The notes under the pieces were generated by a model. The model saw only the letters and a program-made list of their open reading frames with translations. It was not told the DNA's origin and did not search any database. From positions 21,757 to 85,756 of the forward strand of contig JAJYWO010000002.1 of the NCBI GenBank assembly GCA_021791445.1: a DNA stretch of 64,000 nt. The letters run 5' to 3'. The position numbers were made by a program, and so were the translations under genes. Origin of the DNA: a bacterium. GTDB taxonomy: Bacteria; Patescibacteriota; Minisyncoccia; UBA6257; UBA9933. Below, piece by piece: positions 1 through 64,000 of this stretch. Each line of letters starts with the position of its first letter. Positions within the stretch are counted from its first letter, which is position 1.

Positions 1-804
1 GAAGTTACCGGACGCCTTGAAGAAACAATGACTTTTTTGGCGGATTATCTTGAAAAGGAAGCCAATTGGCGCTCGAAAATCCGCAATGCCATGATATACC
101 CGGTTTTTATTTTGGTTTTATTGGTGGCGGTTGCCATTTTGCTTTTAGTGGTGGTATTCCCCAAACTGGCGCCGGTTTTTGAAGAAATGGGCACGGATAT
201 CCCGATATTCACCAAAATATTTTTGGGCGCGGGAAATTTTATGCTTAATTGGTGGTGGCTGATTATTTTAATGGGGGGTATGGGAGTCATTATGCTGTTG
301 GAATATCTTCAAACTAAAGAAGGTCAGGTTGTGATGAATGAATTGAAAATCAGGATTCCGGTATTTGGAGGGTTGTTCAAAAAAATTTATGTGGCGCGCT
401 TTTCGGAATCTGTCCGCGTTCTTGTCAAAGGGGGAGTGCCGATCGCCCAGGCCATTGAAATAAGCAGCCACAATATCGGCAATATCGCTTACCGTGACGT
501 TCTCCATGAGATTTCCGAAAATGTGAGGGCTGGAGAAATGCTTTCTTCGCTTTTATTGAAAAACGATTATTATTTTCCGGATTTGGTCGGCCAAATGGTG
601 GCGATAGGCGAGTCAACCGGCCGCTTGGATGAAACGCTTTCCAAGGTGTCGGTTCTTTACACGCGCGAAGTGGACAATACTTTGAACAATTTATCCGAGC
701 TTATTCAGCCGGTTTTAATCAGCGTCATCGGCATTTTTGTCGGTTTGCTGTTTGCGGCGGTTTTGGTTCCGATATATAATATAGCGCAAGGGTTTAAATT
801 ATGA
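1..804 (+). CDS. pilC: Type IV pilus assembly protein PilC, C-terminal part (T2SS-F domain). Partial: the frame is open back to the window edge.
   Basis: Supplied ORF 28..804 is polytopic and GspF/PilC-like. The 9 codons upstream are in frame with no stop, so the gene starts before the window. Confidence 0.75.
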   Translation, partial: EVTGRLEETMTFLADYLEKEANWRSKIRNAMIYPVFILVLLVAVAILLLVVVFPKLAPVFEEMGTDIPIFTKIFLGAGNFMLNWWWLIILMGGMGVIMLLEYLQTKEGQVVMNELKIRIPVFGGLFKKIYVARFSESVRVLVKGGVPIAQAIEISSHNIGNIAYRDVLHEISENVRAGEMLSSLLLKNDYYFPDLVGQMVAIGESTGRLDETLSKVSVLYTREVDNTLNNLSELIQPVLISVIGIFVGLLFAAVLVPIYNIAQGFKL

Positions 805-840
805 TTAAACGGTCGAAGAATAATATTAGAATATTTAAAT

Positions 841-1281
841 ATGAAAAAAAATAAAGGTTTTACATTAATCGAAATGCTTATCGTTATCGCCATTATTTCC
901 ATTTTGGCGTCCGTGTTTTTGGTCGGTTTAAGAGGTTTTCGCGCGGGAGCTTACGATTCCCGAAGATTGGCGGATATGCAAAAAGTTCAGAGCTATTTGG
1001 AAATTTATTACACGAGAAATCGCCAGTATCCGAATGTCTCAACTTGGAGCGCCTTGCAAAGCGAATTGATTAATTCCGAGTTGGGAATATCGGCGATCCC
1101 GAACGATCCGGTGCCAAATCAAACTTATTATTACGGCGTTGACAGCACTGATTTTCAGAGTTATGTTTTGGGCGCGAGATTTTCCACTCCCGACCATTCC
1201 TCGCTTAAAGAGGGGACTGAACTCGACGGAACTCAATTCGGCGTCAATTGCGACGATCCGGTATTTTGCATCAGATTCTAA
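841..1281 (+). CDS. Type IV pilin with a prepilin N-terminal cleavage/methylation motif
   Basis: N-terminus MKKNKGFTLIEMLIVIAIISILA is a class III signal (G|FTLIE) followed by a hydrophobic helix. Confidence 0.75.
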   Translation: MKKNKGFTLIEMLIVIAIISILASVFLVGLRGFRAGAYDSRRLADMQKVQSYLEIYYTRNRQYPNVSTWSALQSELINSELGISAIPNDPVPNQTYYYGVDSTDFQSYVLGARFSTPDHSSLKEGTELDGTQFGVNCDDPVFCIRF

Positions 1282-2130
1282 ATGATTAATTATTTATCCT
1301 TTTTTATTATTGGCGCGGCCATCGGCAGTTTTCTTAATGTCATTTCTTTGCGCTACAAGCCGGGCAAAAAGCTTTTCAGCGAAGATGTTATCGCCGGCCG
1401 TTCGCATTGCCCTCATTGCCGAAAAATATTGAAATGGTACGAACTTGTGCCGGTTTTCAGTTTTATAATTCAAAAAGGGAAGTGCCGGCATTGCAAACAT
1501 AAATTATCGTGGCAATATCCGCTGATTGAAACTTTAAGCGGATTGATTTTTATTTTTATTCCGATTTCTCTCGGCGTGCCGATATTCGCTCCGCAGTCCA
1601 TTATCTGGATTTTGATTTTTTTCATTTTTATTTTAATCAGCCTCATAGATTTCAGGCATTACATTATTCCGGACCAATTGAATTTTTCTTTGGCGATCTT
1701 GGGATTGTTTCTGATAAGCATTAAAGAAAAAACCCGGACTTTCGGAATGTTTGAGGGTTCTTTTTTGGGGCATTATTCCGGACTTTTCGGATTGCGCGAC
1801 AATATTTGGATCAATCATTTTTTCGCCGCTTTGTTGGGAATGATATTTTTCGGCTTGATAATCATTTTAAGCCGCGGCCGGGCAATGGGTTGGGGAGATT
1901 TCAAATTAGTCGGCCCGTTGGGATTTATCTTCGGTTGGCCGGATATTTTAATGATTGTATTTTTGTCTTTCATAATCGGCAGCGTTTTTGTCGCTCCGTT
2001 ATTGATAAAAGGGGTTAAAAAAATGAAGGATGTTGTTCCTTTCGGGCCTTTTTTAATAATCGCTTCCTCTTTGACTTTTTTCTTCGGCTATCAAATTATC
2101 AATAGCTATTTCTCGCTTTTTGGGGTATAA
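1282..2130 (+). CDS. pilD: Prepilin peptidase (A24 family) PilD
   Basis: N-terminal CPHC...CRHC zinc motif followed by multiple TM segments. Directly downstream of the pilin gene. Confidence 0.85.
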   Translation: MINYLSFFIIGAAIGSFLNVISLRYKPGKKLFSEDVIAGRSHCPHCRKILKWYELVPVFSFIIQKGKCRHCKHKLSWQYPLIETLSGLIFIFIPISLGVPIFAPQSIIWILIFFIFILISLIDFRHYIIPDQLNFSLAILGLFLISIKEKTRTFGMFEGSFLGHYSGLFGLRDNIWINHFFAALLGMIFFGLIIILSRGRAMGWGDFKLVGPLGFIFGWPDILMIVFLSFIIGSVFVAPLLIKGVKKMKDVVPFGPFLIIASSLTFFFGYQIINSYFSLFGV

Positions 2131-2137
2131 TTTTAAA

Positions 2138-2653
2138 ATGAAGAAAGGATTTTCATTAACCGAATTATTGGTGGTTTTTGCGGTGATTGGCATATTGTCC
2201 AGCGGGCTGGTAATTTACAATCGCGCTACGGAACGCCAAATAATAATTTTTAAGGAACAAGCCAAAATAATGAGCGCCATTCAAAAAGCGAAATCTTTGG
2301 CTTTGGCGACATTTATTCAGCAAGAAGCGCCTTGCGGATACGGCGTTCATTTTGCGGAACCGAATATAATGATTATATTCAAAGAACTTTCTCCTTCGGG
2401 CGACGCAAATTGTTCCGATGTGGACAATATTTACACTTCCAACGCTGAAAATTTTGAAGAAATTAATCTTGATAAGGTTGTGAAATTCAGCAGTCTTGAA
2501 TTAAAAGATGTGGTTTTTACTCCGCCGGAACCGAAAGTTTTTATCGACGGAACGGATACCAGAAATGAAGCGTTAATAAAAATAAAAACCACCGACAATA
2601 AAGGGGAAAAAATAATCAAAGTCACAAATGCCGGACAAATTACAGCACAATAA
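2138..2653 (+). CDS. Pilin-like protein (prepilin-type N-terminus)
   Basis: MKKGFSLTELLVVFAVIGIL motif. ATG at 2138 preferred over the upstream in-frame Met at 2120. Confidence 0.65.
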   Translation: MKKGFSLTELLVVFAVIGILSSGLVIYNRATERQIIIFKEQAKIMSAIQKAKSLALATFIQQEAPCGYGVHFAEPNIMIIFKELSPSGDANCSDVDNIYTSNAENFEEINLDKVVKFSSLELKDVVFTPPEPKVFIDGTDTRNEALIKIKTTDNKGEKIIKVTNAGQITAQ

Positions 2654-3113
2654 GGGGTATCTTTTAATTGAATCCGTTGTCGCCATTACTCTTTTGGTTG
2701 TGGGTTTTTTGGGCATGTTGGCGTTGCTATCCAATTCAATAGCGTTAAACCGCGTCATCAACGACCAATTCATAGCCAATTATTTGGCGGCGGAAGGAAT
2801 TGAAATCATCAAGAATCTCATTGATTCCAATGTTATACAAGGAAAGCCGTGGAATGAAAATATCAACGCCGGCGATTTTGAAGTTGATTATCAAAGTTCG
2901 CAATTGGAGCCGAATCAAGGTAGACCCATTTTATTTGACGAGAATATTAAAAAATATGGATATGGAAGCGGCAATCAAACATTCTTTAAAAGAAAAATTT
3001 CCGTTGATTTTGTGAGTCCGGAACAAGTAAAAGTTAATTCAATCGTTAATTGGTCCACTCGCAAGGGCAAATTTGAAATAAATTTGGAAGACCATTTTTT
3101 TAACTGGAAATGA
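2628..3113 (+). CDS. Pseudopilin-like protein
   Basis: KGYLLIESVVAITLLVVGF resembles a minor-pilin class III leader. Overlaps the previous gene by 26 nt. Confidence 0.5.
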   Translation: MPDKLQHNKGYLLIESVVAITLLVVGFLGMLALLSNSIALNRVINDQFIANYLAAEGIEIIKNLIDSNVIQGKPWNENINAGDFEVDYQSSQLEPNQGRPILFDENIKKYGYGSGNQTFFKRKISVDFVSPEQVKVNSIVNWSTRKGKFEINLEDHFFNWK

Positions 3114-3688
3114 AAAAAAATCTCAAATCTAAAATCTCAAATCTCAAATCTTCAGACGGCTTTACCTTAGTGGAGCTTATTATGGCAATGAGCATTTTTG
3201 TGATTTTGGTGTCAATCGCGGTTGGCGGATTTATCAACATTTTAAGGAATCAAAGACTAGCCATCGCTTTGATGTCCGTTAACGACAATATGAGTTTAAG
3301 CATGGAACAAATGGCGCGCGAAATAAGAACCGGATATAACTTTATCAAAATATCCGACGAGGAATTCCAATTTGTCAACGCAAATAACAGAATAGTTTGG
3401 TATAGGCTGAGCAAGGGCGCCATAGAAAGAGTCACGGAAAACGCGTCTTTGGAAAAGAATCCCCAAAAAATCACCGCTGACAACGTAAAAATAGTGAAAT
3501 TTAACGTGGGAATTTGCGGGAGAAATCTCGACCCGAATTTAATTCTTGATTCTTGCGGCATCGGAGGAAGCGCGTATCCGCCGAGAATCACTTTAAGTTT
3601 TACCATAACCAGCGCCGAACCGGATATTGAAAGATTGAAAATTTTTACCAATATTCAAACAACAATAAGTTCAAGAATATTGATATAA
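3110..3688 (+). CDS. Pseudopilin-like protein carrying an in-frame heptanucleotide repeat
   Basis: DGFTLVELIMAMSIFVIL prepilin motif. N-terminal NLKSKISNLKSS is encoded by (TCTCAAA)n at 3121-3151. Confidence 0.6.
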   Translation: MKKNLKSKISNLKSSDGFTLVELIMAMSIFVILVSIAVGGFINILRNQRLAIALMSVNDNMSLSMEQMAREIRTGYNFIKISDEEFQFVNANNRIVWYRLSKGAIERVTENASLEKNPQKITADNVKIVKFNVGICGRNLDPNLILDSCGIGGSAYPPRITLSFTITSAEPDIERLKIFTNIQTTISSRILI

Positions 3689-3689
3689 A

Positions 3690-5120
3690 ATGACGGCCAA
3701 TATTCCAAAAAATATCAGAGTGAGATTCGCGCCGAGTCCAACCGGCCCTCTTCATATTGGCAGCTGCCGCACGGCTTTGTTTAATTGGCTTTTTGCCAAA
3801 AATCAGGGCGGGGAATTCATTTTGCGCATTGAAAACACCGATGTTGAGCGTTCAAAAAAAGAATATGAAGACGGCATTGTTGAGGGTATGAAATGGCTCG
3901 GTTTGGATTGGGACGAGTTTTACCGCCAATCGGAACGGCTGGATATTTACGAAAAATATCTTAAACAGCTTTTAGACGAAGAAAAAGCGTATTATTGTTT
4001 TTGTTCCAAAGAAGAACTTGAAGCCGACCGGCAAGCGATGTTAAGCCAGGGGATTGCGCCGAAATACGGCGGCCGATGCAAAAAATTTTCAAAACAAGAA
4101 AGCGAAGAAAAAATAAATAAAGGAGAATCTGCCGTTATCCGTTTTAAGATGCCGTTAAAGGAAATTGAATTTCATGATATGATACGCGGCAAGGTGAAAT
4201 TCAACAGCGAGTTGATAGGGGATATAGTAATAGCGAAAAATCTGAAAGAACCGCTTTATAATTTCGGAGTCGTTGTTGACGACTATGAAATGAAAATCAG
4301 CCATATAATTCGCGGCGAAGACCATCTGGCCAATACGCCGAAACAAATCGCCATTCAGGAAGCGCTTGGATTTGAAAACGTGAAATATGCTCATTTGCCT
4401 TTAATTTTAACTCCGGACCGCCGCAAAATGTCCAAGCGTTATCTTGATGTCGCTTTGGAAGATTACCGGCAAAACGGCTATTTGGCTGAAGCGATCGTCA
4501 ATTTTACGGTATTTTTGGGTTGGCATCCAGTTGATGACAGGGAAATTCTTTCGCTTGAAGATTTAATCAAGGAATTTGACATAAAAAGGGTTCAAAAAGC
4601 CGGCGCGGTTTTTAATGTGGATAAGCTGGACTGGTTGAATTCGCAATACATTAAAAAGATGGACGCTTCGGAATTGGCTTTGAAGATTAAAAATTTTATT
4701 CCCTCGCAATGGCAATCTGACGAAGAATTGCTTATTAAAGCGATTGGAGCGGAAAAAGAAAGAATGAGAACGTTGGCGGAATTCAAAGATTTGGCAGGTT
4801 TCTTTTTTGAATTGCCAAATTACGAAAAAAATCTTTTAATATGGCGCGATGCGGCTCCGGAAAAAATTATTGAAAATTTGAAAATGATCGCCATGGAACT
4901 TGAAAAAATCGATGAAATGATGTTTAATAAAAAGGACTTGGAACAAATAATTATGCCGTTGACGGAAAAATACGGCGTTGGCGACTTGCTTTGGCCATTA
5001 AGAACCGCCTTAAGCGGCAAACAGGCGTCGCCCGGACCGTTTGAGATTTTGGAAGTTTTGGGCAAAAAAGAGTCGCTTAAACGGATTGAAATCGCGATAA
5101 ATAAATTGCAAAATAAATAA
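3690..5120 (+). CDS. gltX: Glutamyl-tRNA synthetase
   Basis: PSPTGPLHIG (HIGH) and KMSKR motifs. 476 aa. Confidence 0.9.
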   Translation: MTANIPKNIRVRFAPSPTGPLHIGSCRTALFNWLFAKNQGGEFILRIENTDVERSKKEYEDGIVEGMKWLGLDWDEFYRQSERLDIYEKYLKQLLDEEKAYYCFCSKEELEADRQAMLSQGIAPKYGGRCKKFSKQESEEKINKGESAVIRFKMPLKEIEFHDMIRGKVKFNSELIGDIVIAKNLKEPLYNFGVVVDDYEMKISHIIRGEDHLANTPKQIAIQEALGFENVKYAHLPLILTPDRRKMSKRYLDVALEDYRQNGYLAEAIVNFTVFLGWHPVDDREILSLEDLIKEFDIKRVQKAGAVFNVDKLDWLNSQYIKKMDASELALKIKNFIPSQWQSDEELLIKAIGAEKERMRTLAEFKDLAGFFFELPNYEKNLLIWRDAAPEKIIENLKMIAMELEKIDEMMFNKKDLEQIIMPLTEKYGVGDLLWPLRTALSGKQASPGPFEILEVLGKKESLKRIEIAINKLQNK

Positions 5121-5123
5121 AAA

Positions 5124-5330
5124 ATGAACGATTTTTCAAATTTTCTTTTAAATAATCAATTTTCCGGCAAATTAAAGGAATTGTTTAATTTAGGCTTAAT
5201 ATTGGCGGATAGGATATCTTTTTTATTAAAAGATGTCATTTTGTGGATATGGGATATATTCAGCAGAGTATTCGGATCTGTTTTGCAATTTACGATTGAT
5301 TTGGTAAATTTGGTTTTGAGTTATATATAA
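5124..5330 (+). CDS. Small hypothetical protein (68 aa)
   Basis: ORF only. No recognisable motif. Follows gltX by 3 nt. Confidence 0.25.
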   Translation: MNDFSNFLLNNQFSGKLKELFNLGLILADRISFLLKDVILWIWDIFSRVFGSVLQFTIDLVNLVLSYI

Positions 5331-5426
5331 GAGAGTAATCGCGAATAATATAAAAAAGCAGATTTTACGATAATCATATTCATATTATTGTCGTAAAATG
5401 TATATTGTGCGACACTTGTGACACAG

Positions 5427-6803
5427 ATGAAGAAAGCAATCCGCATACATTTTATAGGCATAGGAGGCATTGGAGTAAGCGCGTTAGCGCGCTATTTTTT
5501 GTCTGAAGGCCATAAAATCAGCGGTTCGGACGCTTCCCGTTCGGAAATCACAGACGAATTAAAGAAAGAAGGCATAAAGATCTTAATTGGCCACAAAGCG
5601 GCTAATATCTTCAAGAGTATCGATTTAATAATTCATAGCGCCGCTGTTAATAAAAATAACCCAGAAATTGGAGGGGCTGAAAAACTTGGCATTCCCCTGC
5701 AATCTTACAGTCAGGCGCTCGGCGAATTGACGAAACAGCATAAAACAATTGCCGTGGCCGGCACTTGCGGCAAAAGCACCACCACCGCCATGCTTTCGCT
5801 TGTTTTTGCAAAAGCCGGATTAGACCCAACCGTGATAATCGGCACCAAACTTAAAGAATTTGGCGAAAAAAATTTCAGGAAGGGCAAAAGCGATTATTTA
5901 ATAATAGAAGCGGACGAGCATTTCAAGTCTTTTTTGGATTACTCCCCTTTTGCGGCTATTATCACCAATATTGACCGCGATCATTTGGATTTTTATAAAA
6001 ATCTCAATAATTTAAAAAAATCTTTTCTGGACTTCATCGGGAATATTTGTTCAGGCGGCGTTTTAGTTGTTAATAAAGACGATAAAAATTTATTCGGTTT
6101 AAAAAATAAAATCCAAAAAATTGCCAAGAAAAATAAATTAAAAATTATCTGGTATGGCAAAGAGGAAAAATTAAAAAATATTTTAAAAATACCGGGCAAA
6201 CACAATGTTTCCAACGCAACAGCTGTTCTTGAAATGGCAAAAGCGGTCGGCGTAAAAGAAAAAGTCATTTTAAGAGCGTTAAGCGAATACCGCGGCGCCT
6301 GGCGCAGAATGGAATACCGTGGAAATCTCAAATCTCAAATCTCAAATCTCAAAATTTCGGTTTATGACGATTACGCTCATCACCCCTCCAAAATAAAAGC
6401 CGCTTTGGCGGGATTTCGCGAAAAATATCCGAAATCGCGAATTATTTGCGTTTTCCAACCGCATCAGTTACAGCGGTTAAAATATTTATTCAAGGAATTT
6501 TCCGAATCATTCAATGACGCAGATGATTTAATTTTATTGGATGTTTATAAAGTAAAAGGCCGCGATGAGTCTCCTTCTAAAATTAATTCTCAAAAACTGG
6601 CAGAAGCGATAAAGAGAAAGAAAAATTCATCAGAGGTTTTATATCTCAAATCCGCCGGCTGGCGGGAAAATAATCTCAAAAAAGAGATTGAGAATATTAT
6701 TCGCAATTCGCGGCATTCGCATACATTCGCGGATTCGTATCATGTAATAGTGATGATGGGCGCCGGAGACATTTATAAATTAACCGATAAATTAATTAAA
6801 TAA
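5427..6803 (+). CDS. murC: UDP-N-acetylmuramate--L-alanine ligase (MurC/Mpl family)
   Basis: IHFIGIGGIGVSALA..GSD N-terminus and AGTCGKSTTT P-loop. The ATG at 5427 is preferred over the GTG at 5418. Contains an in-frame (AATCTCA)4 repeat at 6324-6352. Confidence 0.8.
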   Translation: MKKAIRIHFIGIGGIGVSALARYFLSEGHKISGSDASRSEITDELKKEGIKILIGHKAANIFKSIDLIIHSAAVNKNNPEIGGAEKLGIPLQSYSQALGELTKQHKTIAVAGTCGKSTTTAMLSLVFAKAGLDPTVIIGTKLKEFGEKNFRKGKSDYLIIEADEHFKSFLDYSPFAAIITNIDRDHLDFYKNLNNLKKSFLDFIGNICSGGVLVVNKDDKNLFGLKNKIQKIAKKNKLKIIWYGKEEKLKNILKIPGKHNVSNATAVLEMAKAVGVKEKVILRALSEYRGAWRRMEYRGNLKSQISNLKISVYDDYAHHPSKIKAALAGFREKYPKSRIICVFQPHQLQRLKYLFKEFSESFNDADDLILLDVYKVKGRDESPSKINSQKLAEAIKRKKNSSEVLYLKSAGWRENNLKKEIENIIRNSRHSHTFADSYHVIVMMGAGDIYKLTDKLIK

Positions 6804-6818
6804 GTTAAAAATAAAAAA

Positions 6819-6846
6819 ACGAGCAGTTTAACGTTAAACTGCTCGT
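6819..6846. terminator. Bidirectional rho-independent terminator between murC and the nudix gene
   Basis: Hairpin acgagcagtttaacgttaaactgctcgt with A/T runs on both sides. Confidence 0.5.
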
Positions 6847-6859
6847 CGTATTTGAGATT

Positions 6860-7252
6860 TTATTTACGCATTTTTTCCACAATCCGACTATGGGCAGGAT
6901 GAAATTCCCCTTTCCTGATTAACTCTAAAACATCGGAAATTGGAAAAATTTTTACTTCTTCATCTTCATCGCTTATTTGTTTTAAGCCGTCGATACAATC
7001 TGTTTTTACGCGGAAGAAAACTTTAATATGATTCCCTTTTTCCTGTTTGGAAATCATTTTTAAGTCTTCTAAATTAACCACAATACCCGTTTCCTCTTCC
7101 AGTTCGCGCACAGCGCATTGTTCTGCGGTCTCGCCGAAATTACTTTTCCCGCCCGGCAGTTTCCAATAAATGGGCGCCGGTTTGTGCGGATCGCGAACTA
7201 CAATCAGTCCAAGCGGCGTTGTAACCATTACTATCGCTGCGTATGGTATCAT
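6860..7252 (-). CDS. Nudix hydrolase
   Basis: Nudix box GGKSNFGETAEQCAVRELEEETGI. RBS GGAGGTG lies upstream. Confidence 0.8.
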   Translation of the reverse strand: MIPYAAIVMVTTPLGLIVVRDPHKPAPIYWKLPGGKSNFGETAEQCAVRELEEETGIVVNLEDLKMISKQEKGNHIKVFFRVKTDCIDGLKQISDEDEEVKIFPISDVLELIRKGEFHPAHSRIVEKMRK

Positions 7253-7263
7253 ACCACACCTCC

Positions 7264-7356
7264 TTAGTATATAAAAATACCGTATAAGATAATCCCCACT
7301 ACTATTAACGCTGGTAATAATGCGCTAATAATAGCCGTATATCTAAAACTTTTCAT
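7264..7356 (-). CDS. Unannotated 30-aa hydrophobic peptide (MKSFRYTAIISALLPALIVVGIILYGIFIY)
   Basis: My own translation. GGAGG RBS 6 nt upstream of the ATG. Its stop is followed immediately by the nudix RBS. Single predicted TM helix. Confidence 0.4.
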   Translation of the reverse strand: MKSFRYTAIISALLPALIVVGIILYGIFIY

Positions 7357-7383
7357 ATTTCCTCCAATTTTAAGAACATTTTT

Positions 7384-7434
7384 ATCTCAAAATGAGATAT
7401 TATAATATAAGCATATTTGATTTATTTTGTCAAT
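7384..7434 (-). promoter_or_regulatory. Sigma70-like promoter (TTGACA-N17-TTATAT, read on the minus strand) with palindrome ATCTCATTTTGAGAT at the predicted start site
   Basis: Hexamers read directly from the sequence. About 50 bp of this module is repeated at 8765-8817. Confidence 0.45.
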
Positions 7435-7471
7435 AGTTGCGCTTTGGCTTTTGAATTGATAAGATAAATTC

Positions 7472-8239
7472 GTGTATTATTCCAATTTAGAGGGTTTTAA
7501 AAAGCTTTCCGGCTATGAAATAGACGGCGTTTGGTATCCGCGCGTCACGAAAATCGTGGAAATCAAGGCTAAGCCGGCTTTATACAGATTTTACGCGGAA
7601 TTGAACAATTTTGCCGAAGGCGAGTCGATAAAGGAAAAATCCGCCAGCGAAGGCACTTTAATCCACGAGGCGGCGGAGAAAATTTTTATCGGCGAATCCC
7701 CTGTCATTGACCCGTCAATCGCGCCTTCCATTGAAGCGCTTGTTAATTTTATTGAGAAAAAGAATATTCAAGTTGACCCGGAATTTGTTGAAAAGCAAGT
7801 TGTCCATTACGGAGACCGTTACGCCGGCACATTGGATGCCGTGGCTTTAATTGACGGGAAATTGGGCATCTTAGACATTAAAACATCGCAAGCCATTTAT
7901 CGCGATTACAATCTTCAGACATCGGCTTACATAGCCGCTTTGCACAGCAGTTTGAATAATCTTCAGACGAGATGGATTTTAAGGATAGATCAAACCAAGA
8001 TTTGCTTGAAATGCGGCGCCGTGTTGCGTTCCAAGGGCGGGCGGGATAAAATCCGCGCGCCGAAAGTGAAAAACGGCGTCAATCACGAAAAATGCGAGCA
8101 TCGCTGGTCCGAGCTTCGCGGTGAAATAGAACTTAAAGAATTTCCCTATTGGCAGGAGGATTACAAGGCGTTTTTGGGAGCGAAAAAGTTATGGGAATGG
8201 GAAAATGAGTATTGGTTGAAGAAGGCGGGATATTTATAA
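7472..8239 (+). CDS. PD-(D/E)XK family nuclease with a C-terminal zinc ribbon
   Basis: GTLDAVALIDGKLGILDIKTSQAIYRDYNLQTSAY gives D..D-x-K and QxxxY motifs. C-terminal CLKCG...HEKCEH. Likely a GTG start. Confidence 0.6.
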   Translation: MYYSNLEGFKKLSGYEIDGVWYPRVTKIVEIKAKPALYRFYAELNNFAEGESIKEKSASEGTLIHEAAEKIFIGESPVIDPSIAPSIEALVNFIEKKNIQVDPEFVEKQVVHYGDRYAGTLDAVALIDGKLGILDIKTSQAIYRDYNLQTSAYIAALHSSLNNLQTRWILRIDQTKICLKCGAVLRSKGGRDKIRAPKVKNGVNHEKCEHRWSELRGEIELKEFPYWQEDYKAFLGAKKLWEWENEYWLKKAGYL

Positions 8240-8264
8240 GGAAAAATTTTATTTTCCCTCAACC

Positions 8265-8365
8265 CGCTTCGCTCGCCCCAGCGAGGCGAGCTCGCTTATT
8301 CCTCGGCTCGCTCCCCCGCCTGCGGCGGGGACCATGCCCGCTCGCCTGCGCAGGTTTCGGAGAAA
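8265..8365. repeat. GC-rich cluster of three hairpins (GCTCGCC/GGCGAGC, CCCCGCC-TGC-GGCGGGG, CCTGCGCAGG), REP-like
   Basis: Seen in the sequence. Strongly GC-rich against an AT-rich background. It generates the spurious ORF 8212..8484. Confidence 0.5.
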
Positions 8366-8454
8366 ACAAAATTTTTCCTTATAAATTTATTATTGTTATA
8401 AAAAAACAGCCCGGCAAGGTTTTTATCCTTGAACCGGGTCTTATTAAATTAATT

Positions 8455-8688
8455 TTACTTTTTTACAAGACGAAATGCTCTTAATTCTGGATTTGCCGTT
8501 TTCCAATCTCTTGCGTACTCAGCCCTAAGATCACTAATAAAAGGTATTATGTCTAGCGCTAAAAGATCAGTGCAGTAAATCTTGTGATTTTCGTTTGTGA
8601 ACCTTATAAAACCATTTTTCATCTGATAAAATTCCATTTTTTCATTTTTTTGATCATAAATAATCATATCTCCTTCTTTCAATTTCAT
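8455..8688 (-). CDS. Hypothetical protein (77 aa)
   Basis: ORF with an AGGAG RBS. Downstream of the second copy of the promoter-operator module. Confidence 0.5.
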   Translation of the reverse strand: MKLKEGDMIIYDQKNEKMEFYQMKNGFIRFTNENHKIYCTDLLALDIIPFISDLRAEYARDWKTANPELRAFRLVKK

Positions 8689-8724
8689 AAATTTTCTCCT
8701 TATATCCTTTCGTTTTTTATAAAG

Positions 8725-8817
8725 AACAAATATCTCTTAATGAGATGTTTATCTTAGGTTTTTAAACATCTCAAAATGAGATGTTATAATATAAGCATAT
8801 TTGACTTAATTTGTCAA
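8725..8817 (-). promoter_or_regulatory. Second copy of the TTGACA/TATAAT promoter, with two ATCTCA..TGAGAT palindromes
   Basis: AACATCTCAAAATGAGATGTT at 8765-8785 and ATCTCTTAATGAGAT at 8731-8745. Same 50-bp module as 7384-7434. Confidence 0.45.
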
Positions 8818-8979
8818 CTAAGAGCACTTTTCAATAATAATCGGGGCGCGGGTGAATTCGCGGTTTGCCAGATAGCCTAAACCGAAACTCAAAGTGGCGA
8901 CAACAATAATTAAAAACGCAATCATAATATCGCGTTGATTTTCTTTAAACCACTCCTTAAAAGAGTTTATAAAGTCCAT
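8818..8979 (-). CDS. Unannotated 53-aa small membrane protein (MDFINSFKEWFKENQRDIMIAFLIIVVATLSFGLGYLANREF...)
   Basis: My own translation. One TM helix. Its stop abuts the -35 box of the downstream promoter. Confidence 0.35.
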   Translation of the reverse strand: MDFINSFKEWFKENQRDIMIAFLIIVVATLSFGLGYLANREFTRAPIIIEKCS

Positions 8980-9002
8980 AAAGTTTATAAAGTTATAAAG
9001 TT

Positions 9003-9731
9003 TTAAATATTAAGATAGTTGCTCCACTTATCGTACAGTTCCTTCGTCGCTCTTAAATCGCCAGCGTTGTATCGGGCGATTTCCAAAAATTTTTTCTCTT
9101 TGTACAATCTGCCAACGTCGTCTCCGGTGACGCCGTCTTCTTTGGGGCTTTTTATGTTAAAAAGTTTGCTCCACAAATGCAGACTCCCCTTTTTGCGCAT
9201 ATTACCTTGAAAAGTGAGCTGGTCCGCCAAATCAATGTGCGTACAAGTTTTTTGTTGATATAAATACCGACTTTCGGAAAGATTTTTCGTGGGTCTGATA
9301 CCGTGATAAGCCGAGCGAATCATCAAAAACGGTCCGTCAAATTGCCGGCTGCTGAATCCGATAAATTCATCGTATATTTGGCTGCCCTTCCAGAAATGTT
9401 CCAACATTTCTTTTTCCGTCATTTGCTTGAAAGTGATGCCGTTTTCGCTGAATTCCTCTCCGCCAGCCGGCGGATTTTGTCCGGGCGCGCTGTAATAAAC
9501 AACCCCTTGGTTTTTCGCGTAATCCAAAACGCCGATTGCCACAATTTCTCCGGTTAAAGGCGAAAAACCGAGCCCGTTTTTCAGTTCTTCCAGAGCCACT
9601 TGATAATCCTCTTCTCCAGTTGATTCCTTTTTAATCCAGCGCGTCAAAGAATCTTGCGTTGTCTCGTCCAAAGAATCAAAATCAACTCCGATTGTCTCAA
9701 TATCAAAAATAAGCTTATTAGTTATTGACAT
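9003..9731 (-). CDS. RNase H-like 3'-5' exonuclease (DEDDy type)
   Basis: FDIET (Exo I), HIDLAD and Y-x3-D (YNAGD) motifs. Confidence 0.55.
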   Translation of the reverse strand: MSITNKLIFDIETIGVDFDSLDETTQDSLTRWIKKESTGEEDYQVALEELKNGLGFSPLTGEIVAIGVLDYAKNQGVVYYSAPGQNPPAGGEEFSENGITFKQMTEKEMLEHFWKGSQIYDEFIGFSSRQFDGPFLMIRSAYHGIRPTKNLSESRYLYQQKTCTHIDLADQLTFQGNMRKKGSLHLWSKLFNIKSPKEDGVTGDDVGRLYKEKKFLEIARYNAGDLRATKELYDKWSNYLNI

Positions 9732-9772
9732 ACGCTTGAATTATATACTATAATTCAAGGAATTCAAAATTT

Positions 9773-10048
9773 ATGGCGCATACTAAATCAGGAGGCTCTA
9801 CTAAGTTAGGCAGGGACTCCATATCAAAAAGACTTGGAATAAAGAGGCAAGAGGGGCAGGCGGTGAAAGCCGGCGAGGTTTTGATTCGCCAAAGAGGAAC
9901 CAGATATTTGCCGGGATTAAACGTTGCCCGAGCCGGAGACGATACTTTGTACGCCTTAAAAGACGGTGTGGTTAAGTTTTCCCAAAAGAAAAAGACGAAA
10001 TTCGACGGTAATCATCGTTATATTACGATGATAACGGTTCAGTCTTAA
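9773..10048 (+). CDS. rpmA: Ribosomal protein L27
   Basis: [21 protein letters not shown]27 signature. Confidence 0.9.
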
Positions 10049-10490
10049 TTTTAACCGTTGTTTTTACTCCTTTACCGAGATTTATCTCTATTTGATGTTC
10101 GCCGATTATTTTAATCGGCTTTTCTAATTTAATTTCCAGATTATTCTCAACATATCCGCGCAAATCTGCGTTTATATCTGCGTCAATCCGCGTTTTGATG
10201 TCTTCTTTCGTAATAGAGCCAAACACTTCACCCTTTTTACCGACATTGAGCGAAAATACGAATTCGCGCTCGGATAATTCTTTTACTAAAGATTCCAGTT
10301 TTGATTTCAATTCTTTTCCTCGTTTTTCCAGCGATAATTTTTTCGCTTCCAATTCTTTTGTCGCGGAATCAGTGGCGATTTTCGCCAACCCTCGGGGAAT
10401 CAGAAAATTTCTGGCGTAGCCGTCTTTAATTTCCTTAATGTCAAATTTTTTGCCGATTCCCTTTATATTTTGGAGAATAATTATTTTCAT
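10023..10490 (-). CDS. rplI: Ribosomal protein L9
   Basis: [32 protein letters not shown]. Confidence 0.85.
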
Positions 10491-11752
10491 AATTGAGATT
10501 TCAAAATCTCTATCGCTTTTTCTAGTTGCGGGTCGCGGTCGGCTTTAATATCTTCTTCCGTGAGATTCACTTCATAATCCGGAATAATGCCGTTTTTCTC
10601 AATCAAGCCGCCGTTCGGCATCAGCCAATGCGCAACGGTTATTTTCACCGATGAACCATCATTTAATTTTTCAAGTTCTTGAACCGTTCCTTTGCCGTAG
10701 CTTTTTTTGCCGATTAATTTAATTCCCCTGTTGTCGCGCAAAGCGCCGGCAAGAATTTCTGAAGCCGAAGCTGAACCCTCGTTTATTAAAATCACCATCG
10801 GCATATCTTTGAAAAATCCGCTGTTATTCGCTTTAAACTCTTCTTTTTCGCCGGAGCCGAATTCTTCGGTTACAACCAATTCGCCCGGTTTCAAAAACCA
10901 ACCCGCTAAATTAACGGATGCTTCCAGATAGCCGCCCGGATTATTCCTTAAATCAAGAATAATTCCTTTTGGATTTTGCATTGCTGCTTTGACGGCTGAT
11001 TGGTAAAACAAGAACGGCGCGTTTTCGTAAAAATTATAAAGATGGAAATATGCGATGTCTTTTCCTTCGGTTTCGCTCAGGGCAAGCATTTCAAAATCAA
11101 TGGTTGGAATTTGAATTATGTCGCGAACAATGGGAAATTCTTTCGGTTCGTTCCAGCCGTTTCTTTGAATGGTTAAAACAACGGTCGTTCCGCGCGGCCC
11201 TCTTATCAATTTAACTGCTTCGTCAACCGACATATCGATTGATACTTTGTCGTCTATTTTTAATATTTTATCCAGCGCTTTTAAGCCCGCTCTTTCCGCC
11301 GGAGTGTCTTTCAGCGGCGAAATTACAACCAGTTGGTCGTTGCGTCGGCCGATTTCCATTCCCACGCCGGAAAATTCGCCGCTGATTTCCTCATTGAATT
11401 TTTTAGCGTCCGACGGCGGCATAAAGACCGTGTTCGGGTCTTCCAAAGAATCAAACAAGCCGGAAATAGCGCCATAAACAAGTTTTTGATTGTCAACTTT
11501 TCCGGTGTCAACGTATTTTTCTTTCAAAATTTTCCACGCCTGCCAGAAGATATTAAAATCAACGGCTTCGGGTTTGCCTTCTTCAATATTGGCGACTCCG
11601 CGGAAAATAACGGTTTGGGGATTTTCAACGCCTTTGTTGTATCCCAAATAAAAGGCTTCTGCGGCTATTACGGCGACGATTGCCAACATAATTATCGCGC
11701 GAAACCATTTATTTTTAATGACTGTTTTGATAAATTTTTTCATTTTAAGCAT
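10487..11752 (-). CDS. ctpA: Carboxy-terminal processing protease (S41, PDZ-containing)
   Basis: GSASASEILAGALRDN...SYGKGTVQ catalytic region. N-terminal TM segment. Confidence 0.85.
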   Translation of the reverse strand: MLKMKKFIKTVIKNKWFRAIIMLAIVAVIAAEAFYLGYNKGVENPQTVIFRGVANIEEGKPEAVDFNIFWQAWKILKEKYVDTGKVDNQKLVYGAISGLFDSLEDPNTVFMPPSDAKKFNEEISGEFSGVGMEIGRRNDQLVVISPLKDTPAERAGLKALDKILKIDDKVSIDMSVDEAVKLIRGPRGTTVVLTIQRNGWNEPKEFPIVRDIIQIPTIDFEMLALSETEGKDIAYFHLYNFYENAPFLFYQSAVKAAMQNPKGIILDLRNNPGGYLEASVNLAGWFLKPGELVVTEEFGSGEKEEFKANNSGFFKDMPMVILINEGSASASEILAGALRDNRGIKLIGKKSYGKGTVQELEKLNDGSSVKITVAHWLMPNGGLIEKNGIIPDYEVNLTEEDIKADRDPQLEKAIEILKSQL

Positions 11753-13172
11753 TTTGATATTTTACACGAAAAAATTGAAAATACAAGACAAAAGTTATTA
11801 TTGCCAGATAATAAATTATTGCGCTTAAAATTCCCATATTGTTGCCGATTGGCAGAGAAATTCCGGAAAATATGTCAATGATTTTCAATTCATAAGCAAG
11901 AAATAAACTCACAAACCAGCCGTAAACCGCTGCCAGCGGCAAAGCGATGAATTCCAACGCCGCTAACGCGAATCCCATAATCATTATAATGGGAATCGCT
12001 TCCAGCACTAAAATATTTGCCGGCAGAGACAATAAGGAAAAATTGCCGAAATTCGCCAGAAGCAAAGGTATAACTGCCAATTGCGCCGAAGTTGTTGTCA
12101 GAAAATTTTCCCGCCAATTCAAAAAACCGCCTCCTTCTTTCATTTTGAAAAATTTTCTGATTGCCGGTGAAAGATAAACAATGCCGAGCAGCGCCATAAA
12201 CGACAGTTGAAATCCCAAATCAAAGCGCAGGATTTTCGGATTGTATAAAATCATTATGAAAGCCGCGGCAATAATGGCGTTGCGCATGCTGTGGACGCGG
12301 CCTATTTGTTTTGCCAATAAAATTATTCCGCCCATTACTGCGGCGCGGACCACCGACGCTTCAGCGCCGGTCATTAAGACAAAAAATGTAATTATTATAA
12401 GCGTGAACCAAAAAACCGATTTTCGGCGGCTGAAAAACTCCAAAAAAGACGAAATGGCGATAACGATAATCGTAATGTTTTGCCCCGATAAAGCTACTAA
12501 ATGAGTTGTGCCACTTTTCGCCATTTTATCTTTCAGTTCTTGGGAAAATTCCGCGCGTTCACCCAATGTGATTCCGGACAAAAAGGCCGCTTTTTCCGCT
12601 TTTAATGTTTTATGAAAAACGGCGATAATATTTTCTTTTAACTTGAAAAGTTTTGATTTTAAATACGAACCTTGATTTTCAATAAGCAGTTCTGTTTTTG
12701 GAAAATTTATCGTTCCAAATATATTGTCTTTGCTGAGATAATCCGCGTATCCTTGCGGTTCGGGTTTTTTAATTACCCCTTCGAATTTTATTAAATCTCC
12801 ATAATTGAAACTCGGGTATTGTCTAACGGTGGCGGTAATTTTTCCGGAATAAGGCGGTTGAAGCGCGATGGTTAATTTTTGCGCATTTCCTTTTTGCGGA
12901 TAGCTAACCACAATTCCGTCAAATGTTGTTTTCTCGTTGAATGAAATATTGGTTTTTTGTTCTTGAATTGCGCCGTATAAATTGCAATAAAAAAATCCGG
13001 CCAAAATAAAAAATGACAAAGCCGCAAACCATTTTAAACGATAAATTAAAAATATGGCTGATATTAAAAAAACCGATAAAACGGCTATTGCCGGAATTAA
13101 TTGAAAACTGGCAATAAAAACACCAATAAGAAAAAAGGAGACGGAATAAAAGAAAATATCGTAAAGGCGCAT
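11745..13172 (-). CDS. comEC: ComEC/Rec2-family competence channel protein. No beta-lactamase domain.
   Basis: Polytopic membrane protein with a GTTHLVALSGQNITII competence-domain motif. Confidence 0.65.
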   Translation of the reverse strand: MRLYDIFFYSVSFFLIGVFIASFQLIPAIAVLSVFLISAIFLIYRLKWFAALSFFILAGFFYCNLYGAIQEQKTNISFNEKTTFDGIVVSYPQKGNAQKLTIALQPPYSGKITATVRQYPSFNYGDLIKFEGVIKKPEPQGYADYLSKDNIFGTINFPKTELLIENQGSYLKSKLFKLKENIIAVFHKTLKAEKAAFLSGITLGERAEFSQELKDKMAKSGTTHLVALSGQNITIIVIAISSFLEFFSRRKSVFWFTLIIITFFVLMTGAEASVVRAAVMGGIILLAKQIGRVHSMRNAIIAAAFIMILYNPKILRFDLGFQLSFMALLGIVYLSPAIRKFFKMKEGGGFLNWRENFLTTTSAQLAVIPLLLANFGNFSLLSLPANILVLEAIPIIMIMGFALAALEFIALPLAAVYGWFVSLFLAYELKIIDIFSGISLPIGNNMGILSAIIYYLAIITFVLYFQFFRVKYQNA

Positions 13173-13173
13173 T

Positions 13174-13701
13174 TTAATATTTCGGCTGGATTTCTTTGAT
13201 TTTTAATTTAAAATTAACTAATCGCGCCAGGGCGTATAATAACGACGAGAGACGGTTTAAATAAGCCAAAGATTCGTCGTTGGGTTGTGTTTTTTCGCTT
13301 TCAAAATACGCGATTGCTCGTCTTTCCGCGCGTCGCGCCACAGCGCGTGTATAATCAAAATACGCCGCTAGTTCATTGCCGCCCGGAAGGAAAAAACTTT
13401 TAATCGGCGGCAATTGTTTTTCAATATCGTCGATTATTTTTTCAATTTCATCTATTTTATCTTGGGTGATTTTTTTATCGGCGCCAGCGATTTTCGCTTG
13501 AATAATAAAAAGATTATTTTGAACTTGTTCGATAATTTTAAGTTCAAAATCAGCCGCTTTTGTTTTACAAATCCCCAATAAGGAATTAAGTTCGTCCAGT
13601 GAACCCAAAGATTCCGTCAAAGCGGAATTTTTGGAAAATCTTTGTTTGCAGCCGAATGCGCTTGTATCCCCTTTGTCGCCTTTACGAGTGTATAAAGCCA
13701 T
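13174..13701 (-). CDS. PduO-type ATP:cob(I)alamin adenosyltransferase-like protein
   Basis: MALYTRKGDKGDTS...LGSLDELNSLLG matches the PduO/MMAB N-terminal signature. Confidence 0.65.
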   Translation of the reverse strand: MALYTRKGDKGDTSAFGCKQRFSKNSALTESLGSLDELNSLLGICKTKAADFELKIIEQVQNNLFIIQAKIAGADKKITQDKIDEIEKIIDDIEKQLPPIKSFFLPGGNELAAYFDYTRAVARRAERRAIAYFESEKTQPNDESLAYLNRLSSLLYALARLVNFKLKIKEIQPKY

Positions 13702-13714
13702 TAAGCAAATTTTA

Positions 13715-14836
13715 TCAAATTATCACCCCGCCGCCAAGCATTTCGCCTTTTTTGTCGTAGAATACGGCGGATTGGCCGGGAGCTATAAATTTAACAGGCG
13801 CGTCAAATTCAATTTTCAATTTTGAATTCTGAATTTTCAATTTCGCCGAAACTAATGGTTGGCGATAACGCACTCGCGCGTAAATTGTTATTCGCTTATT
13901 CGCGCGAATTAGAGAATAACAATTTGGATTTATAAAATTTACACCTGTCAATTGGATTTCTTTTCTGTATAACGCCGGACTATCTTCTCCTTCGGCAACC
14001 ACAATAATATTTTTCTTTATATTTTTTTCAACCACATAATATGGCTTTTTGGAGCCGCCGATGCCCAATCCGTGCCGCTGGCCGATGGTGTAAAAATGCG
14101 CGCCTTTGTGTTTGCCTATTTTTTTGCCGAAAATATCCAAAACATTCCCCCTTTTTTCGGGAATGTATTTTTTTAAAAAATCATCAAGCGAAACTTTTCC
14201 CAAAAAACAAATTCCCTGTGAATCCTTTTTTTCGGCTGTCGCCAATCCGGCTTTTTTGGCGATTTTTCGCACTTCGTTTTTCAAATAACCGCCAATCGGG
14301 AAAAGACAATGCTTTAATTGTTTCTGCGTCAAAGTCCAAAGGAAATACGATTGATCTTTATTTGTGTCTTTGGCTTGCCAAAGACTAAATTTTGAATTTT
14401 GAATTTTGAATTTTGAATTTGTTTGGGATTTGGGATTTCGAATTTGGGATTTTTGCAAGCGGACATAATGACCGCTTGCGATGTAATCCGCTCCCATTTT
14501 CAACGCTTTATTCAGAAATAAGCCGAACTTAATTTCGCGATTACACATCACATCCGGGTTCGGCGTAATCCCCTTCTTATATCCTTTTACCATATATTCC
14601 ACCACTTTCTTTTTGTATTCTTCTTCAAAATCCCAAACGTAAAAAGGAATTTTCAATTTTTCAGCCACGCGGCGAGCGTCTTCGGCGTCGCGCTCGCTGC
14701 ATCCGTCTAAATTATAACAGCGCATAAAAACACCGACTACTTTATAGCCTTGTTTTTTTAATAATAAAGCGGCGACGCTGGAATCAACGCCGCCCGACAT
14801 TGCCACAAATACAGTTTTCTTATTATTTTTCTTCAT
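13715..14836 (-). CDS. mnmA: tRNA 2-thiouridylase MnmA
   Basis: VFVAMSGGVDSSVAA PP-loop. Carries two in-frame heptamer repeats, at 13808-13845 and 14406-14473. Confidence 0.9.
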   Translation of the reverse strand: MKKNNKKTVFVAMSGGVDSSVAALLLKKQGYKVVGVFMRCYNLDGCSERDAEDARRVAEKLKIPFYVWDFEEEYKKKVVEYMVKGYKKGITPNPDVMCNREIKFGLFLNKALKMGADYIASGHYVRLQKSQIRNPKSQTNSKFKIQNSKFSLWQAKDTNKDQSYFLWTLTQKQLKHCLFPIGGYLKNEVRKIAKKAGLATAEKKDSQGICFLGKVSLDDFLKKYIPEKRGNVLDIFGKKIGKHKGAHFYTIGQRHGLGIGGSKKPYYVVEKNIKKNIIVVAEGEDSPALYRKEIQLTGVNFINPNCYSLIRANKRITIYARVRYRQPLVSAKLKIQNSKLKIEFDAPVKFIAPGQSAVFYDKKGEMLGGGVII

Positions 14837-15512
14837 TAAGCTGTTTTATAACATTTTTTAAGTCATCTGGCAATTCGGCTTCTATTTTTATTCGCTCACC
14901 GTTTTTTGAACTGAATTCCAATGATTCGGCGTGAAGAAATTGGCGCTTTAATCCCAATGGATTGTCTTTTGGCCCGTAAAGCGAATCACCGATAATCGGA
15001 TGGCCGATTGAAGCCAAATGCACTCTGATTTGATGAGTTCTGCCGGTTCTTGGTGACGCTTCCACTAAAGAAAAGTTTTTTAAATATTTTAAAACTTTAT
15101 ATTCGGTAATCGCGACTTTTTCATCTTTGCCTTTATGAATCGTTCTTTTAACGCTTCCCGATTTTATCATAATCGGCTTTTCTATAACGCTACTTTTCGG
15201 TTTTATTTCTCCGTACGCCAAAGCCAAATATTTCTTTTTTATTTTATGTTCTTGAAAAAGTTTTTTGGCATAATTGAAAAAAATTTGATTGCGGCAAATT
15301 AAAATCACGCCGGAAGTGTCTTTATCTAAGCGGTGCACTATTCCCGGTCTGATTTGCGGTTCATCCCCCACTTTTTTTATTTCCGGATATTTTTTAAGAA
15401 GCCAATCCGTCAAAGCCGGCTCCGACGAATTTTTTACAGGATGAACCAATAACCCGGCCGGTTTGTTAATTGCCGCAAAATCTGGAGTCTCGTAAATTAC
15501 TTCGATTTTCAT
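14823..15512 (-). CDS. RluA-family pseudouridine synthase
   Basis: HRLDKDTSGVIL catalytic motif. Start moved to the ATG at 15512 so it does not overlap tRNA-Val. Confidence 0.8.
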   Translation of the reverse strand: MKIEVIYETPDFAAINKPAGLLVHPVKNSSEPALTDWLLKKYPEIKKVGDEPQIRPGIVHRLDKDTSGVILICRNQIFFNYAKKLFQEHKIKKKYLALAYGEIKPKSSVIEKPIMIKSGSVKRTIHKGKDEKVAITEYKVLKYLKNFSLVEASPRTGRTHQIRVHLASIGHPIIGDSLYGPKDNPLGLKRQFLHAESLEFSSKNGERIKIEAELPDDLKNVIKQLNEEK

Positions 15513-15587
15513 TGGTGCGCGATAGAAGGATTGAACTTCTGACCTCTTCAATGTCAATGAAGCGCTCTACCACTGAGCTAATCGCGC
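15513..15587 (-). tRNA. tRNA-Val(GAC)
   Basis: Cloverleaf folded by hand. Anticodon loop TTGACAT. CCA is encoded. Confidence 0.85.
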
Positions 15588-15635
15588 ATATTATTTTTAC
15601 GATTAATATTATTTATTATTTTTTTATTTTTGTCC

Positions 15636-15652
15636 GCCTTCGGCGGATGAAC
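15636..15652. repeat. REP-like hairpin TCCGCC-TTC-GGCGGA in the tRNA-Ile/tRNA-Val spacer. A tRNA-Val 5' fragment lies nearby at 15733-15756.
   Basis: Seen in the sequence. The reverse complement of 15733-15756 (GCGCGATTAGCGAAGTGG) resembles the tRNA-Val 5' acceptor and D arm. Confidence 0.45.
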
Positions 15653-15759
15653 GCTCTTCCTGGGTGGCTTTTATTGTCTGTAAGCCGCCCGTTGGCCTGA
15701 TATAAATTTTACTTCGTAAAATTTATGTGGCCAACCCACTTCGCTAATCGCGCAATTTG

Positions 15760-15832
15760 TGCGAGTGGAAGGAATCGGACCTTCGACCTCCATATTATCA
15801 GTATGGCGTTCTACCACTGAACTACACTCGCC
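15760..15832 (-). tRNA. tRNA-Ile(GAT)
   Basis: Cloverleaf folded by hand. Anticodon loop CTGATAA. Confidence 0.85.
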
Positions 15833-15841
15833 TATTAAAAT

Positions 15842-16057
15842 CTATTTCATTATCCCTATTTTTTTTAATCCGTCAAAGTTTATTTTAGGAATTCCATTTT
15901 CTTTAATCGTTCCTTCTCCGAGCGCTCCGCCGGCTTTTATCACTAAAAATCTAATGGCGTAAAAAATAAATCCGATTACGGCAATCAATAAAATCAAGCC
16001 GGAGACAACGAACATAATTTCTTTCTTTTTATTTTTAAAAGTAAAAAACTTTTCCAT
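15842..16057 (-). CDS. Small membrane protein, possibly a PilN-like pilus assembly component
   Basis: Single TM helix. Start is uncertain because the full ORF overlaps the upstream gene. Confidence 0.3.
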   Translation of the reverse strand: MEKFFTFKNKKKEIMFVVSGLILLIAVIGFIFYAIRFLVIKAGGALGEGTIKENGIPKINFDGLKKIGIMK

Positions 16058-16544
16058 TGAATAGCATTTTAAATTTCTTGTCCCGTTCGCTAATATCAAC
16101 ATTTTCCAATTTAACAACGTACTGGCTGTTTTCAACCGATCTCAAAAAAGCGATTAATCCGTTCAATTCCCCTTCCGCGCTGGCTGTCAAGCCGAGCGAT
16201 TTCAAATCGCCCGACGATTTGGCGTCTTCGCCGGAAAAACTTGATGTAAGACTTATTTTATTTTGTCCCGCCGCGATATCCAATTCTTTTGAGAAATTTA
16301 TTAGCTGATCCTTTGTCGGCAAAAGATTTTCAATTCCGAAAACATACGGCTGAACTTTATTGATTTCGCCGCGCATGGTTGACAGAGAATTAATTATTTT
16401 TGAGCGCAAACTTATTTCATTCCGGACTTCCTTTATTTGCTCGGATTTTTTTGAAATGTCAATTCCGACAAAAACCAAACCGCCAGCCAAGATTAAAATC
16501 GCCAAAATTCCCAATCCCGCTGTTAAAATCAACTGCTTTCTCAT
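16035..16544 (-). CDS. PilO-like type IV pilus assembly protein
   Basis: N-terminal TM segment, a coiled-coil stretch, then a periplasmic domain. Lies divergent from dprA. Weak assignment. Confidence 0.4.
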   Translation of the reverse strand: MRKQLILTAGLGILAILILAGGLVFVGIDISKKSEQIKEVRNEISLRSKIINSLSTMRGEINKVQPYVFGIENLLPTKDQLINFSKELDIAAGQNKISLTSSFSGEDAKSSGDLKSLGLTASAEGELNGLIAFLRSVENSQYVVKLENVDISERDKKFKMLFNGKVFYF

Positions 16545-16556
16545 ATAATTATAATA

Positions 16557-17465
16557 ATGAAGAAAAGTTATAAAATCAACAGTATAAAAATAACAGATTC
16601 AAATTACCCTTCTTTGCTTAAAGAGATTCCGGACGCGCCGGAAAAGCTTTATATTATCGGCGAATTGCCGCCGGATTCTCCGATTGGCGGACCGCATATC
16701 GCCATTGTGGGCACAAGAAAAGCCGGTGCGACAGGCCGCAGATTTGCCAGAGAGTTGGCGAAAAAACTTGTTGAATCGGGCGCCGTTATTGTGAGCGGTT
16801 TGGCCATGGGAATTGACACCGCGGCCCACGAAGGCGCGGTTTTGGCCGGCGGCAAAACAATCGCAGTTTTGGCGAATGGACTGGACACAATTTATCCGGC
16901 GCAAAATGAAAATTTGGCCGAGAAAATTCTTGAATTTAACGGAGCAATTATTTCCGAATATGAACCGGGGACGCCGTCTTTCCAAAATCAATTTCTTGAA
17001 CGCAACCGCATTGTAAGCGGTTTAAGCATTGCCACAATCGTCATTGAGGCGCCCGAACATTCCGGTTCTTTGGTTACCGCGCGTTTGGCGGCTGAACAAG
17101 GCCGCGATGTTTTTGTTATTCCGGGCTCTATTGATAATCCTAATTATCGCGGTTCACATAAGCTTATTAGGGACGGCGCGGTATTGGTCGCTTCTATTGA
17201 AGATACTATGGAAGAATTGGGTGATAAAATTCCAAATTATAAATCACAAATTACAAATAAATCACAAATACAAAATTACAAAAAACAAATTAAAGATGAA
17301 AATCAATTGATAATTTATAAAGCGCTTCAAGAAGCCGGCGGACCACTTACTATTGACGAAATTGTCAAAATAACTAAACTTGAACCCCAAATCGCCAATC
17401 AAGCCGTTGCTTTTTTAATTATCGCTGAGATAATAAAAGAAGCGGATGGAAAATATAGTTTATAA
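16557..17465 (+). CDS. dprA: DNA processing protein DprA (Smf)
   Basis: IAIVGTRKAG...VIVSGLAMGIDTAAHEGAL Rossmann-like core. In-frame repeat at 17236-17292. Confidence 0.85.
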   Translation: MKKSYKINSIKITDSNYPSLLKEIPDAPEKLYIIGELPPDSPIGGPHIAIVGTRKAGATGRRFARELAKKLVESGAVIVSGLAMGIDTAAHEGAVLAGGKTIAVLANGLDTIYPAQNENLAEKILEFNGAIISEYEPGTPSFQNQFLERNRIVSGLSIATIVIEAPEHSGSLVTARLAAEQGRDVFVIPGSIDNPNYRGSHKLIRDGAVLVASIEDTMEELGDKIPNYKSQITNKSQIQNYKKQIKDENQLIIYKALQEAGGPLTIDEIVKITKLEPQIANQAVAFLIIAEIIKEADGKYSL

Positions 17466-17468
17466 AAA

Positions 17469-19643
17469 ATGAATTTAATAATTGTAGAGTCCCCGACAAA
17501 GACAAAAACAATTTCAAAATATCTCAAAGGAAATTATATTGTCCGCGCCAGTGTGGGGCATATTCGCGATTTGCCGAAAAGCAACAAAAAAGCTATAGAC
17601 ATTCCGGCCGGTTTTGTTCCGCATTATGAAACCATTCCGGGCAAAGAAAAAATCATTAAAGAAATAAGCAACGACGCCAAAAAAGCGAAAAAAGTCATTC
17701 TAGCCACAGATCCTGACCGCGAAGGAGAAGCAATCGCCTTTCATTTGACTCAAGCGCTTAATTTGGATGAAAACAAAACCCAACGCATTGTTTTCAATGA
17801 AATCACCCAATCTGCCGTTGAAGAAGCTATAAAACATCCGCGCGCCATTGATATGGATTTAGTCAGGGCTCAAGAAGCGCGCAGGGTTTTAGACAGATTG
17901 GTTGGTTACGATTTAAGCGGTTTGATTTGGAAAAAAGTGCGCTACGGCTTGTCGGCCGGCCGCGTTCAATCCCCCGCTTTACGCATAATAATGGAACGGG
18001 AGCGCGAAATCCGCGCTTTTATTCCGGAAGATTATTGGATAATCAGCGGAGAATTCAAAACCGAACACGGCAATAAAATTATTTTAACTTGCGATGAACA
18101 GCCGAAAAACGAAAAAGAAACCAGCCGCATTATTGAAACAGCGAAAAAAAATAAAAATAACTGGCAAATCGTAAATATAAGTCAAACCGAAGCCAAGCGT
18201 TCGCCGCGTCCGCCCTTTATCACTTCCACTTTGCAGCAGACTGCCAGTTCGCGGCTCGGTTATTCCCCTTCCCGCACAATGTCCATTGCCCAGAAACTTT
18301 ACGAACAAGGGCTTATCACTTATATGAGGACGGACAGCGTGAATCTAAGTAAAGAAGTTTTGCCGCAGATTTACGGAACAATAGAAAAGCAATTTGGAAA
18401 AGATTATCTTCAGCCGAGAATTTATACATCCAAAAGCAAAACCGCCCAGGAAGCGCACGAAGCCATTCGGCCGTCCAATGCCGGATTAAAAACAGCGGGG
18501 GCTAACGATGAACAGAAAAAACTTTATCAACTTATCTGGCAAAGAACAATCGCTTCACAAATGGTTGACGCGAAAATTTTACGGACGAAAATTTCCGCGA
18601 ATATTTTGTCAGGAGGAATTCCGAATTTTTCCGTTAACGGCAGTATTATGCTGTTCCCCGGCTGGTTGGCGGCTGATCCCGCGGCGCGCGGCGAAGATGT
18701 TGAATTGCCGAAATTAAATCAAGGCGAGAATTTGAAATTATTGGATATTTCAAGCGAAGGCAAGCAAACCGAACCGCCTTCAAGATACACTGATGCCGGC
18801 CTAATTAAAGAACTTGAAAAACGCGAAATCGGCAGGCCGAGCACTTACGCGTCAATCATTAAGACAATCGTTGACCGCGGTTATGTTGAAAAAGAAGGAA
18901 AAACTTTGAAGCCGACCGATACCGGAGACGTTGTAAGCACTTTTTTGGAAAACAATTTCGCTAAATATATTAGCGATTCTTTTACCGCGGAGATGGAAAA
19001 CAAACTTGATGAAATAGCGGAGGGAAAAAGAAAATACGAAAAAATGCTTGGCGATTTTTACAAGCCGTTTTTGAAAGAAGTAAAAGCTAAGGAAAAAACG
19101 GCGGAAAAAATTACCAATCTCGGCGAAGCGGATAAAAAACATAAATGCCCTGTTTGTAACGGGCCAATGGTGATAAAACTTTCCCGAACCGGCAAGTTTT
19201 TAAGCTGCGCTAAATTTCCCGAATGTTCCGGCGCGCGTAAAATAGACGGTTCAATAATGGAAGGTCCGAAAGAAACCGGTGAAATTTGTCCGCAATGTGG
19301 AGGTAAGTTAATTGAACGCGAAGGCAGGTTTGGGAAATTCGTGGCTTGCTCTAATTATCCGAAGTGTAAATTTATTAAAACCAGTGCTGAAGAAGAAAAT
19401 CGCCGCAAAACCGGTGTGAAATGCCCAAGTTGCGGGAAAGGCGAGATTACGGAACGCCGCGGCAGATTCGGCTTATTTTATTCCTGTTCCAATTATCCCA
19501 ACTGTAAATTCATCATGAAATCCCGCCCAACGGACAATATCTGCAAACTCTGCGGTTCCCTAATGATGGAGGGGACAAAAACAATTCCGGAAAGGTGTAG
19601 TAATGTAAAATGTCCGAATAATAGGCCAGATAAGAAAAAATAA
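17469..19643 (+). CDS. topA: DNA topoisomerase I
   Basis: N-terminal TOPRIM (IVESPTK) and C-terminal C4 zinc ribbons. Confidence 0.9.
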   Translation: MNLIIVESPTKTKTISKYLKGNYIVRASVGHIRDLPKSNKKAIDIPAGFVPHYETIPGKEKIIKEISNDAKKAKKVILATDPDREGEAIAFHLTQALNLDENKTQRIVFNEITQSAVEEAIKHPRAIDMDLVRAQEARRVLDRLVGYDLSGLIWKKVRYGLSAGRVQSPALRIIMEREREIRAFIPEDYWIISGEFKTEHGNKIILTCDEQPKNEKETSRIIETAKKNKNNWQIVNISQTEAKRSPRPPFITSTLQQTASSRLGYSPSRTMSIAQKLYEQGLITYMRTDSVNLSKEVLPQIYGTIEKQFGKDYLQPRIYTSKSKTAQEAHEAIRPSNAGLKTAGANDEQKKLYQLIWQRTIASQMVDAKILRTKISANILSGGIPNFSVNGSIMLFPGWLAADPAARGEDVELPKLNQGENLKLLDISSEGKQTEPPSRYTDAGLIKELEKREIGRPSTYASIIKTIVDRGYVEKEGKTLKPTDTGDVVSTFLENNFAKYISDSFTAEMENKLDEIAEGKRKYEKMLGDFYKPFLKEVKAKEKTAEKITNLGEADKKHKCPVCNGPMVIKLSRTGKFLSCAKFPECSGARKIDGSIMEGPKETGEICPQCGGKLIEREGRFGKFVACSNYPKCKFIKTSAEEENRRKTGVKCPSCGKGEITERRGRFGLFYSCSNYPNCKFIMKSRPTDNICKLCGSLMMEGTKTIPERCSNVKCPNNRPDKKK

Positions 19644-19647
19644 AAAA

Positions 19648-19680
19648 TACCGGCGAGATCTAGATGATCTGCCGGTATCT
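19648..19680 (-). terminator. Rho-independent terminator for the minus-strand operon ending at 19689
   Basis: Hairpin taccggcagatc/gatctgccggta followed by a T-run on the minus strand. Confidence 0.5.
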
Positions 19681-19688
19681 ATTATAGT

Positions 19689-20006
19689 TTAACCCTCTCC
19701 GACTAATCCGTCGTCGGTAATATTTAATGCATCTTCCGTACCATCAATAACAGGGGCACATTCTTTACAGATTTTTATCCATTTTGCGGCCCATAAAACT
19801 TCTTCACGGTAATTGAGGCCTTCCATTCTTGTTCCTTTGAGGATTTTTATGTTTGAAATTTCTTTTTCTATTTTTTCCAAATCCCCATTGTATTTTTCGA
19901 ATAATTTCTCTGCCGTAGCGTGCGCTCCGGCAACTGTGCTTTGCGCATCAACCATGTCAAGTTCCGGACGTATAGTCGGTTTCTGCTTTATGGCTAATTT
20001 CTGCAT
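19689..20006 (-). CDS. Hypothetical protein (105 aa)
   Basis: ORF with an AGGAGG RBS. No motif assigned. Confidence 0.5.
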   Translation of the reverse strand: MQKLAIKQKPTIRPELDMVDAQSTVAGAHATAEKLFEKYNGDLEKIEKEISNIKILKGTRMEGLNYREEVLWAAKWIKICKECAPVIDGTEDALNITDDGLVGEG

Positions 20007-20064
20007 AACATTTCCTCCTTATTTTTGGTCGGGGTGGCCGTTCGCAGGGCGGCTTCTCCTGTTC

Positions 20065-20265
20065 TTAACAGGCAAGAACCTCGGCTTGTCCTACCCACAC
20101 CCGTTTTTTTATGATTTCGGAGTGAAAGAATTCAACGCCCCACACCCGCCTTTTTCCTTGGGACATATTTCTTTCGCCATCGGCCCGCCGTTTTCCAATA
20201 TATATCCGCAGTTTACGCAGATATAATCTATCCTCGGGGTAAGACCTTTAAGATTTGGACTTGTC
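20065..20265 (-). CDS. Unannotated 66-aa basic protein (MTSPNLKGLTPRIDYLRKLRIYIGKRRADGERNMSQGKRRVWG...)
   Basis: My own translation. GGAGGTG RBS 8 nt upstream. Missing from the supplied ORF track. Arg/Lys-rich, which suggests nucleic-acid binding. Confidence 0.35.
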
Positions 20266-20331
20266 ATATACATAAACACCTCCATATAAATTTATTGAAA
20301 ACATCTGATTATATGTTAAACTATAACCACT

Positions 20332-22044
20332 ATGGATGTCAAGGATTTAATTAGGGATTATTTTAATGATGATGAAAAGCGGCTTATCAGGCGCGCTTTT
20401 GATTTTGCCAAAAAACAGCACCAAGGGCAGAAAAGAAAATCCGGCGAGCCGTATTTTACCCATTGTTTTCAAACCGCGCTAAAACTTGCCGAATGGCAAA
20501 TGGACGCTACGACAATCTCCGCCGGTTTGCTTCACGATGTTATTGAAGATACGAAAATCCCGCTGGAAAATTTTAAAAAAGAATTTGGCGAAGAAATCGC
20601 TTTTCTTGTTGACGGCGTCACGAAAATCGGACGTGTGAAATATCGCCAGCAAAATGGTGAAGTGACCGCCATACAATCGGAAAATATCCGCAAGATGATT
20701 TTGGCGTTGAGCCAGGATTTACGCGTCATATTCATCAAACTCGCCGACCGATTGCATAATATGAAAACGCTCGGCGCTCTGCCTCCGCAAAAACAAAAAA
20801 GGATCGCCTTGGAAACCGCGGAAATTTACTCGCCTATCGCCTATCGCTTGGGAATGGCGAATTTGGCCGGCGAATTGGAAGATTTAGCCTTCCCCTTTCT
20901 TCATCAAAAAGAATATAAATGGCTTTCGGAAAACATTAAAGAAAAATTTGAAGAGCGCCAGAAATATTCGGAAAAAGTGAAAATTGAAGTTGAAAAAGCG
21001 CTGAAAGAGCACAAAATAGAGCCGATAAAAATAGATTTCCGCGCCAAAAGATACAGCAGTTTGTATAAAAAATTGTTCCGGACCAGTATGAATCTGGAAC
21101 AGATTTACGATTTAGTGGCGTTGAGAATAATTGTGAAAACAGTTGAAGAATGCTACGCGGTTTTGGGCATTATTCATCAACTTTGGCCGCCTATGCCCGG
21201 CAGAATAAAAGATTATATTGCCATGCCGAAGCCGAACGGCTATCGCAGTTTGCACACCACGGTTTTCTGCGTTGACAACAAGCCGACCGAATTTCAAATC
21301 AGGACTGCGGAAATGCATGAGGAAGCGGAAAACGGCATCGCGGCTTATTGGGCTTATTCCCAGGCAAAAAGCGGCAAAGATTATCAAAAAAAGAAAGCGA
21401 TTTTCGCGGAGAAAAAGGAATTGGCGTGGATTAACCAATTAAAAGAATGGCAGGGAGAAACCGCTGGTTCCGAAGAATTTCTGCAATCATTGAAAATAGA
21501 TTTTTTAAAAGACAGGATTTTCGCCATTACTCCCAAGGGCGAGGTTGTTGATTTGCCGGCTGGTTCCACTCCGGTGGATTTCGCTTATATGATTCATACG
21601 GACATAGGCAACCAATGCGTCGGCGTGAGGATTAACGGTAAAATAATGCCGCTTGATTATCAACTGCAATCCGGAGATTTGGTGGAAATTCTGGTGCAAA
21701 AAAGCAAAAAACCGTCGCAATCCTGGCTTGAATTCGCCAAAACTTCCATTGCCAAAAAAAGAATCAAGGCGGCGCTCAGAGGTTTGCCGAGCATTATGCG
21801 CGGAAAATCCGATATATTTGAATTCAAAATAATCGCCGAAGACAGAGTTGGGTTGATTAAGGATGTTTCATCGGTGTTTTCCCGGAGCCATATTAACATT
21901 CAAAATCTCAATACCGCCGATATGGCGGAACAATCGGTAGTCAGGGCGCGCTGCGAAATAAACGAGGAAAAAACCGCCAAGTTATTGGTCTTGAAATTGA
22001 AAAAAATAAAAGGAGTAAGGGAAATAAGTTTTAGGAGGGCTTAG
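20332..22044 (+). CDS. rsh: Bifunctional (p)ppGpp synthetase/hydrolase (RelA/SpoT homolog)
   Basis: HD domain (HDVIEDT), synthetase motif RIKDYIAMPKPNGYRSLHTTV, TGS and ACT regions. Confidence 0.9.
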   Translation: MDVKDLIRDYFNDDEKRLIRRAFDFAKKQHQGQKRKSGEPYFTHCFQTALKLAEWQMDATTISAGLLHDVIEDTKIPLENFKKEFGEEIAFLVDGVTKIGRVKYRQQNGEVTAIQSENIRKMILALSQDLRVIFIKLADRLHNMKTLGALPPQKQKRIALETAEIYSPIAYRLGMANLAGELEDLAFPFLHQKEYKWLSENIKEKFEERQKYSEKVKIEVEKALKEHKIEPIKIDFRAKRYSSLYKKLFRTSMNLEQIYDLVALRIIVKTVEECYAVLGIIHQLWPPMPGRIKDYIAMPKPNGYRSLHTTVFCVDNKPTEFQIRTAEMHEEAENGIAAYWAYSQAKSGKDYQKKKAIFAEKKELAWINQLKEWQGETAGSEEFLQSLKIDFLKDRIFAITPKGEVVDLPAGSTPVDFAYMIHTDIGNQCVGVRINGKIMPLDYQLQSGDLVEILVQKSKKPSQSWLEFAKTSIAKKRIKAALRGLPSIMRGKSDIFEFKIIAEDRVGLIKDVSSVFSRSHINIQNLNTADMAEQSVVRARCEINEEKTAKLLVLKLKKIKGVREISFRRA

Positions 22045-22064
22045 GTTTTTAATAGCGCCCCCCT

Positions 22065-22322
22065 CTAAAACTTTTCTCGCTCACGACGCTCAGGTTAAAT
22101 AAATCAAATCACTCCAATCGCCCCGCACCTTTTCTTTTAATGATTTTTCTTTAATTTTACACTTAAGACGAAAGTCGGCTTCGCCTTTTAACTTTTTTTA
22201 TACTGTAAATCATGGCTGGAAAAGGTGCGGGGCTTCAATCCGCTCATTGATTTATAATTAACCTTGCGCGATGTTCGCTATGAAAAGTTTTGGAGGAGGG
22301 GTGTAAATAAAACTGAAAAATT
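22065..22322 (+). repeat. MITE-like element, copy A. About 60-bp imperfect terminal inverted repeats flank a 14-bp stem (GCCCCGCACCTTTT/AAAAGGTGCGGGGC) that encloses roughly 95 nt.
   Basis: The termini match the reverse complement of 42055-42306 at about 85%. The core differs between the two copies. Confidence 0.55.
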
Positions 22323-22480
22323 TTTCCGTAGTGAGTATCGCGGAAGAGCGTCTAAAAATCTGTTCATTTATAGCGTAGCGAGCCAGGCCCCCGAGCGAAG
22401 GCGAATTGGGTGGCGAGCAGCGTAATAAATGAACAAGATTTTTACGCTCTGGAGCGCCTACGAACGAGGAAAGATTTTTC
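22323..22480. repeat. Nested long inverted repeats around a GC-rich core (gcgagc-type), between copy A and parB
   Basis: CTGAAAAATTTTTCC/GGAAAGATTTTTCAG and GCGTCTAAAAATCTGTTCATTTAT/ATAAATGAACAAGATTTTTACGC pair with each other. Confidence 0.35.
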
Positions 22481-22492
22481 AGTTTTGATAGC

Positions 22493-23554
22493 TTATTTAG
22501 GATTCAGTTTTTCAATAATCCCTCTGATTTCTTCGGGTGAGAAGAATGAAATGATAATTTTCCCCTTTTCTCCTTCTCCGCCGGCCGGCGGATCTATTTT
22601 CACCGGAGCGCCGAGAAGTTCCATCAACTGTTCCTGTAAGGCGCCGAGTTCCGGGTCTGTTGTTGGAATTTTCGCGTCTGCCGGCTGGCGGATGGTTTTT
22701 TCTTCCGTTGGTTTTGTTTCGCGCCTGATTTTATTTTTTAATTCCCTGACGCTTAAATTATTCGCCAAAAGGTCGTAAAAAGCCGCCATCTGCTGGCTTA
22801 AGTCGTTAATGGTCAAAAGCAACCTCCCTTGGCTGTCGTTTATTTTTCCTTCCGCGAGCGCGTCTTGGATTTCCGTGGGCAGATTCAAAAGTCGTATCGT
22901 GTTGGCGATTGTTTCACGGCTCTTGCCGAGCTTGGCGGCAATTTCCCTTTGAGTCAAACCAAAATGGTCTTGTAATTTGGCGTAAGCTCTGGCGGTTTCA
23001 ATGGAATTAAGATTGGCGCGCTGGATATTTTCCACAATCGCCATTTCCATTTGCGGAGCGCCCGGAGCGATTCTTTTAATAATCGCCGGAATCCGCTCAA
23101 GTCCCGCCAATTTTGAAGCCATCAATCGGCGTTCTCCGGCGATAAGCTGATATTCAATTTGCGTGCCGTTTTCAACTTCGTGTTCTATTTTCGTAACAAC
23201 TATAGGTTGAATAATTCCGAATTCGCGGATTGACGCCGCCAGTTCTTTAAGCGATTCTTCGTCAAAAGTTTTTCGCGGCTGGAAAGGATTGGGTTTTATT
23301 TTTTCTATTTCAATATGAAAAATCGCGTCTTTGTGGAAAGAAGATTTTTCTTCCACTGATTGCGGTTTAACTGCTTGCGGCTGTTCTTGCAGTTGCGTTT
23401 GCTGCGGCTGGACTTGCGGTTGAGAAACTTGCGCTTGTTGAATTTGCGGCGCGAATTCGTGATAATGTTCTGTATCCGTCAAAGGCAGCATAAACGGCGC
23501 TTCTTCCTGCGGCTGTTGAGATTGTTGGGGTTGTTGAATATTTTGTTCGTCCAT
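22493..23554 (-). CDS. parB: ParB/Spo0J-like partition protein with a Gln/Pro-rich N-terminal extension
   Basis: ParB N-domain (GIIQPIVV..GERR) and HTH. The first ~70 aa are Q/P-rich low complexity. A copy of the REP hairpin sits in frame at 22687-22702. Confidence 0.8.
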   Translation of the reverse strand: MDEQNIQQPQQSQQPQEEAPFMLPLTDTEHYHEFAPQIQQAQVSQPQVQPQQTQLQEQPQAVKPQSVEEKSSFHKDAIFHIEIEKIKPNPFQPRKTFDEESLKELAASIREFGIIQPIVVTKIEHEVENGTQIEYQLIAGERRLMASKLAGLERIPAIIKRIAPGAPQMEMAIVENIQRANLNSIETARAYAKLQDHFGLTQREIAAKLGKSRETIANTIRLLNLPTEIQDALAEGKINDSQGRLLLTINDLSQQMAAFYDLLANNLSVRELKNKIRRETKPTEEKTIRQPADAKIPTTDPELGALQEQLMELLGAPVKIDPPAGGEGEKGKIIISFFSPEEIRGIIEKLNPK

Positions 23555-23609
23555 CTCTTGATTTTAACTAAAAAAATAATTATTATCAATAAGTAAATTA
23601 TTAAATTTT

Positions 23610-23690
23610 GCCCGGGTGGCGGAATGGCAGACGCGCGCGACTCAAAATCGCGTGCCGTAAGGCATGGGAGTTCGACTCTCCCCCTGGGCA
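23610..23690 (+). tRNA. tRNA-Leu(CAA)
   Basis: Long variable arm. Anticodon loop CTCAAAA. Hand-folded, and the acceptor pairing is slightly irregular. Confidence 0.75.
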
Positions 23691-23705
23691 CCGACTCATA
23701 TAACC

Positions 23706-23756
23706 GCTCCCATAGCTTAGTGGTAAATCCGCCAGCTGGCGGACTTTTAAGCAATT
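23706..23756 (+). pseudogene. tRNA-Lys 5' fragment in which the D-stem 3' strand and anticodon-stem 5' strand are replaced by palindrome TCCGCCAGCTGGCGGA
   Basis: GCTCCCATAGCTTAGTGGTAAA is identical to the 5' end of the intact tRNA-Lys. It then runs palindrome (23728-23743) followed by CTTTTAAGCAATT. Confidence 0.5.
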
Positions 23757-23768
23757 AATTAATATATT

Positions 23769-24032
23769 ATGGAAAAATTTTTTGTCTATGCTATTTACAA
23801 TAAAGAAAAGAATAAAATTTATATTGGACATACAATTAATTTAGAAAATAGATTAAAAAGACATAATGGGTTATTGAAAAATAAAAATAAATCATTTACA
23901 AGTAAAAATAGCGGCGTATGGGAAATAATTTATAATGAGAATTTAAATGCAAGAAAAGAAGCGATTCTAAGAGAAAAACAATTAAAAAGCGCTAAGGGTA
24001 GAGAATTTGTAAAAAGTTTGATAAGAATATAG
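23769..24032 (+). CDS. Stand-alone GIY-YIG nuclease (YhbQ/Slx1-like, 87 aa)
   Basis: FFVYAIY...IYIGHT.NLE.RLKRHN plus conserved downstream E and R..GRE residues. Confidence 0.75.
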   Translation: MEKFFVYAIYNKEKNKIYIGHTINLENRLKRHNGLLKNKNKSFTSKNSGVWEIIYNENLNARKEAILREKQLKSAKGREFVKSLIRI

Positions 24033-24064
24033 AATATAAAATATTGGGTAAAAAATATAAATAC

Positions 24065-24135
24065 GCTCCCATAGCTTAGTGGTAAAGCAGTTGCCTTTTA
24101 AGCAATTGATCAAGGTTCGATTCCTTGTGGGAGCA
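24065..24135 (+). tRNA. tRNA-Lys(TTT)
   Basis: Canonical cloverleaf. Anticodon loop CTTTTAA. Discriminator A. Confidence 0.9.
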
Positions 24136-24151
24136 CATTTGGCTTTTTTAA

Positions 24152-24228
24152 ATCCATAGCTTAGTGGTAAATCCGCCGGCTGGCGGACTTTTAAGCAATT
24201 GATCAAGGTTCGATTCCTTGTGGGAGCA
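24152..24228 (+). pseudogene. tRNA-Lys-like pseudogene with a degenerate 5' acceptor and palindrome TCCGCCGGCTGGCGGA (24172-24187) in place of the anticodon-stem 5' strand
   Basis: The 3' two-thirds are identical to tRNA-Lys. The 5' acceptor AAATCCA cannot pair with TGGGAGC. Confidence 0.5.
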
Positions 24229-24240
24229 AATTAAATAAAA

Positions 24241-24266
24241 ATACCCGATATTGTCGGGTATTTTTA
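24241..24266 (-). terminator. Terminator after dnaJ
   Basis: Hairpin atacccgatattgtcgggtat plus a T-run. Confidence 0.5.
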
Positions 24267-24267
24267 T

Positions 24268-25383
24268 TTAATCCATTTCTTTTTTTAAATCCTCCAATAT
24301 TTTTTTCGCTTTCGCATTCGGTTTTTTCGGGGTTTTGATTTTCAGTTCAACAACCAGATTACCGCGGCCGTGCGAGCCGAAAATCGGCATCCCCTGTTTT
24401 GAAATTATCAAATCTCCTTTCAAATCAAAATTTTCCGGAATTTCAATCTGGATTTTATTGCCGTCAATCGTTGGCGCTTCAATTTTTTCTCCCAATAAAA
24501 TATCAACCAGCTTCACTTCTTTTTTAACAAACAAATCATTTCCGCGCCTGTTGAAAATATGATGCGGCTTTATTTTGATTCGAACATAAAGGTCGCCGGT
24601 TCCCGCCCCTTTTTCTCCGGCTTCGCCCGCGCCTTGAACTTTTATTAATTGTCCGTCCATTATGCCCGCCAAAATTTCAATTTTTACATTGCGTTCGCCG
24701 GAAATTCTTCCGGCGCCGCGGCAATTATGGCAAACTTTTTTCGGAATCTGTCCGCTGCCTTGGCATTCTTTGCATTGTTTGATTTGGGTAAAATTGCCGA
24801 AAAAGGTGCTTCTCGCTTCTTTAATCTCTCCCCTGCCTCCGCAAACAGCGCATTTTTCCAATCCTTCTTTAATATCATAGCCTTTGCTTTCGCATTTTTC
24901 GCAAGAAACGGAAATGCCGTATTTTAATTCTTTTTTCGCGCCGTAAAAAGCTTCTTCAAGCGTTATTTCCTGGATAATTTCAACATCCGCTCCGCGATGG
25001 TAAGTGCGGCGTTTTTGTCTTACGCCCATTCCTTCGAAAAACGCGTTGAAAATATCGCCCAAGTCGGCCATATCGCCGAAAGCCGAAGGGTCCCAGCCCG
25101 AGGCTGGTCCGCCTTGGGCGGAAAAATCAAATCCGAATCCAAACGGACCGTTTCCATCGGAAGCGAATCCGCTTTGGCCGTCAAAAACCCTGCCGTATTT
25201 GTCATATTGCTCCCGCTTGTTTTTATCCGACAAAACCGCGTACGCCTCGGCGATTTCCTTGAATTTTTTTTCATCGCCGCTTTTTTTGTCCGGATGATAT
25301 TGATGCGCTAATTTTCGGAAAGCTTTTTTAATTTCGTCTTCCGACGCGCCTTTGTTTATGCCGAGAATTTTATAGTAATCCAA
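24268..25383 (-). CDS. dnaJ: Chaperone DnaJ
   Basis: J domain with HPDK and four CxxCxGxG repeats. Apparent TTG start. Confidence 0.9.
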
Positions 25384-25465
25384 CGCAGTTCATAAAGTTA
25401 TAAAGTTATAAAGTTATAAAGTAAAATTTAGAAAACTTTATAACTTTAAAAACATTATAAACTTT

Positions 25466-26470
25466 CTACTTTAATATAATTATCTCCTTGCTTCTTCCTT
25501 CAAGCTCCACATTGGCGAAACCGAACGCCAAAAGAAGTTCGTAGATTATGAACGCCAAAAAAGAAATTATCAAGCGAACCGGCATCGCCAAAATTTCCAA
25601 AGTCATAAAAATAGTCAATACGATGCCGATTAAAATTATTGATTTGATATTTTCCGGAAAAGAATTGAATTTGTATTTCGCCGCCTCGTAAAGCGCTTCG
25701 CTGATTTTAAGATTTCCGCTTACGGGCGCGCCGATGAAATCAACGGCTTTCGCTTCAATTTCTCCGGCCGCTTGTTTGACCATTAAATTTTTGACGGCTT
25801 TCGGCAAAATGCTTAATTCCGGAGTCTGTTCAATCTGTTTTTTCGCCAGACTTTCGGCGAATTCTTTGAATGTGAGCGATAAATCCAATTCAGGATAAAA
25901 TTTTTGCGCCACTAAAACCGAAGGCGACAAGATTTTATTAAAATTAGACTCGGAAATGAAAAAATCTTTTTTCTCCGCGGAATCGGCGTAAATGTAAACA
26001 ACGCTTATAAATAAGAAAATGGCCGCCACGGCCTTCGGCAAAACCGTTTTGCTTATTTTCCAAAAGCTCACTTTAAGCGAATTTTTAAGTTCCCTGATTC
26101 CGTTAAGATTAGCCGCGATCAACGCCAAAAAAACAAAAGCGATTCCGATTAATATCGCGGTATTGGAAACATTGTCGTAAAAAGCCGCCAACAATCCCGC
26201 GCAACTCAAAAAAATCGCCAAAACGCTGATTTTAAAGCTTTTAATGAAAAGCGTTTGCAAAAGAAAAATTATCAGGAAAATAGTTACGGATAATCCGGAA
26301 AATAAAAGAAAATTTCCTTCGTTGCCTTGAAAAAATAATTTAAAAAAATAACCGAAAGCGGAAAGCGAGGCAATGCTTAAAACCGCCAAAACGGCGATTT
26401 TAAGCATTGACCTGTCGGTATCAACCGAATTCGCAATTGTATTACTGCTGCTGTTGTTGTCCTGAGTCAT
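25466..26470 (-). CDS. Polytopic membrane protein of unknown function, between dnaK and dnaJ
   Basis: Multiple hydrophobic helices. No motif assigned. Confidence 0.45.
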
Positions 26471-28277
26471 CTTGTTTTGGTTGATTATACATCGCCGCGC
26501 CGATTTTTTGAAGCTCCGCGGAAAGTTCGGCTGTTTTTGATTTAATCGCTTCCATATCTTGTCCGTCTTTGACTGATTTTAATTCCGTTATTTTAGCGTT
26601 CACCGCGTCTTTAACTTCTTGTGAAACTTTATCGCCGGCTTCGGTAACCGCTTTTTCAGCGGCGTAAACCGCCTGCTCCGCGATATTTTTCGCTTCAATT
26701 AATTCTTTCTTTTTCCTGTCTTCCTCGGCGTGCGCCGCGGCTTCTTGTTTCAATTTTTCTATTTCGTCTTTGGAAAGCTGGGTTGACGCTTCAATGCGCA
26801 CGGTTTGAGTTTTGTTTGTGGCTTTGTCTTTCGCCGAAACGCTCAAAATTCCGTTGGCGTCAATGTCAAAAACGACTTCCACTTGCGGGATGCCGCGGGG
26901 AGACGGCGGAATGCCGTCCAAAATAAATCTGCCCAGTGTTTTATTGTCAGTCGCCATCGCGCGCTCTCCTTGTAAAATATGGATTTCAACGGATGTCTGA
27001 TTATCCGCCGCGGTTGAAAAAACTTGCGATTTGGAAGTCGGAACAGTCGTATTTTTTTCAATCAACGGAGTGAATACTCCGCCGAGAGTTTCAATTCCGA
27101 GTGAAAGCGGAGTAACGTCAAGCAAGAGAATGTCTTTAACGTCGCCCTGGAAAATTCCGGCTTGCACTGCGGCTCCAGATGCCACAACTTCATCGGGATT
27201 GATTCCTTTATGCGGTTCTTTGTTGAAAAGTTTTTTAACCGCTTCCTGAATTGCCGGCATTCTGGTTTGTCCACCGACAAGAACAATTTCATTAATGTCG
27301 GAAATTTTAAATCCCGCGTCTTCTATGGCTTTTTTGGTCAAATCAATTGAATGATTAATGTCTTCGGCCACCAATTCTTCCAACTTGGCGCGCGTCATTT
27401 TTATAACGAAATGTTTCGGTCCGGACGCGTCGGAAGTGATGTACGGCAGATTGATTTCCGTTTCAAAAGCAGTTGAAAGTTCGTGTTTGGCGCGTTCCGC
27501 CGCTTCTTTCAATCTTTGCAGCGCCAATGGATCTTTGGAAATATCAATGCCTTCCTGTTTCTTGTATTCTTCAACCAAAAATTGGATTATCTTCTTGTCA
27601 AAATCGTCTCCGCCAAGATGAGTGTCGCCGCCCGTGCCTTTCACTTCAACCACATCGTCGCCGACTTCCAAAATGGAAATGTCAAAAGTTCCGCCGCCAA
27701 AATCGTAAACAACGATTTTTTCGTTTTTCTGGCGGTTTAAGCCGTAAGCCAGAGCCGCGGCCGTGGGTTCGTTGATGATTCTGCGGACTTTAAGGCCGGC
27801 TATTTCTCCGGCGTTTTTCGTGGCCTGCCTTTGAGAATCGTCAAAATACGCCGGAACCGTGATAACGGCTTCTTCTATTTTTTCTCCGGTTTTCGCCTCG
27901 GCGTCGGCTTTTAATTTCGCCAAAACCATGGCGGAGATTTCTTCCGGCTTATACCACTTGTCGCCCATTTTCACTTCAACGCCTCCGGTTGAAGATTTTT
28001 GAATGTCAAACGGAAACCACGCTTTGTCTCTTTGCACTTCCGCATCGTCAAAATTGCGGCCAATAAGGCGTTTTACCGAAAAAATCGTGTTTTTCGGATT
28101 AACGACTCCCTGGCGCTTCGCCAAGAGCCCAATCAATCGTTCGTTATTTTTGTTTAGCGCCGCAACTGACGGAGTGGTGCGATTGCCTTCGTAATTTTCC
28201 AGAATCTTCGGTTCGCCCGCTTCCACTATCGCCATCGCCGAATTTGTTGTTCCTAAATCTATACCTAAAATTTTCAT
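26442..28277 (-). CDS. dnaK: Chaperone DnaK (Hsp70)
   Basis: [18 protein letters not shown] and the Hsp70 signatures. Confidence 0.95.
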
Positions 28278-28298
28278 AGTTTTATTTTTATTTTAATT

Positions 28299-28790
28299 TT
28301 ATTTACTTATTTTTACCCTTGCCGGCCTGACCAGTTTACCGTGCAATAAATATCCTCTTTCCACTTCTTCAACAATCGCGCCACTCGGCTTATCCGAATC
28401 AACGCTCACAATCGCTTCCTGTAAAGATGGGTCGAACGGCTGCCCGGTTGAAATAATAACTCGTTCCAAACCGTTTTGTTTAAGAATATCCTCCAATTGT
28501 GCCCTGATTAAATAAATACCCTTTTCCACTTTGCCTTCCTTTTCCAATGCCGCCAGAGCCAAATCAAAGCTGTCCAAAACCGTTATCAAATCTTTAATAA
28601 TCGCTTCTTGGGAAAATTTCGCCATCATTTCAAATCTTTTCATCTCGTCTTTCTTGTAATTTATCAAATCCGCTTTCGCCCGCTTCCATCCGTCAAGATA
28701 TTCATCGCGCTCTTTTTGGCATTTGTTTAATTCATTATTTTCTCCGTTTATTTCAGATTTTTGTTCGTCGTTTTTTTGAATATCGTCCAT
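28299..28790 (-). CDS. grpE: Nucleotide exchange factor GrpE
   Basis: GrpE coiled-coil plus a C-terminal beta domain. Positioned upstream of dnaK. Confidence 0.85.
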   Translation of the reverse strand: MDDIQKNDEQKSEINGENNELNKCQKERDEYLDGWKRAKADLINYKKDEMKRFEMMAKFSQEAIIKDLITVLDSFDLALAALEKEGKVEKGIYLIRAQLEDILKQNGLERVIISTGQPFDPSLQEAIVSVDSDKPSGAIVEEVERGYLLHGKLVRPARVKISK

Positions 28791-28864
28791 TGTATAATTA
28801 TAAATATGTTTTCATAAAATATTTATTTTCGACCATTCGCTTTATAAACATTTATCTTATAAAA

Positions 28865-28902
28865 TATAACATTTTATCTACGATCGCAAATAAAATGTTA
28901 TA
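28865..28902. promoter_or_regulatory. 38-bp palindromic operator TATAACATTTTATCTACGATCGCAAATAAAATGTTATA, about 75 nt upstream of grpE
   Basis: Inverted repeat seen in the sequence. It belongs to the four-member family, with the others at 28990, 29688 and 45311. Confidence 0.5.
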
Positions 28903-28989
28903 TTTTAATAATAATATCTATTTTTAATAAATCAATAGTAAATTATATAGATAAAATATAGTTAATTCAATTTTAGAATAAAAATAAAA

Positions 28990-29027
28990 TATAACAAATT
29001 GTTTACGATCGTAAGTAATTTGTTATA
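28990..29027. promoter_or_regulatory. Second palindromic operator TATAACAAATTGTTTACGATCGTAAGTAATTTGTTATA
   Basis: Inverted repeat with a central TTACGATCGTAA. Lies between the regulator stop and grpE. Confidence 0.5.
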
Positions 29028-29038
29028 CAATATTAAAA

Positions 29039-29662
29039 TTATTCTTCAAAATTTTTAAATTTTTCAAATATTCCGTCATCATCTATTTCTCCAATAGTAA
29101 TCATTCTAATACATTGATAGAGATTTTTCCTTAAAATATCCTCATAAACATCTTCTTCAATGGGTCGCTTTCCCATAAAAACACTTCTCTGTATTGGTTG
29201 ATAATTTATTGACAATAATTGAAATCTTAACCAGTCGCGTTCTTTTCTTTTCTTCTCGGGGATATCAAACATCACCATTCTCCATTTACCGTCCCATGTT
29301 TCCCGCTCCGGTTTATTTTCTTTGTTCTTTAAAAAATCGATTATTTTCAAGCCGGCCGAAGTAATATGATATTTCCTGCCTTTTTTCGTTATCAATCCTT
29401 TTTGCTGAAGCCGCCACAGCGTTGTTCGCGCGCTGTTTTTTCTCATATTTTGCAGTTCGTCGTAATAATCCCAAAAATTCCCGAGATTTGCCATTTTGCC
29501 GTAGCTTCTTCCCAAACTATGTCCGCCGGTTTCCAAAATTTCCGAAAGCGCGGCTGTTCCCCTTTCCGCCAGTCCGAAAATCAGGGCCAAGCCGGCCATA
29601 CTGACATTAATCGGCAATTCTTCAACGGTTTTTTTTAGTTGTTTTTTATTTATGCCGGACAT
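29039..29662 (-). CDS. PaaX-like transcriptional regulator (N-terminal wHTH plus PaaX_C-like domain), in the position usually held by hrcA
   Basis: The wHTH region reads LGRSYGKMANLGNFWDYYDELQ...TTLWRLQQKGLI. The C-terminal WDGKWRMVMFDIPE..R..R..LR..L...QRSVFM matches the PaaX C-domain pattern. Confidence 0.55.
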   Translation of the reverse strand: MSGINKKQLKKTVEELPINVSMAGLALIFGLAERGTAALSEILETGGHSLGRSYGKMANLGNFWDYYDELQNMRKNSARTTLWRLQQKGLITKKGRKYHITSAGLKIIDFLKNKENKPERETWDGKWRMVMFDIPEKKRKERDWLRFQLLSINYQPIQRSVFMGKRPIEEDVYEDILRKNLYQCIRMITIGEIDDDGIFEKFKNFEE

Positions 29663-29687
29663 TTATTATTTTTTATTCCGCATTAAA

Positions 29688-29731
29688 AAGTATAACATCT
29701 TACTGCCGATCGGCAATGAAATGTTATACTT
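29688..29731. promoter_or_regulatory. Palindromic operator AAGTATAACATCTTACTGCCGATCGGCAATGAAATGTTATACTT, 26 nt upstream of the regulator gene and divergent from cysS
   Basis: Near-perfect 44-bp palindrome of the same family. Confidence 0.5.
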
Positions 29732-29803
29732 TTTGTATTTTATTAATATCCTTGGAGTTGTCAATAGTTGCGCATAAAGAGGAAATTTAATAGAATTAAC
29801 GCA

Positions 29804-31165
29804 ATGATTAATCTTTATAATACTCTCGCCCGGAAAAAACAGACCTTTAAACCGTTAAGGGGCAAAAATGTCGGAATTTACACTTGCGGACCCACAGTTT
29901 ACAATTTCGCCCATCTTGGAAATTTAAGAACTTATATTTTTGAGGATATTTTGAGGCGCGTTTTAAAATATAACAGCTATAAAGTTAAGCAAATAATGAA
30001 TATAACCGATGTGGAAGATAAAATCATCAAAAAAGCCCAGCAAGAAAAAAAGAATATCAACCAAATTACCAAACCTTACGCGAAAATTTTTCTTGAAGAT
30101 TTGAAGAAATTGAGCATTGAAAAAGCGGAAAAATATCCGCTGGCGACGAAACACATTAAAGAAATGATCGCTTTAATAAGCGGCTTAATAAAAAAAGGCA
30201 TTGCTTATAAAGGAGAAGACGGCTCAATATATTTCAACATTCAAAAATTCAAGAATTACGGCAAACTCTCGCAACTCCAAAAAAGAGAAATTAAAATCGG
30301 CGCAAGAGTGAGCGCTGACGAATACAACAAAGAACAAGCGCAGGATTTTGTTTTATGGAAAACGAAAAAACTAAATGAGCCGTTTTGGAAAAGTCCGTTC
30401 GGCGACGGCCGGCCGGGTTGGCATATTGAATGTTCGGCAATGGCGATGAAATATCTCGGCAAGACCTTTGACATTCACGCCGGCGGCGTTGATTTGATAT
30501 TCCCCCATCATGAAAACGAAATCGCTCAGTCCGAAGCCGCGACCGGAAAAAAATTCGTCAATTACTGGCTGCACGGAGAGCATCTTTTGGTCAATAACGA
30601 AAAAATGTCAAAATCTCTTGGCAATATTTATACTTTGCGCGATTTAGAGCAAAAAAATTTCAATCCCCTTGCCTTTCGCTATCTTGTTTTGACTTCCCAT
30701 TACCGCTCAAAATTGAATTTTACTTGGGAAAGTTTGCAGGCGGCGCAAAATGCGCTAAACAATTTACATAATGAAATGATAATAATTAACGCCGATAAAA
30801 AATCAGCATCAATCAGTGAAAATCAGCGTAAATTAGCGTATGAAAAACAATTTTTAGATGCGATTAATGACGACTTAAACACGCCAAAAGCCATAGCTTT
30901 GGTACGGAAAATTGTTAAAGATAAAAATCTTTCTTCAAACGCCAAAAAAAGCCTTGTTTTAAAACTTGATAAAGCGCTTGGATTGGGGTTGAAAAACGTA
31001 AAATCTGAGAAAATTCCGCTTAAAATCAAACAAATGGCGGATGAACGGGATAAATTAAGAGCAAATAAACAGTTTATCCCCGCCGACCTCTTGCGAAAAA
31101 AAATAGAAGAATTAGGATACATTGTAGAAGACACCGCCGCAGGGCCAAAAATTTTAAGAAAATAA
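29804..31165 (+). CDS. cysS: Cysteinyl-tRNA synthetase
   Basis: MINLYNTL..R start, HLGNLRTY (HIGH) and KMSKS. The ATG at 29804 is preferred over 29768. Confidence 0.9.
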   Translation: MINLYNTLARKKQTFKPLRGKNVGIYTCGPTVYNFAHLGNLRTYIFEDILRRVLKYNSYKVKQIMNITDVEDKIIKKAQQEKKNINQITKPYAKIFLEDLKKLSIEKAEKYPLATKHIKEMIALISGLIKKGIAYKGEDGSIYFNIQKFKNYGKLSQLQKREIKIGARVSADEYNKEQAQDFVLWKTKKLNEPFWKSPFGDGRPGWHIECSAMAMKYLGKTFDIHAGGVDLIFPHHENEIAQSEAATGKKFVNYWLHGEHLLVNNEKMSKSLGNIYTLRDLEQKNFNPLAFRYLVLTSHYRSKLNFTWESLQAAQNALNNLHNEMIIINADKKSASISENQRKLAYEKQFLDAINDDLNTPKAIALVRKIVKDKNLSSNAKKSLVLKLDKALGLGLKNVKSEKIPLKIKQMADERDKLRANKQFIPADLLRKKIEELGYIVEDTAAGPKILRK

Positions 31166-32497
31166 ATGAACATCAAATTGCCTCCGCAAGACATAGAAGC
31201 CGAGCGTTCCGTGTTGGGAGCGCTCATGCTGGACAAAAACGCCATCATCAGAGTGGCGGATTTAATCACAGCCGAAGATTTCTACCAGCCATCGCATTCA
31301 AAAATTTTTAAAGTCATTTCCGATCTTTTTAATAAAAACGAGCCGGTTGATATTTTAAGCGTTACCAACAAATTAAAAGATGGAAAACAATTAGCGGATA
31401 TCGGCGGTTCAAGTTATCTGACGGAGATTGTGAGCGGCGTTCCGACCGCGAGCCATATCGCCCATTACGCGAAAATAATCCGCGACAAAAAAGTTTTGCG
31501 CGAATTGATTACAACTTCTTCTGAAATCGCGGAAAGGGTTTTTGATAGCCAAAAAGATTCCGAAAATCTGCTTGATGAGATAGAACAAAGAATTTTTTCC
31601 ATCGCCCAAAAATCAAATCCGAAAAATTTCATCCACCTAAAAGACGAACTTAAAGACGCTTATGAAAGAATTGAAAAACTGCATCAGGGAGAGAAAGGAT
31701 TGCGCGGCGTGACAACCGGCTTCAGCGAAATAGACCATTATCTTTCCGGACTTCAAAAATCCGATTTGGTGATTCTCGGCGCCAGACCGTCGGTCGGAAA
31801 AACGACTTTTGTCCTTGATATCGCCCGCAACGCGGCCGCGGCCGGACACGCCACGGCAATATTCTCCCTTGAAATGTCCCGCGAACAGATTGTTGACAGA
31901 TTTATTTCATCAGAAGCCAAAGTGCCTTTGTGGCGGCTTAGAACGGGTCGCTTGACTGACGAAATAGACTTCCAGATGATTCAAGAGGCGTTAGACAAAT
32001 TGTCGCAACTGCCGATTTTTATTGACGACACGCCGTCGCCGAATATTCTGCAAATACGAGCAATGGCAAGGCGTTTGCAAGCGGAAAACCCGAATCTCGG
32101 ACTCATTGTTATTGACTATGTCCAACTTGTTATGCCGCGGACCAATTCGGAAAATATGGTTCAGCAATTTACGGAAATCAGCCATGGATTAAAAGCGCTG
32201 GCGAGAGAGCTTAATCTGCCGGTTTTGGCGGTTTCCCAGCTTAACCGCGCTGTTGACCAAAGAGAAGTGAAAATCCCCCGTTTGTCCGACCTTCGCGAAA
32301 CCGGATCTTGGGAACAGGACGCGGATGTTGTGATGTTTATTTACCGTAAAGACCGCGATAAGCTCAATCCCACGCTTGAAGAACAAAATATGGCGGAAAT
32401 TATCATTGCCAAACACAGAAACGGGCCGATTGGTTCGGTGCAGCTGAAATTTGACCCGGAAAAAGTGAGCTTCAGCCAGATAGATAAGCTGCATTAG
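31166..32497 (+). CDS. dnaB: Replicative DNA helicase DnaB
   Basis: N-terminal DnaB domain and Walker A GARPSVGKTTF. Confidence 0.9.
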   Translation: MNIKLPPQDIEAERSVLGALMLDKNAIIRVADLITAEDFYQPSHSKIFKVISDLFNKNEPVDILSVTNKLKDGKQLADIGGSSYLTEIVSGVPTASHIAHYAKIIRDKKVLRELITTSSEIAERVFDSQKDSENLLDEIEQRIFSIAQKSNPKNFIHLKDELKDAYERIEKLHQGEKGLRGVTTGFSEIDHYLSGLQKSDLVILGARPSVGKTTFVLDIARNAAAAGHATAIFSLEMSREQIVDRFISSEAKVPLWRLRTGRLTDEIDFQMIQEALDKLSQLPIFIDDTPSPNILQIRAMARRLQAENPNLGLIVIDYVQLVMPRTNSENMVQQFTEISHGLKALARELNLPVLAVSQLNRAVDQREVKIPRLSDLRETGSWEQDADVVMFIYRKDRDKLNPTLEEQNMAEIIIAKHRNGPIGSVQLKFDPEKVSFSQIDKLH

Positions 32498-32503
32498 CTG
32501 CGC

Positions 32504-32574
32504 TAGCTTCATTAGCTTCGTTAGGTTAAAATTATTTTTCTAAAAGCTAAGGAAGCTAAAAGCTAATGAAGCTA
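32504..32574 (+). promoter_or_regulatory. 15-bp perfect inverted repeat (TAGCTTCATTAGCTT/AAGCTAATGAAGCTA) whose 3' arm contains the recR start codon
   Basis: Seen in the sequence. The arms are 41 nt apart. Additional AGCTAA repeats lie between them. Confidence 0.35.
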
Positions 32575-33207
32575 AAAGTTAAATTGTTGCCTCAATCAAT
32601 TAAAAATTTTATAGACGCTTTCTCGGGTTTGCCGGGAATCGGGCCGCGCCAGGCAACGCGGTTGGCTTTTAAATTGGTGGCCGGCGGAAAAAATAAAATT
32701 GAAGAATTAAGCAGGGCGGTTAGTGAACTAAAAAATCTCAAACTTTGCTCGCAATGCTTTTTTATTCATTCCAATTTTGAAAGTCTTTGCGATATTTGCA
32801 AAAATCCGAACCGCCGAAAAGACATTATAATGATTGTTGAGAAAGAAACCGATGTGATTTCATTGGAACGGCCGAAAAAAATCAACGGCCGCTATCTTGT
32901 TTTAGGAGAATTGGATAAAGCCGGAATTTTGGAAAGCGGGCAAAAACTGCGCTTGAACAATTTGAAAACTTTTATCACTAAGGAATTGGCGGACCCTTCG
33001 GCAGGCTCAGGGCAAGGCAAGGCCGAAGAAATTATAATTGCCACCAATCCCACGACTTACGGCGATTTAAACGCTTCCATCATCGCCAAAGAACTGACGG
33101 GATTCGCCAAAAAAATAACCCGTCTCGGCCGCGGCATCCCGACCGGCGGAGAAATAGAATTCGCGGATGAGGATACTTTAGGAGCGGCGTTGGAGAGAAG
33201 GAATTAA
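32566..33207 (+). CDS. recR: Recombination protein RecR
   Basis: C4 zinc finger CSQC...CDIC plus a Toprim domain. Confidence 0.9.
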   Translation: MKLKVKLLPQSIKNFIDAFSGLPGIGPRQATRLAFKLVAGGKNKIEELSRAVSELKNLKLCSQCFFIHSNFESLCDICKNPNRRKDIIMIVEKETDVISLERPKKINGRYLVLGELDKAGILESGQKLRLNNLKTFITKELADPSAGSGQGKAEEIIIATNPTTYGDLNASIIAKELTGFAKKITRLGRGIPTGGEIEFADEDTLGAALERRN

Positions 33208-33231
33208 AAAAAACCGTCGAAAAGGCGTTTT

Positions 33232-33534
33232 TTACGCGATTTCCACTTCTGTGAACGGCTGTTTGTGGCCTTTTTTCTTGCGATAACGAGTTTTGGAATG
33301 GTATTTGAAGACGATTTTTTTCTTGTCTCTCGCCTGCCTTAATACTTTGGCTTCAACTTTCGCGCCTTCAACATAGGGCGTTCCAATTTTAACGCTATCG
33401 CCGTCAGCCGCGAGCAAAACCTTGTCAAAAACAACTTTGCCGTCTTTTTCAGCGTCCAATTTCTCTATTTTTAATTTTTGGCCGGAAGAAACTTTATATT
33501 GTTTGCCTCCGGTTTGGATGATTGTGAATTCCAT
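33232..33534 (-). CDS. rplU: Ribosomal protein L21
   Basis: MEFTIIQTGGKQYKV. Confidence 0.9.
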   Translation of the reverse strand: MEFTIIQTGGKQYKVSSGQKLKIEKLDAEKDGKVVFDKVLLAADGDSVKIGTPYVEGAKVEAKVLRQARDKKKIVFKYHSKTRYRKKKGHKQPFTEVEIA

Positions 33535-33535
33535 A

Positions 33536-33880
33536 TTAATTAACGGAAATAATAACCGATATCGCTATTAAAATCAAGATGCTGATTACTAAACTGCCAA
33601 AACTAAAAAGATAAGAGAGAAAACGCTGGCGATTATAAAGAAAATCCGCCAGAAAAAAATTCATCAAAATAATGACAAAAGCGGAGAATAAAATGCCGAA
33701 AATATCCGTTTTCCCGCCGAAAAAATCAATTCCTTTGTACGCGTCAAAATGGATAACCAACGGCGAGGGCGTATTTTGCAGCTTCATAAACGCCACAAAA
33801 GATAAAAAAAACAGCGTCAAGAAACTCAACACAAAAACAACTCTTAGATATTTGTCTTTTAATGTGGAATAAAAAAGCAT
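33536..33880 (-). CDS. Hypothetical membrane protein (114 aa)
   Basis: Three hydrophobic helices. Abuts rplU. Confidence 0.4.
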   Translation of the reverse strand: MLFYSTLKDKYLRVVFVLSFLTLFFLSFVAFMKLQNTPSPLVIHFDAYKGIDFFGGKTDIFGILFSAFVIILMNFFLADFLYNRQRFLSYLFSFGSLVISILILIAISVIISVN

Positions 33881-33890
33881 TTATAAAATG

Positions 33891-33962
33891 TGTCCCCACG
33901 AGGAATCGAACCTCGATCTTGGGTTCCGCAAACCCACACTCTATCCATTGAGCTATGAGGAC
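33891..33962 (-). tRNA. tRNA-Arg(GCG), an unusual anticodon
   Basis: Hand-folded. Anticodon stem TGGGT/ACCCA with loop TTGCGGA. Confidence 0.7.
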
Positions 33963-33965
33963 AAA

Positions 33966-34535
33966 TTAAAATCTTATTAATTCCGAAAGCGAATCAGTCA
34001 AAGATTTCGGAAGTTCTTCCTGCGGAGCGAATTCCGCGATAAATCCCTTGATGGCCGGTTCGTCTTTTGGGTAAATGTTGATTTTCAAAAACGGAGATAT
34101 TTTGGCTTTCAGTTTAAGCACCAGTTTTTTATACTCCGCTTCTTCGCCATTCTCGTAGATTTCGGAATGAATGTCAAAGCTTTCCAGATTTTCCATCGGA
34201 TAAAATTTTCTTTTTTCACTGTTCGGCAAACCGATGAATATCCCCTTCTCGTTGATTTTAATTTCCCAAATCGGCGGAAAGCGATTGGATAAATGGTTTA
34301 TTATAAAAAAAGCGATGACAACAAAAACGGCGAACAGAAAATTCTCCTGCCAGATGGAAAAAGCGAACAGGATTATCGCGACAATCAAACTCACCCAAAA
34401 CCACGAAACGTCCTTTGGCCGGTATTCGTATTCCGGAATCTGCCAGGAAATTTCTCCGGATTTTTCCTTCAAATGGCTTGCCCGCTCTTTTTCAATTCGT
34501 ATTGGTTTTTTGTTTCTTAAATCAATTACCGACAT
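33966..34535 (-). CDS. Hypothetical membrane protein. Start trimmed to MSVIDL so it does not overlap tRNA-Ser.
   Basis: Two TM helices then a soluble domain. The longer ORF start would lie inside the tRNA. Confidence 0.4.
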   Translation of the reverse strand: MSVIDLRNKKPIRIEKERASHLKEKSGEISWQIPEYEYRPKDVSWFWVSLIVAIILFAFSIWQENFLFAVFVVIAFFIINHLSNRFPPIWEIKINEKGIFIGLPNSEKRKFYPMENLESFDIHSEIYENGEEAEYKKLVLKLKAKISPFLKINIYPKDEPAIKGFIAEFAPQEELPKSLTDSLSELIRF

Positions 34536-34536
34536 T

Positions 34537-34623
34537 CGGAGAGGGTGGGATTCGAACCCACGGTTCGGTTTCCCGAACAACTTCTTAGCAGGAAGCTGCT
34601 TTCGACCGCTCAGCCACCTCTCC
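34537..34623 (-). tRNA. tRNA-Ser(GCT)
   Basis: Long variable arm. Anticodon loop CTGCTAA. Discriminator G. Confidence 0.85.
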
Positions 34624-34630
34624 AATATTG

Positions 34631-34873
34631 TTATTCTTGAAAAAGATATTTAATTCGTTCTCTTCCTTTCCCTGACTTCAAAAATAATTCTTCTCTTTTG
34701 GCATCTTTCTCTGAAATAAAAGCTTCATAATAAATTAATTCCCAAGGACCATTGTTTTTAGTAAAAATAGAATTGCCGGAATTATGTTCTCTGATTCTTC
34801 GTCTTAAATCATTAGTATAAGCCTTGTATAATTTATTATTTTTTAAACTTTTTAATATATAAACATAATACAT
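34631..34873 (-). CDS. Stand-alone GIY-YIG nuclease (80 aa), immediately upstream of tRNA-Ser
   Basis: YYVYIL...LYKAYTNDLRRRIREHN plus a conserved E and GRE. Confidence 0.75.
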   Translation of the reverse strand: MYYVYILKSLKNNKLYKAYTNDLRRRIREHNSGNSIFTKNNGPWELIYYEAFISEKDAKREELFLKSGKGRERIKYLFQE

Positions 34874-34883
34874 AAAAATTAAT

Positions 34884-34929
34884 ATTACTACTCTCAGCCC
34901 TAGGCTGATCCGCCTCGGGCGGAAGCCAC
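34884..34929 (-). repeat. tRNA-Ser 5'-like fragment (GGAGGCGTGGCT) interrupted by two hairpins, TCCGCC-CGA-GGCGGA and TCAGCC-TAG-GGCTGA, then GGCTGAGAG
   Basis: Minus-strand reading compared with tRNA-Ser GGAGAGGTGGCTGAGCGG. Same architecture as 23706-23756. Confidence 0.45.
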
Positions 34930-34981
34930 GCCTCCAAAAAATCCTTGTAATTATCGCAAATTTCTGATACTTTTACAAGAT

Positions 34982-36430
34982 ATGTCTGAAAATCAAAATA
35001 AAAATTTACTCCTGCGTTCTCCTATTGTGGTGATAATGGGGCATGTTGACCACGGCAAAACCAGTTTGCTGGATTTTATTCGTCGGACAAATATCACTGC
35101 CAAAGAAGCCGGCGGCATTACGCAATCCATCGGCGCGTATGAAATAGAGCACAATTCCAAAAAAATCACATTTATTGACACGCCCGGACACGAGGCGTTT
35201 TCAAAAATGCGCGGACGCGGAGCGAAAGTCGCTGATTTAGCGATTTTAGTGGTAGCGGCTGACGACGGCGTTAAACCGCAAACCAAAGAATCCATTGATA
35301 TAATCAATGAAACAAAAACGCCTTTTATTGTCGCCATCAATAAAATAGACAAACCGAACGCGGATATTGAAAAAACGAAAAATGATTTAATGGCAAACGG
35401 CGTTTTGCTTGAAGGATACGGCGGCAATGTGAGTTGGCAAGCGATTTCCGCCAAAACCGGCCAGGGCGTCAATGAATTGCTTGATTTAATTTTATTGGCC
35501 GCGGAAATGGAGAATTTGACTTACAATCCCGAAGAAAACGCGAGTGGTGTGATTATTGAAGCCAAAGCCGACAGCCGAAGCGGAATAATCGTTTCGGCAA
35601 TCGTCAAAAACGGCGTTCTTAAAACCGGCGACAAAATCGCCACTCCCAGCGCTTGCGGAAAAATAAAAAATCTGGAAAATTTCCTCGGCAAAAAAGTCGC
35701 CGACCTCTCCCCTTCCAGTCCGGCGATGATTCTCGGATTTGAAACTCTACCGCAAATCGGCGAAGAATTTGTAAGCGGGAATATTGAATTGGCTGAAATA
35801 AAAATGGGAACAACGGGAAAAATTCCAACGCAATTTGTTTCTGAAAAAGAAGGATTGATGACTCTTAATTTAATTTTAAAAGCCGATGTTTCCGGTTCGC
35901 TTGAAACCTTGTCTGAAATAATCAAAACACTCGGAAGCGAAACGGTGAAAATCAATATTATCAACGAATCAATCGGCGAAATAACCGACGGCGACATCAA
36001 AAGCGCGGTTTCCAGCAACGCTATAATCGCCGGCTTCCGCGTCAAAACGAACAAAATCGCGGAAAATTTGGCAAAAGCGCAAAACGCAAAAATCATTTTG
36101 TCGGAAATAATTTACGAACTGGTTGAAAAAATACAGGACGAAGTAAAACTTTTGGAAAAACCTTTGCCGCAGGGAGAATTGGAAGTTTTAAAAATTTTCA
36201 ATCAAAAAGGAAAAAAACAATTAGTTGGAGGAAAAGTTATCGCGGGAAAAATAAAAAACAACAGCCGCTTGAAAATTCTGCGCGACAATAATGAAATCGG
36301 CAGCGGTAAAATCGCCAGTTTGAAGAAAATAAAACAAGAAGTCAATGAAGTTCTTCTTAATGAAGAATGCGGGCTTATCTTTGAATCGGATATCGCCGTA
36401 AACGCCGGCGACCGCTTGATATGGCAGTAA
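34982..36430 (+). CDS. infB: Translation initiation factor IF-2, short form lacking the N-terminal region
   Basis: G domain VVIMGHVDHGKTSLLD, DTPGHEAF and NKID. Confidence 0.85.
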   Translation: MSENQNKNLLLRSPIVVIMGHVDHGKTSLLDFIRRTNITAKEAGGITQSIGAYEIEHNSKKITFIDTPGHEAFSKMRGRGAKVADLAILVVAADDGVKPQTKESIDIINETKTPFIVAINKIDKPNADIEKTKNDLMANGVLLEGYGGNVSWQAISAKTGQGVNELLDLILLAAEMENLTYNPEENASGVIIEAKADSRSGIIVSAIVKNGVLKTGDKIATPSACGKIKNLENFLGKKVADLSPSSPAMILGFETLPQIGEEFVSGNIELAEIKMGTTGKIPTQFVSEKEGLMTLNLILKADVSGSLETLSEIIKTLGSETVKINIINESIGEITDGDIKSAVSSNAIIAGFRVKTNKIAENLAKAQNAKIILSEIIYELVEKIQDEVKLLEKPLPQGELEVLKIFNQKGKKQLVGGKVIAGKIKNNSRLKILRDNNEIGSGKIASLKKIKQEVNEVLLNEECGLIFESDIAVNAGDRLIWQ

Positions 36431-36452
36431 TTGTGAAATAAAATAAGCCTGT

Positions 36453-36524
36453 GGCCAGATGGCGAAGAGGTAACGCGGCGGTCTGCAAAACCGCTATGCG
36501 AGGGTTCGAATCCCTCTCTGGCCT
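36453..36524 (+). tRNA. tRNA-Cys(GCA)
   Basis: Anticodon loop CTGCAAA. Discriminator U73. Confidence 0.8.
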
Positions 36525-36526
36525 AT

Positions 36527-36590
36527 TTATAAAAGGCGCTGGGCGATTCCGCCCCAGGCCTCCAAGCTTAAAGGCGCTTTTTTATTTAAT
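36527..36590 (+). terminator. GC-rich hairpins followed by a T-run, after tRNA-Cys
   Basis: CTGGGCG..CGCCCCAG and GGCGCTTTTTTATTT. Confidence 0.4.
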
Positions 36591-36596
36591 AAAAAT

Positions 36597-38009
36597 ATGA
36601 CTAAGAAAACAAAAATAATCGCCACCATCGGGCCGGCGACTGAAAATAAAATAATGATGGAAAAAATGGCGCTGGCGGGAATGAACGTCATCCGTCTCAA
36701 TTTTTCCCACGGTTCGTACGCGGAACACAAAAACAGAATCAATCTGGCGCGTTTTGTTTCGCAAAAAATCAACAAGCCGATTGCGGTTTTACAGGATTTG
36801 TCCGGCCCCAAAATAAGAATCGGCGATTTTTATCAGGAAAACGTTGAATTGAAAAACGGCAAGAAATTTGTTTTAACGACCGAAAAAATCATTGGCGACG
36901 AAAATAAGGTTTTTATAAATTACAAAAATATCGCCGATGAAATTGAAAAAGGCGCGACGATTTTGCTTGATGACGGAAAAGTGGAATTGCGGGTTGAAAA
37001 AATTTCCGGCAATAAAATAATCTGCCGCGTCATCATCGGCGGAAAAATAAAAGGTAGAAGAGGCGTCAATTTCCCGGGAAGCTGTTTGAAAATAAGCTCT
37101 CTTACGGAAAAAGACAAAGAAGACATAAAATTCGGAATTAAAAATAAAGTTGATTTTATGGCGATTTCTTTTGTGCGAACGGTGAATGATATTTTGGAAT
37201 TAAAGAATATTTTAAAAAGAGCGAGGGCGGACATTAAAGTTATCGCCAAAATAGAAACGCAGGAAGCGGTTGAAAACATAGACGAAATAATAAAAGAAGC
37301 GTACGGAATAATGGTGGCGCGCGGAGATTTGGCGGTGGAAGTCGGCGCGGAACAAGTGCCGATTCTCCAAAAAATGATTGTCAAAAAATGCAACGACGCG
37401 GGCAAGCCGGTTATTATCGCCACGCAAATGCTGGAATCAATGATTAAAAATCCCGTGCCGACGCGAGCCGAAGTCAATGACATCGCCAATGCCATTTTAG
37501 ACGGCGCGGACGCGATAATGCTTTCCGAAGAAACCACTTTGGGGGATTTCCCGCTGAAAACAATTGAAGTGATGGCGCGGGTAGCCAGACACACGGAAGT
37601 TAATTTCAATTACGAAAAATTGCTGGAAAACGGCCATTTGACATCTAAAATCATTACCAATTCCGTAAGCTACGCCGTGGCGAATGTCGCTCACAATGTC
37701 GGCGCGAAAGCGATTATCGCGCTCACTGAAAGCGGCGGCACGGCGAAAATGATTTCCCGCTATCGCCTAAAACAGCCGATTCTGGCTTTGACGCCGAATT
37801 CAAAAACATACAATCGCTTGGCGTTAAGTTTTGGCTGCTATCCGTATTTGATAAATCAATTCAAAGACATTTCCGAAGTCGTTGAAACCGCGAAAAAGAT
37901 GGTTTTGAAAAATAAGCTGGCGAAAAAAGGCGAAAAAATCGTGATTTCCGCCGGCATTCCTTTTGGAAAATCCGGCAGCACCAATCTTTTAATCGCGGAA
38001 ATTGTGTAA
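36597..38009 (+). CDS. pyk: Pyruvate kinase
   Basis: TKIIATIGPA...NFSHG and the MVARGDLAVE signature. Confidence 0.9.
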   Translation: MTKKTKIIATIGPATENKIMMEKMALAGMNVIRLNFSHGSYAEHKNRINLARFVSQKINKPIAVLQDLSGPKIRIGDFYQENVELKNGKKFVLTTEKIIGDENKVFINYKNIADEIEKGATILLDDGKVELRVEKISGNKIICRVIIGGKIKGRRGVNFPGSCLKISSLTEKDKEDIKFGIKNKVDFMAISFVRTVNDILELKNILKRARADIKVIAKIETQEAVENIDEIIKEAYGIMVARGDLAVEVGAEQVPILQKMIVKKCNDAGKPVIIATQMLESMIKNPVPTRAEVNDIANAILDGADAIMLSEETTLGDFPLKTIEVMARVARHTEVNFNYEKLLENGHLTSKIITNSVSYAVANVAHNVGAKAIIALTESGGTAKMISRYRLKQPILALTPNSKTYNRLALSFGCYPYLINQFKDISEVVETAKKMVLKNKLAKKGEKIVISAGIPFGKSGSTNLLIAEIV

Positions 38010-38044
38010 TATAATAAAAAAAACGCCCGGGTGGCGGAATGGTA

Positions 38045-38124
38045 TACGCACACGACTTAAAATCGTGAACCGTAAGGTGTGTGGGTTCGAGTCCCACCCC
38101 GGGCAAATCCAATAGCGTGTCGCT
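38045..38124 (+). tRNA. tRNA-Leu(TAA)
   Basis: Long variable arm. Anticodon loop CTTAAAA. Confidence 0.85.
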
Positions 38125-38148
38125 TGATGATTTAATGAAATAACGGCT

Positions 38149-40239
38149 ATGGAATTTTTAACCTCGCTTTTACCTAAAATTCAGCACCTTGGTGCGCTCG
38201 GGTATTGGATAGTATTGCTTATTTCTCTGGCGGAATCGCTGCCATTTATTGGCTTAATCATCCCCGGCGCTATTTTAGCCGGACTTTTTGGTTTTTTCTC
38301 CGCGCAGGGATATCTTGATATCGGAAACCTGATTTTGTTTTCTGCCATAGGCGCAATACTCGGAGATAACATTAGTTATTATCTCGGCACACGGGGTACG
38401 AAACTTTTCCGTCAGGAAAATAAAATACTCAAATTGAGCCATTTAGAAAGCGGCGAGCGATTTTTCAAAAAGCATGGCAATAAAAGCATTTTCTTGGGAA
38501 GGTTTATCGGCCCGCTTCGGCCCATCATTCCGTTTGTCGCGGGACTTTTCCGAATGGATAGAAAAGCTTTTCTGTTTTGGAACATTATCAGCGGTGTTCT
38601 TTGGGCGATTTCTTTTTTGCTTCTTGGCTATTTCTTTGGCGGCGCATTAAACGCGATTGGGATTTGGTCAAGCCGCGTGGGGTTATTTGTTCTTGCAGTG
38701 GTGATTTCTGTAATCATCATTCGTATTCTCGTAAAATACGCGCCGCCGTTTTTTGCCTTTCTCAAATCGATTTCTCTGTCTATAAAAGAAGCTTTTATTC
38801 TCAATCCCGACATCAAAAATTTTATTGTCAAACACCCGATACTTTCAAACTTTGTCCGCAACAGATTGAATAAAGAGAGATTTTCCGGCTTGTCTCTTAC
38901 ATTGCTTGGCGTAGCGTTTGTGTATGTTCTTGTTCTGTTTTTCGGCATTATTGAAAACATCATCACTTCAGATGTTATTGTTGCAGCAGATACGCGCGTG
39001 GCAAATCTTTTAGCCGCTTTTCGCGATGTCGAGCTAATAAGAATTTTTACATGGATAACGCTGCTGGGGAAATGGCAAATTATTATAAGTTCGGCGATCG
39101 TTCTTTCCGCAATTCTTTGGTTATGGCGAAAAAGATTGTATCTGCTCCCTTTTTGGGTAACGATTGTCGGAAGCGAACTTTTTAATTCTCTCGGAAAGTT
39201 GGCATTCCATCGCGCGCGACCCGGTGTTGCTTTTTATGCCGAGGACACTTTTTCGTTCCCCAGCGGGCACGCAACGATTTCTGTCGCGTTTTATGGCTTT
39301 CTCGCATATATTTTGTTTAGGCAAATCAAAAAATGGAAGTACAAAATCAACGCGCTTTTTTTCGGAATTGTAATTATTCTCGCAATCGGCTTAAGCCGTC
39401 TGTATCTCGGAGTCCATTTTTTGAGTGATGTATGGGGCGGTTATCTTTTGGGCGCACTTTGGCTTTTAATAGGAATATCTATCTCGGAATGGTTGCGCCG
39501 CCGCAAGCCGTCGCCGTCATTTACTCCGGCACAGCAAGCAAAAGTTTTTGCGTCAATCCTGATTCTTGCCGAAATTATTTTTTATGTTAATTTTGCTCTT
39601 CGTTATAATCCGCCTGTCGTCCGCCAAGAAACGACAAATGTGTTTGTGGTTGCCAATGTGTTAAGGGAATTTTCCGACAAAAATATCCCGCGTTTTACCG
39701 AAACTCTAATTGGCGATACGCAAGAGCCGTTAAGTTTTATCGTGATTGCCGAAAATGACCAGAAAATTTTTGGTGCGATGCGAAAGGCGGGATGGTATCG
39801 CGCTGATACCGCAACGTTTGCTTCTGTTGCCAAGCTTGCGAAATCGGCAATTTTAAATAAAAACTACCCGACCGCGCCGATGACCCCGTCATTTTGGAAC
39901 GCCAAAGTGCATGATTTTGGTTTTGAAAAACCGACCGAAACACAAAGCGTACGCGAGCGGCATCACGCGCGATTTTGGCGAACGCCATTTGAGATGCAAA
40001 ACGGCAGGCGCGTATATATCGGAACGGCAAGCGAAGATGTTGGCTTGAAGTGGTTTATCACTCATATGATCAAACCGGATATTGATACGGAGCGAGAGCT
40101 TTTGTTTTCCGATTTGGAAAATACCGGTTTTATCCTCAATTTTGCAAAAAAAAAATTTGTTGAGCCGACGCTCGGCAAGAATTTTTCAGGGGACCAATTT
40201 TTCACTGACGGCGAGGTGTATATTATTAATCTGAAATAA
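38149..40239 (+). CDS. Membrane protein fusing a DedA/SNARE-associated domain, a PAP2 phosphatase domain, and a roughly 230-aa C-terminal extracytoplasmic domain
   Basis: DedA motif in LAESLPFIGLIIPG. PAP2 motifs RP, PSGH and SR..LGVHFLSD. Confidence 0.65.
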   Translation: MEFLTSLLPKIQHLGALGYWIVLLISLAESLPFIGLIIPGAILAGLFGFFSAQGYLDIGNLILFSAIGAILGDNISYYLGTRGTKLFRQENKILKLSHLESGERFFKKHGNKSIFLGRFIGPLRPIIPFVAGLFRMDRKAFLFWNIISGVLWAISFLLLGYFFGGALNAIGIWSSRVGLFVLAVVISVIIIRILVKYAPPFFAFLKSISLSIKEAFILNPDIKNFIVKHPILSNFVRNRLNKERFSGLSLTLLGVAFVYVLVLFFGIIENIITSDVIVAADTRVANLLAAFRDVELIRIFTWITLLGKWQIIISSAIVLSAILWLWRKRLYLLPFWVTIVGSELFNSLGKLAFHRARPGVAFYAEDTFSFPSGHATISVAFYGFLAYILFRQIKKWKYKINALFFGIVIILAIGLSRLYLGVHFLSDVWGGYLLGALWLLIGISISEWLRRRKPSPSFTPAQQAKVFASILILAEIIFYVNFALRYNPPVVRQETTNVFVVANVLREFSDKNIPRFTETLIGDTQEPLSFIVIAENDQKIFGAMRKAGWYRADTATFASVAKLAKSAILNKNYPTAPMTPSFWNAKVHDFGFEKPTETQSVRERHHARFWRTPFEMQNGRRVYIGTASEDVGLKWFITHMIKPDIDTERELLFSDLENTGFILNFAKKKFVEPTLGKNFSGDQFFTDGEVYIINLK

Positions 40240-41980
40240 AGCCGGCGATTGATAAAGAGGTTTGCGGTTTGGCGGATACCGGAAAAATTGTTCTCGCCAC
40301 CACTCGTTCGCCTTCATTCAATCCAAAAATAATTTCCGTGAATTCGTCGCTGGCGATTCCGATTTCCACTTTTTGCTTTCTCGGCGCTTTGTCTGAAACA
40401 AATCCTTGCCTGTCTCTTGAACTTGCCAACGGCCCGTCGAATATCTCAACATAATGCGAATCCCCCTGAGATTTTACGGCGCTGTTCGGAATAATAAGAA
40501 CATCTTGTTTTGTGTCCGTAATTATGGAAGCGCTCATGCTCATTCCGGGTTTTATCAATTCTTCTTGCGAATCAAAAATTATTTTTACGGTATAAGAAAC
40601 GACTCCGAAAGAAATTTCGCCAATAGTGTCAATTTCGCTCACTTCGCCGTTAACGCTTAAGTCCGGGATCGCGTCAAAAGTCAGAACCGCTTTTTGTCCG
40701 GTTTTTATTTTAGCGGCGTCAATTTCATTCAAACTTATCTCGGCAATATGGTAAGTCGTCACCATGGTCGCCGCCGCGCTGTTAACGGAAATTGTGTCTC
40801 CTTGTTTAAAATTTATTTTCGCCGCAATGCCGTCAAAAGGCGCGCGAATGGAATAATCGTTAAGATTTTCCTTGGCATCCAAAAGCGCGTTTTCTTTCTG
40901 CTGAACCGCCAATTCCTGCGCCTGAATATCCAACTCATCCGCTCCGGCTTTAAGTTTGGCAAGCGATTCAATTTTTTCGGCGATTGTCCTATCGGCATTA
41001 GCAATGGCTGTTTTGGAATCTTCAATAGTTTGCTTAATCGCCAAAAGATTCAATAAATGCGAATTTGCTTTTGAAGTGTAGGTGTTAAGCGAACTTTGAT
41101 GCGCCGCTACGGTTGAAGGCGCGGTAATACTATGCAGAGTCATCACATCTTTTACAAAATCAATGAAATTATTGGAGGTTTTTACGGCGTCTGCGATTGT
41201 TTTCGCGGTGCCGTAAGTTTCCATAATTAAAGATTCCAAAGTTTGCGCGTCGGAAGTTCTGGAAACAGCTTTGTAATTTTCAAAATTTTTATTATATTGC
41301 TGCCGCGCCAAAGTGTATGCCTGATTAACGCCGATTTTATACGTGTCCGTTTTTTGCTGTTCCCAAGTTGAAGACTGGCTGGCGTACCAATCTATATTCC
41401 ATTGAGAAACGGATATTGTGCTTTTGTATAAAATATCCTCCAAGCCGGTTATTATGGTCGGGAAATCAAGAAAAGCATTGGAAACCGCGTTAAATCCGTC
41501 GTCATACGCTTTCTGCAAATCGTTTTCCGCTTTTCGTTTTGATTCTTTTGCCTGCGCCAGAGCGTTTTCCGCCTGTAAGATAGAAAGGGTGTCGGCCGGT
41601 TTTTTCAATTTTTCCAAAGCCAGTTTCGCGGAATCAAGATTCGTTTGGGCGTCGCGAACCGCTTTTTGAGCGTCGCGGCTGCCAATTTGAAGAAGTAAAT
41701 CTCCAGTTTTTACTTCTTGGCCGTTAGCGACCGCCACAAAAATCACATCTCCGGAAACTTTTGATTTGACGTCTATTTGGTTAAAAGCGGAAATTTGTCC
41801 GGTTCCGGAAATGGAAGCCGTAATCGTTCCCTTTTCCGCCCGCGCCAAAATATAAACCGTCTCTTCGCCTTTTTTAAAAACCAAAGAATAAATTCCATAT
41901 CCGCCTCCCAAAACCGCCAAGGCGATTATCAATGAAACAATTTTTCGTTTAATAATAAATTTTATAATTTTTTTTAACAT
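40226..41980 (-). CDS. HlyD-family periplasmic adaptor (membrane fusion protein)
   Basis: N-terminal TM segment, long coiled coils, and a C-terminal beta-barrel region. No partner pump is adjacent. Confidence 0.55.
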   Translation of the reverse strand: MLKKIIKFIIKRKIVSLIIALAVLGGGYGIYSLVFKKGEETVYILARAEKGTITASISGTGQISAFNQIDVKSKVSGDVIFVAVANGQEVKTGDLLLQIGSRDAQKAVRDAQTNLDSAKLALEKLKKPADTLSILQAENALAQAKESKRKAENDLQKAYDDGFNAVSNAFLDFPTIITGLEDILYKSTISVSQWNIDWYASQSSTWEQQKTDTYKIGVNQAYTLARQQYNKNFENYKAVSRTSDAQTLESLIMETYGTAKTIADAVKTSNNFIDFVKDVMTLHSITAPSTVAAHQSSLNTYTSKANSHLLNLLAIKQTIEDSKTAIANADRTIAEKIESLAKLKAGADELDIQAQELAVQQKENALLDAKENLNDYSIRAPFDGIAAKINFKQGDTISVNSAAATMVTTYHIAEISLNEIDAAKIKTGQKAVLTFDAIPDLSVNGEVSEIDTIGEISFGVVSYTVKIIFDSQEELIKPGMSMSASIITDTKQDVLIIPNSAVKSQGDSHYVEIFDGPLASSRDRQGFVSDKAPRKQKVEIGIASDEFTEIIFGLNEGERVVARTIFPVSAKPQTSLSIAGFISD

Positions 41981-42054
41981 ATTTTCCGCTTACCTTTTAA
42001 ACAATTATATCAAAAATATTGCAAAAAATCTTTTCGCATGTTCTAATAACCTTT

Positions 42055-42306
42055 TTTTTATTACGCCCCTCTCCAAAACTTTTCATAGCGAACATCGCGC
42101 AAGGTTAAGGATAAATCAATGAGCGGAATGAAGGATTTTTTGACTATAAATTTAATGGTCGGAAAACTCCTGACATAATTTTACGAAGTAAAATTATGGC
42201 GGAGGGTAAACGGGCACCGTTAAATTTATTCAAAAAATCAGATTGGAGCGATTTGATTTATTTAACCTGAGCGTCGTGAGCGAGAAAAGTTTTAGAGAAG
42301 GGCGCA
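42055..42306 (-). repeat. MITE-like element, copy B. Inverted relative to copy A, with the same terminal repeats and a different core that contains hairpin CATAATTTTAC-TTCG-GTAAAATTATG.
   Basis: Both ends match 22065-22322 in reverse complement. Abuts the stop codon of the SIMPL gene. Confidence 0.55.
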
Positions 42307-42311
42307 CCTCC

Positions 42312-43094
42312 CTACTCTATCTCGTATCTTAAAATTACATTGACCTTTATTTCCTGCGAACCGGGTTCTATTTGCGGGGCCGGCAAAGAAGTTTCCATCG
42401 CGGTTTTCGCAAAACCGCCGATTCCATATCCGTAAATCGGCTCCGAATAGCCGCCCTCGTCAATGGAAAGCAATTTCCCGACTTTAAAATCCCCCGCTTC
42501 GGCAATCAATTTCGCCCGCTCTTTAGCTTTTTTAATCGCTTCTTCGCGCGCTTTATCTTGAATAACTGATAAATCGTCAATGTTGAAAGAAAGCTGGGAA
42601 ACCGAATTGGCGCCGTTTTGGACAACTCCCGCCATAATATCGCCTATTTTTTCAAAATTTCTTATTTTTACGGCAATCGTTTGGGTAATCGTATATCCGA
42701 CGATTTCAGCCGGCGGACACGGCTCTGCCGCTTCCCGCGAAATCGGACAAGAATAATACTGGTACCGCGGGTCAAGATTGTAATTTTGCGTTTTAATGTC
42801 TTTATCCACGACTCCGCTTAATTTCGCGAAATTGATTATTTTATTCGTTTTGTCGGTATTTTCCTTTTGCAATTTAGCGATATCTTTGCCGCCCTCGGTT
42901 ATCACGCTAAAAGTGAATTGCGCGATATCCGGAATCGCCGTTATTTTACCCTCTCCGCTCGCTGAAAAACTGCGGAAAGAAGACGGCTGAATAGATTTTG
43001 AATAACTGTTCACGTACGACATTACCGACAAAGCGAAAATAAACAAAACCGCGATTATGGCAATACCGAGATAATTTTTTATTTTTATATTCAT
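42312..43094 (-). CDS. SIMPL/DUF541 (BP26-like) periplasmic protein
   Basis: N-terminal signal/TM segment. Family-level resemblance only. Confidence 0.45.
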   Translation of the reverse strand: MNIKIKNYLGIAIIAVLFIFALSVMSYVNSYSKSIQPSSFRSFSASGEGKITAIPDIAQFTFSVITEGGKDIAKLQKENTDKTNKIINFAKLSGVVDKDIKTQNYNLDPRYQYYSCPISREAAEPCPPAEIVGYTITQTIAVKIRNFEKIGDIMAGVVQNGANSVSQLSFNIDDLSVIQDKAREEAIKKAKERAKLIAEAGDFKVGKLLSIDEGGYSEPIYGYGIGGFAKTAMETSLPAPQIEPGSQEIKVNVILRYEIE

Positions 43095-43171
43095 ATTAAT
43101 TTAATTTTAAATTACATCAACAATATAAAACCCCTAAATTTTAGGTTTGATAAAATTTTATCATAAAAACA

Positions 43172-43423
43172 TTACGCTGAATACACTTTGTCGTTTTCAC
43201 GCGCCTTTTCCTCCACCTTAATCCCCACTTCCTGTCCTTCTTCCGCTTTGTCTATTTCCTTATGATTATACTGCATTGAATCAATTTTCTGCGTAAAATC
43301 CGTGTGGCTGCCCCTGATAGCAATCGTTTCTCCCCTTTTAATTGCCTTATTAAACTTAACAATCGCTACGCCAATGCCGCCGTAATAATGGGTTATTTCG
43401 CCGATTGGCTTTTCTTCTGCCAT
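43172..43423 (-). CDS. Hypothetical 83-aa protein, possibly an EF-Tu-domain-2-like beta-barrel
   Basis: GEITHYYGGIGVAIVKF..GETIAIRG. Weak. Confidence 0.35.
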   Translation of the reverse strand: MAEEKPIGEITHYYGGIGVAIVKFNKAIKRGETIAIRGSHTDFTQKIDSMQYNHKEIDKAEEGQEVGIKVEEKARENDKVYSA

Positions 43424-43567
43424 AAAAATGATTTTGAATTAACGCGACCTTTGGATTATTTTAATTTTTTATAAGCCAGATAAATTAAAACGCCAAGAGC
43501 GATGCCGAGAATTATGAACCGCAGATAATCCTGCATCGCGGACCAATCATGAATAAATTATACTTTA

Positions 43568-43867
43568 TTATTCCAAATTTTGCCAAGCTAAAATTCCGCC
43601 TTCGAGATTAAAACAATCTTTGTTTAACGAAGCCGCTATATTTGCGGCTACGGCGCTTCTGGCTCCGCTGCGGCACATAAAAATAATTTCCTTATTCCAA
43701 TCAATTTCATTTATCCGTTCGGATAATTCCCCCAAAGGAATCAATTTCGCGCCTTCAATATGCGATTCTTCATATTCTTCCGGCTGGCGGACATCTATAA
43801 TTTCAATGTCGCCGCCTTTTGATTTGATAAGTTCGCGCAATTCTTCGGCGCTTATATTTTTAACCAT
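43568..43867 (-). CDS. Single-domain rhodanese (sulfurtransferase)
   Basis: Active-site CRSGARS. Confidence 0.8.
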   Translation of the reverse strand: MVKNISAEELRELIKSKGGDIEIIDVRQPEEYEESHIEGAKLIPLGELSERINEIDWNKEIIFMCRSGARSAVAANIAASLNKDCFNLEGGILAWQNLE

Positions 43868-43927
43868 TTTTATATTTTACGCTTATTGTAAAAAAATAAA
43901 AGGGCTCCGAAGAACCCCTAAACATAT

Positions 43928-45304
43928 TTATTCTCCTTTTATAACCGCCACGGGAACCAAGCGCGCGACTTTTTTTGACAATCCGGCTTGATGGGTAATT
44001 TCAACGACTTCGTCTATATTTTTGTACGCCTGCGGCGCTTCTTCGGCGATGCCGCGCATTGAATAACATTTCACTATGATATTTTTACTTCTTAAATTTT
44101 CGACAATCTCTTTCCCGGATAATGTTTTTATCGCCTGATGCCGGCTCATCATTCTGCCCGCGCCATGAGCCGAAGAATAAAACGCTTCCTTGCCGCTTTC
44201 TTGGCCGATTAAAACATAAGAAGCCGTTCCCATTGAACCCGGAATCAAAACCGGCTGGCCGGGGAAAGCCCGTGTGGCGCCCTTGCGATGAACTATTAAA
44301 TTATTCTCAATTTTAGCGATATTATGCGCGACATCGTATAAAACACTCAACCCTCGGCCATTTAACGCTTTATCCCACACTTGCCGAACATAATGAGTAA
44401 TCATTTGCCTGTTCGCCCAGGCGAAATTCGCTCCGCAAGCCATTGCCTTGAAAAATCTTTGGCCTTCCGCGGAATTAAACGGCGCGCAAGCCAATTCCCT
44501 ATCCGGCAATTCAATGCCGTATTTCGGCATCACTTGAACCATTAAGCGAATATAATCCGTGGCAATCTGATGCCCTAAACCGCGGCTGCCGGTGTGAATC
44601 ATTACAACGACTTGATTCTCAAATAAGCCGAATTTTTTGGCGGTTTCTTTATCGTATATTTTATCAACTTTCTGAATTTCCAAAAAATGATTGCCCGAGC
44701 CGAGCGTGCCGACTTGATCTCGGCCGCGATTTTTCGCAATTTGCGAAACTTCTAAAGCGTCCGCCCAATCCAATTTGCCGTTAGATTCGCAATTTTCAAT
44801 ATCCTGTTTTTCGCCGAATCCTCGTCTTACAATTTCCTGCGCTCCGTTTTCCAAAATTTTATCCAATTCGGAAACGTTTAATTTCTGCAGATGCCCCCTG
44901 CCTAATCCTGATGGCACAGTTCTTTGGATTTCCGTTGCCAAAGCGTCAAGATGATTTTTGATTTCATCAATAAAAATATTTGATTTCAATAATCTCACCC
45001 CGCAATTCTGATCATAACCCACGGCGCCCGGAGAAATTACGCCACCCTCAACGCGTGTGGCGAAAACGCCGCCGATAGGACTGCCATATCCTTCATGCGC
45101 GTCCGGCATCACAATCGCGTATTTTTCAATCCCCGGAAGCGTCGTCAAATTAACCAACTGCTCCAAGCTTCTGTCCTGAAAAATATATTCCAGCATTTTT
45201 TCGCTGGCGTAAATTCTTGCCGGCACTTTCATATCGCTCCGAAAAGATTTGGGGATTTCCCATAAATAATCGCTGATTTTAATTAAATCTTGTTTATTTA
45301 TCAT
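43928..45304 (-). CDS. rtcB: RNA 3'-phosphate ligase RtcB
   Basis: Conserved RtcB histidine-containing segments: HTGSRGLGHQ, HNIAKIE and SAHGAGR. Confidence 0.9.
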   Translation of the reverse strand: MINKQDLIKISDYLWEIPKSFRSDMKVPARIYASEKMLEYIFQDRSLEQLVNLTTLPGIEKYAIVMPDAHEGYGSPIGGVFATRVEGGVISPGAVGYDQNCGVRLLKSNIFIDEIKNHLDALATEIQRTVPSGLGRGHLQKLNVSELDKILENGAQEIVRRGFGEKQDIENCESNGKLDWADALEVSQIAKNRGRDQVGTLGSGNHFLEIQKVDKIYDKETAKKFGLFENQVVVMIHTGSRGLGHQIATDYIRLMVQVMPKYGIELPDRELACAPFNSAEGQRFFKAMACGANFAWANRQMITHYVRQVWDKALNGRGLSVLYDVAHNIAKIENNLIVHRKGATRAFPGQPVLIPGSMGTASYVLIGQESGKEAFYSSAHGAGRMMSRHQAIKTLSGKEIVENLRSKNIIVKCYSMRGIAEEAPQAYKNIDEVVEITHQAGLSKKVARLVPVAVIKGE

Positions 45305-45310
45305 TTATTT

Positions 45311-45356
45311 AAAGTATAACATTTTGTTGTCGATCGACAACAAAATGTTATACTTT
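45311..45356. promoter_or_regulatory. 46-bp perfect palindrome AAAGTATAACATTTTGTTGTCGATCGACAACAAAATGTTATACTTT, 6 nt upstream of the rtcB ATG
   Basis: Same family as the grpE and regulator operators. No Shine-Dalgarno sequence lies between it and the ATG. Confidence 0.55.
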
Positions 45357-45378
45357 TCGCAATTTATAATTATTATTC

Positions 45379-45900
45379 TTACAATCTAAATCTCTCCAAA
45401 ATTTCGTATTCCGCGCCGTTGCGCGATAAATGCGAGCGCATAATTATAAATTCTTCGACTATTTCTCGCCAATTGATTTTATCGTCTATTTTTTTAACGG
45501 GAAAATTTTTAAAATCTTCCGGCCGAAAGCGCGCCAAAGTTAAATGCAGTAAAAAATCGTTTCTTTCGCTCGGCATATTCAGCGCGTTTTCCAATAATTT
45601 CTTCAATTCAATAATTTGCTTCGGCGTTTTACCGATTGCCCAAATTAAGCGTGGCGAATAACTATTTGTACCAAAAGAAACTTTTTCAAAATTCATTTCA
45701 AAAGAACCGATTTTGCTTTCAATTGTCTTTAAAATATCCTTAACTTCGTCAATATTGTCTTCCTCCCACGGAGGAATTAAGGTAATATGAAGATTTTTGC
45801 CCTCCAACCAGCGCGCCGGCAAATCCGAATAAAATTCCCGATATTTCTCAATTTCCTTTTGCAATTTTTTCGAAATCGGAATGGCAATGAATATTCTCAT
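45379..45900 (-). CDS. thpR: 2H phosphoesterase (LigT/ThpR, 2'-5' RNA ligase)
   Basis: Two H-x-T-x motifs (HITLIP and HLTLAR). Confidence 0.75.
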   Translation of the reverse strand: MRIFIAIPISKKLQKEIEKYREFYSDLPARWLEGKNLHITLIPPWEEDNIDEVKDILKTIESKIGSFEMNFEKVSFGTNSYSPRLIWAIGKTPKQIIELKKLLENALNMPSERNDFLLHLTLARFRPEDFKNFPVKKIDDKINWREIVEEFIIMRSHLSRNGAEYEILERFRL

Positions 45901-46304
45901 ACATCAAAAACCAAAATAGTTTCCCATTCGCCTTTTTCGTTTTTCTTAATATCGGCTTCGTGGTAAGTGACAGCCTTGATATCTTCGTCAAAATTTTCAA
46001 CCGCTACGCCGTAAATTTCCGCTTTTAATTCTGTCTCGCTGAACTGTAAAAATTTTACATCAGCATAAATCTCTTTGTTTATTTGCGATTGCGCCAAAAC
46101 CTCGCTTAGAAAATCCACCAAAAGCGCTGTTTTGTCCGGCGATTGAATTTTAATCAGTTTTTTCGATATTGAAATTTGTGGTTTGTAATTTGGAATTTGA
46201 ACAAATGTCATTCCTTGTAACGCGTCGCGAAAAAGCGTTTCCAAATCTCCCGCCCTTACCGACATTCTCACATCCGCCGTATGTTTCAAAAATTTAAAAG
46301 GCAT
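45897..46304 (-). CDS. Archease (RtcB activator)
   Basis: N-terminus MPFKFLKHTADV matches the archease pattern and the size is right. Co-oriented with ligT and rtcB. Confidence 0.65.
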   Translation of the reverse strand: MPFKFLKHTADVRMSVRAGDLETLFRDALQGMTFVQIPNYKPQISISKKLIKIQSPDKTALLVDFLSEVLAQSQINKEIYADVKFLQFSETELKAEIYGVAVENFDEDIKAVTYHEADIKKNEKGEWETILVFDV

Positions 46305-46412
46305 AAAATAAAATCACTTTTTTAATCTTTTGATTTATTATATCATTTTTTGCTTTATTGCGATATCTGAATTCGTATTGCGCGTTAAATTATAATTTTC
46401 TATAATAAAGTT

Positions 46413-46829
46413 ATGGCTTTTATAAAATGGGATATGTCGTACAGCGTCGGCGTAAAAATGATTGATGCCCAGCATCAGAAGCTTTTTGCGCTGATTAACG
46501 ATTTTTATAATTCCGTAAAAATGAAAACGGAAAATCTGGAACCGGTGGATTCCGCTTTGCAGGATTTATTTTCCTACATTGATTTTCATTTCAAAACCGA
46601 AGAGAAGTATTTTGAAGAGTTCGGCTACGAAAAAACCGAAGAGCATAAAAAACAACACAAATTTTACGAAGACAAAATAAAAGACTTGAATGAACGGTAT
46701 CAAAAAACCAAAAACGAACAAGAAATCAGCGAAGAAATAATAAATTTCATCAAAGACTGGATTTCAAACCACATTAAAATTTCCGACAAAGAATATAAAA
46801 TATGCTTTAACGAACACGGATTGGTTTAA
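46413..46829 (+). CDS. Hemerythrin-like metal-binding protein
   Basis: The translation has spaced His/Glu pairs compatible with an HHE cation-binding fold: H..H...E...F, HKKQH and EH. Confidence 0.6.
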   Translation: MAFIKWDMSYSVGVKMIDAQHQKLFALINDFYNSVKMKTENLEPVDSALQDLFSYIDFHFKTEEKYFEEFGYEKTEEHKKQHKFYEDKIKDLNERYQKTKNEQEISEEIINFIKDWISNHIKISDKEYKICFNEHGLV

Positions 46830-47584
46830 TCAAATTCTCTTACTGCGGAAACATAGGCGCAATAATCGCAATTGTCGCCTGCCTCGGGAATTTCATCTCT
46901 TACTAAACACTTATGCGCTTCTGTAATAGCGCCCTCCACCCATTTATCATCGCCTTCGTAAGGGATAAGCGTAATGTCAAATTCCAATCTTGCGTCAAAC
47001 GCTTTTTTATCCGTTATGCCGTTGCAATAAACGAAATATCCGGTGTCTGAAACCTTGAATTCGTTTTTCCGCAAAAGCCACTGATAAATTTCCATCTGCC
47101 TTTTATAGCTGTCCTGCCACGCTTTGTCCAACGCTTCTATTTTTTCATTCTTGCTGGTTGCCTTGTAATCAACCACAATATATTCCCTTTTTGAGTTTTG
47201 CCACAGATCGTCAATCGCGCCGGTTATTAAAAAATTCGTCGGCTCATGCAAATACTGCACTCCGGTAAAATTATGCCGCCACAAATCCAAATTTTTATGG
47301 TTAATGGGAACGGCGTCAATGCCGTATTTTTCAATCAAAGGATGTTTCTGATTTTTCGCCCGGTGGATGTCAAATTCTTTTTTAAGCAAAGCGTCAACCG
47401 CGCTGTTCAAGCTGAAAGGAAATCCCGGGGGACGGCCGATTCCCAAACGCCGATCCAAATAAAAACACCTCGGGCATTCCAAAAAGAGCTCCAACTTGGA
47501 ACGGCTCACTTTGAACGGACTGCTTGAATTCGGATTAAAGATATTATTTGTTCTTTTGGGATTATAATATTCGGACATTATCAA
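46826..47584 (-). CDS. Cas4/RecB-like PD-(D/E)XK nuclease with Cys pairs at both termini
   Basis: ECPRC N-terminal and CDYC C-terminal pairs. Motifs IDDLW...VVDYK and QMEIYQWLL (QxxxY). Confidence 0.55.
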   Translation of the reverse strand: MIMSEYYNPKRTNNIFNPNSSSPFKVSRSKLELFLECPRCFYLDRRLGIGRPPGFPFSLNSAVDALLKKEFDIHRAKNQKHPLIEKYGIDAVPINHKNLDLWRHNFTGVQYLHEPTNFLITGAIDDLWQNSKREYIVVDYKATSKNEKIEALDKAWQDSYKRQMEIYQWLLRKNEFKVSDTGYFVYCNGITDKKAFDARLEFDITLIPYEGDDKWVEGAITEAHKCLVRDEIPEAGDNCDYCAYVSAVREFD

Positions 47585-47625
47585 AGTATAGCCGAATAAA
47601 AGAGTAAAGCAATATTAGCTTTTAT

Positions 47626-47844
47626 TTAATTTAATTCAATAATCTTCTGCTTTGAATTTTTTCCCAAAACGATTTCCAAGCGCGATTTGGGGATTTTAAG
47701 GTGTTCCGCCAGCGCCTTAATAACCGCCGCGTTGGCCTTTCCCTCTTGCGCCGGCTCTTTTACTTGAATTTCAAAGCTTGTTTCGCCGATTTTTTTGATT
47801 TTCGCTTCTTTGGAATTCGGTTTCGCTTTGACAAAAAATTTCAT
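47626..47844 (-). CDS. DUF167/YggU family protein
   Basis: Overall similarity to YggU (72 aa). Confidence 0.6.
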   Translation of the reverse strand: MKFFVKAKPNSKEAKIKKIGETSFEIQVKEPAQEGKANAAVIKALAEHLKIPKSRLEIVLGKNSKQKIIELN

Positions 47845-47956
47845 TTTCTTATTATTTCAACTTTACCATTTTTAAATTTTACCAATTTTGACGAATGTCC
47901 AATAATTTCCCCTCCATTATGAAGCAAAGCGAGTTTTCCCCACGGCGGATTTTTTT

Positions 47957-48352
47957 TCATATAACGCTCAATGCCTCATAAATCTCGCCCGTTATTTTTC
48001 TCAATAATTCCCGTTTTTTCCAGAAAGAATTGCTTTCCGAAACATTTTTATCCTTAATTTTATTCAATTCCAAAAGCGCCATATATCTCTCGTGCCCCAA
48101 ATCAACGTTTGATTTTGCGTTGGCGTCCTCCAACCCCTGATAAATTTTTTTCAAATTTTTATATTTATCGGGAATTTTTAATGCTTGGTTGGATTTTTTC
48201 CGCGACGAAAGACCGCTAGAAAGAGACGGGTTTAATTCAATATACTCCACAAAATCGTGGATAGCTTTGAAAAAATCAAAACTCGCGGGCGTTTTTGACA
48301 CCTTTTTAAACTTTTTATCCAAACCGATTTTTAAATTCTTCGCTGATTTCAC
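47957..48352 (-). CDS. Hypothetical protein (131 aa)
   Basis: ORF only. Confidence 0.4.
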   Translation of the reverse strand: MKSAKNLKIGLDKKFKKVSKTPASFDFFKAIHDFVEYIELNPSLSSGLSSRKKSNQALKIPDKYKNLKKIYQGLEDANAKSNVDLGHERYMALLELNKIKDKNVSESNSFWKKRELLRKITGEIYEALSVI

Positions 48353-48518
48353 CCCCGCATCATAACGAGTTTATATTTAAAACTTTTTATTTAAAATTGT
48401 TTTAAAATTTGGCTCGCAATTTTTTATTTTATCCCCCGCAATCACCAAGTAAAACTCGTTTGGTGTGGGGGTTCATTAATTATATTTTACCATAATTCCG
48501 GCAAAATAGCGAATTTTA

Positions 48519-48547
48519 TTTGACAGAAACATTATTATCTACTATGC
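48519..48547 (+). promoter_or_regulatory. Putative cspA promoter TTGACA-N17-TATGCT, with a leader of about 60 nt
   Basis: Hexamers seen in the sequence. The long 5' UTR is typical of cold-shock genes. Confidence 0.4.
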
Positions 48548-48605
48548 TTTAATAGTGTTATTTACACAGGAAACATAGTCGAATTTCTGAATAAAAAATA
48601 AACAT

Positions 48606-48806
48606 ATGAACGGAACTATTAAAAAATTGATTACGGACAAGGGATTTGGATTCATTTCTCGCGAAGGCGAAGCAAAAGATCTCTTTTTCCATTCCAATGA
48701 ATTAATTGGAGTGACATTTGACGAACTTAAAGAGGGCGATGCCGTCACCTTTGAAGTCGTTGATGGCGAAAAAGGCCCGAGCGCCAAAAACGTGTCGCGC
48801 GCTTAA
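48606..48806 (+). CDS. cspA: Cold-shock protein (CspA family)
   Basis: GFGFI (RNP1) and FFH (RNP2). 66 aa. Confidence 0.9.
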   Translation: MNGTIKKLITDKGFGFISREGEAKDLFFHSNELIGVTFDELKEGDAVTFEVVDGEKGPSAKNVSRA

Positions 48807-48821
48807 GCGTAACATTTTAAA

Positions 48822-48850
48822 AACCGCCCTTTATCGGGGCGGTTTTTTAT
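48822..48850 (+). terminator. cspA terminator
   Basis: CCGCCCTTTATCGGGGCGG followed by TTTTTTATTT. Confidence 0.6.
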
Positions 48851-48949
48851 TTAAAAAATATCGGAATTTCCAGAGCATCGTCATAATTTCTTTGCTTATG
48901 TTTTTTTAACCAAGTCATTGAACAATTCCATAGAATTGTTCAATAAATC

Positions 48950-48980
48950 AAAAACCTCCTGATTATCAGGAGGTTTTTAT
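48950..48980 (-). terminator. Terminator downstream of the intron-containing tRNA
   Basis: AAACCTCCTGATTATCAGGAGGTTT hairpin with T-runs on both strands. Confidence 0.5.
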
Positions 48981-48988
48981 TTGTAAAG

Positions 48989-49273
48989 CTCCGCAGGTAG
49001 GATTCGAACCTACGACCAACCGCTTACACTTATCTTAATATTTCTATTAAGGGTGGACTATATCTTCGCCATTAATAAATAAATTTATTATTAGGCGTTT
49101 TGGTATCTAGTCTCTACGGCGCCTCCGACAAAACGTCGGAGTTCCCACGGTATTACCACTTCCTTACTATGGCGGAAAAGGCTTCACCGTTATCCCAAAA
49201 TGTTCATTACTAAGTTTCCTTAGAAAGCTGCGTTATTTCACAGGCGGCCGCTCTACCACTGAGCTACTGCGGA
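48989..49273 (-). tRNA. tRNA, probably tRNA-Asn(GTT), interrupted by a 213-nt group I intron in the anticodon loop
   Basis: Exons give TCCGCAG/CTGCGGA acceptor, D arm GCTC/GAGC, anticodon stem GCCGC/GCGGT, T arm GTAGG-TTCGAAT-CCTAC, and discriminator G. The Asn identity assumes the splice follows CUGU and lands before UAA. Confidence 0.65.
49027..49239 (-). ncRNA. Group I intron (self-splicing ribozyme) with no ORF
   Basis: R-like element GTAGAGACTAGA and S element AAGATATAGTCC, which form P7. The 5' exon ends in U and the intron ends in G. A possible P1 pairs exon CUGU with intron GCAG. Confidence 0.6.
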
Positions 49274-49311
49274 ATATTCAATTTTTACGAATTACAGTAT
49301 ATAATTTCGGA

Positions 49312-50661
49312 ATGAAAATTGCAATCTTGGGATTCGGCAGCGAAGGAAAAGCGGTTTTGAAATTCCTTCAACAACGCGGACAGACGCGGAACAAACGCGG
49401 AATAACGCGGAATAATAATGAAATTTGGATTTTGGACAAAAATCATAATTTAAGGCCTCCGCAAGGCCTTCAATTTCAAGTTGGCGAAAATTATCTAAAA
49501 AACCTCGCTGATTTTGACATTGTTTTTCGCTCACCCGGAATCCCCTACAACTTGCCAGAAATTCAAAACGCGATTAAAAAAGGCGTAAAATTTTCCGGCG
49601 CCACAGACTTATTTTTTCAAAACGCCAGAAAAATCGGCTGTAAAATAATCGGCATTACCGGCACCAAAGGCAAGGGCACGATTTCAACTTTGCTTTACAA
49701 AATTTTGCGGAATGCCGGCAAAGATGTTTTTTTGGCGGGCAATATCGGCAAGCCCGCGTTGGATATTCTAGCGAAACTCAAAAAAAATTCCATCGTTATT
49801 TTGGAAATGTCCAGTTTTCAATTACAAGACTTACAACATTCTCCGGACATCGCCGTTGTTTTAAATGTTTTTGAAGATCATCTGGATAGCCATAAAAATT
49901 TTAAAGAATACATCAGCGCCAAGGCGCAAATTGCCAAATTCCAAAAACCAAATTCCAAAATATTCTATGACGCGAGCAATAAATGGAGCAAGTGGATTGC
50001 GCAAAAAAGCCCTGCCCAAAAATTCCCAATAAACCCTTTATTCTCTAATTCTGCAGAATTAGAGAATAAAGTAAAATCTGTCGTAAAAATACCGGGCGAA
50101 CATAATTTAAAAAACGCCGTAATAACGGCGACAGTGGCTAAATCCCTCGGCATTCCGGAAAATATCATCTTAAAAACCGTCAAAAACTACCGCGGCATGG
50201 AGCACCGCCTGGAATTGGTTCATTCCAACATTCTCAAGAATGTTGGAATGAATTTTTTTAACGATTCTGCTTCAACGAATCCTTATACAGCTGCGGCCGC
50301 GATTCGCGCTTTTCCGAATCAGCCGAAAATTTTAATCTGCGGAGGAAAAGACAAAAATCTTGACTACGCTCCCCTCGCCCAGGCATTAAAAAATTCTAAA
50401 ACGAAAATGGTAATTTTATTCGGCGAAAATAAAAAAAAAATAAATAAGGCAATCAATAATCAAAAACTAGCAATCAGGAAAGTGGAAAATCTACAACAAG
50501 CCGTTCAACTCGCCTACAAAACCGCTAAGCAATTACAACAATTAAAACAATATAACAATACAAACATCATCTTCTCCCCCGCCGCCGCCAGTTTTGACAT
50601 GTTTAAAGATTATAAAGACCGAGGCGAACAATTCAAAAAAATCGTGAAAAAGTTGAAATAA
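49312..50661 (+). CDS. murD: UDP-N-acetylmuramoylalanine--D-glutamate ligase
   Basis: MKIAILGFG N-terminus and GITGTKGKGT P-loop. In-frame decamer repeat (AACGCGGAAT)n at 49370-49412. Confidence 0.85.
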   Translation: MKIAILGFGSEGKAVLKFLQQRGQTRNKRGITRNNNEIWILDKNHNLRPPQGLQFQVGENYLKNLADFDIVFRSPGIPYNLPEIQNAIKKGVKFSGATDLFFQNARKIGCKIIGITGTKGKGTISTLLYKILRNAGKDVFLAGNIGKPALDILAKLKKNSIVILEMSSFQLQDLQHSPDIAVVLNVFEDHLDSHKNFKEYISAKAQIAKFQKPNSKIFYDASNKWSKWIAQKSPAQKFPINPLFSNSAELENKVKSVVKIPGEHNLKNAVITATVAKSLGIPENIILKTVKNYRGMEHRLELVHSNILKNVGMNFFNDSASTNPYTAAAAIRAFPNQPKILICGGKDKNLDYAPLAQALKNSKTKMVILFGENKKKINKAINNQKLAIRKVENLQQAVQLAYKTAKQLQQLKQYNNTNIIFSPAAASFDMFKDYKDRGEQFKKIVKKLK

Positions 50662-50691
50662 ATTAAATTTGATGATAATATTCGTTTCAAT

Positions 50692-50765
50692 GCGGGTGTA
50701 GCTTAGCGGTCTAAAGCACTGCCCTGTCACGGCAGGGATCGCCGGTTCAAATCCGGTCACCCGCG
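50692..50765 (+). tRNA. tRNA-Asp(GTC)
   Basis: Anticodon loop CTGTCAC. Discriminator G. Confidence 0.9.
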
Positions 50766-50771
50766 CAATCA

Positions 50772-50800
50772 TAAAAAGAGGCGAATCGCCTCTTTTTATA
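50772..50800. terminator. Bidirectional terminator (tRNA-Asp on one side, gatA on the other)
   Basis: AAAAGAGGCGAATCGCCTCTTTTT. Confidence 0.6.
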
Positions 50801-52250
50801 TTTTTTCATACCACTGCCCTATTCCCAAAATATCCGCTTCGCGGAAGGGCTTACCGATTAACTGAAAGCCGACAGGTAGTCCGTTTGTTCGCGTTGGAAT
50901 GGAAATCGCCGGTAAACCCGCCAAATTCACGGGAATCGTGAAAATATCCTCCAAATACATCTGCAAGGGGTCGCTGGTTTTTTCGCCGATTTTGAAAGCC
51001 GGCGACGGCGAAACCGGAGTCAAAATCACATCAATATCCTGAAACGCCTTGTCAAAATCATTTTTTATCAATCTCCGCACTTTCTGCGCTTTGGAATAAT
51101 AAGCGTCGTAATAGCCGTGAGACAACACGAAAGTTCCCAAAATAATTCTCCGTTTCACTTCATCACCAAATCCCAACCCCCTTTGTTTCAAATAAATGTC
51201 CGAAAGATTTAAGATTTGAGATTTGAGATTTGAGATTTGACTATAACGGATGCCATCAAATCGCGCCAAATTTGCGCTCACTTCCGCCGGCATAATAATA
51301 TAATAAGAAGACAAGGCGTATTTCGTATGCGGCAGACTAATTTCCTTAAATTCAAAACCTTGCGATTTTAAAATATTTATCGTTTCCTGAACCGCTTTTT
51401 GGGTTTCTTTATCAAGACCCTTAATAAAATATTCTTTTGGCAATCCGATTTTCAATTTTTTGATTTTTTCAAAATCCGGATTCAATAATTCATCGCTATA
51501 TCTGCCAGTCGACGGATTAACGCTTGTGGAATCAAATTCGTCTTTCCCGCTGATTTCTTTGAATAAAATCGCCGCGTCTTCAACGGTTTTCGTTATGGGT
51601 CCGATTTGATCCAAACTGGACGCCATTGCCATCAATCCATAACGCGAAACCGCACCGTAAGTCGGCTTTAATCCGACCACACCGCAAAAATTGGCTGGCT
51701 GGCGGATTGAACCGCCGGTATCCGAACCCAAGGCCGCCACGCACATATTCGCGGCAACAGCGGCCGCCGAACCGCCGGAAGAACCGCCCGGCACTCTTTC
51801 CAAATCGCGGGGATTTCTCGTTTTCTGAAAAGCGGAATTCTCCGTTGACGAACCCATGGCAAATTCATCCATATTGGTCTTTCCTAAAAATATCGCGTCG
51901 GATTTTTTTAATTTTTTAATGACTGTGGCGTCATAACTCGCTTTGTAATTTTCCAAAATTTTTGAAGCCGAAGTCGTTATTTCCCCGTTTATTAAAATAT
52001 TGTCTTTAATCGCCAGAGGAACGGCGCCAAGAACGCCTATTTTGCCGCTACTGTTTAATTCGGCGTCAACAATATTCGCTTTCGCCAAAGCCGCGTCTTC
52101 GCTTGTTCGCAAATACGCGCCGATTTCTTTATCCCGCGATTTTATCAAATCAAAAACCGCTTTCGTAATTTCAAGAGCGGAAAATTTTCTATCAACCAAC
52201 CCCTGATGAAATTTTTTAATGGTTAAATTTTTTAAATCCATTTTATTCAA
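50796..52250 (-). CDS. gatA: Glutamyl-tRNA(Gln) amidotransferase subunit A
   Basis: Amidase signature GGSSGGSAAAVA and GGSIRQPA. In-frame (GATTTGA)4 repeat at 51209-51241. Confidence 0.9.
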   Translation of the reverse strand: MNKMDLKNLTIKKFHQGLVDRKFSALEITKAVFDLIKSRDKEIGAYLRTSEDAALAKANIVDAELNSSGKIGVLGAVPLAIKDNILINGEITTSASKILENYKASYDATVIKKLKKSDAIFLGKTNMDEFAMGSSTENSAFQKTRNPRDLERVPGGSSGGSAAAVAANMCVAALGSDTGGSIRQPANFCGVVGLKPTYGAVSRYGLMAMASSLDQIGPITKTVEDAAILFKEISGKDEFDSTSVNPSTGRYSDELLNPDFEKIKKLKIGLPKEYFIKGLDKETQKAVQETINILKSQGFEFKEISLPHTKYALSSYYIIMPAEVSANLARFDGIRYSQISNLKSQILNLSDIYLKQRGLGFGDEVKRRIILGTFVLSHGYYDAYYSKAQKVRRLIKNDFDKAFQDIDVILTPVSPSPAFKIGEKTSDPLQMYLEDIFTIPVNLAGLPAISIPTRTNGLPVGFQLIGKPFREADILGIGQWYEKI

Positions 52251-52551
52251 AAACGCCGGGAACCTTCAAAAAATCCCTTTCTTTTTCCGGAAAAGCGTTG
52301 ATTAAATCAATCGCCGGAGTTTCGCATTTTATTTCTTTGTCCTCACAGAAAACATTTGTCAATTCCGCGGCGCCGGCCATCGGCTCAACGCCGGAAACGT
52401 CAACTTCTTTCAATTCCTCAAAATGACCGAAAATAGCGGCTAAGTCGCCCAATAATTTTTCTTCTTTGCTTGAATCAATTTCAATTCTCGCCAATTCCGC
52501 CAATTTTTCCAAAGTTTGCTTATTGATTTTTTCGCTCATAAATTTTTTCAA
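52243..52551 (-). CDS. gatC: Glutamyl-tRNA(Gln) amidotransferase subunit C
   Basis: Size (102 aa) and position immediately upstream of gatA. Confidence 0.75.
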   Translation of the reverse strand: MKKFMSEKINKQTLEKLAELARIEIDSSKEEKLLGDLAAIFGHFEELKEVDVSGVEPMAGAAELTNVFCEDKEIKCETPAIDLINAFPEKERDFLKVPGVFE

Positions 52552-52927
52552 TATCTTTTTCCATTTTCCCTATTTTTTCTTTAAGCTCAAACAAAACTTT
52601 CATCTGAGCGCGCTGTAAATCCAATTCAGTTCTTATTTCCGATTCTTCTTTTTCTTCTATCTTCTTTTCCTGTTTCAGACCGGAAAAAATAATGTAATGG
52701 CCGATAAAAAACGAAACAAAAAGTCCGGTCATTAAAAGGATAATTAAACTGATTATAATGGAAGCCATTGCGCCCAAACCGATTTCATCCGCCAAATGCC
52801 AAATTCCGCGCCAAAAAAGCACAATTCCGGTTCCGCCGACCAAGGCGTACAAAATCGGATAATGGCTTAATTTACTTCTTAACTTATCCTCTAATTTGTC
52901 AAAAAATTTTATTATTTTTCCCGCCAT
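52520..52927 (-). CDS. Hypothetical membrane protein (135 aa)
   Basis: Two TM helices and a charged coiled-coil tail. Confidence 0.4.
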   Translation of the reverse strand: MAGKIIKFFDKLEDKLRSKLSHYPILYALVGGTGIVLFWRGIWHLADEIGLGAMASIIISLIILLMTGLFVSFFIGHYIIFSGLKQEKKIEEKEESEIRTELDLQRAQMKVLFELKEKIGKMEKDIEKIYERKNQ

Positions 52928-52934
52928 TTTACTT

Positions 52935-53939
52935 TTAATAATTTATTCCAACTGCTTTTTTTACTTCTTGCATTGTTTTTGCGGCAATTAATTTCGCTTT
53001 TTCCGCGCCGCTTTGCAAAATTTTTCTGACTTTATCCGGATTTTCCTTAAGTTTTTTCAGATCTTTTTGAAACGGCTCTAAAAACCCGACAACCGCTTCA
53101 CCGACATCTTTTTTGAATTCACCGTAATTCTTCCCTTCATATTCCTTTTCAAGCTGTTTTATTGTTTTTCCGGAAGCCAGCGAATAGATTTCCAAAAGAT
53201 TGGAAATGCCGGGCTTTTTTTCTTTATTGTAAATTACTTCTTTTCCCGAATCCGTTACCGCTCTTTTTATTTTTTCTTTTATTAAATTCGGCTCGTCGGT
53301 CAAAGCGATGTAATTGGCGGGGCTCTTGGCCGATTTTGACATTTTTTTCAGCGGATCATCCAATCCCATAATGCGCGCGCCTTCTTTTCTGATAATCGCC
53401 TGCGGAACAACAAAAATATCGCCGTACAAATTATTAAACCTTCTGGCAAGCGTTCTGGCAAGCTCAACATGTTGTTTTTGGTCTTCACCCACCGGCACAA
53501 AATCCGTTTTGTAAAGCAAAATATCGGCTGCCATTAAAACCGGATAATTAAAAAGTCCGACATTAACTTTACTGCGAAATCTTTTCGCTTTGTCTTTAAA
53601 TTGCGTCATTAATTCCAATTCCGGAATTTTCGCGATTGTATTCAAAATCCACGCCAATTCCGTATGCTCTGACACATCGGATTGAATAAAAATCGTCGAT
53701 TTCTCCGGATTTATGCCGGCCGCCAGATAAATCATCGCGGTTTCTAAAATTTTTTCGCGAAGCTTTTTCGGCTCCTGATAAACTGTCATCGCGTGATAAT
53801 CAACAATGGAAAACACGCATTTATGTTTATTCTGCAACTCCACCCATTGCTTAATGGCGCCCAAATAATTGCCCAAATGAAGAACCCCGCTCGGCTGCGC
53901 CGCCGAAAAAACCACTTTATTTTTAAAATCCTTTTGCAT
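52935..53939 (-). CDS. trpS: Tryptophanyl-tRNA synthetase
   Basis: FSAAQPSGVLHLGNYLGA (HIGH-like) and KMSKS. Confidence 0.9.
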   Translation of the reverse strand: MQKDFKNKVVFSAAQPSGVLHLGNYLGAIKQWVELQNKHKCVFSIVDYHAMTVYQEPKKLREKILETAMIYLAAGINPEKSTIFIQSDVSEHTELAWILNTIAKIPELELMTQFKDKAKRFRSKVNVGLFNYPVLMAADILLYKTDFVPVGEDQKQHVELARTLARRFNNLYGDIFVVPQAIIRKEGARIMGLDDPLKKMSKSAKSPANYIALTDEPNLIKEKIKRAVTDSGKEVIYNKEKKPGISNLLEIYSLASGKTIKQLEKEYEGKNYGEFKKDVGEAVVGFLEPFQKDLKKLKENPDKVRKILQSGAEKAKLIAAKTMQEVKKAVGINY

Positions 53940-53953
53940 ATATACAGATTATA

Positions 53954-56038
<2,085 letters not shown>

Positions 56039-56076
56039 TTAAACATTATATCAATAAAAAACAGCCGCGTGAACGG

Positions 56077-56526
56077 CTAATTTTTTATTGATATAATCCT
56101 TTCGTTTTCTTTTTCTCCGTATTTTAACTTTATCGCAATAACTTTTTTCGGCAGTATACGCCCTATTCTTTCCGGCCATTCTATTAAAACGATGTTTTCC
56201 GGATTATTTAATATTTCTCTTATTCCCATATTTAAAATATCTTTCGGCTTGTGGATGCGGTAGCAATCAATATGATAAATTGATTTATAATCTTTATAAC
56301 TTTTAACTTTATAACTTTTAACTATTGTGAAGGTGGGACTGGTGATTTTTTTTCTGATTCCCGCGCCGCGCAAAAAACCTTGGACAAAAGTCGTTTTGCC
56401 GGCTCCCAAATCGCCGCTTAAAGTCAACGTCAACGCAGATTTGCGCAAAAATTTAGCGCCTAAAATTTCCCGCGCCAATAATTTCGCGATTTTTTTCGTT
56501 TGAAACGAAGAAGTTGTTTTAATCAA
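56077..56526 (-). CDS. tsaE: tRNA t6A37 biosynthesis ATPase TsaE
   Basis: GDLGAGKTTFVQG P-loop. In-frame 15-bp tandem repeat at 56289-56324. Confidence 0.8.
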   Translation of the reverse strand: MIKTTSSFQTKKIAKLLAREILGAKFLRKSALTLTLSGDLGAGKTTFVQGFLRGAGIRKKITSPTFTIVKSYKVKSYKDYKSIYHIDCYRIHKPKDILNMGIREILNNPENIVLIEWPERIGRILPKKVIAIKLKYGEKENERIISIKN

Positions 56527-57043
56527 ACCTTACTCTTAATTTTTTCGGTTTGTCGCGGAGAATTTTAGGAAGAACAATTCTTAAAATTCCATTCCTGAAA
56601 GAAGCCACCGCTCTATCGGCGTCAATTTCTTGCGGCAAAATAACAGTACGGGTGAATTTCCCCCAAAAACATTCTTGGCAAAGATATTCCTTGTTGGAAT
56701 CTTTGTCTTCTTTGGAACGCTTGCCGTTTATGGTAACCGAATCAATCGTTATTGAAACGTCTATGTCTTCCCCTTTTACGCCGGCAATCGCCGACTCTAT
56801 CACATAACTCGTATCCGTCGCGTAAACGTCAACCGCCAACTGGCCCTCTTCTTGTTCGTCGGCCATTTCATTAGTTTTATCTTTTAAATCTTTTTCCATT
56901 TTTATATTTTCCTTGCCGCTATTTTCATCGGCAGCAAATTTAAAACTCTTTCCGTTTTGCCGACCATTTGAAGAGTTAAAACCGGAAAATTTTCCATCCG
57001 GCCCAACGCCGGCCAATTTTGCAAAAAAATTTTTCTCATCCAT
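56519..57043 (-). CDS. Hsp20/alpha-crystallin family small heat-shock protein
   Basis: ACD with a C-terminal ILRIVLPK motif. Confidence 0.7.
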   Translation of the reverse strand: MDEKNFFAKLAGVGPDGKFSGFNSSNGRQNGKSFKFAADENSGKENIKMEKDLKDKTNEMADEQEEGQLAVDVYATDTSYVIESAIAGVKGEDIDVSITIDSVTINGKRSKEDKDSNKEYLCQECFWGKFTRTVILPQEIDADRAVASFRNGILRIVLPKILRDKPKKLRVRFD

Positions 57044-57049
57044 AAAATT

Positions 57050-57748
57050 TTATTTTATTTGTTCAAAATCCTTAAAAACGACCAATGCGATAATTATCAA
57101 TAAAAACAGCGGATAAAGTAACATGCTTAAAACGCTTATCTTGCTGGAAATAAGTATAAGATAATTGAAAAAACCGTGCAAGACACTGGCGATGACAAGA
57201 CCTGTAATAATTTTTAATTTCCATCCGCCGGCCGACGGATTAATTTTCAATAAACCCTTTGCCCAATAATAGCCGACAATGGCCGAGCTTAAAGCGTGCA
57301 ATAAAGTGGCGCCATTGAAACGAATAACTAAAAGTCCGTAAATTCCGCCGTCTTGCCAACCGTTGTCTATGAAAGCGCTCGCGGCCAAAAAGATATTTTC
57401 CAAAGCCGCGAACCCCAAAGCCGCGGTAATCATATAAATCATCGCGTCAACCGGCTCGTCGAAATCCTTATCGCCTTTCACGGTGGCGTAAACCACCAAA
57501 AATTTCAAAACTTCCTCAACCGCCCCTAAAACCAAAAAAGAGAAAAAATCAAATTCTCCGATTTTAAAAAAATTCAAAATGTCCTTGAAAAAAATCTGGA
57601 AAACCACCGCCATAAAAGCGACTATCATTCCCCAGATAAAAACCCGCGCCAGCTTTTTTTTCGGCTCCGGGTGGTCATCCTCTTTCAAAAAGAAAACAAG
57701 CCAGATTAAAGACGGCAAAACGCCGAGCAAAATAGCAAAAATCAACAT
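57050..57748 (-). CDS. PrsW-like intramembrane protease
   Basis: EEVLKF (EExxK), GFAALENI and conserved His residues within TM helices. Confidence 0.5.
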   Translation of the reverse strand: MLIFAILLGVLPSLIWLVFFLKEDDHPEPKKKLARVFIWGMIVAFMAVVFQIFFKDILNFFKIGEFDFFSFLVLGAVEEVLKFLVVYATVKGDKDFDEPVDAMIYMITAALGFAALENIFLAASAFIDNGWQDGGIYGLLVIRFNGATLLHALSSAIVGYYWAKGLLKINPSAGGWKLKIITGLVIASVLHGFFNYLILISSKISVLSMLLYPLFLLIIIALVVFKDFEQIK

Positions 57749-57775
57749 TAATAAATTATACTTGAAAATTTAATT

Positions 57776-59851
57776 TTATTCCCATTTGTCAACCATTAAA
57801 AAGTCCGCATTTTTACTGGGCAAATTCTGGTAAATTTCCTCGGTAATAAACGGCATAAAAGGATGGAGGAGTTTAAGAACAGTATAAAGTATAAAGTATA
57901 AAACAGTAAGCGTTTCGGCTGAATTGTTGTTTTTTGAATATTCAATGTATTTATCCGCTAAATCATGCCAGATAAAATCATAAAGCGTATGAAGCGCCTG
58001 TCCGAATTCATAATTTTCAATATCTTTTTCAACGGATTTTTTCACTTGTTCTAATTTCTCCAAAATTTCTTTATCTTCTTTTGATAATTTTAAATTTGAA
58101 AATTCATTGGAAATTGGAAATTGGAAATTGGAAATTCCAGTTCGTTCCAAGACGAATCTGGCTATATTCCAAATTTTATTAGCAAATTTCTTTCCGGCCA
58201 TCACGTGTTCTTCCGCCCAATGAATATCCTGTCCGCCCATCGCCTGCCAAATCAAACCGAAACGCGTGGCGTCGGCGCCGTATTTTTCAATCAATCCCAT
58301 CGGGTCTATTCCGGTCCCAAGCGATTTTGACATTCGCTTGCCGTCTTTGGTTAAAATCGTCGCGTGAATAATAACATCGCTGAACGGCTCCTTGCCCATA
58401 AATTCCGTTCCGGAAAACACCATTCTTGCTACCCAAAGGTTGATAATATCGCGCGCGGTTGATAAAACCTGTGTCGGATAAAATTCTTTCAAATCCTTGT
58501 TGTTTTTATCGGGCCAACCAAGAGTGGCAAAAGGCCAAAGCGCCGAAGAAAACCAAGTGTCCATAACGTCATTTACGCCTTCAATTGGTATTTTATGCCC
58601 CCACCAAATCTGCCGCGAAATACACCAGTCTTTGATGTTTTTCAGCCAATCCAAATAAACCTTTTCCCATTTCTGCGGATGAAATCTTATTCTCCCGCTT
58701 TCAACGGCCTTAATGGCTGATTTCGCCAATTCATCCATTTTTACGAACCATTGCAAAGACGGGATCGGTTCCACTATGCCATTACAACGATAACATTTGG
58801 CGACGCCATGAGTATAATCTTCCTCTTTTTCCAATAATCCCAATTCTTTCAATTTTTCAATCACTTTTTCCCGACATTCTAAAACTTTTAACCCTTCGCA
58901 AATCTCCCCCGCCAATTGAGTCATTCTGCCTTTCTCGTCAATAATTTTATAAATCGGCAAATTATGCTTTTCTCCCATTTGCGCGTCATTAAAATCGTGC
59001 GCCGGAGTAACTTTCACCGCGCCGGTGCCGAATTCTTTTTCAACCAAATCATCGGCAATAATCGGAATTTCCCTGTTTTGAATCGGCAATAAAACGGATT
59101 GTTCGACAAATTCTTCATATCTTTCATCTTTGGGATTAACCGCCACCGCGGAATCTCCCAACATTGTTTCGGGACGCGTTGTGGCAACAATTATATTACC
59201 GCCCCTTTTTAGCGAATATTTGATATACCATAACTTTGTTTTTTCCTCTACATATTCAAGCTCTAAATCTGACAAACTGGTTCCGCAACGCGGACACCAA
59301 TTTACGACTCTTTCTCCCTGATATATCCATCCTTTTTTATAATAATGATTAAACGCTTCCTGAACCGCTTTTGAATAATTTTCATCCATTGTGAAAGCAG
59401 TGCGCGACCAATCGCAAGAAGCGCCCAGTTTTTTAAGCTGGTCCAAAATTATATTCCCGTATTTTTCTTTCCATTCCCAAACTTTTTCCAGAAATTTTTC
59501 TCTTCCCAATTGATGGCGGGACAATCCTTCTTTTTTTAATTGTTTTTCAACGACATTCTGCGTGGCAATGCCGGCGTGGTCCGTGCCAGGAATCCAAAGT
59601 GCCTTGTATCCTTGCATTCTTTTATAACGAATCAAAATATCCTGAATTGTCGCGTTTAAAGCATGCCCCATATGAAGCGAGCCCGTCACATTCGGCGGCG
59701 GAAGAACGATGGTGAACGTTTTACCTTCATTCGGATTATCAGCCCGAGGCTGATGCGCTTCCGGCGCAAAAAAACCGCTCTGCTCCCAAAACTTGTAAAT
59801 TTTTTCTTCCGTTTCTTTTGGATTATATGGCTGATTAAATTTCTCGTTCAT
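57776..59851 (-). CDS. valS: Valyl-tRNA synthetase (short form)
   Basis: PPPNVTGSLHMGHAL and KMSKSLGT. In-frame (GGAAATT)4 at 58109-58136 and a REP hairpin at 59735-59751. Confidence 0.9.
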   Translation of the reverse strand: MNEKFNQPYNPKETEEKIYKFWEQSGFFAPEAHQPRADNPNEGKTFTIVLPPPNVTGSLHMGHALNATIQDILIRYKRMQGYKALWIPGTDHAGIATQNVVEKQLKKEGLSRHQLGREKFLEKVWEWKEKYGNIILDQLKKLGASCDWSRTAFTMDENYSKAVQEAFNHYYKKGWIYQGERVVNWCPRCGTSLSDLELEYVEEKTKLWYIKYSLKRGGNIIVATTRPETMLGDSAVAVNPKDERYEEFVEQSVLLPIQNREIPIIADDLVEKEFGTGAVKVTPAHDFNDAQMGEKHNLPIYKIIDEKGRMTQLAGEICEGLKVLECREKVIEKLKELGLLEKEEDYTHGVAKCYRCNGIVEPIPSLQWFVKMDELAKSAIKAVESGRIRFHPQKWEKVYLDWLKNIKDWCISRQIWWGHKIPIEGVNDVMDTWFSSALWPFATLGWPDKNNKDLKEFYPTQVLSTARDIINLWVARMVFSGTEFMGKEPFSDVIIHATILTKDGKRMSKSLGTGIDPMGLIEKYGADATRFGLIWQAMGGQDIHWAEEHVMAGKKFANKIWNIARFVLERTGISNFQFPISNEFSNLKLSKEDKEILEKLEQVKKSVEKDIENYEFGQALHTLYDFIWHDLADKYIEYSKNNNSAETLTVLYFILYTVLKLLHPFMPFITEEIYQNLPSKNADFLMVDKWE

Positions 59852-59872
59852 AATGAATCAGCGCGCTCCGTT

Positions 59873-60670
59873 TTAACGGAGCGGCTCGACATAAATTTCC
59901 GTTCTATTCGGGTCCGCGAAAGTGAAGCTCACTGCCGAAGGCGCCGTTGCGCCGAGCAAAACTACTTCTTTCGGGAAAATTATTTTGAAATATCTTTCCT
60001 CAAACGCTTTCAAATTGTCCAGTTCGGTTTTGGAAGCGCTGATTTTAATATTATTGGAGGTCGCCAAAAATCCGACCAGCCGGATTTTTCTCAGCGGATA
60101 AGCGTTTTCATTGATTATATATCCGCTCACCTCCACGCCCTTGCCGCTCTCGCTCATTTTTACAATCCTTTCTCTGATCTGCGTCTTGGGCTTCGGAAAT
60201 TTCTCGGTTGCCAGCCATTGAACATCCGAAAAGGAAATTTTAATTTCGCCGATATCGGAATAATTCAAATCCGCGAGTTCAAACACGTATTTTATTTCCG
60301 AAGCGTAAATAAAAGAACTGTTGGAAATTGTTTTTATTTTTACGCCGCTTTTATTATAAATATCAAAAACATAAGAAAATCGGCTGGCGCCGTAATTGGT
60401 ATTGGAATTTTTAATCTGCGTCGCAAACGCCGCTTTGCCGTTAATCGGAAAATAATTGCTCCAAACCGATTGAAGCGGCAATAAAGTTTTTATTTCGCAA
60501 GCCGCGCACGGCCCGCCGCAATCAATTCCGATTTCGCCCTGATTTTTTTTCTCGTCAAAACAAGTCGGCGCCGGCTTTAAAAACAAAAAATAAATTCCCG
60601 CCAGAATCAAAAAAACAATCGCCAAATATCCGGAACCGTAAATTATTTGCTTAATCAAACGTTTTCCCAT
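59873..60670 (-). CDS. Hypothetical secreted or membrane protein. Start trimmed so it does not overlap 5S rRNA.
   Basis: The ORF as listed would run into the 5S gene, so an internal Met at MGKRLIKQ is used. One N-terminal TM helix. Confidence 0.35.
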   Translation of the reverse strand: MGKRLIKQIIYGSGYLAIVFLILAGIYFLFLKPAPTCFDEKKNQGEIGIDCGGPCAACEIKTLLPLQSVWSNYFPINGKAAFATQIKNSNTNYGASRFSYVFDIYNKSGVKIKTISNSSFIYASEIKYVFELADLNYSDIGEIKISFSDVQWLATEKFPKPKTQIRERIVKMSESGKGVEVSGYIINENAYPLRKIRLVGFLATSNNIKISASKTELDNLKAFEERYFKIIFPKEVVLLGATAPSAVSFTFADPNRTEIYVEPLR

Positions 60671-60705
60671 TAATAAAATTATACATATTTTCGGCAAATA
60701 AAAAA

Positions 60706-60821
60706 GCCGGCAAACCCTACTTTCCCAGCCGTCGAAACAGCAAGTATCATCGGGACTGCGCACTTTCACTGTCCTGTTCGGAATGGGAAGGAGTGGTGCA
60801 TACGCAGCTAAATCACCGGCA
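60706..60821 (-). rRNA. rrf: 5S rRNA
   Basis: Reverse complement contains CCCATTCCGAACAGGACAGTGAAA with complementary termini GCCGGTG/TTGCCGGC. Confidence 0.8.
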
Positions 60822-60843
60822 GAATACCAAACATACCAATAGC

Positions 60844-60932
60844 AATCGTAAAATTATTTCTGAAACCTAAACGGAAGCGCAGTCCGCCCTGGGCGGACGT
60901 GAGCGGGTTGAAGAAATAATTTTACGATTGCG
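60844..60932. repeat. 20-bp perfect inverted repeat (GCAATCGTAAAATTATTTCT/AGAAATAATTTTACGATTGC) enclosing REP hairpin TCCGCC-CTG-GGCGGA, in the 23S-5S spacer
   Basis: Seen in the sequence. Could be a processing stem or an inserted element. Confidence 0.4.
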
Positions 60933-60979
60933 TTTCAAAACTTATCCAACTTATTGAATCTTAAATTTTTGAAGAAAAC

Positions 60980-63958
<2,979 letters not shown>

Positions 63959-64000
63959 CTTCTCGAATTTAAGATTCAAGAAGTTGGACAATTTATATTT

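Follow-up and report, generated by a model that had tools for sequence, protein, structure and literature searches.

The analysed stretch of 64 kb (hereafter, the window) comes from a Candidatus Wolfebacteria (CPR) bacterium and contains two copies of a ~50-nt block. This block is best regarded as a promoter particular to the lineage together with a structured 5′ leader, which is a candidate for a new RNA motif and stands at the head of a hypervariable slot for accessory genes. In the reading that we favour, with little more than even confidence, each copy comprises a sigma-70-type promoter and a transcribed 5′ leader in which the palindromes form the arms of RNA stem-loops. The first stem-loop would start at or within a few bases of the predicted transcription start, and in copy 2 a second, longer stem-loop would come after it; the unit as a whole would be a conserved Wolfebacteria piece that expresses whichever accessory gene fills the slot. 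It provides a concrete, testable cis-element, a marker of a hypervariable accessory-gene slot and an RNA motif candidate suitable for curation. [quoted passage not shown]

The two copies of the 50-nt block lie on the minus strand (7433->7384, copy 1; 8817->8768, copy 2) and are identical at 47 of 50 positions, and the 21-mer core of the block occurs exactly twice in the window against 0.01 occurrences expected, which bears out the earlier note, where a duplicated block of about 50 bp had been described. In order, the block consists of TTGACA, an 18-nt spacer ending in TGCT, TATATT, ATAA(T/C) and ATCTCATTTTGAGAT, and the similarity between the copies breaks off at both of its edges. The repeat nevertheless extends past the block, as ATGTTCTTAAAA after the single hairpin of copy 1 matches TTTGTTCTTTATAAAA after the second hairpin of copy 2. 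The pattern ATCTC-N5-GAGAT is found in the window at three sites (7384, 8732 and 8768; 0.07 expected, with none of 100 shuffles reaching three), all of them within the two promoter modules, and even with up to two mismatches allowed just two extra weak sites appear, at 3712 and 44068. The second copy does carry two ATCTCA..TGAGAT palindromes (sites 8732 and 8768), as had been claimed, and the ORFs for the 30-aa peptide, the Nudix hydrolase and the 77-aa and 53-aa proteins are present where they had been placed (Table 1).

The earlier note also pointed to a resemblance between the half-site and an STR unit. This likeness to AAATCTC appears to be a coincidence, and kinship between the two was rejected: the arrays are intragenic, on the coding strand, and the ATCTCA hexamer (38 seen in the window versus 21 expected) is not enriched there once the AAATCTC arrays and the three palindromes, which account for 15 of the 38, are set aside. 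The (AAATCTC)4-5 arrays themselves (3118-3151, 6323-6353 and 51205-51240) lie inside ORFs on the coding strand each time, namely in the N-terminus of a pilin-like protein, in murC and in a 484-aa ORF, where they encode KSQISNL-like inserts. About 15 further heptamer repeats with differing units are dispersed across the window.

Table 1. Features of the two promoter-leader units and of the surrounding slot (positions in the window)
Feature	Position	Strand	Details
Terminator-like hairpin 3′ of the Nudix gene	6818..6847	minus	Between the Nudix gene and convergent murC
Nudix hydrolase, 130 aa	6860..7252	minus	Pfam NUDIX E = 9e-17; MutT-like similarity weak
30-aa hydrophobic peptide ORF	7264..7356	minus	First gene of copy 1
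Rest of leader 1	7357..7382	minus	AAAAATGTTCTTAAAATTGGAGGAAAT; holds TGTTCTT element and ribosome-binding site
Hairpin of copy 1	7383..7399	minus	TATCTCA-TTT-TGAGATA, 7 bp; dG -5.8 kcal/mol
Promoter P1 (copy of P2)	7404..7433	minus	-35 7433->7428; -10 TATATT 7409->7404
15-nt copy of murC 3′ end	7453..7467	plus	Cf. 6789-6803; just before 255-aa start codon
255-aa PD-(D/E)XK (Cas4/RecB-like) core gene	7472..8239	plus	Between the two copies
Terminator-like hairpin 3′ of the 77-aa ORF	8400..8441	minus	CCCGGTTCAAGG..CCTTGCCGGG and T run
77-aa ORFan, cargo of copy 2	8455..8688	minus	AAGGAG ribosome-binding site
Hairpin 2 of copy 2	8722..8755	minus	AAGAUAAACAUCUC-AUUAA-GAGAUAUUUGUUCUU; covariation count, covariance model, folds
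Hairpin 1 of copy 2	8766..8784	minus	ACATCTCA-TTT-TGAGATGT, 8-bp arms; dG -9.4 kcal/mol
Promoter P2	8788..8817	minus	-35 TTGACA 8817->8812; 18-nt spacer with TG; -10 TATATT 8793->8788
53-aa membrane peptide gene	8818..8979	minus	Conserved; upstream edge of slot

Comparison with relatives supports the block as a sigma-70-type promoter directed to the minus strand, its activity being predicted from sequence. In both copies TTGACA-N18-TATATT scores 11 of 12 matches in the promoter scan. The earlier note had read the element as TTGACA-N17-TTATAT/TATAAT. Its call of a minus-strand promoter of the sigma-70 type is supported, with a correction to the -10: the perfect TATAAT stands 23 nt away from the -35 and cannot pair with TTGACA, and the best -10 is TATATT at 18 nt, with TTATAT at 17 nt as an alternative partner. 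Transcription is predicted to start ~6-7 nt 3′ of TATATT; maps of transcription starts in Patescibacteria were sought in the literature and none was found. Among 14 family members the -35 TTGACA is invariant, and in most of them TG precedes a -10 of the form TAnnnT. The spacer drifts in sequence and keeps its length, which is 17 nt across the family and 18 nt in the window, the variant strain L010 and L020. Hexamers 17 ± 1 nt apart, conserved across relatives together with the length of the spacer, are what is expected of such a promoter, and an invariant TTGACA combined with fixed spacer length and drifting spacer sequence is the pattern of one that works. P2 begins directly 3′ of the stop codon of the 53-aa gene, the ancestral slot position, and promoters of the P2 type stand at the matching place in L020, L027, L029 and L042.

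The assignment of genes to the two copies in the earlier note is supported: copy 1 heads the genes for the 30-aa peptide and the Nudix hydrolase, copy 2 heads that for the 77-aa ORFan, and each unit ends in a terminator-like hairpin. Every NCBIfam match of the 130-aa Nudix protein falls under its cut-off. An analogous 55-aa hydrophobic ORF is found upstream of the Nudix gene in L024/L098. The 77-aa ORFan has two representatives among 5.8 billion proteins, itself and an 81% identical version from the variant strain, and is without a Pfam or NCBIfam match; its AlphaFold model is weak (pLDDT 60.6) and yields no fold match. A role of this protein as an autoregulator was rejected on the single homologue, the missing family match and the weak model without a fold match. 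The hairpin that follows its gene is a member of a terminator family closing the slot in relatives, with homologues in L013, L020, L038, L092 and L093. As for the small co-regulated set that had been proposed, the shared cis-element suggests that the units under it are handled in common; a repressor and operator as its basis are not supported, for the reasons given below.

The surroundings of the two copies can be understood from the gene order in relatives, for which 80 GTDB loci around the 255-aa PD-(D/E)XK gene were taken for comparison. The 255-aa protein has 2,252 homologues, the named ones coming from Candidatus Wolfebacteria and Patescibacteria. In relatives, a PolB-exo-like gene is followed by the 53-aa gene, a variable stretch and the convergent 255-aa gene, which begins 4-6 nt after murC. 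The 53-aa membrane peptide ORF is, to judge from its conservation, a real gene: its motif GLGYLxNRE...IIEKC (FGLGYLxNREFxxAPIIIEKC) gives 38 matches across the 81 sources scanned, it sits downstream of the PolB-exo-like gene in every neighbourhood examined, and its differences in L010 are mostly synonymous-looking. The variable stretch, that is, the slot, is empty in several species and in others holds a TrmB-like regulator with a 95-aa ORF, a large membrane protein, MurA, a 153-aa ORFan or a Nudix gene. None of the eight cargo proteins tested (71-190 aa; from L020, L027, L029, L038, L042, L092 and L101) has a Pfam domain, and the cargo proteins of the window and L038 show no homology to each other; the slot seems to collect lineage-specific ORFans.

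The block came to be present twice, as far as synteny can tell, when a Nudix cassette moved across the neighbouring 255-aa gene. Of the seven contexts in which the closest Nudix orthologues (54-76% identity) occur, six are the slot itself, bounded by the 53-aa gene and the 3′ end of the 255-aa gene; L094/L095 is the exception. In the window genome the Nudix unit is instead bordered by murC and the 255-aa gene, on the opposite side of the latter, and the slot is occupied by the 77-aa ORF. L011 and L106, the nearest of the relatives sampled, whose 255-aa protein is 97% identical, have neither the Nudix unit nor slot cargo. The change of synteny itself is real; one copy would have stayed at the ancestral place, where it would now drive the 77-aa ORFan, and the other would have travelled with the small peptide gene and the Nudix gene to the place between murC and the PD-(D/E)XK gene. 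No single-step path for this rearrangement could be reconstructed. A short duplication flanks the Nudix cassette, as 15 nt of the murC 3′ end recur before the 255-aa gene; the murC-end copies on the two sides of the cassette resemble a target duplication. In the window the 255-aa gene has a GTG start, versus ATG in relatives, and its operon link to murC is lost; a divergent TATAAT at 7401-7406 is one candidate promoter for it.

The palindrome does not recur near the PD-(D/E)XK gene in the 80 GTDB loci. A single ATCTC-N5-GAGAT, ~4 kb upstream in L038, led to a family of promoters with 5′ leaders. When the loci taken for comparison were searched by pattern, homologous units of this family came to light in at least nine related genomes. 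Their usual position is directly after the 53-aa gene and ahead of variable cargo, either a Nudix gene or unrelated ORFans. L010, a variant strain of the window, carries the unit. L020 has it in the same slot, with a promoter almost identical to that of the window and a 153-aa cargo; in L024/L098 the cargo is the 55-aa hydrophobic ORF and a Nudix gene, in L101 a 102-aa ORF and a Nudix gene, and in L092, L093, L096 and L097 a Nudix gene. The unit is also present in L027, L029 and L042 (two units in the latter), whereas in L038 it is placed after murG and has a 92-aa cargo. L046 may be a further family member. The palindrome, for which a search beside -10 boxes had been recommended, recurs in homologous promoter-leader units, with its arms spaced by 3 to 35 nt. 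No Rfam 15 family matches the leaders at E <= 1; the matches that appear are at chance level (E 0.45-0.8), with none on the leaders. A phage origin was rejected as well, the sole IMG/VR match to the 21-mer lying in AT-rich DNA without a common flank and being probably due to chance. None of 99 IMG/VR matches to the leader 3′ arm has a covariance-model score above 26 bits, and BLAST of the module against phage records returned chance matches only. Two hits of a metagenome scan, L104 and L105, lack promoter context and were set aside as apparent chance matches.

The predicted hairpins are conserved, with covariation. In copy 2, hairpin 1 opens 3-4 nt beyond the -10, which puts it at the predicted +1 or close to it. 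The second palindrome of this copy (8732-8746) turned out to be the tip of hairpin 2, a stem of 14-15 bp, the 3′ arm of which is a family-wide TTTGTTCTTT element. In family members the palindrome starts 3-5 nt after the -10 (~9 nt in L092, L093 and L097), and in L096 and the first L042 unit (L042a) it is degenerate only. ATCTC and GAGAT are separated by 5 nt in the window, in L010 and in hairpin 1 of L038, by 3 nt in L101, by 4 nt in the second L042 unit (L042b) and by 7 nt in L020, where A-T is replaced by G-C on both arms; the separation reaches 27 nt in hairpin 2 of L038, in which 23 inserted nucleotides form a hairpin of their own, and 35 nt in L024. L038 and L029 contain U·G pairs that are workable on the sense strand only. 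In L092, L093 and L097 the promoter and the downstream flank TTTAAAAAC are kept and TTTGAAAA-TAGT-TTTTCAAA replaces the ATCTC arms, with an A-to-G change in L097 that still permits a G·U pair. Leader hairpins across the genomes can be divided into a CAUCUC type and a UUUGAAAA type. Variants of hairpin 1 are seen in L020, L038, L029 and L097, and a bulged A is conserved in it in L024, L101 and L029. The UCUC/GAGA core is invariant in ~10 hairpins from seven genomes, and between L010 and the window the half-sites are unchanged and the spacer and flanks changed.

As MAFFT misplaced the 3′ arms of first hairpins when loop length differs, these were tallied by folding each. For hairpin 2, an alignment of the window, L010, L038, L024 and L027, with 15 pairs counted, has 89% of cells paired, a share that falls to 42-60% on sliding the partner by 1-3 columns. 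Both sides are changed in four pairs, a number reached by 2 of 500 shuffles, and six cells are G·U; the count is from five sequences, which also supplied the structure itself. The covariance model built from them recovers, in 1.29 Mb, all five training sequences and one new instance, in L029 (E = 1e-3), its match in the window spanning 8712-8760. The L029 match and four of the training matches fall within the slot that follows the 53-aa gene; the unit of L038 comes after murG. Sense-strand folding is better than antisense folding for seven hairpins with G·U pairs; hairpin 2 of the window, which clearly folds better antisense, is an exception to this. Whole leaders fold much better than shuffles, the z-scores being -4.4 for the 99-nt leader of copy 2 and between -3.5 and -5.6 for four other leaders with two hairpins. 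Pairing is thus kept by compensatory and wobble changes, as expected of an RNA stem-loop, in what is a small sample. A dimeric HTH repressor is not expected to tolerate varying spacing and a stem-loop is, hence our reading of the palindromes as hairpin arms. By the same token, the ATCTCA-N3-TGAGAT operator of the earlier note is not supported: the arms are spaced by 3, 4, 5, 7, 27 or 35 nt, and the second site is the tip of a covarying stem.

The strongest alternative nonetheless treats the palindrome as a DNA operator overlapping +1, through which a dimeric repressor would co-repress both units, the extra site of copy 2 adding cooperativity or a roadblock. We consider it unlikely. The palindromes do overlap the core promoter or +1, a usual site of repressor action, and the half-sites are common to the three sites of the window; that these half-sites are unchanged in the variant strain and that the core is invariant across species would also suit a protein-binding site. 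Moreover, the outermost pairs of hairpin 1 may sit upstream of the transcription start. A parallel comes from L102, likewise a hit of the metagenome scan, which has an identical 15-mer, ATCTCATTAAGAGAT, just after the -10 of a 69-aa HTH_3 cro-like gene and two related sites upstream of it, beside a divergent gene for a 113-aa RstR-like repressor. As this looks like a three-site array of Cro/CI-type operators, the sequence could serve as an HTH operator. Cro/CI (Xre, HTH_3) operators such as those of the RstR-type switch in L102 share with our units a 15-bp inverted repeat just after the -10 and more than one site per promoter; they differ in that here the window has no related HTH_3 protein, the spacing of the half-sites is not fixed and the arms covary.

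L102 has the look of an inovirus-like element of the Firmicutes type, without relation to Wolfebacteria, and the only phage-database matches of its repressor gene are Cro/CI genes of Listeria phages. The element is 5.7 kb long and encodes a G2P-type Rep besides the divergent RstR-like and Cro-like HTH_3 proteins. Three ATCTCA-N3-(A/T)G(A/C)G(A/T)T sites lie in its 140-nt intergenic region (620-760), which looks like a compact genetic switch.

Comparative observations weigh against an operator in our units. Among homologous units the half-sites are 3 to 35 nt apart rather than at a fixed distance, their arms change symmetrically or by G·U-compatible substitutions, and the clade of L092, L093 and L097 has a wholly different palindrome at the corresponding place. 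The second site of copy 2, besides being the tip of a 14-15 bp covarying stem, is 36 bp from the first, or ~3.4 helical turns, so that the two would face different sides of the DNA. The ORFs scanned did not offer a candidate repressor either. The 77-aa ORFan has no DNA-binding signature, and neither the locus nor the remaining scanned ORFs of the 64-kb window, itself a part of the genome, gave a cognate DNA-binding protein. A repressor encoded in the window was rejected: there is no relative of the L102 HTH proteins, and a Pfam scan of ten small or unassigned ORFs gave a single winged-helix protein, PaaX-like, which stands among different palindromes of its own. The ATCTCA..TGAGAT-binding repressor that the earlier note had invoked is therefore not supported by the spacing, by the compensatory arm changes or by the genes of the locus and the window ORFs scanned. 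The case teaches that a palindrome at +1 is not to be called an operator without comparative data.

Two further observations count against the reading as transcribed stem-loops or call for an addition to it. A start 7 nt after the -10 would leave the outermost 2-3 pairs of hairpin 1 untranscribed; these outer pairs covary all the same, which a constraint at the DNA level would fit better. Furthermore, the UCUC/GAGA core is conserved beyond structural need, which implies a sequence-specific partner, possibly a DNA-binding protein. The conserved stem sequence thus suggests an additional sequence-specific partner.

With the palindromes taken as stem-loops of a transcribed leader, their likeliest role would be that of a 5′-terminal structure shielding the mRNA from 5′-end-dependent decay. 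In well-studied bacteria, mRNAs are stabilised by such 5′ stem-loops, and RppH requires at least two unpaired 5′ nucleotides (PMC3997798). The first hairpin, at the 5′ end of the mRNA, would leave few or no unpaired nucleotides. Known 5′-terminal stabilisers, namely the leaders of E. coli ompA and papA and of B. subtilis ermC and aprE, are similar in that a simple hairpin comes directly after a strong promoter, no more than a few bases from the 5′ end of the mRNA (the start being predicted in our case), and is followed by an A/U-rich unstructured stretch and the ribosome-binding site, and in that pairing is conserved above loop sequence. Unlike them, many of the units described here have a second, longer stem-loop, and the UCUC/GAGA core is kept across species, whereas the stabilisers need no conserved stem sequence. 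The cis-regulatory families of Rfam 15 offer another parallel, that of a lineage-restricted covarying 5′-UTR structure upstream of varied genes; the leader consists of two plain hairpins without conserved junctions or loops and so does not resemble a riboswitch. The hairpins may also be the binding site of a putative hairpin-binding protein or parts of a conformational switch.

The first of these options can be extended to a Wolfebacteria portable expression frame, made up of promoter, two-hairpin CAUCUC/GAGAUG leader and terminator, in which cargo would be swapped by recombination and the hairpins would be the site of a putative lineage-specific hairpin-binding regulator. We regard this extended proposal as quite unlikely. 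If it were true, cargo genes scattered over the genome would constitute one post-transcriptional regulon, and the leader would be both a new class of RNA motif and a rare handle on gene regulation in CPR.

The second option, a riboregulatory switch or attenuator formed by the two hairpins of copy 2, in which a freed U-rich 3′ arm could function as a U-tract or base-pair to the ribosome-binding site, is in our estimate very unlikely. The arms of the two hairpins are alike, and the 3′ arm of hairpin 1 can consequently pair with the 5′ arm of hairpin 2. Indeed, the fold with the resulting 11-bp helix UGAGAUGUUUA/UAAACAUCUCA has the lowest energy both for the window and for L038; in the window this fold frees UUCUUUAUA to pair with UAUAAGGAG, and the U-rich segment can pair with the ribosome-binding site. 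Moreover, the base beside the core covaries between these two arms, U-A in the window and C-G in L038. Alternative folds of this kind are, however, produced without any function by tandem duplication of any hairpin, and L010 and L029 prefer the two-hairpin fold. Copy 1, L020 and L101 have a single hairpin and hence cannot switch in this manner. A sensor is not evident, there being no leader peptide and no conserved loops or junctions, and the terminator scan did not flag the leader hairpin of copy 2.

That the hairpins are DNA-level recombination or mobility signals bounding exchangeable cassettes, with the duplication reflecting cassette movement and not regulation, is highly improbable: although slot cargo differs between species within a conserved promoter-leader and terminator, the similarity of the window copies breaks off at the hairpin end, the Nudix cassette is flanked by the murC-end duplication and hairpin 1 has its conserved bulged A in L024, L101 and L029, the hairpins keep a fixed relation to promoter and ribosome-binding site throughout, a non-exhaustive look at the window ORFs and slots examined showed no evident integrase or transposase, and conserved flanks together with natural transformation would suffice for cargo to be swapped, with no need of a dedicated site. 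Genes of the ComEC type (PF03772 Competence) and DprA type (PF02481) are found nearby in the genome. The slot resembles replacement islands, variable slots exchanged by homologous recombination, in its fixed position, conserved flanks and unrelated cargo in each species; it differs from them in that the conserved flanks are an expression frame of promoter, leader and terminator. Integron cassettes are a looser analogy, as attC sites lie at cassette 3′ ends, whereas the hairpins here are 5′, beside the promoter, and no integrase or attC-like system was seen.

Several other palindromes and inserts are present in the window and its relatives. Four palindromes of ~46 nt with a CGATCG centre (TATAACATTTT..CGATCG..AAAATGTTATA) are located at 28861-28923, 28986-29048, 29687-29749 and 45311-45373. 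Two of them directly follow promoter-like sites on the minus strand (29764 and 29067), and such palindromes flank the gene of the PaaX-like winged-helix protein (29039-29662), which has apparent grpE-dnaK-dnaJ ORFs beside it; the fourth has an RtcB-like ORF downstream of it and an archease gene (Pfam) nearby. A palindrome of the same type follows the 53-aa gene in L011, L012, L024, L026, L043, L045 and L078. The CGATCG palindromes may represent a separate regulon, a terminator or a REP-like element.

A GC-rich palindrome, TCCGCCGGCTGGCGGA, occurs in 11 copies, at 6651-6666 and ten other places (e.g. 22577, 24172, 54385 and 55516). One copy is inside the murC frame, where it is read as SAGWR; murC of relatives carries short inserts too, different ones and at varying positions, which recall in-frame palindromic elements. 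Directly 3′ of the 255-aa gene lies a GC-rich insert of 150 nt (8240-8390) with a 23-nt inverted repeat (TTATAAGGAAAAATTTTATTTTC / GAAAACAAAATTTTTCCTTATAA) on its two sides; neither L011 nor L012 contains this insert, and it has no Rfam match. In L011, the closest GTDB relative, a palindromic insert, CCACCACACC...GGTGTGGTGG, flanked by TTTAC, is found at the 3′ end of murC (9905-9965), where it alters the predicted C-terminus.

What the first reader, a model, noticed from the sequence alone, without database searches (positions are those of the whole stretch)
8265..8365. GC-rich REP-like hairpin family dispersed through an AT-rich genome
Hairpins of the form (T)CCGCC-N3-GGCGG(A) or TCAGCC-N3-GGCTGA recur at 8265-8365 (a cluster of three), 15636-15652, 23728-23743, 24172-24187, 34884-34915, 36545-36575, 60876-60890 (23S-5S spacer), plus the coding copies in ligA, parB and valS. 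Several sit next to tRNA genes or their fragments. Their GC content contrasts sharply with the genome, which suggests they were acquired or are actively maintained. They could be REP/BIME-like elements, recombination sites, or RNA-stability elements.
Basis: seen in the sequence. Interest (0 to 1): 0.55.

Follow-up and report, generated by a model that had tools for sequence, protein, structure and literature searches.

The report
GC-rich hairpin modules in CPR genome
A 15-16-base GC-rich hairpin (TCCGCC-loop-GGCGGA) is scattered through this candidate-phyla-radiation bacterial genome far more often than chance allows. It is translated in-frame inside essential genes, sits in broken tRNA copies beside small nuclease genes, and forms the tip of larger conserved palindromic repeats, so it looks like selfish palindromic DNA of a kind known from Rickettsia and yeast mitochondria but not yet described in this phylum.

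Summary
TCCGCC-N3/4-GGCGGA occurs 11 times against 0.00 expected, and CCGCC-N3-5-GGCGG 14 times against 0.26.

The sites are not one kind of thing:
- **Larger palindromic repeats.** Two copies belong to a conserved structured repeat. They are the "cluster of three" at 8232-8386 and the 23S-5S spacer element at 60836-60939. The repeat has an AT-rich outer stem, two near-invariant cores and a covarying GC-rich tip. It was found 49 times in groundwater metagenomes, sometimes in-frame in LigA or a glycosyltransferase.
- **Broken tRNA 5' copies.** Four hairpins sit in partial tRNA copies upstream of intact tRNA-Val, tRNA-Lys and tRNA-Ser genes, and two of these loci carry small GIY-YIG nuclease genes.
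- **Protein-coding copies.** About ten copies lie inside genes (LigA twice, ParB twice, DnaJ, ValS, a MurC-like ligase, a PolB-exonuclease-like protein, PrsW). Where relatives could be compared they are lineage-specific in-frame insertions, and all three reading frames are used.
- **Not members.** The RelA site, a native 23S helix and the tRNA-Cys terminator-like hairpin.

No RAYT or other transposase gene is in the window, there is no GTAG/CGTC tag, and many copies are intragenic, so this is not REP/BIME in the strict sense. The best reading is a selfish modular palindrome analogous to Rickettsia palindromic elements and mitochondrial GC clusters. How it moves is unknown.

The parts
8232..8386 (-). 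It has a 34-nt AT-rich closing stem and a GC-rich branched core that includes CCCCGCC-tgc-GGCGGGG at 8314-8330. It starts at the stop codon of the PD-(D/E)XK ORF 7472-8239.
   Evidence: Fold z-scores are -5.8 and -6.9. The inverted repeat is I1. Covariance model R1 scores 34.1 bits, E 1.2e-6, on the minus strand. nhmmer finds homology to L034 (E 3.9e-13) and weakly to L014 (E 0.0076). The consensus fold shows compensatory pairs.
60836..60939 (+). Short-form composite element in the 23S-5S spacer, antisense to the rRNA. It consists of an outer AT-rich stem, the 5' core GAAACCTAAACGGAAGCGCAG, the tip hairpin TCCGCC-ctg-GGCGGA (60883-60897), the 3' core CGTGAGCGGGTTGAAG, and the outer stem again.
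   Evidence: R1 scores 106.4 bits. The 21-mer core was found 49 times in metagenome contigs. 22 of 33 pairs show compensatory changes.
15593..15758 (-). A 166-nt insertion between tRNA-Ile and tRNA-Val. It holds a tRNA-Val 5' fragment (nt 1-11 plus AGTGG), then three hairpins ending in TCCGCC-gaa-GGCGGA (15633-15647), then an A/T-rich spacer. It is flanked by the direct repeat TGCGCGATTAGC.
   Evidence: Relatives L210 and L212 have only a 5-6-nt spacer here. The element is homologous, with an identical hairpin, to one upstream of tRNA-Lys in L212. Fold z-score is -5.15.
23705..23752 (+). tRNA-Lys pseudo-fragment A. It keeps nt 1-22, has the hairpin TCCGCCAGCTGGCGGA (23728-23743) in place of nt 23-30, then nt 31-43. 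It lies directly upstream of the GIY-YIG ORF.
   Evidence: Sequence read and compared with tRNA-Lys 24065-24136.
23769..24032 (+). An 87-aa GIY-YIG nuclease ORF that sits between the hairpin-bearing tRNA-Lys fragment and the intact tRNA-Lys.
   Evidence: Pfam PF01541, E 1.9e-16. It weakly resembles the N-terminus of the group I intron endonuclease family TIGR01453. Relatives have a different insert here (L210) or none (L212).
24150..24228 (+). tRNA-Lys pseudo-copy C (nt 5-22, the hairpin TCCGCCGGCTGGCGGA at 24172-24187, then nt 31-72). It lies 14 nt downstream of the intact tRNA-Lys.
   Evidence: Sequence; fold.
34894..34935 (-). An 11-nt tRNA-Ser 5' fragment (34925-34935, 9 of 11 bases identical) followed by the double hairpin TCCGCC-cga-GGCGGA + TCAGCC-tag-GGCTGA (34894-34923). 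It lies 21 nt upstream of the second GIY-YIG ORF.
   Evidence: Sequence; hairpins; fold z-score -2.72.
34631..34873 (-). An 80-aa GIY-YIG ORF between the hairpin-bearing tRNA-Ser fragment and the intact tRNA-Ser (34536-34624).
   Evidence: Pfam PF01541, E 2.4e-14.
54385..54400 (-). 16-mer TCCGCCAGCTGGCGGA inside ligA, translated as SASWRT at aa 547-552. It lies in the HhH-domain insertion hot spot, within an (AAAATCA)n tract.
   Evidence: There is a 14-aa gap in E. coli LigA at this point. Homologues have KIKNQKSKIK here. Family hairpins fall only in low-occupancy columns among 83 orthologues.
55516..55531 (-). 16-mer TCCGCCAGCTGGCGGA inside ligA, translated as SASWRT at aa 170-175, in an adenylation-domain loop.
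   Evidence: There is a 13-aa gap in E. coli LigA. It is absent from the closest homologue L081, and other lineages carry SASWR or PPAGG at the same hot spot. Column occupancy is 0.02.
22577..22592 (-). 16-mer TCCGCCGGCCGGCGGA inside parB, translated as PPAGGE at aa 322-327.
   Evidence: It is a 4-aa indel that is patchy among 28 homologues. L210 lacks it and L212 has a decayed copy.
22677..22692 (-). A one-mismatch 16-mer, TCTGCCGGCTGGCGGA, inside parB. It is read in the third frame as IRQPAD, in a stretch 3 aa longer than in the nearest homologue.
   Evidence: alignment.
25093..25122 (-). Double hairpin CCAGCC-cga-GGCTGG + TCCGCC-ttg-GGCGGA inside the dnaJ G/F linker, translated as [10 protein letters not shown].
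   Evidence: It replaces an equal-length segment found in relatives. L210 has a decayed TCCGCTAGTGGTGGA (+4 aa) elsewhere in the same linker.
59739..59753 (-). TCAGCC-cga-GGCTGA hairpin inside valS (aa 33-38), followed by TGCGC-ttccg-GCGCA.
   Evidence: There is a 9-aa insertion here relative to T. thermophilus ValRS.
9459..9474 (-). 16-mer TCCGCCAGCCGGCGGA inside the PolB-exonuclease-like ORF (9003-9731), translated as PPAGGE at aa 87-92, just before the Pfam domain starts at aa 99.
   Evidence: Whether it is an insertion relative to homologues was not tested.
6651..6666 (+). One-mismatch 16-mer TCCGCCGGCTGGCGGG inside the MurC-like ligase gene, translated as SAGWRE at aa 412-417, where the Mur_ligase_C match ends (aa 408).
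   Evidence: Whether it is an insertion was not tested against homologues.
57224..57239 (-). One-mismatch 16-mer TCCGCCGGCCGACGGA inside the PrsW-protease gene (57050-57748).
   Evidence: Not examined further.

Best explanation
**What it is.** The TCCGCC-N3/4-GGCGGA hairpin is a short, sequence-specific palindromic DNA module that acts as selfish, non-autonomous repeated DNA in this Wolfebacteria-like member of the candidate phyla radiation (CPR, Patescibacteria). It occurs alone (16-mer TCCGCC-RGCY-GGCGGA), as tandem dimers of 15-mers, and as the tip of larger palindromic repeats.

**How it spreads (inferred).** It spreads at the DNA level by insertion or short-patch gene conversion. It lands mostly in the loops of existing palindromes and in AT-rich low-complexity tracts.

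**Where it survives.** It persists only where it does little harm:
- Surface linkers of proteins, where it is translated in any of three frames as SA-x-GG / SASWR, PPAGG or IRQPAD.
- Redundant 5' tRNA fragments.
- Intergenic or spacer palindromic elements.

**What is shown.**
- The excess over chance.
- Discrete presence or absence at orthologous sites.
- Translation-compatible frames.
- Nesting in hairpin loops.
- Membership of two window copies in a conserved composite element.

**What is inferred.**
- The mobility mechanism.
- Mobilisation in trans by a structure-specific nuclease. The small GIY-YIG proteins are the only recurrent neighbouring candidate.
For: **Non-random and specific**
- 11 copies against 0.00 expected.
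- 13 of 20 all-GC-stem hairpins use CCGCC, although that pentamer is not the commonest.

**Insertion polymorphism at orthologous sites**
- LigA copies lie in 13-14-aa gaps relative to E. coli LigA.
- They are absent from the 82%-identical homologue.
- In 83 orthologues, TCCGCC hairpins fall only at the insertion hot spots. Most sit in low-occupancy columns (0.01-0.3). Exceptions are the window copy at ref 549 (0.82) and the second units of the L016/L037 dimers, scored 1.0 through alignment placement.
- Different lineages carry them at different hot spots and in different frames.
- In ParB, PPAGG is a patchy 4-aa indel.
- ValS has a 9-aa insertion at the hairpin.
- L210 has an independent decayed copy in DnaJ.

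**Lineage-specific expansion**
- Close relatives L210/L211 have no 16-mers across the syntenic region.

**A discrete unit that lands in loops**
- L127 has CCTCGCC[TCCGCCAGTTGGCGGA]GGCGGG where L090/L116 have CCTCGCC-TTC-GGCGGG.
- L086 has a hairpin nested inside a hairpin.
- In L017 the D-loop AAC of a tRNA-Asn fragment is replaced by the 16-mer.

**Stems fixed, loops free**
- Stems are invariant while loops vary. The same is reported for yeast mitochondrial GC clusters (PMC4478555).

**Part of larger dispersed repeats**
- The composite element occurs 49 times in metagenomes. It is in-frame in LigA and in a GT2 glycosyltransferase, and elsewhere intergenic.
- There is a clean 166-nt insertion between tRNA-Ile and tRNA-Val.

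**GIY-YIG neighbours**
- Both window GIY-YIG ORFs, and one in L017, have a TCCGCC hairpin 20-60 nt upstream. Five further relatives have other palindromes there.
Against: - No transposase or other obvious mobilising enzyme was identified, and the GIY-YIG link is only an association.
- There is no consistent target-site duplication. Flanking direct repeats of 6 nt or more occur at 7 of 46 sites against 4.9% in controls, all in AT-rich tandem-repeat contexts.
- Independent assemblies of the same species are 99.8-100% identical and gap-free at every covered hairpin, so no ongoing mobility was seen.
- The ParB copy is shared by lineages only about 59% identical. That could mean long retention, and hence possible function, rather than repeated insertion.
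- The two core strands of the composite element are near-invariant while both helices covary. This points to selection on a recognition or structural function, which a purely neutral 'junk' model does not explain.
- Only 64 kb of this genome was examined.
Confidence: 0.6

Rival explanations
1. The palindrome is a functional binding site for a host protein acting on double-stranded or cruciform DNA, such as a nucleoid, segregation, termination or recombination factor, in the way REP sites bind gyrase and IHF. Under this reading, copies inside genes are selected rather than merely tolerated.
For: - The arms are conserved in sequence, not just in pairing, and the 16-mer is a perfect or near-perfect 16-bp palindrome with centre RGCY.
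- The parB copy is retained in distant lineages.
- No canonical parS lies within 64 kb of parB, and the ParB recognition helix differs from the canonical GHAR motif.
- The cores of the composite element are under purifying selection.
Against: - The closest relatives, with near-identical ParB, have no 16-mers around parB.
- The 15-mer class changes the half-site spacing by one base.
- Copies are nested inside other hairpins and inside tRNA pseudo-fragments.
- Density differs about tenfold between related genomes.
Confidence: 0.15
2. The hairpins act at the RNA level, as stabilising or processing hairpins or as translational pause sites in mRNAs, tRNA precursors and the rRNA spacer.
For: - A perfect palindrome yields the same hairpin from either strand.
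- The hairpins are very stable GC stems, some with UUCG-like loops.
- They lie in transcribed regions: CDS, tRNA clusters and the rRNA spacer.
- Insertion hot spots in LigA lie at domain boundaries.
Against: - They are patchy among close relatives.
- They are not at 3' ends and have no U tract in the transcribed direction.
- The composite element occurs in both orientations relative to host transcription. It is antisense in the rRNA spacer and GT2, and sense in LigA.
Confidence: 0.1
3. It is a DNA uptake sequence for natural transformation. The window encodes ComEC, DprA and type IV pilus genes.
For: - Competence genes lie in the window.
- From background knowledge, DUS in Neisseria often occur as inverted pairs and are biased towards genome-maintenance genes.
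Against: - Half-sites outside the palindromes occur at the Markov expectation: TCCGCC 40 against 40.3, GGCGGA 35 against 31.1.
- Density is about 1 per 5 kb.
- The motif is absent from the closest relatives.
Confidence: 0.04
4. The hairpins arise from a mutational process without any mobile unit, for example template switching or quasi-palindrome correction at AT-rich tandem repeats, or from codon-driven chance.
For: - Several copies sit inside 7-8-nt AT-rich tandem repeats.
- Some apparent copies really are coding coincidences: RelA, the GatA motif GSIRQPAAFCG in L018/L021/L071, and a native 23S helix.
Against: - The same 12 arm bases recur in unrelated contexts and in many genomes.
- Quasi-palindrome correction would copy local flanks, not a constant sequence.
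Confidence: 0.05

Closest known systems
Rickettsia palindromic elements (RPEs)
   Same: Both are palindromic repeats in a reduced bacterial genome that are repeatedly found in-frame inside unrelated housekeeping genes as well as between genes (PMC10969869). The composite 100-155-nt elements here do the same in LigA and a GT2 glycosyltransferase of related genomes.
   Different: The phylum is different (CPR). The commonest unit here is only 15-16 nt. It is modular, occurring alone, as a dimer or as the tip of larger elements. It is GC-rich in a 40% GC genome. It is also linked to tRNA 5' fragments. Sequence relatedness to RPE families was not tested.
Palindromic GC clusters, double-hairpin elements and repetitive hairpin elements of fungal and sponge mitochondria
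   Same: - Both are short GC-rich hairpins scattered through AT-richer DNA.
- Loops change faster than stems.
- Units merge and nest.
- Some copies lie in coding or RNA genes.
- Endonucleases encoded nearby have been proposed as mobilisers (PMC4478555, PMC2800124).
   Different: This case is bacterial, not organellar. No AG/TAG-type target duplication was seen. Coding copies here are clearly kept in frame and translated.
REP / BIME / REPIN-RAYT systems
   Same: Both are short GC-rich palindromes that are dispersed, sometimes occur in tandem pairs, and have species-specific sequences.
   Different: - REPs are extragenic, whereas most copies here are intragenic.
- There is no GTAG/CGTC tag.
- No RAYT gene lies in the 64-kb window.
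- The units are shorter than the usual 20-40 bp.
Free-standing GIY-YIG homing endonuclease genes in tRNA clusters (for example phage T4 SegB, PMC2330249)
   Same: Small GIY-YIG genes are lodged between tRNA genes, and their presence or absence differs between close relatives.
   Different: The proteins here are only 80-87 aa, a catalytic domain with no DNA-binding domain. They are flanked by a duplicated, hairpin-disrupted 5' part of the adjacent tRNA. No cleavage specificity is known.

Membership tests
REP/BIME (REPIN-RAYT) | Extragenic location | tested here: not met
   At least 10 of about 17 window copies lie inside ORFs and keep the reading frame.
REP/BIME (REPIN-RAYT) | GTAG or CGTC tetranucleotide tag at one end of the palindrome (PMC3733652) | tested here: not met
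   Flanks of all window copies were read. None has GTAG/CTAC or CGTC/GACG abutting the stem.
REP/BIME (REPIN-RAYT) | A RAYT (IS200-like Y1 transposase) gene in the genome, usually flanked by REPs | tested here: inconclusive
   None of the 66 window ORFs matches a Y1 or any other transposase family. The rest of the genome could not be searched.
REP/BIME (REPIN-RAYT) | Imperfect palindrome of 20-40 bp, in high copy number | tested here: inconclusive
   The units are 15-16 nt, or 30 nt as dimers. Density is about 0.2 per kb in 64 kb. The genome-wide count is unknown.
Rickettsia palindromic elements | Palindromic element of about 100-150 bp inserted in-frame in unrelated ORFs | tested here: met
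   The composite element is in-frame in LigA (L002, L120, L123, L125, L130, L132; long form in L014) and in a GT2 glycosyltransferase (L087, L097, L101, L103, L113). In the window itself the two composite copies are non-coding.
Rickettsia palindromic elements | Sequence homology to the RPE-1 to RPE-10 families | not tested
Mitochondrial GC clusters | GC-rich palindromes with loops evolving faster than stems, and with merger or nesting of units | tested here: met
   Stems are invariant and loops variable. Dimers and nested copies occur in L086 and L127.
Mitochondrial GC clusters | Short target-site duplication (AG/TAG) | tested here: not met
   No constant flanking duplication was found. Direct repeats of 6 nt or more flank 7 of 46 sites, all in tandem-repeat contexts.
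MITE | Conserved terminal inverted repeats, a fixed-length TSD, and a related autonomous IS | tested here: not met
   The outer stems of the composite element vary in sequence while the inner cores are conserved. Flanking repeats at tRNA sites range from 11 to 22 nt. No IS was found.
DNA uptake sequence | Strong over-representation of the single motif irrespective of palindromic pairing | tested here: not met
   Half-sites outside the palindromes occur at the Markov expectation.
parS centromere site | A 16-bp palindrome conserved near parB among relatives with the same ParB | tested here: not met
   L210/L211 (ParB 85% identical) have no 16-mers, and L212 has only a decayed copy.
Intrinsic terminator | GC hairpin followed by a U tract at a gene's 3' end, in the direction of transcription | tested here: not met
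   Only 9459 and 22577 are flagged, and both are antisense inside genes. The tRNA-associated copies are followed by A-runs.
Any Rfam family | Match to a curated covariance model | tested here: not met
   No match at gathering threshold in the window apart from rRNA and tRNA. Only chance-level hits occur at 8150-8480. Nothing was found next to 20 metagenomic copies.

The most novel reading that the evidence does not exclude
The roughly 104-nt composite element has two near-invariant core strands (GAAACCUAAACGGAAGCGCAG and CGUGAGCGGGUUGAAG), fixed bulges, and two helices that covary freely. It may therefore be a functional structured nucleic acid rather than decaying junk. One possibility is that it is the recognition or catalytic module of an undescribed mobility system that targets hairpin loops. 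In that system the 16-nt palindrome would be written into the loops of DNA stem-loops (tRNA D-loops and anticodon arms, tips of other palindromes), possibly together with the minimal 80-87-aa GIY-YIG nucleases.
Probability: 0.15. Interest if true: 0.85.

Novelty: new variant of a known kind. Interest (0 to 1): 0.6.

Why it matters
- **Streamlined genomes still carry selfish DNA.** CPR/Patescibacteria genomes are regarded as extremely streamlined. Finding that they carry and tolerate families of selfish palindromes, even inside essential genes such as ligA, parB, dnaJ and valS, changes how length variation and odd peptide inserts (SASWR, PPAGG, SA-x-GG) in CPR proteins should be read.
- **It explains practical problems.** It accounts for assembly breaks at tRNA clusters. 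It also warns annotators about spurious low-complexity inserts and pseudo-tRNAs.
- **It offers a model system.** It is a bacterial counterpart to Rickettsia palindromic elements and mitochondrial GC clusters, whose means of spreading has been an open question for decades. Here it comes with thousands of metagenomic genomes for comparison and a concrete candidate enzyme, the minimal GIY-YIG proteins.

Tried and rejected
- **DNA uptake sequence.** Rejected because half-sites are not enriched outside the palindromes.
- **parS or another conserved ParB site.** No canonical parS is in the window, but the 16-mers are absent around parB in the closest relatives.
- **Terminators.** No U tracts follow in the transcribed direction.
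- **RNA-level excision (BHB-like intron with RtcB/archease, both encoded at 43928-46304).** Removing a 16-nt unit would shift the frame. Removing it from the tRNA-Lys copies would not restore a tRNA.
- **Known RNA families.** None matched.
- **Fixed target-site duplication.** None found.
- **Within-population polymorphism.** Ten contigs of the same species from other samples are gap-free and identical at all covered hairpins.
- **Viral-contig scan with a 15-mer of the long form.** It gave 76 hits, about what chance would give, so they were ignored.
- **The strain difference between L081 and L082.** It was a scaffold gap of Ns.
- **R1 hit at 60469-60605.** It lies in a real ORF and is not a copy.
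- **R1 hits at 45306, 29680 and 28854/28985.** They belong to a separate AT-rich palindrome family.
- It used a partly mistyped ValS N-terminus and is superseded.
- **AlphaFold model of LigA.** It was poor (mean pLDDT 65.7). It shows only weakly that the inserts are coil.
Full report
**Context.** The window is 40% GC. It encodes 9 tRNAs, a 23S and a 5S rRNA and typical genes of the candidate phyla radiation (CPR). Its LigA is 100% identical to a protein of a "Patescibacteria group bacterium" MAG. The nearest named relatives are Candidatus Wolfebacteria.

- CCGCC-N3-5-GGCGG occurs 14 times against 0.26 expected.
- CAGCC-N3-5-GGCTG occurs 3 times against 0.04.
- The full consensus TCCGCC-N3/4-GGCGGA occurs 11 times against 0.00 in 100 dinucleotide-preserving shuffles.
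- The 16-mer with up to one mismatch occurs 9 times against 0.19.
- The excess lies in the palindromic arrangement, not in the k-mer. TCCGCC and GGCGGA outside the palindromes occur at the Markov expectation (40 against 40.3; 35 against 31.1).
- CCGCC/GGCGG is only the third most frequent all-GC pentamer, yet it forms 13 of the 20 hairpins with 5-bp GC stems.
- The site at 36545-36575 is a different, weak terminator-like hairpin.

**Two subtypes.** One is a 16-mer, TCCGCC-RGCY-GGCGGA, that is a perfect or near-perfect palindrome. The other is a 15-mer with a free 3-nt loop. The 15-mer often occurs as a tandem dimer or paired with a TCAGCC-N3-GGCTGA unit.

**Class 1: copies inside larger conserved palindromic repeats.**
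- The rRNA-spacer copy (60883-60897) is the tip of a 104-nt hairpin element at 60836-60939.
- Its 21-nt 5' core, GAAACCTAARCGGAAGCGCAG, was found 49 times in groundwater metagenome contigs.
- All copies share the same architecture: a variable AT-rich outer stem, the 5' core, a variable GC-rich tip hairpin, the 3' core CGTGAGCGGGTTGAAG, and the outer stem again.
- The 3' core was not part of the search pattern but is almost invariant.
- The tip is TCCGCC-N3/4-GGCGGA in the window copy and in six metagenomic loci. In other copies it is CCCCGC/GCGGGG, CCGAGCACTC/GAGTGCTCGG or even AATTTAC/GTAAATT.
- In an alignment of 30 copies, 22 of 33 predicted pairs show compensatory double changes.
- A covariance model built from these copies (R1) scores the spacer copy at 106 bits.
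- That long form has homologues in L034 (two copies) and L014; a similar long insert in L021 was recovered only with the L014 insert as query. Its consensus fold has an outer stem and two inner arms.
- The element is in-frame and sense inside LigA of several genomes (L002, L120, L123, L125, L130, L132; long form in L014).
- It is in-frame and antisense inside a GT2 glycosyltransferase, splitting PF00535 at residue 93.
- Elsewhere it is intergenic. It matches no Rfam family.

**Class 2: copies in tRNA 5' fragments.**
- Relative to two syntenic relatives, the window carries a clean 166-nt insertion (15593-15758) between tRNA-Ile and tRNA-Val. The spacer is 5-6 nt in the relatives.
- The insertion is bounded by the direct repeat TGCGCGATTAGC, which is the first 11 nt of tRNA-Val.
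- The insert folds into three hairpins (z -5.15), and the last is TCCGCC-gaa-GGCGGA.
- A homologous element with an identical hairpin lies upstream of tRNA-Lys in L212, behind a 19-nt tRNA-Lys fragment. In both cases tRNA homology ends after the D-loop AGTGG.
- In the window, the tRNA-Leu to tRNA-Lys interval holds a tRNA-Lys fragment whose nt 23-30 are replaced by the 16-mer. It is followed by an 87-aa GIY-YIG ORF, the intact tRNA-Lys, and a second hairpin-bearing tRNA-Lys copy.
- L210 has an unrelated 158-aa ORF in that interval and no fragments.
- Upstream of tRNA-Ser the same pattern recurs: an 11-nt fragment, a double hairpin and an 80-aa GIY-YIG ORF.
- In relatives, GIY-YIG ORFs again sit beside tRNA genes behind a palindrome. 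In L017 the D-loop AAC of a tRNA-Asn fragment is replaced by TCCGCCAGCCGGCGGA.

**Class 3: copies inside protein-coding genes.** All keep the frame, and three frames are used: SASWR(T/E), PPAGG(E) and IRQPAD.
- **LigA.** Both copies lie in 13-14-residue gaps relative to E. coli LigA. Among 30 homologues there are four hypervariable hot spots. At the codon level the nearest relative (82% identical) has no hairpin at either site. Other lineages carry single or double TCCGCC hairpins, 7-8-nt AT-rich tandem repeats, or the composite element at the same hot spots. Across 83 orthologues, TCCGCC hairpins occur only at these insertion hot spots, mostly in low-occupancy columns. Other chance GC hairpins track conserved residues.
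- **ParB.** PPAGG is a 4-aa indel scattered patchily among 28 homologues. It is absent from L210 and decayed in L212.
- **ValS.** There is a 9-residue insertion at the hairpin relative to T. thermophilus ValRS.
- **DnaJ.** The double hairpin replaces an equal-length piece of the G/F linker. L210 carries an independent decayed copy elsewhere in that linker.
- **Translation.** Removing a 16-nt unit would shift the frame, so these copies must be translated.
- **Structure.** An AlphaFold model of LigA is poor (pLDDT 65.7) but places the inserts in coil.

**Not members.**
- The relA site has no length change against relatives and its residues are conserved in L212 but not L210, so it was taken as coding sequence rather than an insert.
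- 62669-62687 is a native 23S helix (model positions 1206-1228).
- A GatA motif produces the same 14-mer in other genomes.

**Evidence that the 16-mer is a discrete unit.**
- At the tip of composite elements, L127 has CCTCGCC[TCCGCCAGTTGGCGGA]GGCGGG where L090/L116 have CCTCGCC-TTC-GGCGGG.
- L086 has the 16-mer nested in the loop of another TCCGCC hairpin.
- Stems are constant and loops vary.

**Enzymes.**
- None of the 66 ORFs in the window is a RAYT/IS200-type or any other transposase.
- The nucleases present are two GIY-YIG proteins and two PD-(D/E)XK proteins.
- One GIY-YIG protein weakly resembles the catalytic N-terminus of group I intron endonucleases.

**Distribution.**
- The window has about 0.2 family hairpins per kb. 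Most of 80 related loci have 0-3 per roughly 20 kb, and some carry other families.
- The closest relatives have no 16-mers in the syntenic region.
- Ten contigs of the same species from other samples are identical at the hairpins. The copies are therefore fixed in this population but young relative to genus-level divergence.

**Interpretation.**
- The best-supported reading (confidence about 0.6) is a selfish, modular palindromic repeat.
- It is analogous to Rickettsia palindromic elements (PMC10969869) and to mitochondrial GC clusters, which show the same loop-over-stem variation, merging, and proposed dependence on nearby endonucleases (PMC4478555).
- It lands in loops of existing palindromes and in AT-rich linkers, and it survives where it is harmless.
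- The mechanism is inferred, not shown. There is no constant target duplication, and the GIY-YIG link is by association only.
- A functional protein-binding site is the main rival, because the arms and the composite-element cores are conserved in sequence.
- DNA-uptake, parS, terminator and RNA-splicing readings were tested and disfavoured.

**Novelty.** Full-text searches found no description of REP-, MITE- or RPE-like repeats in Patescibacteria. I rate this a new variant of a known kind.

Noticed in passing
window 23769-24032 (+) and 34631-34873 (-); L017, L034, L002, L038, L047, L062: Minimal GIY-YIG ORFs of 80-87 aa sit next to tRNA genes. They are typically preceded by a duplicated 5' piece of that tRNA whose D-loop or anticodon arm is replaced by a GC-rich hairpin. 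The tRNA-Leu to tRNA-Lys interval has three different occupants in three related genomes.
   Followed up: partly
LigA hot spots: window 54360-54420, 55490-55560 and about 54190-54215; L081, L003, L009, L014: The variable loops of LigA hold AT-rich 7-8-nt tandem repeats read through in frame: (AAAATCA)n gives KIKNQKSKIK, and (GTATCAA)n gives IKYQVSS. Family hairpins often sit inside such tracts.
   Followed up: partly
window 22055-22312 and 42056-42305; window 22309-22486: A nested palindromic intergenic repeat of about 250 nt is present twice in inverted orientation (92-98% identical). Next to it lies a further element with an AT-rich outer stem and a GC-rich core. Together they fill the convergent relA-parB spacer.
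   Followed up: partly
window 28860-28907, 28983-29034, 29685-29734, 45311-45356: This is a family of AT-rich, operator-like palindromes, (G)TATAACA..CGATCG..TGTTATA(C). They lie upstream of grpE-dnaK-dnaJ, between the PaaX_M/Cas2-like regulator gene and cysS, and upstream of rtcB. They may be binding sites of one regulator.
   Followed up: no
window 43928-46304 (-): RtcB RNA ligase, a LigT-like 2',5'-RNA ligase/phosphoesterase and archease are encoded in a row, forming an RNA repair or splicing module.
   Followed up: no
L053 and L068 (Wolfebacteria loci), e.g. L068 1861-1925 and 9925-9990: A different REP-like family, GTCATTCCCGCG-N-AGGCGGGAATCC, occurs in inverted pairs, up to 7 copies in 22 kb. 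Hairpin repeat families therefore differ between CPR lineages.
   Followed up: no
window 1-64000: GC skew and gene orientation switch from plus-strand and G-rich (left) to minus-strand and C-rich (right of about 38 kb). This looks like converging replication, yet parB (with no adjacent parA) lies here and no canonical parS is found within 64 kb. The ParB recognition helix reads SQGR instead of the usual GHAR.
   Followed up: partly
window 11745-13172 (-), 16557-17465 (+), 28-3688 (+), 16035-16544 (-): Natural-transformation genes are present: ComEC, DprA, a PilC-like protein, prepilin peptidase, pseudopilins and PilO.
   Followed up: no
window 62669-62687 (23S rRNA, minus strand): A native 23S helix tip reads CUCCGCC-UUU-GGCGGAG, the same arms as the repeat family, with a 2-nt insertion relative to the bacterial consensus. 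It may be coincidence or a helix tip converted by the repeat.
   Followed up: partly
L218 1788-5276 versus window 60705-64000: The 23S-5S genes are followed by scpB and scpA rather than by a 16S gene, so the rRNA operon appears to be split.
   Followed up: no
contig ends of L214-L217 (window 15843, 24220, 23613-24036): Independent assemblies of this species break at the tRNA-fragment and hairpin repeats. These repeats therefore fragment metagenome assemblies.
   Followed up: no

Follow-up and report, generated by a model that had tools for sequence, protein, structure and literature searches.

How do tandem repeats with a unit of 7 or 8 nt come to lie inside the reading frames of housekeeping genes? 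This question is raised by the 64-kb stretch of DNA analysed here (the window), the source genome of which is, like its relatives, a Patescibacteria MAG. Microsatellites with a non-triplet unit would be expected either to be eliminated from coding DNA or to work there as on/off switches. The preliminary description had reported 7-bp and 8-bp repeats inside coding frames, and the arrays, located with TRF and checked in the translations, were found essentially where it had placed them. Perfect tandem arrays of at least 2.6 units numbered six for period 7, two for period 8 and none for periods 6, 9 and 12, against 0.04 (period 7) and 0.01 (period 8) expected by chance from 100 dinucleotide shuffles of the window. 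A 35-nt lag-identity scan gave six regions at lag 7, two at lag 8 and none at other lags; no such regions appeared in triplet-shuffled controls. The perfect arrays span 20-33 nt, those of period 7 are all in frame inside long genes, and TRF distinguished at least seven unit classes dispersed over the 64 kb. The identities of MnmA, MurC, GatA, ValS, LigA and TsaE were confirmed by PDB matches, and those of DprA, MurD and the N-terminal methylation motif of the pilin-like protein by Pfam. The hosts had all been called indispensable, which goes too far, as mnmA, dprA and pilin-like genes are dispensable in model bacteria.

The mnmA gene carries arrays at two sites, all of them on the minus strand. 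At site 1, a perfect (AATTTTG)4.7 array (14388..14420; coding strand (CAAAATT)n), which encodes TNSKFKIQNSKF according to TRF and the translation, adjoins a (TTTGGGA)4.4 array with 83% matches (14422..14452; coding strand (TCCCAAA)n) encoding KSQIRNPKSQT. Arrays had been announced at 14406-14473; they exist, but the coordinates were off by ~18 nt, and bases 14454-14473 are ordinary coding sequence. Site 1 is an insertion hotspot (hotspot 1) and is hypervariable among 120 orthologs, which have 0 to ~50 extra residues there. In the AF2 model it forms the tip of the hairpin E125-131/E148-154 with a pLDDT of ~60, and the insert is predicted to be disordered. MnmA relatives at ~81% identity carry unrelated arrays at this site, many of the inserts in relatives are inverted pairs of arrays, ~150-nt hairpin inserts also occupy the hotspot in relatives, and some orthologs are without any array. 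At site 2, (TTCAATT)5.1 (13808..13843) encodes KLKIQNSKLKIE in the native C-terminal β-hairpin with no insertion. Its location agrees essentially with the one first given. The segment aligns without gaps to TVHVKGEKTEVIF of PDB 9hlv, its length is kept in orthologs, and AF2 models it as E329-336, an N-S turn and E339-349 with a pLDDT of 94-97.

In MurC, a perfect (AAATCTC)4.4 array on the plus strand (6323..6353) encodes GNLKSQISNLK (TRF, translation) in a β-hairpin, which is modelled by AF2 as E299-305, a loop and E312-318. The gatA gene has the reverse complement of (AAATCTC)n, namely (AGATTTG)5.1 (51205..51240, minus strand; coding strand (CAAATCT)n), which encodes SQISNLKSQILNL in a surface segment. 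A third array of this kind, (AAATCTC)4.9 (3118..3151, plus strand), lies in the gene of a type IV pilin-like protein; the encoded KNLKSKISNLKS belongs to the leader peptide, upstream of the cleavage/methylation motif G↓FTLVE (N_methyl motif of Pfam, aa 13-37). The same unit recurs in three window genes, with 94-100% identity.

At ortholog sites across the whole clade, the period of the array is kept while the unit differs between lineages. The DNA of the MurC hairpin in five genomes contained the units AATCTCA, AAATTGA, AAGCTAA and AAGTTTC as well as an inverted pair, with a lag-7 identity of 0.69-0.83, and two GatA relatives, each 86% identical to the window, already differ in unit. The compatibility of the site peptides with a single 7-nt unit was 0.76 in MurC (11 unit classes), 0.65 in GatA (11 unit classes across orthologs) and 0.56 at MnmA site 2, compared with 0.41, 0.38 and 0.39 in the respective controls (p between 1e-22 and 1e-32). 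In each of these three proteins, one site is heptamer-encoded across relatives of 52-86% identity with differing units (checked at the DNA level for MurC in the five genomes). The length modes of the MurC site are 12/14/16, with clusters near +7, +14 and +21, and the GatA site has lengths of 35, then 42-43 and 49-50. Strict steps of +7 residues were not upheld as a rule, being only loosely visible in MurC and GatA and at most suggestive. Some of the longer MurC and GatA variants are other insert types. Set against the solved structures, native hairpins or loops are overwritten without real length change at MnmA site 2, in MurC and in GatA.

In ValS, a perfect (ATTGGAA)4.4 array (58106..58136, minus strand) encodes GISNFQFPISN in a loop of the anticodon-binding region, and a perfect (AGTATAA)3.1 array (57881..57902, minus strand) encodes VLYFILYT over a native hydrophobic helix. 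The 8-nt array (AACTTTTA)4.8 in ligA (54177..54214, minus strand) encodes 13 residues of the linker before the BRCT domain, and a 15-nt (7+8) array in tsaE (56284..56323, minus strand) encodes VKSYKVKSYKDYK. Reading the TsaE lengths of 149 and 133 aa as a difference of six 8-nt units proved wrong, the length differences being start-codon calls or truncations. MurD contains (CAAATTC)4.6 with 80% matches (49927..49959, plus strand), which encodes QIAKFQKPNSKI. The second murD repeat (49373..49412, plus strand), for which a 10-bp unit had been proposed, is more aptly seen as a duplication of 21 nt (7 codons) with a sub-period of 10/11 (TRF period 21, 1.9 copies) encoding RGQTRNK/RGITRNN near the N-terminus. 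A degenerate 7-nt array with 67% matches (17227..17292, plus strand) encodes KIPNYKSQITNKSQIQNYKKQIK in the inter-domain linker of DprA. In the only three loci that had the gene (L004, L005, L020), its position is kept with substitutions and codon-sized indels; the array is old and decaying. Outside genes, an inverted pair of 8-nt arrays, (ATAAAGTT)n ... (AACTTTAT)n, lies at 25387..25483 between dnaJ and the next gene, and the 8-nt array (TTATAAAG)4.9 (8964..9007) is mostly non-coding, touching the 3' end of an exonuclease-like gene (9003-9731).

The arrays are restricted to surface features of the proteins (hairpins, loops, linkers) or to a leader peptide that is cleaved off. They lie mid-gene in MnmA, MurC, GatA, ValS, LigA and TsaE; only the array in the pilin-like leader is 5'-terminal. 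The PDB alignments and the AF2 models of MnmA and MurC bear out the view that they are tolerated in-frame features at structurally permissive sites. The assertion that all of them add linkers does not hold, since the net length change versus homologs ranges from 0 to +15 residues: 0 at MnmA site 2 (9hlv), the ValS helix (PDB 1gax) and, approximately, the LigA linker (PDB 2owo), +2 in MurC (PDB 6cau), +3 in GatA (PDB 3h0l), +4 in TsaE (PDB 1htw), ~+9 in the ValS loop (1gax) and +15 at MnmA site 1 (9hlv).

Placement in coding DNA was analysed in related loci, where 72 of 79 arrays lay inside open frames of at least 100 aa, although 41 of the 79 come from MnmA and are not independent. Outside MnmA the count was 31/38 versus an open-frame coverage of 91.7%, so that arrays are mildly depleted from coding DNA (p=0.035) and the alternative of no depletion was dismissed. 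The length distribution of arrays peaks at 28-36 nt (~32 nt), and CAAATCT arrays longer than 41 nt made up 11% of the coding versus 44% of the non-coding copies (p=0.02). The predicted constraint on copy number and length is in agreement with these two observations and with the lack of variation in close sequences. The reverse complement of most units holds TGA. Stop avoidance by itself is not enough to account for the A..T..C vocabulary, as 222 AT-rich rotation classes are stop-free. Because 7 is not a multiple of 3, all three frames of the unit are used in the reading of an array, and the encoded peptide repeats every 7 residues. The encoded periods fit the pattern h-p-h-p-h-t-t, which was chosen after examples had been seen, better than composition-matched stop-free heptamers do (z=4.3; 27% vs 5.4% perfect).

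Among non-triplet periods, 7 ranks first both in 1.2 Mb of related loci and in 0.52 Mb of unrelated loci; period-7 arrays were absent from the outgroup loci. OY970175.1 and OY970382.1 belong to array-poor relatives. In the related loci outside MnmA, 38 arrays had period 7, nine period 8, 13 period 10, eight period 11 and nine period 13, and period 7 tied with period 12. Dozens of unrelated units occur (CAAAATT, TTCCAAT and CAGGTGT among those observed), and the units track genome GC. An identical (CAAATCT)n array, the only unit searched in this way, recurs in unrelated genomes of 29-67% GC, where it lies in frame within housekeeping genes. This AT-rich array occurs in genes of genomes up to ~60% GC, and its spread to high-GC genomes is easier to picture for templated or transferred sequence. 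In some metagenome loci, (CAAATCT)n is accompanied by STRR-type arrays, for example (TGACTGT)n.

The window also contains GC-rich palindromes that the preliminary description did not list. The palindrome D3, TCCGCCAGCTGGCGGA, with A/T-rich 7-mer-like flanks (54371..54418, minus strand), forms the in-frame insertion QSASWRTK in LigA; further copies are at 55502-55549 (LigA) and 57210-57257 (PrsW protease; Pfam PrsW), and those in LigA add 13 and 14 aa versus PDB 2owo. The palindrome D2 (59740..59772, minus strand) forms the in-frame insertion GFFAPEAHQ near the ValS N-terminus (+9 aa vs PDB 1gax), with further copies at 25094-25126 (DnaJ; Pfam DnaJ) and 34895-34927 (intergenic). The palindromes in LigA and ValS are true RPE-like insertions, separate from the heptamer arrays. 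The analogy with Rickettsia palindromic elements (RPEs), which had been drawn for the arrays, fits these palindromes and the ~150-nt MnmA hairpins of relatives. It is not supported for the heptamer arrays: their net gain is +15 at MnmA site 1 but 0 to +4 at MnmA site 2, MurC, GatA, the LigA linker and TsaE, most orthologs carry an array of another unit at the corresponding site, and the arrays have no element-like ends. An inverted partner array accompanied 18 of the 79 arrays, compared with 6 and 2 in controls, which hints at hairpin-based processes beyond simple slippage.

We propose, with a probability of roughly 0.6, that the arrays are STRR/long-SSR-type heptanucleotide (in some cases octanucleotide) microsatellites residing in coding genes of Paceibacteria-type Patescibacteria, made and homogenised in situ and filtered by selection. 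The DNA mechanism suggested by the data would be replication slippage or template switching, by which arrays could be generated and repeatedly homogenised in place (concerted evolution). Purifying selection would then spare only short arrays (~4-5 units) that change the length by a net multiple of 3 nt, that have their stop-free (A-rich) strand as the coding strand, and whose units encode a peptide fit for an exposed loop or strand-turn-strand; such peptides often combine hydrophobic/polar alternation with a two-residue N/S/G/D turn. The effect of an array on its protein is probably neutral to slightly deleterious, with no switch involved. Several points speak against this mechanism. Adding one unit is a frameshift, and slippage does not account for a route to 4-5 units in essential genes without lethal intermediates. 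No intermediate states of in-situ renewal were seen among the sequences compared. Tolerance alone does not account for a period of 7 rather than 5, 10 or 11, because non-coding arrays and cyanobacterial STRRs are also built of 7-nt units.

Several of these findings might also be expected of small mobile or templated palindromic RPE/MITE-like elements (or parts of them) inserting in frame, the heptamer tracts being arms copied by transposition or ectopic gene conversion. The AAATCTC-type unit shared at 94-100% identity by three window genes, the identical array in housekeeping genes of unrelated genomes of 29-67% GC and the narrow array size of ~32 nt would suit such an origin, as would the 18/79 arrays with an inverted partner, the inverted pairs in many MnmA site-1 inserts, the ~150-nt hairpin inserts at the same hotspot in relatives and the clean insertions of GC-rich palindromes with 7-mer-like flanks in LigA and ValS. 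However, 72 independent CAAATCT copies had no shared flanks (information ≤0.2 bits) and no fixed phase (all seven start and end phases occur), and 65 of the 72 lacked a flanking duplication, with no target-site duplication. Dozens of unrelated units track genome GC, ortholog sites keep the period but change the unit, and the host protein often gains a net 0 to +3 residues only. No transposase linked to the arrays was present within the window, and the CAAATCT array is seldom met on viral contigs (9 stretches in 2.9 million), for which reason a phage vector was rejected. We therefore consider this origin unlikely. It is distinctly improbable that the 7-nt periodicity has a function in DNA or RNA (as a protein-binding platform, in translation pausing or mRNA structure or, together with the GC palindromes, as an antisense terminator) and is kept by selection and not by mutation pressure. 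The units are wholly different between sites and lineages and offer no common recognition sequence, no Rfam family overlaps the arrays (the Rfam matches are tRNAs, 5S and 23S only), the old DprA array decays like neutral sequence, and some orthologs lack an array at MnmA site 1. Nevertheless, deeply diverged relatives keep the period at corresponding sites even where the sequence has changed, and cyanobacteria, Xanthomonas and Beggiatoaceae also have abundant heptamer arrays that are unexplained (PMC4692102; PMC4679880). On the strand antisense to the host gene, two of the three D3 palindromes have intrinsic-terminator-like scores, but terminator-like sites were not above shuffles (22 vs 16.2 ± 3.8), and the antisense-terminator role was rejected on this count.

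A benefit to the protein was considered as well, in which slippage-prone "tunable" β-hairpins or loops would change in 7-residue steps, for example for host or partner contacts in an episymbiotic lifestyle. Although the arrays map to hairpins and loops, their periods fit a 5-residue strand plus a 2-residue turn, longer variants (some at ~+7, +14 and +21 residues) occur at MurC, GatA and MnmA, and MnmA site 1 spans 0 to ~50 extra residues, we give this explanation a low probability. As cytoplasmic housekeeping enzymes, the hosts do not obviously need variable loops, disorder is predicted for the insert at MnmA site 1, and lengths are mostly constant and do not vary among close relatives. Hardly credible are phase-variation (contingency) switches or assembly and sequencing artefacts. 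The 7-base unit is a classic slipped-strand substrate and one array lies at the 5' end of the pilin-like gene, but the other positions are mid-gene in housekeeping genes. Unit numbers did not differ within clusters of ≥90% identity, nor in an MnmA relative at 87% (a small sample of assembled sequences); the length differences in those clusters were all start-codon calls or truncations. This is consistent with the preliminary suggestion that the arrays are not phase-variation switches. An artefact was rejected because the same MnmA protein is present in three independent assemblies (ENA, NCBI, Logan) and the arrays are kept in orthologs from many studies.

The arrays are neither purged from coding DNA nor used as switches; throughout a deep clade they persist in frame at fixed sites of MurC, GatA, MnmA, ValS, LigA and TsaE while their units turn over. 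The literature searched contained no account of heptamer arrays lying in frame in housekeeping genes. If their homogenisation in place is true, they would provide a natural system for slippage or template switching under reading-frame constraint, would bear on the preference of bacterial long SSRs for 7 nt and would show mutation pressure shaping protein loops. They would also call for caution in the annotation, alignment and phylogenomics of Patescibacteria, since such segments would be convergent at the level of the DNA process and residue homology would be unreliable. A broader idea is put forward only tentatively, and we hold it to be rather doubtful: exposed hairpins and loops of essential enzymes across the Patescibacteria clade, and scattered genes of other phyla, might be encoded by self-homogenising heptamer arrays. 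A DNA process advancing in inherent steps of 7 nt would keep rewriting these segments, and its step would correspond to a 7-residue strand-plus-turn period of the protein, so that concerted evolution of the kind usual in satellites would act within conserved genes. This would be a class of evolvable or mutation-driven protein segments not recognised before, and the same process may underlie the heptamer bias of bacterial SSRs.

Among known systems, the STRR sequences of cyanobacteria were reportedly described by Mazel et al. in 1990, long SSRs are said to occur in large genomes (so Mrazek in 2007), and Vioque is said to have reported in 1997 that in heterocystous cyanobacteria the RNase P RNA gene contains STRR arrays. 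The last case resembles ours in that heptamers are tolerated in an essential gene, apparently in a permissive hairpin region, although an RNA gene is under no frame or stop constraint and the arrays studied here lie in protein-coding frames. In common with LSSRs and STRRs, the arrays are head-to-tail repeats of 7-nt units, typically ~4 or more, many of them dispersed, with several units and an over-representation of period 7. Their hosts, however, are small-genome Patescibacteria and not a heterocystous cyanobacterium, as STRR in the strict sense would require. Published heptanucleotide long SSRs (LSSR 5-11 of Mrazek et al. 2007, as cited in PMC4692102) are found chiefly between genes and are scarcer than expected in ORFs, as described for Xanthomonas and Nostoc (PMC4692102). 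The arrays studied here differ in that 72 of the 79 in related loci lie in long open frames and in that they reside at orthologous protein sites. The TAACTGA direct repeats of marine Beggiatoaceae, which have one unit, are intergenic and have been proposed to play a regulatory role (PMC4679880), are similar as abundant 7-nt direct repeats of unexplained origin that are common to distant lineages. Contingency SSRs, for example those of Haemophilus influenzae, vary between close strains and switch surface and host-interaction genes (PMC2651432). They share with the arrays the nature of non-triplet tandem repeats in coding sequence that are changeable by slipped-strand mispairing, whereas the arrays show no variation at 87-90% identity or above, have housekeeping hosts and always leave the frame intact. 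RPEs are ~150-bp palindromic elements forming families with conserved sequence and encoded peptide and are located in frame in housekeeping genes (PMC10969869). Unlike RPEs and MITEs, the heptamer arrays are 28-36 nt long, mostly non-palindromic, without conserved ends or phase and often without added length, but like RPEs they are in-frame repeats in unrelated housekeeping genes at fold-compatible positions. RPE-like behaviour is shown by the GC-rich palindromes of LigA, ValS, PrsW and DnaJ, as well as by the ~150-nt MnmA hairpins of relatives.

TRF located period-7 arrays in the pilin-like gene (3118-3151), murC (6323-6353), mnmA (site 2, 13808-13843; site 1, 14388-14420 and 14422-14452), dprA (17227-17292), murD (49927-49959), gatA (51205-51240) and valS (57881-57902 in a native helix and 58106-58136 in a loop), and at 46169-46199. 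Arrays of the period-8 type lie in ligA (54177-54214), tsaE (56284-56323), mostly non-coding DNA (8967-9007) and non-coding DNA (25387-25422). The window contains six perfect period-7 and two perfect period-8 arrays of 2.6 units or more, against 0.04 and 0.01 expected from 100 dinucleotide-preserving shuffles, and none of periods 6, 9 and 12, which coding sequence would tolerate best. A lag-identity scan against triplet-shuffled controls agreed with these counts. Translation of the window placed all genic arrays in frame, each within a long ORF, and the host genes were confirmed by matches to solved structures (MnmA, MurC, GatA, ValS, LigA and TsaE) or by Pfam (DprA, MurD and the type IV pilin-like protein). 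The in-frame 7- and 8-bp arrays announced in the preliminary description are thus present beyond shuffle expectation; its mnmA interval 14406-14473 is displaced by some 18 nt from the arrays, which occupy 14388-14452, and its 10-bp murD unit is better described as a 21-nt duplication. The identical MnmA protein is found in ENA, NCBI (GCA_027339105.1) and Logan assemblies, and an assembly artefact was therefore ruled out. The source organism is a Patescibacteria MAG related closely to Wolfebacteria/Paceibacterota.

Among 120 orthologs of 52-86% identity, most keep the lengths of the MurC and GatA segments, which are 7-residue periodic peptides derived from differing units (11 unit classes in each protein). 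A single 7-nt unit accounted for a larger share of the residues than in random windows of the same proteins: 0.76 vs 0.41 in MurC (p=1e-31), 0.65 vs 0.38 in GatA (p=3e-32) and 0.56 vs 0.39 at MnmA site 2 (p=3.5e-22). The DNA of the MurC site in five genomes (lag-7 identity 0.69-0.83) contained the units AATCTCA, AAATTGA, AAGCTAA and AAGTTTC and one inverted pair, (GAATTAA)n...(TAATTCA)n, which belongs to a variant longer by 14 residues. Selection on the protein could produce a period of 21 nt but not one of 7 nt, which points to a DNA-level process that would renew the arrays. MnmA site 1 is hypervariable among orthologs, some having no insert and others 10-50 additional residues in the form of heptamer peptides, inverted heptamer-array pairs or GC-rich hairpins of ~130-150 nt; relatives of ~81% identity carry unrelated arrays there and a relative of 87% identity carries the same array. 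Some variants are longer by about 7, 14 or 21 residues, with fuzzy quantisation. The strong copy-number constraint predicted earlier is in agreement with the lack of unit-number variation in clusters of at least 90% identity. The old DprA array shows plain decay in relatives.

Coding-strand units are A-rich and most of their reverse complements contain TGA, so that the array orientation is forced. Stop avoidance alone is insufficient to explain the narrow unit vocabulary, as 222 AT-rich unit classes remain. Compared with composition-matched stop-free heptamers, the encoded periods conform better to an amphipathic five-residue strand followed by a two-residue N/S/G/D/P turn (mean score 5.35 vs 4.90, z=4.3; perfect matches 27% vs 5.4%, for a pattern picked post hoc). 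Arrays are most often 28-36 nt long, and CAAATCT arrays longer than 41 nt make up 11% of coding copies vs 44% of non-coding ones (p=0.02).

The view that the arrays are tolerated insertions holds only for some sites. Compared with solved homologs, the net gain is 15 aa at the hairpin tip of MnmA site 1 (14388-14452), ~9 aa in the ValS loop, 4 aa in TsaE, 3 aa in GatA and 2 aa in MurC, but ~0 in the LigA linker and 0 at MnmA site 2 and in the ValS helix. In the AF2 models (pLDDT 91.6 for both MnmA and MurC), MnmA site 2 folds into a clean native beta-hairpin, KLKIQ-NS-KLKIE, site 1 protrudes at low confidence from the tip of a second hairpin, and the MurC array covers the hairpin E299-305/loop/E312-318. 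By the Pfam match, the array of the pilin-like gene precedes the N-terminal methylation/cleavage motif and so encodes part of the leader, and the segment is therefore probably absent from the mature protein.

In 1.2 Mb surrounding mnmA in 76 species-level genomes, period 7 leads the non-triplet periods; outgroup loci (SR1, Pelagibacter, actinobacteria, Bdellovibrionales and distant loci labelled 'Saccharibacteria') contained no period-7 arrays. MnmA harbors 41 of the 79 arrays, though it represents 7% of the bases. Outside MnmA, period 7 (38 arrays) is tied with period 12 (39) and well above 8, 10, 11 and 13, and its depletion from coding DNA is only mild (31/38 in open frames vs 91.7% open-frame coverage, p=0.035). 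Many ENA records among these loci (L004-L079) are titled 'uncultured Candidatus Saccharibacteria bacterium'; their MnmA is 55-82% identical to that of the Paceibacteria-type genome of the window, whose repeat features they share, and the labels are probably unreliable as taxonomy. A metagenome scan with (CAAATCT)4 matched at least 120 contigs with GC contents of 29%-67%. Among the matches listed, an identical array, which encodes NLKSQISNLKS, is in frame in genuine ValS, TsaD, MurD, GltX, TopA, pyruvate kinase, GuaA, GlmM and ComEC genes from unrelated genomes, and the loci are rich in further period-7 arrays, including cyanobacterial STRR-type units. The in-frame arrays are therefore not limited to Patescibacteria, yet they are dense within them. 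Other in-frame periodic peptides occur in CAAATCT-bearing genes outside the CPR, for example DKRQAASDERQAASDERQAAS in the C-terminal region of a 60% GC MurD (L097) and, in Bacteroidota-like genes (L131, L145), SDMRLSDMRHET and TSHLTPHTSHL, which suggests that the phenomenon is widespread.

We consider the arrays to be heptanucleotide microsatellites of the STRR/long-SSR type, made and homogenised in place and then filtered by selection (probability about 0.6 for this reading, its in-situ mechanism included). Slippage or template switching would generate and homogenise them, and selection would retain those with a preserved frame, stop-free orientation, short length and a peptide fitting an exposed hairpin or loop. 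Dispersal as a defined mobile element is improbable: the 72 independent CAAATCT arrays share no flanks (≤0.2 bits), begin and end at any of the seven phases and lack a flanking duplication in 65 cases, and the array is rare among viral contigs. Hairpin-related processes are favored by inverted partner arrays near 18 of 79 arrays (6 and 2 in controls), by the extended hairpins which such pairs form and by GC-rich palindromes nested centrally in array-encoded segments.

Two families of GC-rich palindromes were distinguished from the arrays. D3 is inserted in frame in LigA at 54371-54418 and 55502-55549 (+13 and +14 aa) and is in frame in the PrsW protease (57210-57257); two D3 copies are terminator-like on the antisense strand. 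D2 is inserted in frame in ValS (59740-59772, +9 aa), in frame in DnaJ (25094-25126) and intergenic at 34895-34927. Other in-frame palindromes, 81% alike (TTATTC..GAATTAGAGAATAA), occur in mnmA (13882-13925, 44 nt) and murD (50036-50071, 36 nt, perfect); that of mnmA coincides with a confidently predicted helix (aa 304-313) and is kept at the equal position in the orthologs L035, L036, L040, L053 and L074. At MnmA site 1, nine related loci (L008, L013, L021, L039, L040, L051, L054, L062 and L072) carry GC-rich inserts of ~130-160 nt (at ~10350-10540 in most) which keep the frame, contain no stop codon and fold into long hairpins of very high stability (-56 to -86 kcal/mol); the hairpin inserts of relatives fall into at least three sequence families.

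Several repeats lie outside the protein-coding genes. Two intergenic copies of ~270 nt (22040-22320 and, as reverse complement, 42050-42320) have conserved ~60-nt ends (93-95% identical), mutually complementary outermost ~20 nt (CCCCTCTAAAACTTTTC ... GAAAAGTTTTGGAGGAGGGG) and a variable ~115-nt centre; without an Rfam match, the pair is by its sequence a putative MITE-like element or structured RNA. A ~60-nt palindrome, AAAGTATAACAT..CGATCG..ATGTTATACTTT, with four intergenic copies (28861-28923, 28986-29048, 29687-29749 and 45311-45373), may serve as an operator or regulatory site or else represent a family of small palindromic repeats. At 23702-24232, the tRNA-Lys(UUU) gene (24065-24136) is situated between two tRNA-Lys-like fragments (~23702-23762 and 24150-24228), both with the GC-rich palindrome TCCGCC(A/G)GCTGGCGGA in place of the 5' strand of the anticodon stem. 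An 87-aa GIY-YIG nuclease ORF (23769-24032; Pfam E=1.9e-16) also lies between the fragments, and the locus resembles a homing-endonuclease-type insertion whose tRNA target was duplicated or damaged.

The comparison with Rickettsia palindromic elements, proposed earlier for the heptamer arrays, applies to the D2 and D3 palindromes, which are alike in being clean in-frame insertions and are truly RPE-like, but not to the arrays, which have neither shared flanks nor a fixed phase. The kind of repeat itself is known: PMC4692102 describes an excess of heptamers among the SSRs of bacteria and the STRRs of cyanobacteria. The searchable literature contained no account of resident, in-frame, unit-changing heptamer arrays in core enzymes; the heptanucleotide SSR and STRR arrays described there are mainly intergenic.

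Follow-up and report, generated by a model that had tools for sequence, protein, structure and literature searches.

Within the 64-kb window, by which we mean the whole stretch of bacterial DNA that was analysed, a tRNA operon opens with tRNA-Ile(GAT) (15759..15831, minus strand; ARAGORN; Rfam 73.7 bits) and continues with an intact tRNA-Val(GAC) (15513..15587, minus strand; ARAGORN; Rfam 71.3 bits), the latter identical to the tRNA-Val of a related locus, L048. The two genes are separated by a spacer of 171 nt, all features of which lie on the minus strand. Read in the direction of the operon, it begins with the ancestral 5-nt Ile/Val spacer AAATT (15754..15758), sister loci having 5-6 nt at this point (AAAAT in L002, 6 nt in L048 and L050). 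This is followed by a stranded copy of tRNA-Val positions 1-18, GCGCGATTAGCGAAGTGG (15736..15753), by hairpin 1 (15691..15735), in which a GTTGGCC/GGCCAAC outer stem encloses the AT hairpin ATAAATTTTAC-GAA-GTAAAATTTAT (15702-15726), and by hairpin 2 (15662..15690), predicted to fold as GGGCGGCTT-11 nt-AAGCCACCC with one C/A mismatch. The sequence AGGAAGAGCGTTCA (15648..15661) comes next, then hairpin 3, TCCGCC-GAA-GGCGGA (15633..15647), whose arms are those of the signature palindrome of a cassette family described below, and finally an A-rich leader of 45 nt (15588..15632) ahead of the working tRNA-Val.

The first-pass annotation had described the sequence after tRNA-Ile as a mimic of the acceptor and D arm of tRNA-Val, lying in a spacer without a nuclease gene, and both observations were borne out. 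The stretch in question, GCGCGATTAGCGAAGTGGGTTGGCC (15753..15729, minus strand), is identical to tRNA-Val positions 1-11 over its first 11 nt (11/11), and 16/18 positions match over the whole fragment. The exact 11-nt 5' end of tRNA-Val occurs only twice in 64 kb, namely in the spacer fragment and in tRNA-Val itself, and a local alignment as good as that of the fragment was found in 1/2000 shuffles of the spacer, placing the similarity above chance level. A repeat search returned the same pair as a direct repeat of 19 nt (17/19), the copies being 166 nt apart. No nuclease ORF is present in the spacer, where only the 45 A-rich bases of the leader stand between hairpin 3 and tRNA-Val, and tblastn with the two GIY-YIG proteins of the window gave no match to it.

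The dead copy of tRNA-Val probably runs beyond position 18, to about position 32, as judged by alignment. Within AGGAAGAGCGTTCA, the segment AGAGCG-TTCAT resembles tRNA-Val positions 20-32 (AGAGCGCTTCAT), so that AGGAAGAGCGTTCA could represent approximately positions 19-32 of the dead copy; taken alone this match is not significant, 580/5000 shuffles being as good, and it was also recovered by the repeat search. Once the three hairpins were excised, the collinear alignment to tRNA-Val reached a score of 17, a value attained by 0/5000 shuffles. A dead 5' half of the same kind, carrying GC hairpins in its D-loop and ending in the anticodon arm, is found at the tRNA-Ile(TAT) genes of L026, L035 and L028.

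The hairpins of the spacer differ in their distribution. The AT hairpin had been reported as nearly identical to one in the core of the second of two MITE copies (copy B), and 23 of 24 aligned positions do match there (42173-42195). The same annotation had correctly recorded TCCGCC-GAA-GGCGGA, at 15633-15647, and a real AT hairpin; the loop of the latter is GAA and not GAAG, and both its GTTGGCC/GGCCAAC outer stem and hairpin 2 had been missed. The two MITE copies (at about 22055-22312 and 42064-42304) have their ends in common and differ in their cores, and the AT hairpin is all that the pair shares with the spacer insert. The insert was itself considered as a MITE and rejected as such, there being no terminal inverted repeats at its ends and no second copy in the window, and the repeat that flanks it being tRNA sequence. 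When 132 loci were searched for hairpin 1, hairpin 2 and the AT hairpin, these were found only in the same strain. Sequences of the form TCCGCC-N3-5-GGCGGA, on the other hand, are present in 11 copies in the 64-kb window, against 0.04 expected, five of them inside ORFs, and the hairpin also occurs in the rRNA operon. The ORFs carrying the palindrome are at window positions 9459, 22577, 25108, 54385 and 55516. The description of the spacer hairpin as a REP was apt in that it is a dispersed repeat, but copies lie inside ORFs as well, and neither a RAYT gene nor a REP head motif was noted in the window. The insert does not appear to be a classical REP, and the term serves only as a loose label.

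We considered whether the spacer might be a functional structured RNA or leader, acting as a processing or insulator module, by providing tRNA-Val with a promoter, or as a decoy for the 3' acceptor strand of tRNA-Val that tunes its maturation. The 171-nt spacer folds far better than its shuffles (z = -4.5), as does the whole precursor (z = -5.0), and in the predicted precursor fold the 3' acceptor strand of tRNA-Val is base-paired to the upstream copy. The leader also holds a weak promoter-like site, CGGACA-17-AATAAT (9/12), at 15636..15608. In contrast, no Rfam match was obtained in the spacer, either at the gathering threshold or at E<=10, and it is therefore not an SRP, 6S, tmRNA or riboswitch-type RNA; hairpins 1 and 2 are found in no other locus; and a promoter role was discarded, as promoter-like matches of this kind occur at chance level. 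The pairing of the upstream copy with the acceptor strand, as modelled, would be a possible cost to tRNA-Val rather than a function. An intrinsic terminator was likewise rejected, as CAAAAAT comes after hairpin 3 on the transcribed strand, none of the hairpins is followed by a T-run, and a terminator scan was empty there. A further promoter-like sequence, TTGACG-16-GATAAT, is situated upstream of tRNA-Ile (15876..15849), on which basis the spacer is probably transcribed together with both tRNAs and then removed.

Related loci, fetched through the RluA-type pseudouridine synthase encoded downstream, were drawn from species-representative genomes and metagenome assemblies. The seven sister loci examined (L002, L007, L013, L014, L048/L049, L050 and L052) are those in which both tRNAs were found upstream of RluA; contigs of relatives at 75-76% RluA identity stop 60 nt short of the gene and were uninformative, and L149, initially taken as a sister genome, proved to be the same strain. 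The strain is contained in metagenome samples ERZ27236928 and ERZ27237050. The spacer is as in the window in L001 (RluA 100%) and, apart from one changed base, in L045 (RluA 98%). The gap between tRNA-Ile and tRNA-Val is in contrast 5 nt in L002 (RluA 75-80%), 6 nt in L050 (72%), 6 nt in L048/L049 (70%) and 19 nt in L007 (53%), all four sharing the gene order PilO-like gene, 71-aa ORF, tRNA-Ile, tRNA-Val and RluA. The orthologous site is thus polymorphic, being empty in L002, L007, L048/L049 and L050 and filled in L001 and L045, and with four syntenic relatives showing a gap of 5-19 nt, the window and its 98-100% relatives carry a lineage-specific insertion of 166 bp in the tRNA-Ile/tRNA-Val operon. 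The junctions read ...CTCGCAC AAAAT GCGCGATTAGCTCAGTGG in L002 and ...CTCGCAC AAATT GCGCGATTAGCGAAGTGG in the window, so that the fragment sits exactly at the tRNA-Val start of the empty site, and the 5' end of the insertion derives from tRNA-Val. Together with the shuffle statistics, the empty sites exclude a chance origin, and an assembly artefact is ruled out by the separate samples from which L001 and L045 derive. The first-pass annotation had offered, as one of two readings, that the spacer was the empty form of a module; the real empty sites consist of tRNA-Ile, 5-6 nt and tRNA-Val, and that reading was dropped.

The sister loci also bear on a functional RNA. The sole difference in L045 (AAGCCACCC to AAGCCGCCC) makes the stem of hairpin 2 perfect, that is, it removes or restores one base pair, which could be taken as favouring a functional RNA; a single substitution, however, does not amount to covariation. 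Moreover, none of the relatives with 70-80% RluA identity has the insert, and these manage with a spacer of 5-6 nt. Taken together, we regard a functional role for the spacer RNA as improbable.

Two of the more distant loci carry other inserts at the same site. L013 (RluA 50%) has 296 nt between the two tRNAs, comprising 3' copies of tRNA-Ile, a tRNA-Val 5' fragment of 15-17 nt and a hairpin-rich insert of 110 nt ahead of the intact tRNA-Val, and L052 (RluA 69%) has about 1.1 kb, with an ORF of 229 aa adjoined by dead pieces of tRNA-Ile. The diversity of inserts across the sister loci indicates that the Ile/Val site is a recurrent insertion target. The product of the L052 ORF has an N-terminal helix-turn-helix, and searches of Pfam, NCBIfam and PDB sequences returned only weak helix-turn-helix matches, with no assignable nuclease domain; by eye, it displays a LAGLIDADG-like motif, LYLGEGAK. 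A GIY-YIG ORF at this spacer, which the first-pass annotation had suggested looking for in sister genomes, was found in 0/7 sister loci, the ORF of L052 being unrelated.

The window contains two other loci at which a GIY-YIG ORF is associated with a tRNA gene. The first, a tRNA-Lys cassette (23706..24230, plus strand), is composed of a tRNA-Lys 5' copy with a palindrome (23706-23762; palindrome 23728-23743), a GIY-YIG ORF (23769-24032; Pfam PF01541, E = 2e-16), an intact tRNA-Lys (24065-24136) and a palindrome-bearing pseudo-tRNA-Lys (24154-24228), all on the plus strand. The sequence ahead of its ORF can be read as tRNA-Lys positions 1-22 followed by the palindrome TCCGCCAGCTGGCGGA, after which come the anticodon loop and the anticodon stem's 3' strand. 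The second, a tRNA-Ser cassette (34536..34936, minus strand), starts with a tRNA-Ser 5' fragment (34936..34924, minus strand; 11/13, which is not significant alone), followed by the hairpins TCCGCC-CGA-GGCGGA (34909-34923) and TCAGCC-TAG-GGCTGA (34894-34908), a GIY-YIG ORF (34631-34873, minus strand; Pfam PF01541, E = 2e-14) and, 8 nt after the ORF, an intact tRNA-Ser (34536-34624, minus strand). Both ORFs encode a bare GIY-YIG domain and nothing further, the two proteins being of 80 and 87 aa, and ahead of each lie a 5' fragment of the tRNA that follows it and a TCCGCC..GGCGGA hairpin. The tRNA-Val spacer shares the non-coding layout of these two loci, namely a tRNA fragment, then a hairpin whose arms are the same and whose loop is of 3 nt, an AT-rich stretch and an intact tRNA, the ORF alone being missing.

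In order to place these loci, a profile built from 42 relatives of the first window ORF was run against metagenome contigs, and 80 loci were kept. They define a family of small tRNA-nested cassettes, found in Patescibacteria as well as in some other phyla, with the full order tRNA 5' fragment, TCCGCC..GGCGGA palindrome, GIY-YIG ORF of 80-90 aa and intact tRNA. A tRNA on the same strand lies 0-120 nt downstream of the ORF in about 65/80 loci, and is mostly tRNA-Lys or tRNA-Asn, with His, Leu, Arg and Phe also represented. Upstream of the ORF, a tRNA 5' fragment starting from position 1 is present in 54/64 loci, as compared with 0/64 in a reversed control; the fragments are of 13-23 nt, some extending to position 45 across the palindrome, and most start 40-60 nt before the ORF. 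The palindrome, (T/C)CCG(C/T)C-N4-G(G/A)CGG(A/G), precedes the start codon by 4-40 nt in about 55 of the 79 non-redundant ORFs, and its arms change together, as in TCCGTC..GACGGA and CCCGCC..GGCGGG. In 22/79 ORFs the stop codon is the TAG of tRNA positions 8-10. In 21/54 loci, compared with 1/54 in the control, the 300 nt that follow the intact tRNA include a dead 3' piece or a whole palindrome-bearing pseudo-tRNA. Relatives of the second window ORF share 70-95% identity across several candidate phyla, and the nine contigs read for one of them, P0309 (L140-L148), place it at a tRNA-Ser gene, again accompanied by the double hairpin. L140-L147 repeat the layout of the second window locus. Among about 90 loci, none was a tRNA-Val-linked GIY-YIG cassette. 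A putative 'promoter capture', in which a sigma-70 promoter would lie just upstream of the stranded fragment, was set aside as too weak (4/40 against 8/280 controls).

Units devoid of an ORF exist elsewhere, beside ORF-bearing units and sometimes in tandem. In L062, five identical units of 52 nt (tRNA-Lys 1-22, palindrome and anticodon loop), joined at GGGT microhomology, precede an intact tRNA-Lys, and the ORF comes right after the tRNA. Two units of 61 nt lie between ORF and tRNA in L069, and L059 and L078 have one unit each. A dead tRNA-Ser 5' half occupies the same position, between ORF and tRNA, in L140-L147; there, L140 and L142 differ by a GC hairpin of 32 nt in the D-loop of the dead half, from which it follows that hairpins land in dead D-loops after the fact. 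Among RluA-centred loci without a GIY-YIG gene, an exact 5' fragment of at least 11 nt was found upstream of 9/87 tRNAs, with two tandem units of 112 nt in L026 and tandem units that take in the upstream leader in L028. The layout of the spacer matches that of this widespread cassette family and its ORF-less units, which gives support, on architecture (fragment, hairpin and intact tRNA), to the part of the first-pass annotation that suggested a solo scar of the same module as the GIY-YIG loci.

The loci without a GIY-YIG gene also invite another explanation, that of a plain local tandem duplication of the tRNA-Val 5' half by slippage or unequal exchange, unconnected with any nuclease, the redundant copy of which then decayed and was colonised by dispersed hairpins. 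The 9/87 frequency would accord with this, as would the tandem units of L028, which include the leader, and those of L062, with their microhomology junctions. The TCCGCC/GGCGGA hairpin is dispersed in the window and found within ORFs, and the spacer retains no ORF remnant. Against this, a position-1 fragment with a palindrome is the rule at GIY-YIG genes, as the 54/64 loci and the reversed control indicate, and solo units share arrays with ORF-bearing units. Furthermore, the flanks outside the tRNA are dissimilar, and the repeat stops at the first base of the tRNA and not at an arbitrary point. A tandem duplication of this kind is in our view plausible but rather unlikely, and it is the most serious of the alternatives.

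A direct repeat of tRNA sequence flanking an insert is also what would be expected of an attL-type scar, left by an integrase-driven element for which tRNA-Val was the attachment site and which subsequently lost nearly all of its sequence by deletion. tRNA genes are the classic attachment sites of integrative elements, with att repeats, and the 3'-half copies that lie 160-230 nt downstream of tRNA-Ile in L025 and L034 conform to the usual pattern of such elements. In the spacer, however, the repeat is the 5' end of the tRNA and not the usual 3' part, the element would be only 166 bp, and no integrase or other element gene is present within the spacer, in its vicinity or in any of the sister loci; the signature hairpin ties the insert instead to the GIY-YIG cassettes. 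We consider an integrase scar highly improbable.

The explanation that we favour, and which we hold to be reasonably probable, is that the spacer represents a solo unit of these tRNA-nested cassettes, devoid of an ORF, into which more hairpins were inserted at a later time and which is probably inert today. It has, upstream and in the same orientation, a fragment of the neighbouring tRNA that starts at position 1, a hairpin of the TCCGCC-N3-4-GGCGGA type, though located after about position 32 instead of in the D-arm, and an intact tRNA of the same type, tRNA-Val, immediately downstream. It does not have an ORF of 80-90 aa for a GIY-YIG protein between hairpin and tRNA, so that the only place for it in the family is among the derivatives that lack the ORF, as do the solo units of L062, L069 and L078. 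Several points weigh against assigning the spacer to the cassettes. No cassette of this family was seen at a tRNA-Val, hairpins 1 and 2 are without counterpart in the other loci fetched, and the dead copy beyond position 18 does not reach significance by itself. The TCCGCC/GGCGGA hairpin, being dispersed, could have arrived on its own, and hairpin 3 follows about position 32 of the dead copy, most cassettes having theirs at the D-arm.

The mode of entry of the cassette, which we infer from anatomy only, may be envisaged as follows. The cassette would enter a tRNA gene in its 5' half, stranding the resident 5' piece upstream, and would bring a new 5' part, or a whole tRNA, such that the tRNA gene still works. 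With tRNA sequence at both ends, the unit could then be copied by break repair or recombination to any genome possessing that tRNA, and could also be duplicated in tandem. At tRNA-Val, either an ORF would have been lost by internal deletion, or a non-autonomous unit would have been laid down without one; an ORF may once have stood there, although the spacer shows no detectable GIY-YIG remnant and none of the sister loci sampled carries a GIY-YIG gene at the site. Hairpins 1 and 2 would have arrived later, in the dead D-loop, and the spacer would at present be co-transcribed with both tRNAs and cut away in the course of their maturation. The element is now probably inert.

Several known systems resemble the cassettes in part. 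SegB of T4 is a free-standing GIY-YIG homing endonuclease whose gene resides in a tRNA gene cluster (PMC2330249), and as in the cassettes, a GIY-YIG gene among tRNA genes is inherited with flanking tRNA sequence and is patchy between related genomes (PMC2330249). Seg proteins are 2-3 times larger than the cassette nucleases and have DNA-binding domains, and unlike the cassettes they come with neither a partial tRNA duplication nor a conserved palindrome. The spacer departs further from SegB in possessing no nuclease gene at all. In Allomyces atp6, a free-standing endonuclease ORF of the fungal mitochondrion is said to cause a partial gene duplication. There, as here, a mobile ORF brings a replacement gene piece and the displaced resident piece persists as a pseudogene fragment beside the working gene; the piece concerned is the 3' end of a protein-coding gene, whereas in the cassettes, which are bacterial, it comes from the 5' part of a tRNA, a signature palindrome is present and tandem units without an ORF are frequent. 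tRNA-targeting integrative elements are similar in that a direct repeat of the tRNA flanks the insert and element-borne sequence restores the gene, but the cassettes have no integrase, repeat the 5' and not the 3' part, and span hundreds of bases and not kilobases. REP/BIME sequences are associated with RAYT transposases, and the palindromic elements of Rickettsia are in some cases inserted in frame inside genes. Like both, the cassette palindromes are short, GC-rich and dispersed, some lie in frame within genes as in Rickettsia, and hairpins are nested; unlike REP/BIME, no RAYT (HUH) gene and no head motif was seen, and the palindrome is tied to a GIY-YIG gene and to tRNA fragments. In none of these systems (SegB, the fungal ORFs, att elements, REP and the Rickettsia elements) does a bare GIY-YIG domain of 80-90 aa occur together with a conserved palindrome, a 5' tRNA fragment left stranded and tandem units without an ORF.

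The cassette family appears to be undescribed. Neither its architecture nor its palindrome was found described in the full-text literature outside subscription journals, and a survey of tRNA introns in Patescibacteria (PMC13011429) makes no mention of GIY-YIG genes, tRNA pseudogenes or duplications. More tentatively, and with less assurance than we attach to the origin of the spacer as a solo unit, the spacer could be regarded as a non-autonomous member of a new class of mobile element. In this class, a bare GIY-YIG nuclease of 80-90 aa and a conserved 16-nt palindrome, TCCGCCAGCTGGCGGA, would nest in tRNA genes, strand the tRNA 5' part upstream, restore the gene with a copy of their own, often let the ORF run on into the tRNA as far as its TAG at positions 8-10, and multiply as ORF-less tandem units. 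The palindrome would also colonise protein-coding genes in frame, and tRNA sequence would act as portable homology for moves between very distant genomes.

The spacer alone is a harmless scar of modest interest, and what makes it valuable is the clean access that it gives to the cassette family. With its empty sites in four sister genomes, it is a clean and datable case of a process reshaping tRNA loci in ultra-small bacteria, in which a minimal nuclease cassette and hairpins nest in tRNA genes and the tRNA is partly duplicated. The family, if confirmed, would give a concrete biology to the very common genes for 'GIY-YIG nuclease family protein' that lie beside tRNAs, would account for pseudo-tRNA fragments that confuse annotation and break assemblies, and would show selfish DNA persisting in genomes under strong reduction.

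As regards the nuclease itself, simple homing sits uneasily with the anatomy of the cassettes, as the intact tRNA regenerates any target lying within the tRNA. SLX1 acts on branched DNA together with a partner. By sequence, the closest solved proteins to the cassette nuclease are the UPF0213 proteins BH0048 and EF2693, the catalytic domain of I-TevI, and SLX1, and structures of minimal GIY-YIG proteins of the UPF0213/SLX1 type are available (PDB 1zg2, 1ywl and 4xlg). Like these, the cassette nuclease is a bare GIY-YIG catalytic domain; in the literature outside subscription journals, no UPF0213/SLX1-type protein was found linked to tRNA genes or to a palindrome. The nuclease may act on the palindrome or on hairpin DNA instead of on a site in the tRNA, an idea with which its kinship to SLX1-type enzymes is compatible. 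The family, if confirmed, would offer a compact pair of nuclease and recognition site for enzymology.

Small GIY-YIG genes stand upstream of tRNAs, on the same strand, in both the window (23706-24230, plus strand, at tRNA-Lys; 34536-34936, minus strand, at tRNA-Ser) and the related metagenome loci (L053-L132 and L140-L148). Among the 80 metagenome loci of the profile search, a same-strand tRNA lies directly downstream of the small gene (80-90 aa) in about 65. Upstream of the tRNA-linked genes, a stranded 5' fragment of that same tRNA was found together with the conserved palindrome TCCGCCAGCTGGCGGA, and many of the ORFs terminate at a TAG formed by tRNA positions 8-10. No description of this arrangement of GIY-YIG gene, tRNA fragment and palindrome was found in the literature searchable here.

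A contig from the same strain as the window (L149) allowed the GIY-YIG gene to be compared with its neighbours. While IF-2, L21, RecR and two other neighbouring products were 100% identical, the GIY-YIG protein (L149:2501-2743 versus window 34631-34873) displayed 95% identity, with the changes confined to one patch, NSGNSIF to NSKKITF. This co-occurrence of a diverged gene, a single patch of differences and invariant neighbours suggests conversion from a paralogous copy.

In a sister genome (L052:437-1523), tRNA-Ile and tRNA-Val lie approximately 1.1 kb apart, and the stretch between them contains an ORF of 229 aa whose product has a helix-turn-helix at its N-terminus. A LAGLIDADG-like motif, LYLGEGAK, was recognised in it by eye; none of the databases searched confirmed a nuclease domain. 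The ORF is adjoined by a dead tRNA-Ile 3' half, interrupted by a hairpin. Dead 3' halves of tRNA-Ile, which begin at the anticodon loop and continue to the 3' terminus, were also located in several Patescibacteria (L025:3448-3700, L034:731-900, L013:1560-1700 and L014:1072-1140), where they lie 20-230 nt 3' of the intact tRNA-Ile and are often preceded by a GC hairpin. These halves are the mirror image of the stranded 5' tRNA fragments.

A further tRNA of the window (48990-49278, minus strand) carries a group I intron, roughly 215 nt long, that interrupts its anticodon loop. When Rfam was searched with this region alone, RF00028 matched at 49034-49267 with a score of 59.9 bits; neither ARAGORN nor an Rfam scan of the whole window detected the split tRNA. 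Reading of the splice sites indicates that it is probably tRNA-Thr(UGU). The intron is in keeping with a recent report of group I introns in tRNAs of Patescibacteria (PMC13011429).

The TCCGCC..GGCGGA palindrome also occurs within long ORFs of the window (9459-9474, 22577-22592, 25108-25122, 54385-54400 and 55516-55531), ParB-like and DnaJ-like genes among them, where one frame translates as PPAGG. At 25094-25126 it forms part of a double hairpin, CAGCC-CGA-GGCTG followed by TCCGCC-TTG-GGCGGA. A MITE-like element, about 240-260 bp long, is present twice (22055-22312 and 42064-42304). The two copies share conserved ends, with 21-nt terminal inverted repeats CGCCCCTCTCCAAAACTTTTC, and differ in their cores; the core of the second holds an AT hairpin also present in the tRNA-Val spacer, the 166-bp insertion between tRNA-Ile and tRNA-Val. 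Finally, the intergenic regions hold four copies (28861-28923, 28986-29048, 29687-29749 and 45311-45373) of another palindromic repeat, AAAGTATAACAT..CGATCG..ATGTTATACTTT, which is approximately 46-63 nt long.
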